Source of the DNA: Planctomycetota bacterium
Lineage (GTDB): Bacteria; Planctomycetota; B15-G4; JADJEK01
Direction: 5' to 3'
Assembly: GCA_044225365.1 (NCBI GenBank)
Contig: JBGAIQ010000059.1
Location: forward strand, 1-32,765
DNA length: 32,765 nucleotides
In this document: in pieces, positions 1 to 32,765 of the stretch
Layout of the letters: each line of letters begins with the position of its first letter
Position numbering within the stretch: the stretch's first letter is position 1
Translations under genes and position numbers: made by a program
Notes under the pieces: generated by a model
What the model was told of the DNA's origin: nothing
Seen by the model: only the letters and a program-made list of their open reading frames with translations
Database searches by the model: none

Positions 1-178
1 AAAGATGGCCGTGCTACGGGCGCGCAAGGTGACCGTGTTCCTACCTACCCCATAAGGTTCGTCGCGAAGACACGTGGGGAAAGCCTTGGCTGGGGTGCCG
101 TCCGCGGCACTCCAGGCAAGGCGCCTCGGTCCATTTCAAAGTGGGCCTCCATGACCCTTCCTCTCGGAGGGACATAAG
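1..178 (+). ncRNA. Structured non-coding region, truncated at the window start; candidate non-coding right end (bridge/seek RNA) of an IS110/IS1111-family element
   Basis: No credible CDS. Consecutive hairpins: 83-122 (18-position stem, one G-G mismatch, one G-U, UCCG loop), 128-147 and 151-175. G-U pairs occur on the + strand. Ends in GGAGGGACAT+AAG, which resembles IS1111-type sub-terminal repeats ending in CAT plus 3 nt. The IS assignment rests on recalled resemblance; no transposase is in the window. Confidence 0.35.
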
Positions 179-250
179 CGCATCGGGGAGTCCGTTCGCG
201 CAGCATGCGCGGTCCTCCGCGCGCGGAGTCGAACGGAGCTCCCCGTGCGC
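178..250. repeat. Branched imperfect palindrome (outer stem enclosing two inner hairpins)
   Basis: GCGCA-t-CGGGGAG-TCCGTTCG (178-198) pairs with CGAACGGA-g-CTCCCCG-TGCGC (230-250). Inner hairpins CGCA-gca-TGCG (199-209) and CTCCGCGCGCGGAG (215-228). Confidence 0.75.
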
Positions 251-280
251 GCCCGACGTCCTGTCCTATCCGCGGTGGTA

Positions 281-407
281 CGTTCCCGAAGAAGCCGCGC
301 GTTCTCAAGAAGATGCCGGGCAGAGCCCGGCGGTCCGCCGTTCAGGGTGTTGCGTTCCCGAAGAGGCCGGGCGGACGAAGAAGATGCCGGGCAGAGCCCG
401 GCGGTCC
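281..407. repeat. Two tandem ~71-72 bp units carrying a REP-like palindrome
   Basis: Identical 30-mer AAGAAGATGCCGGGCAGAGCCCGGCGGTCC at 307-336 and 378-407, containing the hairpin GCCGGGC-AGA-GCCCGGC. CGTTCCCGAAGA is also repeated at 281-292 and 353-364. Confidence 0.85.
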
Positions 408-448
408 AAGTATGTGGGCCTGCATCTTCTCGGGTGTGGTGGGATTCG

Positions 449-1111
449 TCACGGTGCGGCCCGTTCGGCCGCGGGAGGTTCATCGAGGAACATTGCGATC
501 TCGCCGCGCTTCACGCGGCCCACGAGCTTGACGGCATTTGCGGTGGCGCGATTGCAACGCATGCGCACGGTATCGGGTTCGAGACCGAGATCGGCGCCGA
601 TGTCGACGTAGGATTCGCGTTCGATGTGGTGACGAACGACGAGCTCGCGCTCTTCGGGCTCGAGGAGTGCGAGTGCGACTCGCATGATCGCCTGTTCTTG
701 AGTCTCGTCGATGATCGAGCTCGGCGATCGATCCTTGCGCGCCAGAGCATCCGGCGGATCGAGTTCGAGGATGGTGTCGCTCGGCAGCGGCTTCTCGCGG
801 CTGAACCTGCGTAGTTCGCGATTCAGGAACTTTCCGCGGTCCCGCATCATGTTTTGGATCATGCGATAGAGCAGCTTGCGCAGCGTTTCTTCGTTCTTCG
901 CCGACATGTTCGGCAGGTAGTTCAAGAAGACCACGAAGAAGTCCTGCCGTAGGTCGATGGTCTCGAACTTGGCTTCGATCGCCCTTCCGCGTTCGTTGCG
1001 GATCCAGCCGTCGACCTCGGGCGCGAGTCGCACGAGCAGTTCTTGGAGCGCGCTCTTGTCGTCGCTCTTCACTCGCTGCAGCAGTACGGTGATTCCATTC
1101 GATTCGACCAT
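449..1111 (-). CDS. ECF-type RNA polymerase sigma-70 factor (planctomycete type)
   Basis: N-terminal LLQRVKSDDKSALQELL, region 2 DLRQDFF...LYRMIQNMMRD, SPSS linker, region 4 ALALLEPEERELV...SYVDIGADLGLEPDTVRMRCNRA. GGAGGA-like RBS upstream on the minus strand. Confidence 0.9.
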   Translation of the reverse strand: MVESNGITVLLQRVKSDDKSALQELLVRLAPEVDGWIRNERGRAIEAKFETIDLRQDFFVVFLNYLPNMSAKNEETLRKLLYRMIQNMMRDRGKFLNRELRRFSREKPLPSDTILELDPPDALARKDRSPSSIIDETQEQAIMRVALALLEPEERELVVRHHIERESYVDIGADLGLEPDTVRMRCNRATANAVKLVGRVKRGEIAMFLDEPPAAERAAP

Positions 1112-1151
1112 GGGTCTTCGGTCCTCCCCGCGAAGGCGGATTCACGACGCG

Positions 1152-1157
1152 ATTGTA
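1152..1157 (-). promoter_or_regulatory. Putative -10 box (TACAAT) for the ECF gene
   Basis: ATTGTA on the + strand reads TACAAT on the minus strand, about 40 nt upstream of the ATG at 1111 in the divergent intergenic region. Confidence 0.4.
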
Positions 1158-1219
1158 GCGAACTTCCAGAACACGGGGGGAGTGGATCGCTCGCTCACGC
1201 ATCGAGGGGATTTCGTTCG

Positions 1220-1225
1220 TATACT
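1220..1225 (+). promoter_or_regulatory. Putative -10 box (TATACT), probably a leaderless transcript
   Basis: TATACT ends 8 nt before ATG 1234 with no Shine-Dalgarno in between. Confidence 0.5.
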
Positions 1226-1233
1226 CCGGGTCC

Positions 1234-2667
1234 ATGGCGAATCACTCGACGCTCCTTCCCCACTGGCTCGAAGATCCCGAAGATCCGATCTACAAGTTCG
1301 CGACGAAGCGGGCTTGGGAAACGACCGGAGGCGGACCGCCGCCCACGAATCGTCTCGCGCGAATCGTGAGAGTGATCGATCTCGCCATCCGTGGGCTCGT
1401 CCACAACGACGCATCGACGCACTCGGCGGCGATGACCTACACGACGATCCTGTCGCTCGTCCCGCTCCTTGCGTTCATCTTCACGATGGCGAAGACCTTC
1501 GGCGCCTACGACAAGATCGTGAACGAGCAGCTCAATCCGATGCTCAACACGTACATGCCGGCGGATCCCACGCCGGACGCGGTGGGCGGAGCAGAATCGA
1601 CCCAAGGTGGAACGGCAACCCCGCCAGCGACGCCCGTCGCGAGCGGAGCGGGTCAGATGCGTTCGGCGATCGATCAAATCCTTGGCTTCGTCGAGAAGAC
1701 CGATGCTTCGAAGCTCGGACTCTTCGGTCTCCTCGCGTTCCTCTACACCGCAATCGGATTGCTGAAGACGCTCGAGCACAGCTTCAATCGCATCTTCCGC
1801 GTCTCGAGCGATCGATCGATGGGGCGGCGGGTCGTCGACTACACGGCGTTGCTCGTATTGTCGCCGGTCTTGCTCGCGCTCTCCGTCGGCGTCCTCGGTG
1901 CTTTGCAATCGAACAGCCTCGTTGCGTGGCTCGATTCGAATCTTCACCTCGGGCCGGTCTTCACGATCCTGTTCAAACTCGTGGGCGCGGCGATCCTCGC
2001 GGGTTCGTTCGCCTTCATGTACGTGTTCATCCCGAACACGAAGGTTCGACTGGCTTCCGGGATGGTCGGTGGGATCGTTGGGTTCCTGCTGTGGGTCGGA
2101 CTCATCATGCTGATCGTGAAGGCCGGTGTCGGCGTCGCGGGATACAACTCGCTATACGCCGGATTCGCGGCGTTTCCGATCCTCTTGTTCGGTCTCTTCC
2201 TGAGTTGGACCGCGACGATGCTTGGCGCTCACGTGACCTGGGCACATCAGGTCGAACCGCGATTCTGCGAAATCCTCGCGCACGGACGGGCCGATCCGAA
2301 GAATCGCGAGGAGAACGCCGTGCGGCTCCTGTGCATTCTCTCGCGCGTCCACACACTGGGTCAGAAGCCGCACACCGCGGAGACGCTCGCCCGCGAACTC
2401 GCGTTGTCGAAGGCGAGCGTCGAGAGTCTGCTCGACGACCTCGATGATCGCGGTATCGTCGTGCGCGGCGAGAAGGAAAAGAAGGTCGTCCTCGCCGCGT
2501 CAGCGAATCGCGTCGAACTCCATGCCGTCGTCGCCGCCGTTCGGCATGGCGATCCCGAGGAGACCCCGAACATGGACGTGATCGATCGTGCGCTCGTCGC
2601 GCTGCGCAAGGAGGAGGCGAAGGTCCCCGCTGGTCAGGTGAAGGTGGCGGATCTGCTCGGGTCCTGA
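1234..2667 (+). CDS. YihY/BrkB (UPF0761) family inner-membrane protein with C-terminal Rrf2-like winged HTH
   Basis: AAMTYTTILSLVPLLA, LEHSFNRIFRV, FMYVFIPNTKV, YNSLYAGFAAFPILL motifs and multiple TM helices. C-terminal TAETLARELALSKASVESLLDDLDDRGIV is HTH-like. Confidence 0.9.
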   Translation: MANHSTLLPHWLEDPEDPIYKFATKRAWETTGGGPPPTNRLARIVRVIDLAIRGLVHNDASTHSAAMTYTTILSLVPLLAFIFTMAKTFGAYDKIVNEQLNPMLNTYMPADPTPDAVGGAESTQGGTATPPATPVASGAGQMRSAIDQILGFVEKTDASKLGLFGLLAFLYTAIGLLKTLEHSFNRIFRVSSDRSMGRRVVDYTALLVLSPVLLALSVGVLGALQSNSLVAWLDSNLHLGPVFTILFKLVGAAILAGSFAFMYVFIPNTKVRLASGMVGGIVGFLLWVGLIMLIVKAGVGVAGYNSLYAGFAAFPILLFGLFLSWTATMLGAHVTWAHQVEPRFCEILAHGRADPKNREENAVRLLCILSRVHTLGQKPHTAETLARELALSKASVESLLDDLDDRGIVVRGEKEKKVVLAASANRVELHAVVAAVRHGDPEETPNMDVIDRALVALRKEEAKVPAGQVKVADLLGS

Positions 2668-2774
2668 CTCGCGAAGCGAGCGACCGTGTTCGGTCGGCAG
2701 AGCGGACTCGTTTCGGTCCGGTGACGGATGTCCCGTCGACTCGAAACGAAACCCCTCCCTCTCCGGAATCCGCC

Positions 2775-4037
2775 ATGGACCTTCGCAATCTCCTCGCCGC
2801 CGCCCTCCCGTTCAGTGCCCTCTTCGCCGCCGCCGCGCACGCCGACGAATTCAAAGCGAACCACATGTTCGTCGGCAGCGTGAATTCTCATTCGATCAAC
2901 GAATTCGACGAGAGCGGACAGTTCGTTCGCACGATGATCCCGTCGGGCATGACCTCGCCCGAGTCCCTCGCGTTCGGACCGAACGGACGGCTCTACGCGG
3001 TCTCTTCGCTCTCGAACGAGATCTTCGAGATCCTCCCGAACGGAGACGTCGCGAAGAAGTATCCGCTCGAGAGCCCGTTCCACCCGAATGCGATCAGCTT
3101 CGGCCCCGGCGGGTTCCTGTACGTCCACAGCACCTCGAAGCGGGCGATCTTTCTGATCGACGTGCTCGCGGGCACGGGTCAGGGTTTTGGCAGCATTCCC
3201 GACGCGTCCGCGGTGGGCTTCGACGACTTCAAATTCACTTCGAACGGCACGATCATCGCGACGGTCGCGGGCCAGGGCTTCATCCTGGAGGAGAACTTGC
3301 TCGGTCAGATGATGCGCTTCAAGGGCGTGTTCAACAACTCCCTGCCCCGCGGCATCGCCGTCGGTCCCTTCGAACAGGTCTGGTATGCGTCGGAGACGAG
3401 TTCCTCGCTCGTGCGATCGACGGCTTATCTCGCCACTCTCGACACGTTCGGCGACGCGGCGTACAGCCAGGCGCAGAAGATCGCCTTCGGTCCGAATGGC
3501 CATCTCTTCGTCTGCTCGAAGGGCTTCAACAACGTCGCGGAATTCGATGCTCGCGACTTCTCGTTCGTGCGCCTCATCGGGACCTCCGCGCCTTCGATGG
3601 ACGGAGTGACGAGCATCGCGTTCGCGCCGTCGCGCTTCGAGGGTGAGATCGACTTCCGGCTCGCCGACGACGAGAACGACACCGACTCGACCGAAGAAGA
3701 CGTGTTCATCTCGATCGCGCCGGGCTCGCACTCGATCATGGTCCAGTTCAAGAACGGCAAGAGCGGAGACGGCATCTCCAGCAAGTTCTTCCAGGACGCG
3801 ATCGTCTTCCACGGCACGGAGCCCATGACCTCCGGCAGCAAGCGTCTCATCGACGGCACGGAGATGGGGAACGACGCTGGCGACGGCACGGCCCACATCG
3901 ACCTCGAGGTGAAGGCGTCGCCGAAGGGTAACTTCGGATTCATCGTCGCGAAGAAGGCATCGGGCCACTTCAGTCGCTCGGGCGCGGGTGGATTCTTCGC
4001 CGGAGAGATCAAAACGAAGAAGCTGCTGAACGGCTGA
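2775..4037 (+). CDS. Secreted NHL/Vgb-like beta-propeller protein with an uncharacterised C-terminal domain
   Basis: Signal peptide MDLRNLLAAALPFSALFAAAAHA|D, so ATG 2775 is preferred over GTG 2721. Repeats PESLAFGPNGRLY, PNAISFGPGGFLY, PRGIAVGPFEQVW, AQKIAFGPNGHLF. Confidence 0.8.
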   Translation: MDLRNLLAAALPFSALFAAAAHADEFKANHMFVGSVNSHSINEFDESGQFVRTMIPSGMTSPESLAFGPNGRLYAVSSLSNEIFEILPNGDVAKKYPLESPFHPNAISFGPGGFLYVHSTSKRAIFLIDVLAGTGQGFGSIPDASAVGFDDFKFTSNGTIIATVAGQGFILEENLLGQMMRFKGVFNNSLPRGIAVGPFEQVWYASETSSSLVRSTAYLATLDTFGDAAYSQAQKIAFGPNGHLFVCSKGFNNVAEFDARDFSFVRLIGTSAPSMDGVTSIAFAPSRFEGEIDFRLADDENDTDSTEEDVFISIAPGSHSIMVQFKNGKSGDGISSKFFQDAIVFHGTEPMTSGSKRLIDGTEMGNDAGDGTAHIDLEVKASPKGNFGFIVAKKASGHFSRSGAGGFFAGEIKTKKLLNG

Positions 4038-4061
4038 TCCGTCGCGTCTCCGAACGCGCCC

Positions 4062-4106
4062 GCGGCCCGCCCCGCTTCGGCTCGTTGTCGAGGCGGGGCG
4101 GGCCGC
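4062..4106. terminator. 20-bp GC-rich hairpin between convergent genes (likely bidirectional terminator)
   Basis: GCGGCCCGCCCCGCTTCGGC-tcgtt-GTCGAGGCGGGGCGGGCCGC with two G-U pairs. Lies between stops at 4037 (+) and 4128 (-). No U tract. Confidence 0.65.
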
Positions 4107-4127
4107 AGTGTCGTTCGCGGCGTGCCG

Positions 4128-4448
4128 TCAGAGGGTCGGGCCGCGCAGTTTCTCCGACTCCTTCAACTCGCGTTCGAGGCTCGCGATCTTCTCGAGGTAC
4201 TGCAAGCGGTGCCCCGTCGTGAGGTAAAGGGCCGAGATGGTGAGCGCGATCGCGCCGAGGCAAACGAGGACCGCCTTGAACCACCCGAAGACGAAGCCGG
4301 TGGGGATCGCGGCCACGATGCCGATGACGACGAGGAAGGGCGAACGCTGGCGATCTCGGTTCACGCTCTCGAGGTTCTTCTTGTTCCAATCGATCTGGCT
4401 CTGGAGCCAGCGCAAATGGGCTTCGTGATTGTCGGGCGCTTGCGTCAT
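4128..4448 (-). CDS. Small membrane protein (two TM helices flanked by coiled coils), 106 aa
   Basis: C-terminal part of ORF 4128..4967 from MTQAPDNH. Hydrophobic PFLVVIGIVAAIPTGFVFGW and AVLVCLGAIALTISALYL. Starts 23 nt after the RDD gene stop. Confidence 0.7.
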   Translation of the reverse strand: MTQAPDNHEAHLRWLQSQIDWNKKNLESVNRDRQRSPFLVVIGIVAAIPTGFVFGWFKAVLVCLGAIALTISALYLTTGHRLQYLEKIASLERELKESEKLRGPTL

Positions 4449-4471
4449 GGCATTCTCTCGGGCAGGGCAAT

Positions 4472-5053
4472 CTACGACTTGCCGGGCGCCCGCGCGACGA
4501 CGCTCTTCATGATGAGATCGTGCGGCGCTTGGTGGTTCGGCGTGAGGAATGCAGTCACGAACCACGAGCCGACCAGGAACGTGGAGAGCATGAAGGGCGG
4601 CCGCATCAGTGCGTCGTTGGGGGCGTCCCACACCGGGGTGGGGAGCATGAGCGCGAGGTGGGTCATCTCCCAAGGCGCGAGCTTCAGGATCGAGCGGACG
4701 AAGGCGCGCGCGAACGTGAGGGTCTCTCCGTCGAGACCGGTCACCTGGAGACCGAAGATCCGTTTGCCGATCGTGGCACGATGGCGACCCGAATCGCCGC
4801 GAGCGAAGTAGAGCCAGACGGGGAGCGAGATCGTGAGCAGGATGTAGATCTCGATCTGCCATCCTACGTGGGCGAACGCCGGATTCGCATTGGGGTAGAC
4901 GTGCTGGAACGATGCGTAGTGAACGGTCCCGAGTACGGCGACGAGGAGCGCGAGATCGACGAGGCAAGCGAACACGCGGCGCGGCATCAAGGCGAGCGCG
5001 AACGGGTCGCCAGGCCCATCCTCTTCGTCGTCGTCAGCGGGGGTATCGTCCAT
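4472..5053 (-). CDS. RDD family membrane protein
   Basis: PRRVFACLVDL, ATIGKRIFGLQV, FARAFVRSILK, QAPHDLIMKSVV are typical RDD motifs. Start placed at MDDTPA (5053) to avoid overlap with the divergent gene. Confidence 0.85.
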   Translation of the reverse strand: MDDTPADDDEEDGPGDPFALALMPRRVFACLVDLALLVAVLGTVHYASFQHVYPNANPAFAHVGWQIEIYILLTISLPVWLYFARGDSGRHRATIGKRIFGLQVTGLDGETLTFARAFVRSILKLAPWEMTHLALMLPTPVWDAPNDALMRPPFMLSTFLVGSWFVTAFLTPNHQAPHDLIMKSVVARAPGKS

Positions 5054-5120
5054 TCTCGACAGATTAGCGTCTTCATCGAATACATCGCCGCCATTACGCT
5101 GTTCAGGAAGAAGGTGCCCC

Positions 5121-5831
5121 ATGAGCGATGTGCCGAATCCCACGCCCGTACCCGTTCCCGCACGGCTCGTGCTTTCGCCGATGGAGCGCCGAGTGATCGG
5201 CACGCTGATCGAGAAGGGGCTCTCGAATCCCCAGTACTACCCGATGACGCTGAACCTGCTCGAGGCGGGCTGCAATCAGAAGAACAACCGCGACCCGCTC
5301 ACGAACTATTCGGAGACCGAGATCGAGGAGTGTTGTCGCAAGCTGCAGGAACGCGGTCTCGTCGCGCATCTATTCCCGTCGACGGGTCGCGTCGGTCGCT
5401 GGCGACAAGAATTCGGTCGCGTCTTCCAGGTCAATGCCGTCGAACTCGCGATCATCGGCGAACTCCTCCTGCGCGGCGCTCAGTCCGAGGGCGAATTGCG
5501 GCAGAGAGCCTCGCGAATGCGCGAGATCGCGAGCCTCGAGGATCTCGATGCGCTCCTCGTGAAGCTGTCGCAGAGCGCGCCTCGCTGGGTCGTGCGCCTC
5601 ACCCCCGAAGGGGTCTCGCGGGGGGTGCGCTACACCCATGCCTGCTACCCGGAAGCCGAACTCGATGCGCTGGTGGCCGCGGAACGCTCGGGGGCGCCCT
5701 TGCCGTCCGCCCGGTCCGCCGCGGGGTTCGAAGAACGAGCTGCGCCGGCCCCCAATGTCGTCGCCGAGTTGCGCGAGAAGATCGCCGCCCTGGAAGCGCG
5801 AGTCGCCGCCCTCGAAGCGCGGTCTCCCTGA
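5121..5831 (+). CDS. DUF480 / YceH (UPF0502) family protein
   Basis: LSPMERRVIGTLIEK, YYPMTLNLLEAGCNQKNNRDP, ELLLRGAQSEGELRQRASRM, and C-terminal coiled coil LEARVAALE. Confidence 0.9.
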   Translation: MSDVPNPTPVPVPARLVLSPMERRVIGTLIEKGLSNPQYYPMTLNLLEAGCNQKNNRDPLTNYSETEIEECCRKLQERGLVAHLFPSTGRVGRWRQEFGRVFQVNAVELAIIGELLLRGAQSEGELRQRASRMREIASLEDLDALLVKLSQSAPRWVVRLTPEGVSRGVRYTHACYPEAELDALVAAERSGAPLPSARSAAGFEERAAPAPNVVAELREKIAALEARVAALEARSP

Positions 5832-5932
5832 CTTCGAACGGGTTTGCCGTGAATCCGAAGGGCCCTTGATCGCACCTTCATTTCGAAAGTCGATGGTAAC
5901 CGGCACAGTCGTTCGCGCATTCAAGGAGCGCC

Positions 5933-7660
5933 ATGACTCCAGCCGATGCCTCGCCCATCTTCGCCCTTCCTCATTCGCGTTTCGCGAGCCCTCTCGTGCG
6001 CGTTGCGGAGCGCATGCTGGGATTCGACGCTCTGAACCTGCTGCACCGCTCGCTCATCGGCGACAACTCCCACGAGCAGGTTCGACGCGCTCTCGACGGC
6101 CTCGCGATCAAGGTCGAAGTCGAAAGCGGAGGCGGCAAGACGAGGCGTGCGCGGTTTCCAGCCACGGGGGCGGCGATCGTCGTCTCGAATCTCCCGAACG
6201 GGCTCATCGACGGCCTTGCGCTCGCGAAGGCCCTGCTCGACGTCCGATCCGACGTCCGCATGCTCGTCGCGCGTCGTGAACGCCGACTTCCCGAACTCGG
6301 CGGCCTCCTGCTCGAACTCGACCCGAAGGGTGTCGATCGCGCGCGAAACTCCCGTGTACTACGCGAGGCGATTCGACACGTCCAGAACGGCGGCGTCCTC
6401 GCGCTCTTCCCCGCGATGGATACGCCCGGTTTGCCCGTCGATGGGGGTTCCCACGACGGCCCATGGGCGCCGTTCGTCGCGACGATCGCGCGCCGTGCCG
6501 ATGCGCCGGTGATTCCGGTCTACATCGCGCCTTCGCAACCATCGTTCTGGCGAGCGCAGTTGCTGCGTGCGCCGCGCCTGCGTCGCTTCCTCGAACCGAA
6601 CGCATTGCTCGCACGGCGAGGCGCGGCCCTGCGGATTCGACTCGGCCATTCCATCGCACCCGAGGGGTTTGCGCGCTTCGCCCAGGATCGCGAGCTCACC
6701 GACTACTTCCGGCTGCGATCGAGCCTGCTCGGGCGCGCGGGTGTCGCGACGGCGGTTCCCGGTCGCACGCTCGCGCCGATCGCGGCGGAGATCGCACACG
6801 AGTTGCTCGCGGCCGAACTCGCTCGTTTGCCCGCGGATCGAAGGCTCGCGAGCGGCGGGGACCTCGACGTATTCGTCGCGCGAGCCTCGGAGATCCCGAG
6901 CGTCATGCTCGAGATCGGGCGCCTTCGCGAACTCACGTTCCGCGCCGTCGACGAAGGGACCGGCGAGTCACGCGATCTCGATCGCCACGACGCAGACTAT
7001 CGCCACCTCGTGTTGTGGGACCGGAAGGCCGAACGCGTCGTGGGAGGATACCGACTCGGGCTCACCGACGAACTGCTCGCGAAGGGAGGTCCGGAGTCCC
7101 TCTATACGCACAGCCTCTTCGAATACGGCGAAGCGTTCTTGTCCCGGATCGGACACGCGATCGAACTCGGCCGCTCGTTCATCGTGCCGGAGTATCAGCG
7201 GAGCATCCTGCCGCTCGACCTCCTATGGCGCGGCATCGGCGCATTCCTGGCGAAGAACCCGCGGTATACCACGCTGTTCGGTCCCGTGACGATCAGCGGC
7301 GCGTACAGCTTCCTCTCGCGGGAACTCATCGTCGGCCACATCGAACAACACCAATTCGACGCAGCACTGGCCCGCTGCGTACGGGCGCGCACACCTCCGA
7401 AGCGACTCGATTCGCGACGCCTCGGCCTACGGTGGACGAAGGCGATGGTGGAAGACACGACCGAGGTCTCGCGCATGGTCACCGAGGTCGAACCCGACGA
7501 GAAGGGAATCCCGGTGCTGGTGCGCGAGTACCTGAAACTCGGTGGTCAGTTCGTTGGATTCAACCTCGACGCGAGCTTTGGGGACTGCCTCGACGGACTC
7601 GTCATCGTGGACGTGAAGCACATGCCCGAGAAATACCGCCGGCGATACCTCGGCGCCTGA
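5933..7660 (+). CDS. Two-domain acyltransferase: N-terminal PlsC-like domain plus C-terminal GNAT (OlsF-like / putative hemolysin family)
   Basis: N-domain SNLPNGLIDG and LALFPA. C-domain EIGRLRELTFRAVDEGTG..DLDRHD..YRHLVLWD, VGGYRLG, IELGRSFIVPEYQR, IPVLVREYLKLGG, FGDCLDGL. Confidence 0.85.
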   Translation: MTPADASPIFALPHSRFASPLVRVAERMLGFDALNLLHRSLIGDNSHEQVRRALDGLAIKVEVESGGGKTRRARFPATGAAIVVSNLPNGLIDGLALAKALLDVRSDVRMLVARRERRLPELGGLLLELDPKGVDRARNSRVLREAIRHVQNGGVLALFPAMDTPGLPVDGGSHDGPWAPFVATIARRADAPVIPVYIAPSQPSFWRAQLLRAPRLRRFLEPNALLARRGAALRIRLGHSIAPEGFARFAQDRELTDYFRLRSSLLGRAGVATAVPGRTLAPIAAEIAHELLAAELARLPADRRLASGGDLDVFVARASEIPSVMLEIGRLRELTFRAVDEGTGESRDLDRHDADYRHLVLWDRKAERVVGGYRLGLTDELLAKGGPESLYTHSLFEYGEAFLSRIGHAIELGRSFIVPEYQRSILPLDLLWRGIGAFLAKNPRYTTLFGPVTISGAYSFLSRELIVGHIEQHQFDAALARCVRARTPPKRLDSRRLGLRWTKAMVEDTTEVSRMVTEVEPDEKGIPVLVREYLKLGGQFVGFNLDASFGDCLDGLVIVDVKHMPEKYRRRYLGA

Positions 7661-7815
7661 GCGGGCATTCCCATCTCCAATTCTCATCCACAGGGGCATC
7701 GTTCCCACCCGACGTGATCGCGGAGCCCCGCGGTTCGAGTAACGACCGTGGCACGGTGATTGATCGAACGCTCCTCCGAGCGTCGCAGGTACACGGCGAC
7801 GAGAAGGAGTTCCCT

Positions 7816-9507
7816 GTGTCCACCTTCGTCCATTCGCGCTCGTTCTTCGCTTCCTGGATCGTGCTATTCGCCGTCGTGGACATCGCGTACGGGGGCGTCA
7901 CGAAGATGTACTCGGCGGTGAACGGTCAAGCAGCGAACGACTTCGTCGACTTCCCGTCGATGTGTCGCAATGGGAGGTTCGTCGCGTTCAACTCTCGGGC
8001 ATCGAATCTCGGATTCGAAACGTTTCAGATGAACGAGGTCTATCTGCGCGACCTCGCAACCGGGGCGATCGAGCTCGTGAGCAAGACCGATTCCGGCGGA
8101 CCTGCCGATTCGCATAGTCACGGCGCGAGTTTCTCCTCCGACGGTCGCTTCGTTGCGTTCGCCACGTCCGCCAAGAACCTGAAGCCCGGAGGGGGCAACG
8201 GGTACGACTACGACATCGTGGTCCACGATCGACTCCTCGGAACGAACGAGCTGTGCAGCATCGGACTCCTCGGCGCGGCCGCGAACGGCAAGTCGCTCGG
8301 CGCGGCGATCTCCGGCGATGCCCGCTACGTCGCGTTCAGCTCGGACGCGACGAATCTCGTCCCGAACGATACGAACGGAATGGAAGACGTCTTTCGGTTC
8401 GATCGCGTGACGAAGACGACCGTGCAGGTGAACGTCACCGCGAGCGGCGTTCCCGCCGCCGGCTTCGATCCGAATCCGTCATACGGCGTGCAGATCTCCG
8501 ACGACGGTCGCTACGTCGCGTTCTCCAGCCGACTTCCTCTCGGTCCCGAGAAGCCCGCCGTGGGCGCGAACGATGTCTGGCGCAAGGACCTCGTGACCGG
8601 CGCAATCGTTTGCGCGAGCGTGTCCACCCTCGGCGCCACCGCATCGGGCGCCGAGTCGCTCTCGATGAGCATGACGCCCGACGGTCATCAAATCGTATTC
8701 GCCTCCACCGGCATGAATCTGGTCGTGTTGCCGGTCAAGACGAGTCCCGTGTACGACATCTTCGTGCGCGACGTCGATGCGGGCCTCACGAGCGCCGTGA
8801 GTTTGAAGAACGACGGGACGTATGGGAACGCACAGTGCTTCTACGGGTCGATTTCGTCCGACGGTCGGTTCGTCGCGTTCGCGAGCGGGGCGGCCGATTT
8901 CGCGCCGCCTACCGACAGCAACGGCGGCTACGACGTGTTCGTGCGCGATCGCGTGCTCGGCACGACGGAGCGGATCGCCCTCACTCCGGACGACCAGGCG
9001 GCGGCCCAGGCGAACTTCGCGCCCGCGATCTCGGGCGATGGGATGACGGTCGCCTTCGGAGGTTCGGGAAGCGATCTCGATCCGGCAGTCTCACTGGGCT
9101 CGAATGGGCTCACGGCCGCATTCGTTCGCTATCGCGATGGCTTCCGCTCGCTCGGCGGCGGCATCCCGGGAGGGAGCGGTATCCCGCAGCTCTCCGCAGC
9201 CGGCGGAGTCGCGCCGGGAGACAAGGGCGTGGTGCGAATCGCAGCGGCCGCCGCGAACGAACTCGCTCTCGTGCTGGTCGCGACGAACGTATCGGCGACG
9301 CCGTTCAAGGGCGGGACTCTGTCGGCGGTTCCCGCGGCCGTCGTCCTCGGTACCGCGACGGACGCGCTCGGATCGCTCGCCATGCACTACGCGATGCCTC
9401 CCGCGCCCATCGCCGTCGGGCTCGTCTACGTCCAGGTCGTGATCCACGACCCTTCCGCGATCGAGGGCGTCGCCGTGTCCAACGTTCTCTGTGCGGCGTT
9501 GCCCTGA
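7816..9507 (+). CDS. Secreted TolB-like/PD40 (WD40) repeat protein with a ~120-aa C-terminal domain
   Basis: AAGGAG RBS (7804-7809) before GTG 7816 and a signal-like N-terminus. Repeated ISxDGRxVAFxS and xxxRDxxxG motifs. The upstream part of ORF 6463..9507 is a shadow of the acyltransferase gene. Confidence 0.85.
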   Translation: MSTFVHSRSFFASWIVLFAVVDIAYGGVTKMYSAVNGQAANDFVDFPSMCRNGRFVAFNSRASNLGFETFQMNEVYLRDLATGAIELVSKTDSGGPADSHSHGASFSSDGRFVAFATSAKNLKPGGGNGYDYDIVVHDRLLGTNELCSIGLLGAAANGKSLGAAISGDARYVAFSSDATNLVPNDTNGMEDVFRFDRVTKTTVQVNVTASGVPAAGFDPNPSYGVQISDDGRYVAFSSRLPLGPEKPAVGANDVWRKDLVTGAIVCASVSTLGATASGAESLSMSMTPDGHQIVFASTGMNLVVLPVKTSPVYDIFVRDVDAGLTSAVSLKNDGTYGNAQCFYGSISSDGRFVAFASGAADFAPPTDSNGGYDVFVRDRVLGTTERIALTPDDQAAAQANFAPAISGDGMTVAFGGSGSDLDPAVSLGSNGLTAAFVRYRDGFRSLGGGIPGGSGIPQLSAAGGVAPGDKGVVRIAAAAANELALVLVATNVSATPFKGGTLSAVPAAVVLGTATDALGSLAMHYAMPPAPIAVGLVYVQVVIHDPSAIEGVAVSNVLCAALP

Positions 9508-9604
9508 CGGAATGACCGCGAGCGAGGGTTTGAGCTACACTCGTACCTCCTCATCGAATCATTCGTCGACCACGATGTTCGTCGAATCCTCCCGAGGTCT
9601 CGCC

Positions 9605-10693
9605 ATGAGTGATGCGCCGCACCCGATCGTCAAGGTCTTCGGAGACAAGGGCTGCCAGTCCTATTGGATCGCGTGCCCGACGACGAAGCAGGCGATCCTC
9701 GTCGATCCCAAGCTCGGCCGTCGCGACGCCTATCGCAAGGCCGCCGCGGCGTACGGGCTCACGCCGGTCGCGGTTCTCGACACACATACGCACGCCGATC
9801 ACCTGTCGGATTCGGTCGCCTTCGTGCGGGACGGGCTCACGCTCTACATGTCCGCGCGAACGACCTGCCGTCGAAATCACGTGGGCGTGAAGGACGGCGA
9901 CGAGATCGCTCTCGGTCACTTGCGATTGAAGGTGATCGAAGTCCCCGGCCATACCGGGGACTCGATCGCGTTGTACATCGCGGGTGAACCGGGCCTCGTC
10001 GTCACCGGCGACTCGCTCCTCGTCGGCGCGCTCGGTCGCACGGACTTTCGCGGCGGCGACGCGGCGCAGCAGTACGAGTCGGTGAGCAAGAAGCTACTGA
10101 CGCTGCCTCGAGACACGGTCGTCCTTCCCGGGCACGGGTATCGCGACGTCCTGTTCTCGACGATCGACGTCGAGCGCATGAAGAACCCGGCGCTCGCGGC
10201 GAGGTCCGCGTCGGAGTACGCGGCGAAGGTCGCGGACGTTCCGGGCAAGGGCAACACGCCTGATGTCGATCTCATGTTGAAGTTGAACGTCGAGGCCGCA
10301 CCCGAGTTGCCCGAGGGCGGTCAAGCCGTGGTCGCCTGCTGCGATGCGGGCGGCGCGGGCGCACCGATCCCGCGGGCACGCGAGAATTCGGTGCGCGAAC
10401 TCGCGGAGCGACGGCGGGATCTCGTCGAACGCGGCGAGTGGATCGATGTTCGCGATCCGTTCGAGTTCAGAGCGAGTCGAATCCCGGGGGCGAAGAACGT
10501 TCCCTTGGGCGAACTCGGTTTCCATCTCGACGAGCTGCGTGGAAAACCCGAGCTCGTGACGCAGTGCCTCGGTGGTGTGCGCTCGATGACGGCGGCGAGG
10601 ACTCTGCAGTATCTCGGGATCCACGCCGACCCCGTGAGCATGGCGGGGGGCTTCGAGGCGTGGCAGACGGCGGGATTGCCCGTCGAATCGTGA
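9605..10693 (+). CDS. MBL-fold persulfide dioxygenase-like protein fused to a rhodanese domain
   Basis: DTHTHADHLS, PGHT, TGDSLLVGALGRTDF, VLPGHGY. C-terminal WIDVRDPFEF..RIPGAKNVPL, active loop CLGGVRS, MAGGFEAW. Confidence 0.9.
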   Translation: MSDAPHPIVKVFGDKGCQSYWIACPTTKQAILVDPKLGRRDAYRKAAAAYGLTPVAVLDTHTHADHLSDSVAFVRDGLTLYMSARTTCRRNHVGVKDGDEIALGHLRLKVIEVPGHTGDSIALYIAGEPGLVVTGDSLLVGALGRTDFRGGDAAQQYESVSKKLLTLPRDTVVLPGHGYRDVLFSTIDVERMKNPALAARSASEYAAKVADVPGKGNTPDVDLMLKLNVEAAPELPEGGQAVVACCDAGGAGAPIPRARENSVRELAERRRDLVERGEWIDVRDPFEFRASRIPGAKNVPLGELGFHLDELRGKPELVTQCLGGVRSMTAARTLQYLGIHADPVSMAGGFEAWQTAGLPVES

Positions 10694-10763
10694 ACTTCCG
10701 CGCATCGGATTCGCTCACGACCTTTGCCGATGACGCGTGCGCGTCCTGCCTTCTTGGCAAGGC

Positions 10764-10850
10764 GGCGGGCAGACAGCCGTATGCCCCTGCGGGCCGTCCT
10801 GCCCATTCACGAAACCCCGACCCGTAGGGGCGCACGGCAGTGCGCCCGTC
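10764..10850. repeat. Inverted pair of GTAG-type REP elements (REPIN/BIME-like) between convergent genes
   Basis: GTAGGGGCGCACGGCAGTGCGCCCGTC (10824-10850, stem GGGCGCAC/GTGCGCCC) and a degenerate inverted copy at 10764-10790 (reverse complement GCAGGGGCATACGGCTGTCTGCCCGCC, 20/27 identical). Confidence 0.75.
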
Positions 10851-10890
10851 GTGGCCATTCACCAAGATCGTGGACGGGCCGTAACGCCTT

Positions 10891-11634
10891 TCAACCGCCC
10901 TTGATCTTGCGCAGCAGCATCTTGATCGGGTCGTAGAAGCGGTCGACGACGCGCTCCTTGAGCGGGATGATCGCGTTGTCCGTGATCGTGATGTGCTCGG
11001 GGCACACGGTCGTGCAGCACTTCGTGATGTTGCAGTAGCCGATGCCGCCCTCTTCCTTCGTCGCCTCGAGGCGATCGCCCTCGTCGACGGGATGCATCTC
11101 GAGCGCGGCGATGTGGACCAGGAAGCGCGGGCCGACGAATTCATCGTGCTTGTTGTGTTCGCGGAGGACGTGGCAGACGTCCTGACACAAGAAGCACTCG
11201 ATGCACTTGCGGAACTCCTGCACCCGATCGATGTCGTCCTGCTCCACGCGCCAGGTGCCGTCCTCGGCGTCCGGCTTTCGCGGCTGGTACTTCGCGATCG
11301 ACTTCTTGACCGCGTAGTTCCAAGAGACGTCGGTGACCAGGTCCTTCAAGAGCGGGAACGTCTGCAGCGGCTCGACCATGACGGGCTGAGTCAGATCGAT
11401 GTCGGAGAGGCGCGTCATGCACATCAGCCGCGGTCGGCCATTGATCTCGGCCGAGCACGAGCCGCACTTGCCCGCTTTGCAGTTCCAGCGAACGGCGAGG
11501 TCGCTCGCCGATTCGGCCTGGATCTGATGCATGGCGTCGAGGACGACCATTCCCTCGCCGACTTCGGTCGAGTAGTCCTTGAACTCTCCGCCGCTCTTGT
11601 CGCCGCGCCAGACTCGAAACGTCGCTCGCACCAT
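10891..11634 (-). CDS. sdhB: Succinate dehydrogenase/fumarate reductase iron-sulfur subunit
   Basis: WNCKAGKCGSC...C (2Fe-2S), CIECFLCQDVC and CNITKCCTTVCP cluster motifs. Confidence 0.95.
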   Translation of the reverse strand: MVRATFRVWRGDKSGGEFKDYSTEVGEGMVVLDAMHQIQAESASDLAVRWNCKAGKCGSCSAEINGRPRLMCMTRLSDIDLTQPVMVEPLQTFPLLKDLVTDVSWNYAVKKSIAKYQPRKPDAEDGTWRVEQDDIDRVQEFRKCIECFLCQDVCHVLREHNKHDEFVGPRFLVHIAALEMHPVDEGDRLEATKEEGGIGYCNITKCCTTVCPEHITITDNAIIPLKERVVDRFYDPIKMLLRKIKGG

Positions 11635-11646
11635 GGAACGGTTTCC

Positions 11647-13476
11647 TTACTTGTTCTCTTCGATGACCTGCTTCAGGTGATCCGGCAGTTCGGGGACGGG
11701 CTTCCGATCGAGTTCCATCGATCCGTCCTTGCCGCGGCGAACCACGTGCGAGAACTTCGCGAAGGTCTCCGATTTCTCCATGTAGTCCTCGCGGAAGTGA
11801 GCGCCGCGGCTCTCCTTTCGCTCGATCGCGCATCGCGCGATCGCTTCGGACACGATCATCAGGTTGTGGAGATCGAGCGCCGTGTGCCAGCCCGGGTTGT
11901 ACTCGCGGTTGCCAAAGGCGCCGACGCGCGCGACACGAGCGCGCAGCCCACTCAGCTTCTCGATCGCTTGCGCGAGATCCGCTTCGGTACGCACGATGCC
12001 GACGAGATCCTGCATCACGTTCTGGAGTTCGCTCTGCAGCGCGTAACCGTTCTCGACGCCGTTGCTGCCCGGCTCGCCGCGATCGAAGGGCGCGAGCGCG
12101 AACTTGGCCGCAGCATCGACGTCGGTGTCCTTGATCTTGCCGCCACCGTTCTCCTTCGCGAACTTCGCGGCGTACTCGCCCGCGCGTTTGCCGAAGACGA
12201 TGAGGTCGGAGAGCGAATTGCCGCCGAGGCGATTCGCGCCATGCAGACCCGCGGCGCATTCGCCCGCGGCGAAGAGACCCGGCACGCTCGACATCTGGGA
12301 GTCGCCATCGACACGCACTCCGCCCATCACGTAATGGGTGGTCGGTCCGACTTCCATCGGTTCCTTCGTGATGTCGAGGCCCGCCAGTTCCTTGAACTGG
12401 TGGTACATACTCGGGAGCTTCTTCTTGATGTGGGTCTCAGAGTCCTTGATCTTCTCCTTGATCCACGCGATGTCGAGGAAGACGCCGCCGTGCGGACTGC
12501 CGCGGCCACCGCGGACCTCGCGCATGATGCAGCGCGCGACGTGATCGCGGGTCAGGAGTTCAGGAGGACGCCGGGCGTTCTTGTCGCCCTGCGTGTACCG
12601 CCAACCCTCTTCGGGGTCGCTCGCGGTCTGGTTCTTGTAGTTCGCCGGGATGTCGTCGAACATGAAGCGCTTGCCCTGCGAGTTGCGCAGGACGCCGCCT
12701 TCACCGCGCACGCCTTCGGTCACCAGGATGCCGCGAACCGAGGGCGGCCAGACCATTCCCGTGGGATGGAACTGGACGTACTCCATGTCCTGCAGTTCGG
12801 CGCCGGCTTCGTAGGCGAGGCCCTGACCATCGCCCGTGTATTCCCAACTGTTGCTCGTGATCTTGTAGGCGCGCCCGATGCCGCCCGTCGCGAGCACGAT
12901 GGCCTTCGCCTTGAACAAACGGAAGCGACCGCGCTCGCGGTCGTAGCCGAATGCGCCGACGACGCGATCGCCATCCTTCAGGAGGCGAATGACGGTGCAC
13001 TCCATGTAGATCTCGATCCCCTGGTGGATCCCGTGGTCCTGCAGGGTGCGAATCATCTCGAGGCCGGTGCGGTCGCCGACGTGGGCGAGGCGCGGATAGC
13101 GATGGCCGCCGAAATTGCGTTGCAGGATCTTGCCGTCCCTCGTGCGGTCGAACACCGCGCCCCAGGCCTCGAGTTCCTTGACGCGCGCCGGAGCTTCCTT
13201 GGCGTGAAGTTCGGCATGGCGCCAGTTGTTCACGTACTGGCCGCCGCGCATCGTGTCGGCGAAGTGCACCTTCCACGAGTCGCGGTCGTCGACGTTGGCG
13301 AGAGCCGCGGCCATGCCGCCCTCCGCCATCACGGTGTGCGCCTTGCCGAGCAGCGACTTGCAGATGAGGCCGACCGATACACCGGCCGCGGAGGCTTCGA
13401 TTGCGGCGCGCAATCCCGCGCCGCCGGCGCCGATCACGATCACGTCGTGTTCGTGCGTCTGGAACTCAGCGGCCAT
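11647..13476 (-). CDS. sdhA: Succinate dehydrogenase/fumarate reductase flavoprotein subunit
   Basis: GAGGAGLRAA, KAHTVMAEGG (FAD-His), QFHPTG, TEGVRGEGG, HYVMGG, HGANRLGGNSL, ESRGAHFR. ATG at 13476 overlaps the upstream TGA (TGATG coupling). Confidence 0.95.
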   Translation of the reverse strand: MAAEFQTHEHDVIVIGAGGAGLRAAIEASAAGVSVGLICKSLLGKAHTVMAEGGMAAALANVDDRDSWKVHFADTMRGGQYVNNWRHAELHAKEAPARVKELEAWGAVFDRTRDGKILQRNFGGHRYPRLAHVGDRTGLEMIRTLQDHGIHQGIEIYMECTVIRLLKDGDRVVGAFGYDRERGRFRLFKAKAIVLATGGIGRAYKITSNSWEYTGDGQGLAYEAGAELQDMEYVQFHPTGMVWPPSVRGILVTEGVRGEGGVLRNSQGKRFMFDDIPANYKNQTASDPEEGWRYTQGDKNARRPPELLTRDHVARCIMREVRGGRGSPHGGVFLDIAWIKEKIKDSETHIKKKLPSMYHQFKELAGLDITKEPMEVGPTTHYVMGGVRVDGDSQMSSVPGLFAAGECAAGLHGANRLGGNSLSDLIVFGKRAGEYAAKFAKENGGGKIKDTDVDAAAKFALAPFDRGEPGSNGVENGYALQSELQNVMQDLVGIVRTEADLAQAIEKLSGLRARVARVGAFGNREYNPGWHTALDLHNLMIVSEAIARCAIERKESRGAHFREDYMEKSETFAKFSHVVRRGKDGSMELDRKPVPELPDHLKQVIEENK

Positions 13477-14279
13477 CAGAAGATCCTCCAATCGGTCCAG
13501 GTCCCGGTCGAGACCATGCGCACGTAGAGATCGGTGAGTCCCACCCCGAAGAGACTGCACCAGGCGAACAGCATGTGACGCTTGTTGAGCGCGCTCGCGC
13601 AGTCGTAGGCCTTCTTACGAACGGGCGCTTTGCTGAACGTGTTCAGGAATCCGCCGATCAGATGCCGTAGCGAGTGGCAACCGAACGTGTACGACGCGAG
13701 CAAGATGACGTTCGTGGTGAGCACGAGCGTGCCGACGCCGATCCCGAAGTGTTTCACGCCGGTGGCCGCGTCGGTGAACCACATCGCCTTCCACGCGTCG
13801 TGGGCGAGGAGGAAGATGAAGATGACGGCGATGTAGAAAGCGTACCGATGCAGATTCTGCAAGATGAGCGGCAGGGAGTTCTCGCCGCGGAACGAGTTGC
13901 GCAGTTCGCCGACCGCGCATCCGGGCGGATCACCCCAGAACGCCTTGTAATACGCACCGCGGTAGTAGTAGCAGGTGAAGCGGAAGAGGCCCGGCGCCCA
14001 CAGGATGAGGAACGCTGGCGAGAAGGGCAGCGCACCGGGCCACCAGGTCGGCTTGCCGCCGAACCAGGCGTGGGGCGAATCGCCGAACAACTCCGGCGAG
14101 TAGAAGGGCGACAGATAGCCGTCGTGCCAGTAATGGGCGTTCTCGAAGGCTCTCCACGTCGAGTAGATGATGAAGGCCGAGAACCCGATGAAGGTCAACA
14201 GCGGCGAGATCCACCAACCGTCGCGACGCTGCGTCTGCGCAAAGCGTCGTCGCGGAGCCGTGAGCTGCACGGTGGGCAT
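13476..14279 (-). CDS. SDH membrane anchor of the mycobacterial Sdh1 (Rv0249c-like, type F) family
   Basis: YLSPFYSP, FRFTCYYYRGAYYKAFW.DPPGCAV, QNLHRY, YTFGCHSLRHL, NKRHMLFAW. About five TM helices; first gene of the sdh operon. Confidence 0.85.
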   Translation of the reverse strand: MPTVQLTAPRRRFAQTQRRDGWWISPLLTFIGFSAFIIYSTWRAFENAHYWHDGYLSPFYSPELFGDSPHAWFGGKPTWWPGALPFSPAFLILWAPGLFRFTCYYYRGAYYKAFWGDPPGCAVGELRNSFRGENSLPLILQNLHRYAFYIAVIFIFLLAHDAWKAMWFTDAATGVKHFGIGVGTLVLTTNVILLASYTFGCHSLRHLIGGFLNTFSKAPVRKKAYDCASALNKRHMLFAWCSLFGVGLTDLYVRMVSTGTWTDWRIF

Positions 14280-14505
14280 CGCTCCTCCTGGGATTGAAGC
14301 GCGAGGGAATCGAACTCGAGGCAGTTCGGGGACCAGTTACGAAGCGAAACAAGGTAACGGGCATCGCGACGGGATGCAACGCGCGAAAAGGTCGCGGGGG
14401 CGAGGGGTTGGCGGCGAGTTCCCAAGGAGCGAGGGATTGGCGCGTCTTTCGCGGTGGGTCGCCGATCCAACGCAAGAAGCGCTTCCCTATCCCCGAGTGT
14501 ACGCA

Positions 14506-15636
14506 ATGAACTCCATCTCCGTCCTCCCTCGATCCAACCCGACCGTTCACGATTCGCAACGTTGGTCCATCGTCGCTCGAACCTGTGGACTCCTCGTCGC
14601 GATCGGGTCTCTCGCCGCGTCGGCGGAGGCCGCAGGCGGCAAGTACCAACTCACGGTCCTGCAATCCGATGGAACGACGGCGGCGCCGAACACCGACCCG
14701 AATCTCGTCAACCCATGGGGCCTCGCAGCGAGCCCCACGGGCCCATGGTGGATCGCGGACAACCACTCGAGTCTCTCGACGCTCGTCGATTCGACGGGCG
14801 TCAGCATCCCCACCGCGGTGTCGATCCCGGGAGCCTCGGGCGGCGGCTCGCCGACCGGCATCGTCTACAATTCCACCCAGGACTTCACGATCACGGACGG
14901 CGTGACGACGGCGCCCGCGACGTTCATCTTCGCGTCGGAAGACGGCACGATCACGGGTTGGAACACGGGCGTCCCCGCGCCCGGTCCGTCGACGGCAGCG
15001 CAGATCGCCGTCGACAATTCACTGACAGGAGCAATCTACAAAGGACTGGCGCTCGTCACGAGCCAGCAGGGCAGCTTCCTCTACGCGACCGACTTCCACA
15101 ATGCGAAGATCGACGTCTTCGACAAGGACTTCAATCAGATCAGCACGGTCGGCGGTTTCGTCGATCCGCTCATCCCGGCAGGCTTCGCTCCGTTCGGAAT
15201 CGCGTTCCTGAACAACAAGCTCTACGTGAGCTATGCGCGTCAGGATCTGACCGCGACCGACGACGTCGCCGGCAAACACCTTGGCTACGTCGACGTGTTC
15301 GCGACCGACGGCAATCTCATCTCGCGCCTCCTGAAGAAGGGCAGCCTCAACGCGCCGTGGGGCCTCGCGATCGCGCCCGCGACGTTCGGCAAGTTCAGCA
15401 ACATGCTGCTCGTCGGCAATTTCGGCGACGGCGCCATCAACGTCTACGACCCGATCACCGGCGCGCCGAAGGGCTCGTTGAAGAACACTCAGGGCAAGAA
15501 GATCAAGATCGAGGGCCTCTGGGCGCTCTCGTTCGGCAACGGCGGAACGGCGGGTCCGGTCGACTCGTTGTTCTTCACCGCCGGCCCGGCCGACGAGACG
15601 CAGGGGATCTTCGGTTCGATCACGTCGGCGCCCTGA
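14506..15636 (+). CDS. TIGR03118-family secreted beta-propeller protein (no PEP-CTERM tail)
   Basis: DPNLVNPWGLA, PWWIADN, PTGIVYN, FIFASEDGTITGW, AIYKGLA, LYATDFHN, LNAPWGLA, LLVGNFGDG, GLWALSFGNG, LFFTAGP. Signal-like segment ends ASAEA. Start position uncertain. Confidence 0.9.
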   Translation: MNSISVLPRSNPTVHDSQRWSIVARTCGLLVAIGSLAASAEAAGGKYQLTVLQSDGTTAAPNTDPNLVNPWGLAASPTGPWWIADNHSSLSTLVDSTGVSIPTAVSIPGASGGGSPTGIVYNSTQDFTITDGVTTAPATFIFASEDGTITGWNTGVPAPGPSTAAQIAVDNSLTGAIYKGLALVTSQQGSFLYATDFHNAKIDVFDKDFNQISTVGGFVDPLIPAGFAPFGIAFLNNKLYVSYARQDLTATDDVAGKHLGYVDVFATDGNLISRLLKKGSLNAPWGLAIAPATFGKFSNMLLVGNFGDGAINVYDPITGAPKGSLKNTQGKKIKIEGLWALSFGNGGTAGPVDSLFFTAGPADETQGIFGSITSAP

Positions 15637-15646
15637 CGGCTCGGGC

Positions 15647-15692
15647 CCGGCGCCGTTCGACGATCGACCGGCGCCGTTCGATTCTTCCGTTC
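15647..15692 (+). terminator. Hairpin followed by a pyrimidine tract after the TIGR03118 gene
   Basis: CGGCGCCG-t-TCGA-cga-TCGA-c-CGGCGCCG then TTCGATTCTTCCGTT. It also reads as a 14-bp direct repeat (15647-15660, 15668-15681). Confidence 0.5.
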
Positions 15693-15720
15693 CCTCCACG
15701 CCTGCGCGTAGACTCAGGCG

Positions 15721-18654
15721 ATGGACTTGAAGATCGTCGATCCGGAACTGCCCGACGAACTCCGCGACCTCGTCGCGCGGGCGCTCGATCGGATCGAACA
15801 CGAGGGCGAAGCCGCTCTCGAGGCGATGTGCGAAGAGCATCCGCAGCACGCCGACTCACTGCGTCGGCGGGTCTCCGCGCTGCGCGCGATGGGGCTCGTC
15901 GAGGGCGGGAAGGACAAGCAGTCGTTCCCCGAGAAGCTCGGCGAATTCCGTCTCATCCGTCAACTCGGCGGTGGCGGAATGGGTGTCGTCTACCTCGCCG
16001 AGCAGGGCTCGCTCGGTCGCACCGTCGCGCTGAAACTGATTCGCCCCGAGAACCTCTACTTCCCGGGAGCGCGCGAGCGCTTCAAGCGCGAAGTCGACGC
16101 CGTCGCCAAGCTCCAGCATCCGAGCATCATCCCGATCTACACCGTCGGCGAGGAAGCAGGGATCCCGTACTTCGCGATGGAGCACATCGACGGCAAATCG
16201 CTGTCGCAGTGCATCGCAGCCTTTCGCACTCGCGACATCACCACGATCACCGCGGACGAAGTGAGGCGGTTCGTCGCGGGGAAGGACTCGAACGAAGCGA
16301 GCGGCGTGCGCGATGCGACCTCCGGAGTGTCGTCCGGGACCTCGTCGCACGGCGGATCCGTGCTTCGCGGTCGCTGGGTGCAGATCTGCCTGCGCATCGC
16401 TCGCGAGATGGCGCTCGCTCTCGCTCACGCCCACGAACGCGGCGTGCTCCATCGCGACATCAAGCCGTCGAACGTGATGCTGACGAAGGACGGCCGCGCG
16501 ATGCTCCTCGACTTCGGCCTCGCGATGTCGCAGGACGCCACGCGTCTCACGCGATCGGGCGCGCTCGTCGGGTCGATGCCCTACATGGCGCCCGAGCAGG
16601 TGCAAGGCCGTCTCGACGACATCGGGCCGTGCACCGATGTGTACTCGCTCGGCGTGACGCTCTACGAACTGCTGACTCTGCGCTTGCCGTACGCGAATTC
16701 GGTCGCCGACGAACTGCAGCGCGCGATCGTCGACGGCCAGCCCGAGACGCTCTCCGCGCTCAATCCCGCTATCCCGTGGGACGTGGAGACCGTGTGCCTC
16801 ACCGCGATGGACGCCGATCCGCGGCGCCGTTATCCGTCGGCGGAGAGCTTCGCGCGCGATCTCACGAACCTCCTCGAACTGCGACCGATCGAAGCGCGCC
16901 GCGCCGGACCGATCCTCCGCATGCGACGATTCGTGCAGCGGCATCCCGCGGCGTCGATCGGTGGAGCGCTCGGTCTGCTCATCCTCATCGGAGGCCCGCT
17001 CGTCTACGGCGTGCTCGAGCACAACAAGCGTCTCGAAATCGGGAAGCTGAACTCGAAGCTGAAGTCGGCCGTCGCAACCGCGACGAGCGAGCGCGAGCGC
17101 GCGGACAAGAGTGCCGACCTGGCGCTCGAGGCGATCGACCGCATGTTGACGGAGGTGGGGGACACCGCGCTCTCCGACGTTCCGTTGATGGAAGGCGTGC
17201 GCCGCCGATTGCTCGAGCAGGCGCTCACGATGTATCAGACGTTCGCGGCGGAACGGAGCGACGATATCGCCGTTGGCCAGCGCGTCGCGACGGCGTTCGC
17301 CAAGTTGGGACACATCCAGAGTCTGCTCGGACGCGGCGAAGACGCACAGATCAGTCTCCGCGAAGCAGTCACGCGGCTCTCCGATCTAGCGAAGCGTGAC
17401 AAATCCGATCGCGCCAAACTCGCCGTGGTCCATGCTCGCGTCGAATTGTGCGGCAATTTGCAGGAGGCCGGAAAGCTGAAGGAAGCCGACGTCGAGATCG
17501 ACGCCATTTTCGAACTGCTCGCGAAGATTCCCGATTCATCGCCTCTCGCGGACTCGTTCGCGATCGAGCACGGAAGAGTGCTTCACCACAAGGGGACTCT
17601 CGCGGCGCTGCGGGGAGATCGTGGAGGCGCCGAGAAGTTGTTCCGCGAGGCGACGACGCGTGCGAGCACGGTCGACCCGAAGGACATCGACGCCGCGATC
17701 GCCAAGGCCACGTGGTGGAACGACATCGGTCTCTCGATCCTTGGCGGTGAGAACGCATATCCCGCTCGCGAGAGCGAGATCGAGGATGCCTTCCAACATG
17801 CGCTCGCGACTCTCGAAGCATTGGATCCGAAGGATCGCGAGCGCAGCGATGTCCGAATCGGTCACGCGACCGTGCTCCAGGACCTCGCTGGCCACTATCG
17901 TCGTGCGAACGAGTACGACGAGTCCGCGAAGCGTTACGGCGAGGCGCTGGCGGAACTCAGCGATGTCGTCGCGGCGCACCCCGAACGCATCGAGAGCCGC
18001 ATCCAAATCGCGACGGTGCTGAACAACCTCGGGCTTCTCGCGGAGCAGCGCGGTCAACTCGAGGAGTGCGAGAAGAACTACTCCCAAGCCGTCGACCGTC
18101 TCGTCGAACTCACGAAGGCGGTGCCGACCTCGGCGGAATTGACCGAGCGGGTCGGCATCAGTTGGATGAATCTCGCGCACTGCGCGGGAGTGCAGCAACA
18201 GGGGGAGGTGGAGATCGAGCGACTCACGAAGGCTTGCGAATTCGTGCGGCGGGCGATCCAGATCAGTCCCGAGAATCCGTCCTACCGCGGAACGCTGGTC
18301 AGCGCGCTCGGCGGAATGATCCAAGCGCACCTCAGATTGGGGCACCACCAGGACGCATTCGCCGCGATCATCGAGTTCCAGGCGACGCGACCCGAGAGCG
18401 GCTCGCACTCCATCCGAGCGACGGTGTACCTCGCGGGATGCTGCAAGGCCGCGGCGCTCGATCCCGATCTCGACGACGCGAAGCAGGCCGAGGTCTGCGA
18501 GACCTACGCGAAGAAGGCGTGCGAGTTCGTGCGCCACGCGAAGGAGTTGGATTTCCCCGAACTCGCCGTCGTCGCGACGAAGCCCGAGTTCCAGCCGCTG
18601 CGCGACACGCAGGCGTTCGCGGCACTCCTCGTCGAGCTCGACCTCGCGAAGTGA
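15721..18654 (+). CDS. Hanks-type Ser/Thr protein kinase with one TM helix and a C-terminal TPR region
   Basis: GGGGMGVVY, VALK, HRDIKPSN, DFGLA, YMAPE, DVYSLG. TM AASIGGALGLLILIGGPLVYGVL followed by TPR-like helices. Confidence 0.95.
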   Translation: MDLKIVDPELPDELRDLVARALDRIEHEGEAALEAMCEEHPQHADSLRRRVSALRAMGLVEGGKDKQSFPEKLGEFRLIRQLGGGGMGVVYLAEQGSLGRTVALKLIRPENLYFPGARERFKREVDAVAKLQHPSIIPIYTVGEEAGIPYFAMEHIDGKSLSQCIAAFRTRDITTITADEVRRFVAGKDSNEASGVRDATSGVSSGTSSHGGSVLRGRWVQICLRIAREMALALAHAHERGVLHRDIKPSNVMLTKDGRAMLLDFGLAMSQDATRLTRSGALVGSMPYMAPEQVQGRLDDIGPCTDVYSLGVTLYELLTLRLPYANSVADELQRAIVDGQPETLSALNPAIPWDVETVCLTAMDADPRRRYPSAESFARDLTNLLELRPIEARRAGPILRMRRFVQRHPAASIGGALGLLILIGGPLVYGVLEHNKRLEIGKLNSKLKSAVATATSERERADKSADLALEAIDRMLTEVGDTALSDVPLMEGVRRRLLEQALTMYQTFAAERSDDIAVGQRVATAFAKLGHIQSLLGRGEDAQISLREAVTRLSDLAKRDKSDRAKLAVVHARVELCGNLQEAGKLKEADVEIDAIFELLAKIPDSSPLADSFAIEHGRVLHHKGTLAALRGDRGGAEKLFREATTRASTVDPKDIDAAIAKATWWNDIGLSILGGENAYPARESEIEDAFQHALATLEALDPKDRERSDVRIGHATVLQDLAGHYRRANEYDESAKRYGEALAELSDVVAAHPERIESRIQIATVLNNLGLLAEQRGQLEECEKNYSQAVDRLVELTKAVPTSAELTERVGISWMNLAHCAGVQQQGEVEIERLTKACEFVRRAIQISPENPSYRGTLVSALGGMIQAHLRLGHHQDAFAAIIEFQATRPESGSHSIRATVYLAGCCKAAALDPDLDDAKQAEVCETYAKKACEFVRHAKELDFPELAVVATKPEFQPLRDTQAFAALLVELDLAK

Positions 18655-18807
18655 GCGCGCGAAAGCAGATTGCGAACCCGCGACGCGCGGCGCGAAGAAT
18701 CGTGCGGAAACTTCGCTTCTCGCAACGTGACTCTGGGACCGGGCGCTCCGCCTTAGTACAGTACGACCGCCGAACCGCGGAGGGTCCGCAGAGTCAGCGA
18801 GCCGGTC

Positions 18808-21627
18808 ATGGCCAGAGCTAGTTCGTCGGCGCCTTGGGCGCCGACCGTCGCAGATCGCGTTCGCGAGGTCTGTGGTTACGTCGTATTCGCCGCGGCGACT
18901 TTCCTCGTCATCGCGTGCGCCTCCTATGTCGATCGCGACTCGCCCGGCGCGGCCGCCGGTCTTGCGAACCGTTGCGGCGCCACGGGCTACAAGATCGCCC
19001 GGGTGCTGCTCTTCGACTTTGGATACGGCATCTACCTCGGGATCTTCACGCTCTTCGTCTGGGGTCTCGCCCTGGTGTCGGGGCGATCGATCCGGGTGAA
19101 TCCGTTTCGTCTGCTCTGGCTCGGGTTCTTCCTGTTCAGCGCCTCGGCGCTCGTCAGCGACCTCGAACTGAAGCAGACGACGACGCTGCCCGATCCCGGC
19201 GGACTCGTCGGTCACGAGATCGCCCGCTACGTCGAACTCGGCCTCGGATTCGGCACATGGGGGACGAAGATCGTGCTGCTGGTCGCGGCGCTGATCTCCT
19301 TCCAACTCGCGACCGACTTCGTGCTCTTCACCATGCTGCGGGCGATGCGGGACTTCCTGGCCCGTCGCGGTGAACAGGCGGGCGTGGCCTTCGAGCGCGT
19401 CGGACCCATGTTCAAAGCACTCCTCGTTCGCAACGAACCGGCACCCGCGAAGCCGAGGGTTCGGGCGGGGAAGGTCGAGATCGCGGTCACCGACGAGGAG
19501 GTCGAAGGCTTCCCCGCTGCGGGCCAGGGCGCTCCGGGCGAGAAGGGCAAGCGCGGCAAGAAGGACGACCCCGCGTCCGACAAGAACGCTCCGAACAAGC
19601 CCGCCGACGCCGAAGCGGTGAAGCCGCCGAAGCCCTCGAAACCGCCCAAGGCGATGGTGGAGTCGCCTTCGGGCGACCTCACGAAGGTCGATCCCGAGGA
19701 GGTCGTCCTCGCCGCGGCTGCGCTCGCGAACAGCGAAGCGGCGAACGGCAAGGGGGCGCCGAAGGGCGCCAAGGGCCAAAAGGGCGCGAAGGAGGGCGAA
19801 AAGCCCGAGATCGCCGCTGCGGCGAGCGATGCGGGTGCCAACCTTCCGCCTGCCAAGACGGAGAAGCTCGACAAGAACGAGAAGAACGGCAAGAAGGCGA
19901 AGGAGCCGCTGCCGGACGAGGACGCCACCGACGATCCCGATTCGGGGCCGCCGCTCGAACTCCCGCGCCTCGATCCCCCTCCGATCCTCGCCGAGGATCC
20001 CGACGCCGAGGTCGTTCCGCCGCCGAAGGAGACCCGCGATCGCAAGCCGACCGCGAAGATCCACCTCGAGCCGCCGAAGGCGAAGATGCCGCGTTCGGCC
20101 GGATTCGAGAACGAGACGACGATCTTCTCGGCGCCGCCCGAGAACTCGATGCACGCCAAGGTCGAGTATCAATTTCCGTCGATCAACCTCCTGGAAGATC
20201 CGCACCCGATCAACCCGAAGGAATTCCAGAAGATGATCGAGGGGATGTCCGGCATCCTCGAGTCGTCGCTGCGTTCCTACAAGGTCGATGCATCGGTCGT
20301 GGAGATCCAGAAGGGGCCCGTGATCACGATGTTCGAGATCAACGTGGCCGAGGGCACGCGCGTCGACCGCATTCGCGCCCTCGAAGACGATCTCGCGATC
20401 CGGTTGAAGGTGCCGTCGGTGCGCATCGTGGCGCCGATCCCGGGCAAGTCGACGATCGGCATCGAGGTCCCGAATCGCATCCGCGAGACGGTCTGCCTTC
20501 GCGAACTCATCACGGCGCCCGAGTACAACTCCGCGAACTTCGCGATCCCGCTCTTCCTCGGCAAGGACGCGGCCGGCCGTGCCCTCATCGAGGATCTCGC
20601 GAAGATGCCGCACCTGCTCGTCGCCGGCGCGACCGGTGCCGGCAAGTCGGTGTGCCTCAACTCGATCATCATGTCGATCCTGTTCTCGCGCACGCCGGAC
20701 CAGTGCAAGATGATCCTGATCGACCCGAAGATGGTCGAGCTCTCGCTGTTCGAGAACATCCCGCACCTCGCGTGTCCCGTCGTCCGCGACATGAATCGCG
20801 CCGCGCAGATCCTCGAGTGGGCGTGTCAGAAGATGGACGAGCGATACGAGATCATGGCCGAGGTCGGCGCTCGTAACATCTTCGCTTACAACAAGATATC
20901 GGATCAAGAGAAGCGCACGAAGCTGTCGATCGCGGACGACGACGAGACGTTCGAGCCGAAGATGCCGTTCATCGTCATCGTCGTCGACGAGCTCGCCGAC
21001 CTGATGATGGTGTCCGCGAAGGACGTCGAGAACTCGATCACCCGCCTCGCGCAGAAGTCGCGCGCGGTCGGAATCCACATCATCCTCGCGACGCAACGTC
21101 CGTCGACGAACGTCATCACGGGTCTGATCAAGGCCAACTTGCCGACCCGCATCTCGTTCCAGGTCGCTTCGAAGATCGACTCCCGCGTCGTTCTCGACCA
21201 GAACGGAGCGGAGAAGTTGCTCGGGTTCGGCGACATGCTCTACCTGCCCCCGCGCACCTCGATGCTCGCTCGCGGGCAAGGCGCGTTCGTCGCCGACGAC
21301 GAGATTCGCAAGACGGTCGACTGCATCAAGGTCCAACAGCCGCAGTACGCCCGCGATCTGATCCAGCGCGAACAGCGGTCGGAGGTCGATCCGCTCGAGA
21401 TCGACGAACTCTACGGCGAGGCCGTCCGCTTCGTCTGTGAGACGAAGCGCGGCTCGGCTTCGCTGCTGCAGCGCCGCTTCTCGATCGGGTACACGCGGGC
21501 CTCGCGGCTGATCGATCTGATGGCGGGCGACGGCGTCCTCGGCGAGTACAAGAACGCCCAGGCTCGCGAAGTCCTGATGACCCTCGAGGAATACGAGGAC
21601 CGGCAGGAGAAGCGGGCCGAAGGCTGA
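18808..21627 (+). CDS. ftsK: DNA translocase FtsK (4TM domain, long linker, alpha/beta motor, gamma domain)
   Basis: GPVITMFE, APIPGKSTIGIEVPN, KMPHLLVAGATGAGKS (Walker A), LIDPKMVEL, IVIVVDELADLMM (Walker B), LATQRPS, gamma SASLLQRRFSIGYTRASRLID. Confidence 0.97.
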   Translation: MARASSSAPWAPTVADRVREVCGYVVFAAATFLVIACASYVDRDSPGAAAGLANRCGATGYKIARVLLFDFGYGIYLGIFTLFVWGLALVSGRSIRVNPFRLLWLGFFLFSASALVSDLELKQTTTLPDPGGLVGHEIARYVELGLGFGTWGTKIVLLVAALISFQLATDFVLFTMLRAMRDFLARRGEQAGVAFERVGPMFKALLVRNEPAPAKPRVRAGKVEIAVTDEEVEGFPAAGQGAPGEKGKRGKKDDPASDKNAPNKPADAEAVKPPKPSKPPKAMVESPSGDLTKVDPEEVVLAAAALANSEAANGKGAPKGAKGQKGAKEGEKPEIAAAASDAGANLPPAKTEKLDKNEKNGKKAKEPLPDEDATDDPDSGPPLELPRLDPPPILAEDPDAEVVPPPKETRDRKPTAKIHLEPPKAKMPRSAGFENETTIFSAPPENSMHAKVEYQFPSINLLEDPHPINPKEFQKMIEGMSGILESSLRSYKVDASVVEIQKGPVITMFEINVAEGTRVDRIRALEDDLAIRLKVPSVRIVAPIPGKSTIGIEVPNRIRETVCLRELITAPEYNSANFAIPLFLGKDAAGRALIEDLAKMPHLLVAGATGAGKSVCLNSIIMSILFSRTPDQCKMILIDPKMVELSLFENIPHLACPVVRDMNRAAQILEWACQKMDERYEIMAEVGARNIFAYNKISDQEKRTKLSIADDDETFEPKMPFIVIVVDELADLMMVSAKDVENSITRLAQKSRAVGIHIILATQRPSTNVITGLIKANLPTRISFQVASKIDSRVVLDQNGAEKLLGFGDMLYLPPRTSMLARGQGAFVADDEIRKTVDCIKVQQPQYARDLIQREQRSEVDPLEIDELYGEAVRFVCETKRGSASLLQRRFSIGYTRASRLIDLMAGDGVLGEYKNAQAREVLMTLEEYEDRQEKRAEG

Positions 21628-21798
21628 CGATTCCGGGTGTTCTCGCGGTTCTTTCGCGGTAGTTCGATCGGTACGATCTGGAAGCGTCCAAGGCGCGATC
21701 GACGGCGGGAGTCCGCCGTCGCACGATTACGATGAATCGAAACGTAGTGCGTTCGTCACGCGCAGCACGTCGCGTGATCTGGTGAACGGGAGCATGCA

Positions 21799-23478
21799 AT
21801 GATCTCCACTCTCGCGATGGGAGACCTGTCGGAATCACCACTCGGTCCGGCGCCGACGCTCCTCGGTATCGCCATCGCGGGTTACTGGGCGTGGGCGCTG
21901 ATCAAGAACTACCCGCTCACGAAGCCGCTGATGCGACTCATCGGCGTCGTGCTCTTCGTCTTCTCGCTCTCGCTCGTGCTCGGATTCAATCCGCCCTCGT
22001 ACGAGACGCAAGGCGGCTACGGCGGCCTCATCGGCCGCTGGATCGCCGACCGCATCCACTCGCACGGCTCGTCGGTGCTGAACGTCTCCGTCGTGATGAT
22101 GCTTCTCGTCGCCGTCCTCGGTTCGCTCGTGCTCGCGACCGAATGGTTCTTCATTCCGATCATGTTCCGACTGCAGGAAGCAGCGCAGCGCGCGGCCGCA
22201 GGACTCTCGGGAATGACGCCCGCCGTTGCCGGCGCCCATCGAATGGGCGGCGCTGGTGGACTCGGCGGAATGCGGCGCATGAGCGTCGAAGAGGACTCGA
22301 CGGCCGATCCCACCGTTCCTCCGGGATCCTACGGCGGCGTCTCCGCGCTCGACGAGGAGAACGAGCCGCGCGGTTCGTTCGGAACCTCGTTCGAAGCCCC
22401 GACGGACGAGATCGTCGGCCGACTCGGTGGCGAGAGTGGGGCACGTGAGGGCGAGACGATCGAGCCCGGCGAGGCCGGCGACGACCCGAACGTGCCTTGG
22501 TACGCGCGGCGTCGCGCTCGCCGTGAGGCCCAGCGGGCCGAGCGGGAGGCCAAGGAAGCTTCCGGCGGCAACGATGCCGAATCCGCGTCGGCGGACGATG
22601 CCCCGCCCACGGAGGAACCGGTTGCGGAGAGCGCGACGGAGTCGACATTGCGCCGCTGGCGCGCTCGTCATCGCATCGAAACTCCTGAGCACGAGTCGGA
22701 GGCGCCGCGAGCGGAGCCAAGCCCCGAAATCGATCGTGACGACGAGACCCGCGCTCCGGAAGCCGCGAGCACCGATCTCGCGCGCGATTTGAGCTCCGGC
22801 GTCGATAACGCGTTTGACTCCTTCTTCGGCGAAGAGAACCGAGCAGCACCCGCGGCGGAAACGGTCGCGGAGCCCGAAGCGGCAAGCGAGCAGGAGCCTG
22901 TCGCTTCGTCGCCCACGGCGCCGCAAGAGCTCGAAACCGTTCGAAACGACGACGATTTCGCGAGTCTCTTCGCCACGACGGAGAAGGCGATCGGGCATGC
23001 GCCGCCCGCTCCCGAGACTTCGCTCGCGCCGCGCTCCGATTTCGCAGACGAGATCGTCGCGGCGACATCTCCAGTCTCCGCAACGGACGACCGCGCGCCC
23101 ACCGAGAGCCCACCGCCGCTGCCGCAGTCGTCGATGGAATCCGTGGTCGATGCTCCCGTCGAACGCGAGACACCGACCAGCGAGCCCGTCGTCGCGAGCG
23201 TGCCGTCGGAACCCGAACCCGAAGCTGTTTCGTTCGGTCGCACGGTCACGCCCGACGATCCGGAACAACAGCTCTTCCTCGCCGCCGGCGACGCCGTCGT
23301 TTCCGGTCAGCGCGCCTCGATCTCCTTCCTGCAGCGCACGCTTTCGATCGGCTACTTCCAAGCTGCGAAGCTCCTCGATCGCCTCGAGAAGCAAGGCGTG
23401 ATCGGGCCCTACACCGGCGCCGTGAGCCGCAACGTCACGATGGACGCGGCGACCTGGGCGAAGGTCCGGAACGGCTGA
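21799..23478 (+). CDS. Motor-less FtsK paralog: FtsK-like TM region, acidic disordered linker, FtsK gamma domain
   Basis: GGGAG RBS. TM region GGLIGRWIA...LLVAVLGSLVLATEW matches FtsK GGLVGHEIA...LLVAALISFQLATDF. C-terminal ASISFLQRTLSIGYFQAAKLLDRLEKQGVIGP is a gamma winged helix. No Walker A or B. Confidence 0.85.
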   Translation: MISTLAMGDLSESPLGPAPTLLGIAIAGYWAWALIKNYPLTKPLMRLIGVVLFVFSLSLVLGFNPPSYETQGGYGGLIGRWIADRIHSHGSSVLNVSVVMMLLVAVLGSLVLATEWFFIPIMFRLQEAAQRAAAGLSGMTPAVAGAHRMGGAGGLGGMRRMSVEEDSTADPTVPPGSYGGVSALDEENEPRGSFGTSFEAPTDEIVGRLGGESGAREGETIEPGEAGDDPNVPWYARRRARREAQRAEREAKEASGGNDAESASADDAPPTEEPVAESATESTLRRWRARHRIETPEHESEAPRAEPSPEIDRDDETRAPEAASTDLARDLSSGVDNAFDSFFGEENRAAPAAETVAEPEAASEQEPVASSPTAPQELETVRNDDDFASLFATTEKAIGHAPPAPETSLAPRSDFADEIVAATSPVSATDDRAPTESPPPLPQSSMESVVDAPVERETPTSEPVVASVPSEPEPEAVSFGRTVTPDDPEQQLFLAAGDAVVSGQRASISFLQRTLSIGYFQAAKLLDRLEKQGVIGPYTGAVSRNVTMDAATWAKVRNG

Positions 23479-23705
23479 GGAACGCGCTCTCGTGGTGACC
23501 TGAGCGATGCCGTTTCCTGGCACGCTTGGAATCCATCGGCCCCGCGAACGAGGATGAAGCTCCTGGCGCACGTTCGCCATGCGCGCGTCGCGCGCCCCGT
23601 TTCACGCGGCGACGCATGCTCGGGATCCGACTCCCGGTCATCCTTGCCCGCCCGCCGAGGCTCGCGTCGGTTCGACCCTACGTTCTCGTGACGTACAATT
23701 CGGAG

Positions 23706-24275
23706 GTGTTCCTGCCGCAAAGCCACGACGCCACGATCCTGATGAACGCCGCCGCGGAGGGAGACAAGGCCGCGGCCGATCGACTGTTGCCCCTCGTCTA
23801 CGAGCAGCTTCGCGCGGCAGCCTCCCATCGCCTTGCGAACGAACGGCGCGATCACACTCTCTCGGCCACGGCGATCGTCCACGAGGCGTATCTGAAACTC
23901 GTCGGCCCAAGGAACGTGCCGTGGGCGGGGCGCCGCCATTTCTATGCGGCCGCGGCGCAGGCCATGCGGCAGATCCTGATCGACCACGCCCGAGCTCGCG
24001 GAGCGAGCGTGAAACGGACGATTCCGCTCGACGCGATCCCCGACATCGGAACGCTCGCCTCTGCAGATTCCGATCAGATTCTGGCAGTCGACGCCGCCTT
24101 GTCTCGCTTGGAGGGCGACGACCCCGAAGCTGCCGCCATCGTTCGCCTCCGGTTCTACGCCGGCCTCAGCGTCGATGAGGCGGCGGAAGCGCTCGGGGTG
24201 TCGTCCCGAACGGCGGCTCGCCTGTGGTCGTATTCCCGGGTGCTCCTGTTCCGGATGCTGTCTTGCGACTCCTGA
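23706..24275 (+). CDS. ECF sigma factor, TIGR02999 / ECF43-like (kinase-associated)
   Basis: GDKAAADRLLPLVYEQLR, HTLSATAIVHEAYLKL, HFYAAAAQAMRQILIDHAR, VRLRFYAGLSVDEAAEALGVS. Start uncertain: GTG 23706 (6 nt after TACAAT) or CTG 23712 (after GGAGG). Confidence 0.92.
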   Translation: MFLPQSHDATILMNAAAEGDKAAADRLLPLVYEQLRAAASHRLANERRDHTLSATAIVHEAYLKLVGPRNVPWAGRRHFYAAAAQAMRQILIDHARARGASVKRTIPLDAIPDIGTLASADSDQILAVDAALSRLEGDDPEAAAIVRLRFYAGLSVDEAAEALGVSSRTAARLWSYSRVLLFRMLSCDS

Positions 24276-24284
24276 GGCGTGATC

Positions 24285-27200
24285 ATGGACAAGCCGACGC
24301 TACGACGAGTCCGCCAGGTGTTCATGGAAGTGGTCGACCTTCCGGTGGCGGAACGCGGCGATGCGCTCGATCGCGCCTGCGCCGGTGATTCCGCACTTCG
24401 CTCCGAAGTGCAGTCCCTGCTCGACGCCGAAGCCCGGGCCGGCGCATTCCTCGCCGAACCGACCGCGGGAGCTTTGGGCGCGGAAGCCGCCAACGATCCG
24501 AGAGCGGGAGGATTCGAGCCTGCGGGATCGATGGGAACGCCGACGAGGCTCATGCCGACGCAGGAAGGGCCGGGTACGCGGATCGGCCCCTACAAGCTCC
24601 TCCAACTCATCGGCGAGGGAGGTTTCGGCAGCGTATTCATGGCCGAGCAGGAGAAACCGGTCCTGCGGAGGGTCGCCCTCAAGATCATCAAGCTGGGAAT
24701 GGACACGCGTGCGATCATCGCGCGCTTCGAGGCCGAGCGTCAGGCGCTCGCGCTCATGGATCATCCCCACATCGCGAGGGTGTTGGACGCGGGAGCTACC
24801 GAGACGGGTCGGCCCTATTTCGTGATGGAACTCGTGAAGGGCGATCCGATCGGTGATTACTGCGACAAGCAACGCCTCTCGATCAAGGATCGACTCGAGC
24901 TCTTCGTTCAGGTCTGCGCGGCGATCCAGCACGCGCACAACAAGGGGATCATCCACCGCGACATCAAGCCATCGAACGTGCTCGTCAGCACGCAGGACGG
25001 GCGGCCGCACGCCAAGGTGATCGATTTCGGGATCGCCAAGGCGACCGCGAGCAAGTTGACCGAGAAGACTCTGTTCACGGAACACGGCGCCCTCATCGGC
25101 ACGCCGGAGTACATGAGCCCGGAGCAGGCGGAGGGTTCGCTCGACATCGACACGCGGACCGACGTGTATTCGCTCGGCGTACTGCTCTACGAGTTGATCA
25201 CCGGGACCACTCCGTTTCGGCGCTCCAACCTACGTTCCGCCGCTTACGGCGAGATCCAGAGGATCATCCGCGAGGTCGAACCCGAGAAGCCGAGCACGCG
25301 GATCAGCGAGAACTTCGACCTGCTCGTGAACGTCGCGACGCAACGCAACGTCGAGCCGAAGAAGCTCGGCTTGATGATCCGCGGCGATCTCGATTGGATC
25401 GTGATGCGGGCCCTCGAGAAGGATCGGCAGCGGCGGTACGAGACGGCGAACGGCTTCGCGATGGATATCCGGCGCTACCTCACGGGAGAAGCAGTGCTCG
25501 CCGCGCCGCCGAGCGCGGCGTATCGCACCGTGAAGTTCGTGCGAAGGAATCGACTGCAAGTCGCAGCCGCGGGCCTCATTCTCATCGCGCTCCTCCTCGG
25601 ACTCGCCGGGACCGCCTGGCAGGCGAAGGTCGCTTCCGATCGAGCCGAAGCGGCGCGACAAGCCGAGGCCGAAGCGAAGACCGCCCGCGATGCCGAACGA
25701 ATGCGCGCGAACGAACTCGAGCAGGTCAGCCAGTTCCAGGAGAAGATGCTCTCGCAAGTCGATCCCACCACGGCCGGCGTGTGGCTCACCGAGGATGTGA
25801 ATCGGCGATTCGTCGCGGCGTTGGTGAAGGCCAATGTGCCCGAGGATCAGCGCGGGAATCGACTCGAGGAGTTCGAGAAGGAGTGGGCGCATGTCAATGC
25901 GACCGATGCCGCGGCGGCGCTCATCGACGAGACCATTCTGAAGCCGGCGGTGAAGGCGATCGACGAACAGTTCAAGGGCCAGCCCGTCGTCGACGCGAAG
26001 CTGCGACAAGTGTTGGCGGATCGATACGTGGAGCTGGGGTTGTACGAGGCCGCGATGCCGCTGCAAGTGGGCGCGCTCGCAACTCGACGGCGCGAGCTCG
26101 GGAACGAGCATCTCGACACGTTGCGGTCGATCGACTCCCTGGGCGTACTTCTCCTGCTCCAAAGGAAACTCGATCCGGCCGAGACCAACGTTCGCGAAGT
26201 GCTCGAGATCCGCCGGCGACTGCAAGGAGAAGTCGCCCGTGACACGTTGTTCTCCTACGACACCCTTGCCCAGATCCTGGCAGCGCGAGGGGACTTGGAG
26301 AGCGTCGTGAAGATCCAGCGCGATATCCTCACGAAATCCCGCCGCGTCCTCGGCGACGATGATCCCGACACGATTCGTTCGATCAACAACCTGGCTTCCG
26401 GGCTCCAGAGTCAGAAGGAATTCGTGGAGGCCGAAGGGCTCTACCGCGAGGCCATGGAGCGATACCGGCGCGTCAACGGCGAGAACCACAAGTCGACGCT
26501 CGCGGCGCTGAACAACATCGGTTCCGTACTGAAGGCGCAGGGGAAACTCGAGGAAGCCGAGACGGCCTTCCGCGAGGCCCTGGCGAAGCGCCGGCGCTCC
26601 CTCGGCGACGATCATCCGACCACGCGCTCCGCGATCAACAACGTCGCGAGCGTTCTCGAATCACAGCGCAAGTTTGCCGAGGCCGAACCGTTCGCTCGCG
26701 AAGCGATGGAGAAGGCACCGCGCCTGCTCGGCGAGGCGCACCTCAGCACGCTCATGATCGCGACTCGATTGGGGGATATCCTGTACGGTGAGAAGAAGTA
26801 TGCGGAGGCCGAACCCTACCTGCGTCGTGCGGTCGAAGGGCAACGTCGCCTCCAGGGCGTGGATCACCCGGATACGAACTTTGCCCGGATGATGCTGAGC
26901 TCGCTGCTCATGACGGAAGAGAAGTTCGTCGACGCCGAGCCCTTGAACCGCGAGATCCTGGAGTCGAGTCTGCGCAGCTCGGGAGCGGACCATCTCACGA
27001 CCATCAACGCCGAAAGCGCTCTTGGGAGCACGCTCCTCGGAATGGAGCGCTTCGCCGACGCCGAACCCGTGCTCCGCGACGCGTTGGAGCGCGCTGAACG
27101 CACCCTCGGATCGAGTCACCTCACGACCTTGCTCACCGCCTCGGCTCTCGGCGTCCTGCTCGAGCGGACCGGTCGCCATGCGGAGGCCGTGGAACGACTC

Positions 27201-27542
27201 GAGAAGATCGTGAACCTGTGCCGCCAGTCGTTCAAGGACGCCCGAGCGCGACCATTGGGACGGATGTTGTGGGCGCTCGGCCGCGCCCGCATGAAACTTG
27301 GCTTCGAGTCGGAGCGATTCGAGGATGCCGAGGAGGATCTGACCGAAGCCTGCCCGATCCTCGTCGAAGCGCTCGGGGACACCCACGCCGACACGCGCGC
27401 ATGCACGCAGGATCTCGTGGACTTCTACTCCGCATGGGCCGCGGCCGAGCCCGGAAAGGGCTACGACGCCAAGGCGGCCGAATGGCGCGGCAAGCTCGCC
27501 GAATCGAACGCTCCCGCGGCCGGCACGCCGGAGAAGCGCTGA
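24285..27542 (+). CDS. Hanks-type Ser/Thr protein kinase with TM helix and ~42-aa TPR (kinesin-light-chain-like) repeats
   Basis: GEGGFGSVF, VALK, HRDIKPSN, DFGIAK, GTPEYMSPE. TM LQVAAAGLILIALLLGLAGTAW. Repeats LGxxHxxTLxxxNNL. Starts 9 nt after the ECF stop; GTG 24279 is an alternative start. Confidence 0.95.
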   Translation: MDKPTLRRVRQVFMEVVDLPVAERGDALDRACAGDSALRSEVQSLLDAEARAGAFLAEPTAGALGAEAANDPRAGGFEPAGSMGTPTRLMPTQEGPGTRIGPYKLLQLIGEGGFGSVFMAEQEKPVLRRVALKIIKLGMDTRAIIARFEAERQALALMDHPHIARVLDAGATETGRPYFVMELVKGDPIGDYCDKQRLSIKDRLELFVQVCAAIQHAHNKGIIHRDIKPSNVLVSTQDGRPHAKVIDFGIAKATASKLTEKTLFTEHGALIGTPEYMSPEQAEGSLDIDTRTDVYSLGVLLYELITGTTPFRRSNLRSAAYGEIQRIIREVEPEKPSTRISENFDLLVNVATQRNVEPKKLGLMIRGDLDWIVMRALEKDRQRRYETANGFAMDIRRYLTGEAVLAAPPSAAYRTVKFVRRNRLQVAAAGLILIALLLGLAGTAWQAKVASDRAEAARQAEAEAKTARDAERMRANELEQVSQFQEKMLSQVDPTTAGVWLTEDVNRRFVAALVKANVPEDQRGNRLEEFEKEWAHVNATDAAAALIDETILKPAVKAIDEQFKGQPVVDAKLRQVLADRYVELGLYEAAMPLQVGALATRRRELGNEHLDTLRSIDSLGVLLLLQRKLDPAETNVREVLEIRRRLQGEVARDTLFSYDTLAQILAARGDLESVVKIQRDILTKSRRVLGDDDPDTIRSINNLASGLQSQKEFVEAEGLYREAMERYRRVNGENHKSTLAALNNIGSVLKAQGKLEEAETAFREALAKRRRSLGDDHPTTRSAINNVASVLESQRKFAEAEPFAREAMEKAPRLLGEAHLSTLMIATRLGDILYGEKKYAEAEPYLRRAVEGQRRLQGVDHPDTNFARMMLSSLLMTEEKFVDAEPLNREILESSLRSSGADHLTTINAESALGSTLLGMERFADAEPVLRDALERAERTLGSSHLTTLLTASALGVLLERTGRHAEAVERLEKIVNLCRQSFKDARARPLGRMLWALGRARMKLGFESERFEDAEEDLTEACPILVEALGDTHADTRACTQDLVDFYSAWAAAEPGKGYDAKAAEWRGKLAESNAPAAGTPEKR

Positions 27543-27638
27543 CCGAGTCGGCGTAGACCCGTCCTTCTTGCCCATCCGGGCTCGTACCTCTCGTCTGGTA
27601 TGCTTGGGCAGTCACGCGACTGGTGAAGAGGAGAGAGC

Positions 27639-30152
27639 ATGCGTTCAGGATCAAGGGCCCTTCGTGCGAGCAGCGTCCTGATCTGGACTCCGATCTGCTG
27701 CGCCTCGGCGCTCGGTCAGGCGGGAACGATCTTCCCCCAGCCTTCGTTCGGACCGCTCTACAACCAGAACTCGCTCGTGAGCGCCGACGTCAACGAGGAC
27801 GGCCGCACCGACCTCGTGGCGATCGGCCCAGGAATCGGCAGCAACAATGCAATCGCGATCGCCGTGTTCGTTGCCGGCGGTAGCTTCGGTTTTCGCCACG
27901 AGACGATCGATCCGATTCAGGGATCGAATGCGTGGAACGTCGCCGTGGGCGACATCGACGGCGACGGTCACCTCGACTTGCTTTCGACGCGCAACTACCC
28001 ACCCGCGCTGTTGCTCTACAAGGGCTCGGGAAACGCTTCGTTCGCGACTCCCGTATCGCTCGCACCGGCGACTCCGTCGCCCAATCGTCTCGTGATGGGA
28101 GATCTCGACGGCGATGGACACTCCGATGCAATCGAGATCTCGAGTCTTACGGTGCGCGTGAGCCTTGCGAATGGTCAGGGAGGATTCGTTCCAGGCATCG
28201 ACTACAGCGGGATCGGAATCGGCGATGGGGCACCGGCGCTCGATGACTTCGATCTCGATGGAGCGCTCGATGTCGCAACATGCAACTACTCGGTGAAGAG
28301 CGTCGCGGTCCTTCTCGGTGATGGGCAGGGCGCGTTCAAAGCAGCGTGGCGCAATCTCGCGCCGGCGTTTCCGCTGGGGCTCGCGTCGGGCGACCTCGAT
28401 TCCGATGGAGACGCCGATCTCGCCGTTGCGATGGCCGCGAGCGGCGTTGCGCTGCTGTACGGACAGAACGGAAACAACTTCTCGACCGCGTACGGCTCGA
28501 TCGGAACGGGCGCGTCGGCGGTCGCGTTCGCGGACATCGATGCCGATGGTGATCTCGATGTAGGCGCTGCTGGCGGAGGCGTCTGGCGGAACGATGGCGC
28601 GGGGTCGTTCACGAATCACGGCAGCGTCCCCGACGGATCGATGATCCTCGGCGGAAGATTCACGGACGACCCGGGCGATGATTTCGCGGTCGGAGGCGGG
28701 AAGATTGCGATCGTCGGACTCGATGGGAACGGCGATCCGGCGCTCCCCGCGACGGTTTCGTTGAACCAGCCGGCGACCTTCGTCGTGTCACTCGACATCG
28801 ATCATGATCAGGACGACGACCTCGTCGTCGCACAGCAATCGAATTCGAATCTGGCGGTTCTCGTTCGAAACGCGAACGGTAGCTACGTGATGGGGCCGAC
28901 GGTTGCGGTTTCGGGCGTGGTGAACGACTTGAAGTCGACGGATCTCGATCACGACGGGGATCAAGATCTGGTGTTGTCGGTGAGGATGACCTCGTTTCCG
29001 TTTACCACGAATCGCGTCACGATACTGCTTGGCGACGGCAACGGATCGTTCGGAGTTCCACTCACGATCCAGAGCGGCAACAGTCCATCCGATGGGCGAA
29101 TCCAGATCGCCGATGTCGACGGTGATGGCGATTCAGATGTGGTGCATTACGGGGCGGATGGAGCTTTCGATCTGTATCTCAATGTCGGTGGCGCGCTCGC
29201 GGCACCGACGCATTACTCCGTCTCGCTGTACCCAGTGATTCATGTATTCTCCGCCGACATCAACGGGGATGGCGCAGTGGACTTGGCGTTCTCGAATGAC
29301 AGCACAAACACCGTCGTGCTGTTCGCAGGCACACCGAGTGGTAGCCTCGTCGGACCATGGATGATTTCCGCACCCTACGGGTATTCGCTCGGCCTCGGTG
29401 ATTTCGACGGCGACGGGAAATGCGATCTCTTCACCGGGGCCTCGATCTGTCGGGGAAATGGCATAGGCGGTTTCTCGCCACCCGAATCGGTCGTATTTCC
29501 GGGAACCAGTCTTCCGGGCCAAGGCGTTCTCGAACCCATCGTCACGGATCTCGACCAGGACGGGATCGACGACTTCGTTGCGCCGCTCAACACGTCGAAT
29601 GCGATCGCGGTCCTGAGGCATTCTTCGAGCGGCTGGTCGTACGTCACCTATCCGACGACGTACGCCGCGCGGAGCATGGCCCTCACTCGACTCGATGGAA
29701 ACGCGTTCCCCGATCTCGCAGTCGCTTCCGACGGTTACGCGTTGACGTTGCTGAAGAACCTCTCGACGCCGGCGCAGGCGTCATCGATCGGCGTCGGCAA
29801 GCCGGGAACGCATGGCGTCCCGCTTCTGACCTCGAGCGCTCCGACACTCGGCCCTCCGACCGTGCTCACGATCGGAAATGGCCTTCCTGGCGCCTATCCC
29901 ATGTTGTTCGCGGGGCTCGTTCCCGCTGCGATCCCCTTCGATGGCGGTCAACTCGTCGTGCAGCCCTTGATCGCGACGATTCTTCCCCCGCTCGGCGGGA
30001 ACGGCTCGCTGGCGATACCCATCACCCTGCCGACGGGCCTCGGGTTGAGCGGACTCACGGTGTACCTGCAGGCGATGTTCTTCGATCCCGGCGCCGCGGG
30101 TCCGTATCACACGGCGCAGACGCCGGGTCTCGCGTGGTCGATCGGTTGGTGA
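27639..30152 (+). CDS. Secreted FG-GAP/VCBS-repeat (integrin-like, Ca-binding) protein with a ~120-aa C-terminal domain
   Basis: GAGGAG RBS and signal peptide ending ASALG|Q. More than ten DxDxDGxxD motifs (ADVNEDGRTDL, GDIDGDGHLDL, GDLDGDGHSD, ADVDGDGDSDV, GDFDGDGKCDL). Confidence 0.92.
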   Translation: MRSGSRALRASSVLIWTPICCASALGQAGTIFPQPSFGPLYNQNSLVSADVNEDGRTDLVAIGPGIGSNNAIAIAVFVAGGSFGFRHETIDPIQGSNAWNVAVGDIDGDGHLDLLSTRNYPPALLLYKGSGNASFATPVSLAPATPSPNRLVMGDLDGDGHSDAIEISSLTVRVSLANGQGGFVPGIDYSGIGIGDGAPALDDFDLDGALDVATCNYSVKSVAVLLGDGQGAFKAAWRNLAPAFPLGLASGDLDSDGDADLAVAMAASGVALLYGQNGNNFSTAYGSIGTGASAVAFADIDADGDLDVGAAGGGVWRNDGAGSFTNHGSVPDGSMILGGRFTDDPGDDFAVGGGKIAIVGLDGNGDPALPATVSLNQPATFVVSLDIDHDQDDDLVVAQQSNSNLAVLVRNANGSYVMGPTVAVSGVVNDLKSTDLDHDGDQDLVLSVRMTSFPFTTNRVTILLGDGNGSFGVPLTIQSGNSPSDGRIQIADVDGDGDSDVVHYGADGAFDLYLNVGGALAAPTHYSVSLYPVIHVFSADINGDGAVDLAFSNDSTNTVVLFAGTPSGSLVGPWMISAPYGYSLGLGDFDGDGKCDLFTGASICRGNGIGGFSPPESVVFPGTSLPGQGVLEPIVTDLDQDGIDDFVAPLNTSNAIAVLRHSSSGWSYVTYPTTYAARSMALTRLDGNAFPDLAVASDGYALTLLKNLSTPAQASSIGVGKPGTHGVPLLTSSAPTLGPPTVLTIGNGLPGAYPMLFAGLVPAAIPFDGGQLVVQPLIATILPPLGGNGSLAIPITLPTGLGLSGLTVYLQAMFFDPGAAGPYHTAQTPGLAWSIGW

Positions 30153-30168
30153 CGTCGGACCGCGATCC

Positions 30169-31002
30169 CTACAGGATCGTCAGTGTCCGAGAGATCCCCG
30201 CCAATGCCGCGAGTCTCGCCAGGGCGGTGCGGCCGACCTCTCCGAGGTCGCGCGTGAACTCGTTGACGTAGAGCTCGACGTGTTTCCATAGGACGGCGTC
30301 GGACTGCTCCTGCGCGTGCTTTCGCATGGTGAGGAGCGCATCCGTCGGATGCGCGCGCGCGTGGTCGAGCGAGGCGCGGATCACGCGCGTGAGTCGCCCG
30401 TGGATTTGTTCGCCAATGTCGAGGCGCGCGAGGATGCCGCCGAGGGGCAACGGCGAGTGCGTCTCTCGTTCCCAGCGCGCGCCGAGATCCTCGACGAGAT
30501 GAAGGCCGTGATCGCGGTAGGTGAATCGCGCTTCGTGGATGCACACGCCGAAGTCGGCTTCGCCGTGCTCGAGGGCAGGGAGGATGCGGTCGAACGAGGT
30601 TTGCTCGAGCGCGCCTTCATCGGGATGGAAGAGGCGATACAGCAGGGTCGCGGTGGTCGTTCCGCCCGGCGCGAGCACGCGAGCGCGCGAACCATCCGCA
30701 CGTGGCGCCGAAGGAGCGTCGCCGCCGCGCGCCGCGAGGAGCAACGGGCCGTTTCCGAATCCGAGCGCCGCGCCCACCGGCAAGACTCCATATCGATCCG
30801 CGAGATGCAGAGCGGCATGGAACGACGCCTTGCCGACATCGACCTCACCCCGCGCGAGCCGTTCGTTGGACGCCTGGACATCGAGGAGTTCGATGTCGAA
30901 GTCGAGGCCCTCGCTGTCGACGGCGTTCGTGAGCAGGCCGTGGAAGGCGAACGTGTCGTTGGGACACGGTGAGATCGCGAGTCGGATCCGGTGCGACGCC
31001 AT
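30169..31002 (-). CDS. mqnD: 1,4-dihydroxy-6-naphthoate synthase (futalosine menaquinone pathway)
   Basis: SPCPNDTFAF, GAALGFGNGPLL, PGGTTTATLL, IHEARFTY, DLGARWE..T..PLPLGG, HAQE, HVELYVNEFT. Confidence 0.95.
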   Translation of the reverse strand: MASHRIRLAISPCPNDTFAFHGLLTNAVDSEGLDFDIELLDVQASNERLARGEVDVGKASFHAALHLADRYGVLPVGAALGFGNGPLLLAARGGDAPSAPRADGSRARVLAPGGTTTATLLYRLFHPDEGALEQTSFDRILPALEHGEADFGVCIHEARFTYRDHGLHLVEDLGARWERETHSPLPLGGILARLDIGEQIHGRLTRVIRASLDHARAHPTDALLTMRKHAQEQSDAVLWKHVELYVNEFTRDLGEVGRTALARLAALAGISRTLTIL

Positions 31003-31013
31003 CGCCCAGGGCC

Positions 31014-32765
31014 TCAGGACTTCTTCTTCGGCGAGCTTGGAGTGGGCTCGGCAGGATCGCCGCTCGTTGCGTCGGGCGGAGGCATGATGCGCGCCTTCTG
31101 GAGCTTGAGGCAGCGCAGGAACTCGGCGGGCGGAACCGTCACGTCGAAGCTGTACACCGGGAACATCGCTCGCGCCACACCGCTGGAATCGACGAAGATC
31201 GCCATCGGCAGACCTTGCGGCACCTCGTGATTGTCGAGGCTGATGAGCGCTTCCTTCTTGTCGTGCTGGAAGATCGGCGCTCGCACCACGGGATCCCGCG
31301 CGAAGCTCTCCTTCATCTGCGTGATCGATTTCTCGGGGAACGAGCGTGGGACGACGACGAGGAGCGGCGGGTCGAAATCGAACGCCCAGAGGACCTTCGA
31401 CAGCGCGCGCGCCGTCGTCGACGCCTGGAACGCCTCGACGTCCGGGTCGATCTTTCCGTCTTCGTGCGTCGTCGGATCGGGCTCAGGAACCCAGAACACG
31501 ACGGCGCCTTCCTTCGGAATGGGCAGCCCCCGTACTCGGCGCTGCAGGATGTCGCGCGAGGTGATGCCGCCGGTGTTGCTGAGCATGAGGCCGCGCGTCG
31601 CGGGATCGTCGATGCAAAGATCGTGGATCCGATGCTCGAGCTCGATCGTCGCTTGCGTGACGCGATACGCGCCCATGCTCGCCGCGAACCCGACGTAGCC
31701 TTCGATCGGTTGGGCGTCGACGGTCGAATACGAACCGATGAGCTTGCCGTCGACGAAGAGCACCGCGAGCGGTCCGTCGATCAGGATCTCGTACTCGAAG
31801 CTGTCGCGCGGTGAATCGAACTTCACGTTGGTGCCGGGGAGCGGATGTTCCTGGCCGCCCTCGGCGTCGCGGATCGCCGTGAGGCTCACGTTCACCGAGT
31901 CCATCTTCTCGGCTTCCGCCTTCTGCCCGATCGAGTACATGTAGTCGCCGGCGCCGAAGCTGAAGCGCAGATTCCGATCGCGGCGCGTGTAGCCGAAGAT
32001 CACCGCGCCATTCACGAACGTGGTCGTGAACTGGATCCTTCCGCGCAGGTGCGTGCGACCGGGCGTCAGCCATTCCTGGCCGCGGGCGAACGCGTGGTGT
32101 TGCCCGGCGTTCCGATCGAGCGTGCCGGTGCTGTCGCGCGGCTTCTCGCGACCGACGTGGAGATCGCCGTCGTCGGTCGTGAACCACAGGTTCGGAACGC
32201 GATACTGCTCGTAGTCGGTGAGCCCGTCCTCGACGTAGGAGAACCGCCCGACGAGGTGGGGGATGTCGCAGAACGGGGCCTTGGACTGATCGAAGGCAGG
32301 CGGGCTCTCGCCCTTCGCGTCGAGCCCGAGGTACGTGAGCAGTCGAGCCGCGTCGCCCCGCAGCGCCGCCGCAGCGCGTGGAGTGGTGTTCGCGATCGCG
32401 TCGGCGCTGGCGCGGAGTTGATCGGCGAATAGTTTCACCTTGGGGAGCTGCGCGGAGAGCAGGGGCGAGGTTGGCGCCTTGTAGCGATCCGGATCGCGGA
32501 ACGCGGCTTTGGCTCGCAGCACGAAGGCCGCGAGCGGGTCGCGTTGCTTGTCGAGCAGGTCCGCGAGCATGAGCGCTCTCTCGGGATGGAACTCGTCGAC
32601 CTGCATTCCGAACGCGAGCGCCGACGCGGCCTCGGTCGGCATTCCGTTCTTCGCGAGCAGGACTCCGGCTTCGGCCGCCTGCTCCTGGCCGAACCACGGC
32701 TCCGCGCGCGAACGCGAGAATTGCCAGGTGGGCGCATCGTCGATGGTCTTCGCGTCGTCTCCCGG
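31014..32765 (-). CDS. Large hypothetical protein, 5'-truncated by the window end; lectin/DUF1080-like beta region and C-terminal thioredoxin-like fold
   Basis: I translated 32643-32765 in frame and found no stop, so the ORF extends beyond the listed ATG 32642. VLFVDGKLIG...EGYVGF is beta-sandwich-like; LPMAIFVDSSGVAR is Trx-like. Ends 11 nt before mqnD. Confidence 0.75.
   Translation of the reverse strand, partial: PGDDAKTIDDAPTWQFSRSRAEPWFGQEQAAEAGVLLAKNGMPTEAASALAFGMQVDEFHPERALMLADLLDKQRDPLAAFVLRAKAAFRDPDRYKAPTSPLLSAQLPKVKLFADQLRASADAIANTTPRAAAALRGDAARLLTYLGLDAKGESPPAFDQSKAPFCDIPHLVGRFSYVEDGLTDYEQYRVPNLWFTTDDGDLHVGREKPRDSTGTLDRNAGQHHAFARGQEWLTPGRTHLRGRIQFTTTFVNGAVIFGYTRRDRNLRFSFGAGDYMYSIGQKAEAEKMDSVNVSLTAIRDAEGGQEHPLPGTNVKFDSPRDSFEYEILIDGPLAVLFVDGKLIGSYSTVDAQPIEGYVGFAASMGAYRVTQATIELEHRIHDLCIDDPATRGLMLSNTGGITSRDILQRRVRGLPIPKEGAVVFWVPEPDPTTHEDGKIDPDVEAFQASTTARALSKVLWAFDFDPPLLVVVPRSFPEKSITQMKESFARDPVVRAPIFQHDKKEALISLDNHEVPQGLPMAIFVDSSGVARAMFPVYSFDVTVPPAEFLRCLKLQKARIMPPPDATSGDPAEPTPSSPKKKS

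What the first reader, a model, noticed from the sequence alone, without database searches (positions are those of the whole stretch)
21799..23478. Tandem motor-less FtsK paralog: a membrane-tethered gamma domain next to intact ftsK
Seen: directly after a complete ftsK lies an intact 559-aa ORF with its own RBS. Its N-terminal membrane region aligns with the distal FtsK TM domain (GGLIG/GGLVG, LLVAVLGSLVLATEW/LLVAALISFQLATDF). It then has a ~360-aa acidic, Pro/Glu-rich disordered linker and an FtsK gamma winged helix, but no alpha/beta ATPase (no Walker A/B). Known: gamma reads KOPS and activates XerCD, and FtsK is the main divisome protein retained by FtsZ-less planctomycetes. Inference: duplication plus clean motor loss produced a dedicated partner, such as a chromosome-membrane tether, an Xer activator or a modulator co-assembling with FtsK through the TM domain. 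I do not recall this two-gene arrangement being described; it is the best candidate for a new system here.
Basis: partly seen in the sequence, partly recalled or inferred. Interest (0 to 1): 0.85.

Follow-up and report, generated by a model that had tools for sequence, protein, structure and literature searches.

The report
Motor-less FtsK paralog beside ftsK
Next to the DNA-pump gene ftsK, a group of planctomycete bacteria keeps a second, conserved copy that retains the membrane anchor and the DNA-reading tip but has no motor, which points to an unstudied helper in chromosome segregation or cell division.

Summary
ORF 21799-23478 (+, 559 aa) follows a complete ftsK (18808-21627). It has an FtsK-type membrane domain, an acidic linker of about 360 residues and an FtsK gamma winged helix. 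It has no alpha/beta motor and no Walker motifs. One correction: the membrane domain matches FtsK TM2-TM4 only, so it has three helices, not four.

It is neither an artefact nor a pseudogene.
- The ftsK-paralog pair recurs in 3 of 4 families of the window's order and in 11 of 20 sampled two-gamma genomes from other Planctomycetota families.
- dN/dS is 0-0.30 for the membrane domain, 0.06-0.12 for gamma and 0.39-0.65 for the linker.
- Contigs from two other studies bridge the junction.

FtsK's own gamma recognition helix is nearly invariant across the phylum. The paralog's helix varies by family and keeps only the Leu-Gln-Arg/Lys turn.

Function is inferred. Most likely it is an ATP-independent accessory of FtsK, a gamma domain on a polyanionic tether held at the membrane. 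Public databases call it "hypothetical protein" or, wrongly, "DNA translocase FtsK". My eight literature searches found no description. Structure and complex predictions could not be run.

The parts
18808..21627 (+). Complete ftsK (939 aa): 4TM, linker, alpha, RecA-type motor, gamma. It is the conserved upstream partner gene.
   Evidence: ORF. (PF13491 61.2 bits, PF17854 106.4, PF01580 198.3, PF09397 78.7). (the only PF01580 match in the genome). (Walker A at aa 607, Walker B at aa 723).
21628..21798 (+). 171-nt intergenic gap with a GGGAG ribosome-binding site at 21788-21792. No terminator-like site and no promoter-like site was found in it.
   Evidence: No Rfam match, and the fold is no better than shuffles (z 0.01). 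The gap is 4-34 nt in nine relatives.
21799..23478 (+). Motor-less FtsK paralog, 559 aa, whole gene including the stop codon.
21799..22173 (+). N-terminal membrane domain (aa 1-125): three TM helices homologous to FtsK TM2-TM4. GGxxG and LAT(D/E)W motifs are shared with FtsK. The predicted topology is N-terminus outside and C-terminus in the cytoplasm.
   Evidence: PF13491, model 68-164/171. (hhalign 97.9%, E 5.7e-13). (hydropathy; N-tail has 0 Lys/Arg, first loop has 3 Lys/Arg). (invariant G76, G79, A113, W116). (dN/dS 0-0.30).
22174..23250 (+). Polyanionic, low-complexity linker (aa 126-484), net charge -43. Its sequence diverges between relatives but its acidity is conserved.
   Evidence: composition. 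(net -38 to -148 in 16 of 16 family members, against -23 to +13 in 10 FtsK linkers). (dN/dS 0.39-0.65).
22495..22527 (+). Short basic motif inside the linker, Pro-Trp-Tyr followed by an Arg cluster (from aa 233). It is conserved in the closest relatives only.
   Evidence: alignment. (pattern found in 15 of 66 family members). (position).
23251..23475 (+). C-terminal FtsK gamma winged-helix domain (aa 485-559; Pfam match aa 489-548 = nt 23263-23442).
   Evidence: 69.3 bits in the genome scan. (matches solved FtsK gamma chains 2j5o, 2ve8/2ve9, 2j5p, 5dcf). (dN/dS 0.06-0.12). (residue pattern).

Best explanation
The gene encodes a conserved, ATP-independent accessory of the FtsK machinery. It arose by an old duplication of ftsK, followed by loss of TM1 and of the whole alpha/beta motor.

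The protein sits in the cytoplasmic membrane through three helices that are the counterpart of FtsK TM2-TM4. That core probably brings it to the same membrane site as FtsK, or into contact with FtsK N-domain assemblies. About 360 residues of polyanionic, disordered chain hold a gamma winged helix out into the cytoplasm.

I propose that this gamma captures chromosomal DNA at the FtsK site without translocating it. It would act as a landing pad or tether, with relaxed or lineage-specific sequence preference. The acidic tether would keep the domain from sticking to bulk DNA.

Shown: the architecture, the homology of both end domains, conservation, purifying selection, and tight linkage to ftsK.

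Inferred: topology, co-transcription, co-localisation with FtsK, DNA binding, and the role in segregation or division.
For: - Architecture: gamma and partial 4TM both score over the Pfam cut-offs, with no motor. The N-domain equals FtsK aa 71-178.
- Linkage within the order (30 genomes at least 85% complete): f1 has two gammas in 9 of 9 genomes, on one contig in 8 of them. f4 has them on one contig in 5 of 5, and f5 in 4 of 4.
- Linkage in named records: 12 of 13 loci have ftsK directly upstream; the 13th is cut by a contig end.
- Linkage elsewhere in the phylum: 11 of 20 sampled two-gamma genomes from other families have the second gamma 1.8-3 kb downstream on the same strand. In 12 of 15 fetched downstream frames, the membrane domain and gamma lie in one frame.
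- Only the ftsK-paralog pair is shared by all 13 loci. Any other neighbour is shared by at most 4.
- Gaps of 4-34 nt in nine relatives, and no terminator-like site here, fit co-transcription.
- Selection, five close pairs: dN/dS is 0-0.30 for TM, 0.06-0.12 for gamma and 0.39-0.65 for the linker.
- Linker acidity is conserved in 16 of 16 members although the sequence is not.
- Gamma keeps the fold and a net positive charge (mean +2.1, n=28, against +1.6 for FtsK gammas).
- Published background: the E. coli FtsK N-domain hexamerises on its own at midcell (PMC3870252, abstract read). Three gamma domains bind one KOPS (PMC3384302, passages read).
Against: - There are no data on localisation, binding or expression. 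No RNA run holds the locus.
- The recognition-helix positions that are fixed in FtsK are variable in the paralog. In FtsK they read T 30/33, R 33/33, R 32/33 and D 31/33 at the equivalents of E. coli N1296, R1297, R1300 and E1303. In the paralog the entropy at those positions is 1.6-2.3 bits. In some distant families the R1300 equivalent is Ala, Glu or Gln. Sequence-specific DNA reading is therefore doubtful, and DNA binding itself is unproven.
- A strongly acidic tether could inhibit DNA binding rather than tune it.
- Family f3 of the same order lacks the gene: 12 of 12 genomes, and no such frame downstream of ftsK in 4 loci. The function is therefore dispensable in some lineages.
- The 171-nt gap in this genome may carry its own promoter.
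- Shared TM homology does not prove co-assembly.
Confidence: 0.45

Rival explanations
1. Its gamma works mainly on XerD. It would be a membrane-anchored, translocation-independent activator of XerCD-dif recombination. Alternatively it would be a decoy that holds XerD back until FtsK arrives.
For: - Isolated gamma, or gamma fused to XerC or XerD, activates XerCD-dif recombination without the motor (PMC3130261, abstract and passages).
- The gamma residues that make the decisive XerD contact in E. coli are Q1288 and R1289 (PMC5052618, section 5 and Table 1). They are the best-kept positions of the paralog: Gln in 28 of 28, Arg in 20 and Lys in 8 of 28.
- The genome encodes XerD (338 bits against a cut-off of 329.6) and a second Xer-like recombinase (288 bits).
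Against: - The same Leu-Gln-Arg turn is invariant in all FtsK gammas, so it may be kept for the fold or for DNA-backbone contact.
- The N1296 equivalent is Phe and the R1292 equivalent is Ser in this protein.
- On the XerD side the E. coli contact residues are mostly changed: E119 to T, Q123 to D, I127 to A, E184 to R. Only E183 is kept (the numbering offset is my inference).
- In E. coli, motor-free activation gives topologically complex products that hinder unlinking (PMC3130261, abstract).
Confidence: 0.2
2. The membrane domain and the acidic linker are the working parts. The protein would be a division-site scaffold, comparable to the N-domain plus linker of E. coli FtsK. It would recruit other envelope or division proteins in FtsZ-less cells, with gamma only adding a link to the nucleoid.
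For: - FtsZ is not found in this genome (0 matches at 94.3% completeness; the control rings in 13 of 14 genomes).
- FtsK is essential in Planctopirus and organises the divisome in FtsZ-less Chlamydia (PMC6952346, passages; PMC11975371, abstract).
- The TM domain is the most constrained part in 3 of 5 pairs.
- Linker acidity is conserved.
Against: - Gamma is as constrained as the TM domain, so it is not a passenger.
- Budding planctomycetes such as P. limnophila are reported to have one FtsK homolog only (PMC6952346).
- Family f3 lacks the gene.
- No partner is known.
Confidence: 0.12
3. It is a negative modulator. It would enter mixed oligomers with the FtsK N-domain and limit or time the assembly of FtsK motor hexamers.
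For: - The homologous TM2-TM4 core shares the GGxxG and LAT(D/E)(W/F) motifs.
- N-domains hexamerise independently of the motor in E. coli (PMC3870252, abstract).
- The two genes are probably co-expressed.
Against: - A pure poison subunit would not need a conserved gamma or a conserved acidic linker.
- TM1 is missing, which may prevent it from fitting into an FtsK N-domain ring.
- The complex prediction could not be run.
Confidence: 0.1
4. It is a decaying remnant of a duplicated ftsK, or an assembly artefact that removed the motor.
For: - One relative (G110, L067) has the membrane part and the gamma part in two overlapping frames.
- Linkers diverge fast.
Against: - Intact frames with the same architecture occur in dozens of genomes from several families.
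- dN/dS is well below 1 in both end domains.
- Contigs assembled separately from runs of two other studies bridge the ftsK 3' end and the paralog 5' part. X4 covers 21109-21989 and X5 covers 21211-22585.
- No insertions or deletions were reported (table 4).
Confidence: 0.02

Closest known systems
FtsK DNA translocase (E. coli, P. aeruginosa; Pfam PF13491 + PF17854 + PF01580 + PF09397)
   Same: The membrane domain is homologous to TM2-TM4. There is a long low-complexity linker and a C-terminal gamma winged helix, in the same order along the chain.
   Different: It has no alpha or beta domains, no Walker motifs and no TM1. The linker is strongly acidic, whereas the FtsK linkers here are near neutral. 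The recognition helix differs from the invariant one of the phylum's FtsK. It cannot pump DNA.
Isolated gamma and XerC-gamma / XerD-gamma fusions (laboratory constructs, PMC3130261)
   Same: Gamma acts without a motor. These constructs show that a motor-less gamma can be biochemically active.
   Different: They are artificial and soluble. The protein here is natural, membrane-anchored and diverged at several contact positions. Its activity on Xer is untested.
SpoIIIE / SftA in Bacillus subtilis (two FtsK-family proteins sharing the work; recalled, not checked in a call)
   Same: A second FtsK-family gene takes a specialised role in late segregation.
   Different: Both Bacillus proteins keep the motor. 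SftA lacks the membrane domain, which is the opposite truncation.
Other motor-less gamma proteins: phage proteins with a gamma domain, short proteins with 2-3 tandem gammas, DUF4236 + 2 gammas
   Same: They carry an FtsK gamma domain without PF01580 (PMC8190038 seen in a listing only).
   Different: None of those scanned has the FtsK-type membrane domain or synteny with ftsK. Some short ones may be gene fragments from metagenomes.
DNA-to-membrane or DNA-to-divisome tethers such as Noc, RacA and MatP-ZapB (recalled; likeness of function only)
   Same: A DNA-binding module is coupled to the membrane or the division site without ATP-driven transport. This is what I propose the protein does.
   Different: There is no homology. 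Those proteins bind defined sites, and no site is known here.

Membership tests
FtsK/SpoIIIE DNA translocases (PF01580) | RecA-type ATPase (beta) domain with Walker A and Walker B motifs | tested here: not met
   No PF01580 hit at E <= 1. No Walker A or hhhhDE pattern, while FtsK has both. The genome has one PF01580 match only, in ftsK.
FtsK/SpoIIIE DNA translocases | FtsK alpha domain (PF17854) | tested here: not met
   No hit in the paralog. The neighbouring FtsK scores 106.4 bits.
FtsK_gamma (PF09397) | Winged-helix gamma domain over the Pfam gathering score | tested here: met
   64.7 bits against 30.6 at aa 489-548. 69.3 bits in the genome scan. Sequence matches to solved gamma chains 2j5o, 2ve8, 2j5p and 5dcf.
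FtsK_4TM (PF13491) | Four-helix membrane domain of FtsK/SpoIIIE | tested here: inconclusive
   It scores over the cut-off (32.4 against 23.1) but covers model positions 68-164 of 171 only. hhalign places aa 15-123 on FtsK aa 71-178. There are three hydrophobic segments. It is homologous, but TM1 is absent.
KOPS-reading gamma (as in E. coli FtsK) | Recognition-helix residues R1300, E1303 and E1306, whose joint change to Ala gives KOPS blindness (PMC2680272) | tested here: inconclusive
   The equivalents are K, D and E in this protein. They vary between families, with entropy 1.6-1.7 bits at the first two. The phylum's own motif is unknown. Binding is not testable with these tools.
XerD-activating gamma | Contact residues Q1288, R1289, R1292, I1293, G1294 and N1296 (PMC5052618, Table 1) and their XerD partners | tested here: inconclusive
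   Q, R, I and G are kept; R1292 becomes S and N1296 becomes F. XerD of this genome keeps E183 but not E119, Q123, I127 or E184.
The family itself (3-TM FtsK-like domain + acidic linker + gamma, downstream of ftsK) | Same architecture and synteny in other genomes | tested here: met
   Three Atlas clusters of 54-70 members are named 'hypothetical protein', with Planctomycetota the commonest taxon.

The most novel reading that the evidence does not exclude
The protein is a dedicated, so far unstudied part of the FtsZ-independent division and segregation apparatus of Phycisphaerales-type planctomycetes. It would be a membrane-fixed, ATP-free gamma adaptor working side by side with the essential FtsK. 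It would couple the chromosome (terminus DNA, or XerCD bound at dif) to the division site, so that FtsK's two jobs, anchoring and pumping, are split between two gene products.
Probability: 0.3. Interest if true: 0.75.

Novelty: new variant of a known kind. Interest (0 to 1): 0.58.

Why it matters
How planctomycetes divide without FtsZ is an open question, and FtsK is one of the few division genes conserved across the phylum. It is also the only one of four tested division and elongation genes found to be essential in Planctopirus (PMC6952346; PMC12283558).

This is a second, conserved FtsK-derived protein, encoded directly behind ftsK in a large part of the phylum. It is a concrete, testable candidate partner of that machinery.

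It is also a natural experiment on what a gamma domain and an FtsK membrane domain do when no motor is attached. It separates the constraint on FtsK's own recognition helix, which is invariant across the phylum, from the constraint on the fold.

On the practical side, automatic annotation calls some members "DNA translocase FtsK". That name is wrong, because they have no translocase domain.

Tried and rejected
No model and no fold search were possible.
- **Complex prediction** of FtsK aa 1-195 with paralog aa 1-135 was never accepted because the queue was full. There is no result of any kind.
- **The Atlas** did not hold the window's exact protein. I used the stored homologue P0006 instead.
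- **Expression:** no RNA holder was listed for the locus. This says nothing about expression.
- **A second word-index protein search** with a diverse alignment (A3) found no new family members and no new organism names.
- **The class-level genome search** returned the same 30 genomes as the order-level search. I could not separate class from order, and I could not tie presence or absence to named classes or to division mode.
- **Intergenic region 21628-21798:** no Rfam family at E <= 1 inside it, and the fold is no better than shuffles.
- **PADLOC:** no match. **PHROGs:** gamma-only matches. A defence or phage origin is rejected.
- **Counting genomes with two or more gamma hits** over-counts the family. 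About 71 of 251 genomes have such hits, by my own count of the table. In a second sample of 10 such genomes only 2 were tandem. The others were multi-gamma FtsK, second hits on other contigs, or weak hits.
- **Gamma net charge** does not separate the paralog from FtsK.
- **Supplementary files of papers** were not opened. Figure-based residue maps (PMC5052618 Fig. 1C, PMC3384302 Fig. 1A) could not be seen.
Full report
**What is in the sequence**

ORF 21799..23478 (+, ATG, 559 aa) follows a complete ftsK (18808..21627, 939 aa) on the same strand.

Pfam finds all four FtsK modules in the upstream gene: 4TM at aa 17-178, alpha at 456-556, motor at 564-766 and gamma at 865-925.

In the 559-aa protein Pfam finds only two:
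- FtsK_gamma at aa 489-548, 64.7 bits against a cut-off of 30.6.
- FtsK_4TM at aa 22-117, 32.4 bits against a cut-off of 23.1.

NCBIfam has no model for it. It gives only an 18-bit local match to the gamma end of the FtsK model. The protein has no Walker A or B pattern, while FtsK has both. The genome holds two gamma domains and one motor domain, all in this window.

A GGGAG lies 6 nt before the ATG. The 171-nt gap has no terminator-like site, no Rfam match and no unusual fold. The antisense ORF 21835..23580 has no family match and is taken as a shadow frame.

**Anatomy**

The membrane domain is not a full 4TM. The Pfam match covers model positions 68-164 of 171. A profile-profile comparison of 16 paralog N-domains with 10 FtsK N-domains aligns paralog aa 15-123 with FtsK aa 71-178 (97.9% probability, E 5.7e-13). 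Hydropathy gives three hydrophobic segments in 12 of 12 orthologues, near aa 18-36, 44-62 and 84-110. In the window protein the first segment falls just under the threshold used.

The domain therefore corresponds to FtsK TM2-TM4, and TM1 is gone. The N-terminal tail has no Lys or Arg and the first loop has three. By the positive-inside rule this puts the N-terminus outside and the C-terminal part in the cytoplasm. That topology is an inference.

The shared conserved motifs are GGxxG and LAT(D/E)(W/F), at the end of the last helix.

The linker (aa 126-484) has net charge -43. In 16 of 16 aligned family members the linker is strongly acidic (net -38 to -148). The linkers of 10 FtsK proteins from the same group are near neutral (-23 to +13). 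The acidity is conserved although the sequence is not.

A short Pro-Trp-Tyr plus Arg-cluster motif at aa 233 is kept in the closest relatives only, 15 of 66 family members.

**It is a real, old, constrained gene**

*The window's own family and order.*
- All 11 relatives of the window's family (f1) carry a protein with both end domains directly after ftsK. In one of them it is split over two contigs.
- Among 30 genomes of the order that are at least 85% complete, f1 has two gamma domains in 9 of 9, on one contig in 8. f4 has them on one contig in 5 of 5, and f5 in 4 of 4.
- Family f3 has one gamma domain in 11 of 12 genomes, plus one sub-threshold hit elsewhere in the twelfth.
- In four f3 loci nothing of the kind lies downstream of ftsK.

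*Named records.* A scan of named genome records found 13 loci. By their titles they are metagenome-assembled genomes labelled Phycisphaera, Phycisphaeraceae, Phycisphaerales or Planctomycetota. Twelve show ftsK immediately upstream, and the 13th is cut by the contig end.

*The wider phylum.* In a sample of 251 genomes, about 71 have two or more gamma hits, by my own count of the table.
- Of 20 such genomes from other families that I looked at, 11 have the second gamma 1.8-3 kb downstream of the FtsK gamma on the same strand (9 of 10; 2 of 10).
- The rest are multi-gamma FtsK proteins, hits on other contigs, or weak hits.
- In 12 of 15 fetched downstream frames, the membrane domain and gamma lie in one frame. 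One is split over two frames, and two show gamma only at the default threshold.

*Protein databases.* A filter-free profile search of 1.84 billion representatives gave 52 proteins at E <= 1e-30.

*Neighbourhood.* Only the ftsK-paralog pair is shared by all 13 named loci. The window's kinases, ECF sigma factor and FG-GAP gene are not found near the pair elsewhere. The gap between the two genes is 4-34 nt in nine relatives.

*Selection.* dN/dS (Nei-Gojobori, five close pairs) is 0-0.30 for the membrane domain, 0.06-0.12 for gamma and 0.39-0.65 for the linker.

*Assembly.* Contigs assembled separately from public runs bridge the junction.
- One run, possibly the source sample, covers 20982-23900 without a difference.
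- Runs of two other studies cover 21109-21989 and 21211-22585 at about 95-96% identity.
- No insertions or deletions were reported.

Mis-assembly and decay are excluded.

**History**

In a tree of the shared N-domain region, the paralogs of f1, f4 and f5 form one group (support 95/89, 18 rows) apart from the FtsK N-domains of the same genomes. The duplication therefore predates the split of these families.

For the other families the branches are long. A single origin is neither excluded nor shown.

In an FtsK motor tree the four families of the order form one group (99), with paralog-bearing families outside it. The absence in f3 is thus most simply a loss. That step is an inference.

**What the gamma domain says**

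The sequence matches solved FtsK gamma domains. I transferred E. coli numbering from that alignment. The published residues I used are:
- the KOPS-blind triple R1300A/E1303A/E1306A (PMC2680272, passages);
- the XerD contacts Q1288, R1289, R1292, I1293, G1294 and N1296 (PMC5052618, section 5 and Table 1).

This protein has Q, R, S, I, G and F at the XerD-contact positions, and K, D and E at the KOPS positions.

Across 33 FtsK gammas of the phylum the recognition helix is almost invariant: T 30/33, R 33/33, R 32/33 and D 31/33 at the equivalents of N1296, R1297, R1300 and E1303. Across 28 paralog gammas the same positions vary (entropy 2.28, 2.21, 1.62 and 1.69 bits). The Leu-Gln-(Arg/Lys) turn is kept in all 28. 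These sequences are related to one another, so the counts are not independent.

FtsK's gamma is thus held fixed, as expected for a reader of a genome-wide motif (compare PMC3384302, passages). The paralog's gamma keeps the fold and one surface but is free, or lineage-specific, at the base-reading positions.

The genome has XerD (338 bits, over the cut-off) and a second Xer-like gene. Its XerD keeps only E183 of the E. coli gamma-contact residues (the numbering offset is my inference). Residue logic therefore cannot decide for or against a XerD contact.

**Most likely mechanism and rivals**

I rate an ATP-independent accessory of FtsK as most likely (0.45). In this reading the protein is anchored by the TM2-TM4 core at or next to FtsK assemblies. 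It presents gamma on a polyanionic tether and captures DNA without pumping it.

The rivals are:
- a motor-free XerD activator or decoy (0.2), supported by the activity of isolated gamma in E. coli (PMC3130261) and by the kept Gln-Arg pair;
- a division scaffold in which the N-domain and linker are the working parts (0.12), which fits the absence of FtsZ and the central role of FtsK in FtsZ-less bacteria;
- an inhibitory partner in mixed N-domain oligomers (0.1);
- a remnant or artefact (0.02, refuted).

**Comparison with what is known, and novelty**

The protein is a member of the FtsK_gamma domain family and a partial member of FtsK_4TM. It fails the defining test of FtsK/SpoIIIE translocases, because it has no motor.

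Motor-less gamma proteins exist elsewhere: tandem-gamma proteins, a DUF4236-gamma protein, and phage proteins. So "gamma without motor" is not new in itself.

What my searches did not find in print is this family: an FtsK-type membrane core, an acidic tether and gamma, encoded behind ftsK. The eight literature searches listed no paper describing it. The planctomycete division papers I read in passages speak of one FtsK (PMC6952346, PMC12283558, PMC5147048).

Databases name members "hypothetical protein" or "DNA translocase FtsK", or list the two Pfam domains.

I file it as a new variant of a known kind, with interest 0.58. It is conserved, well defined and directly testable, and it sits beside the key division gene of FtsZ-less bacteria. 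It has no functional evidence yet, and it is dispensable in at least one sister family.

Noticed in passing
window 21835-23580 (-): A 581-aa antisense open frame overlaps the whole paralog. It has no Pfam match. It is most likely a shadow frame of GC-rich DNA.
   Followed up: partly
window 22495-22527 (+), aa 233-243 of the paralog: A Pro-Trp-Tyr plus Arg-cluster motif sits in the otherwise fast-evolving acidic linker. It is kept in 15 of 66 family members, the closest relatives only. Its partner or role is unknown.
   Followed up: partly
window 21409-21582 (+) and FtsK genes of loci L002-L085: The recognition helix of FtsK's own gamma domain is almost invariant across the sampled Planctomycetota (33 sequences). 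This suggests one conserved KOPS-type guide motif for the whole phylum. The motif was not searched for.
   Followed up: no
window 15721-18654, 23526-24275, 24279-27542, 27639-30152 (+): The pair is flanked by two Ser/Thr kinases with TPR repeats, an ECF sigma factor directly before the second kinase, and an FG-GAP repeat protein. None of these neighbours is found near ftsK in 13 related loci.
   Followed up: partly
window 21628-21798: The gap between ftsK and the paralog is 171 nt in this genome but 4-34 nt in nine relatives. It contains a 9-bp GC-rich hairpin without a T-run. It has no Rfam match and its fold is no better than shuffles.
   Followed up: partly
P0041, P0050, P0056, P0059, P0079, P0045: Other gamma architectures turned up. 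There are short proteins with 2-3 tandem gamma domains and no motor, and a DUF4236 + 2 gamma protein of 517 aa. There is also an FtsK with three gamma domains. Some of the short ones may be gene fragments.
   Followed up: no
L067 (G110:C8:108600-111100); G008 contigs C261 and C22: In one genome the paralog's membrane part and gamma part lie in two overlapping frames, either a frameshift or a sequencing error. In another genome the gene is split over two contigs within the linker.
   Followed up: no
L037 (G000:C95:228883-232755), ORF 1498-2994 (-): The XerD gene of this genome lies in an open frame of 498 aa, with about 200 extra residues ahead of the XerD-like part. Its counterpart of the E. 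coli gamma-contact residue E184 is Arg.
   Followed up: partly
G053:C69:81323-82412; G239:C209:49235-49672: Some other Planctomycetota genomes have two or three gamma domains in close series within about 1 kb. This is a different arrangement from the paralog described here.
   Followed up: no
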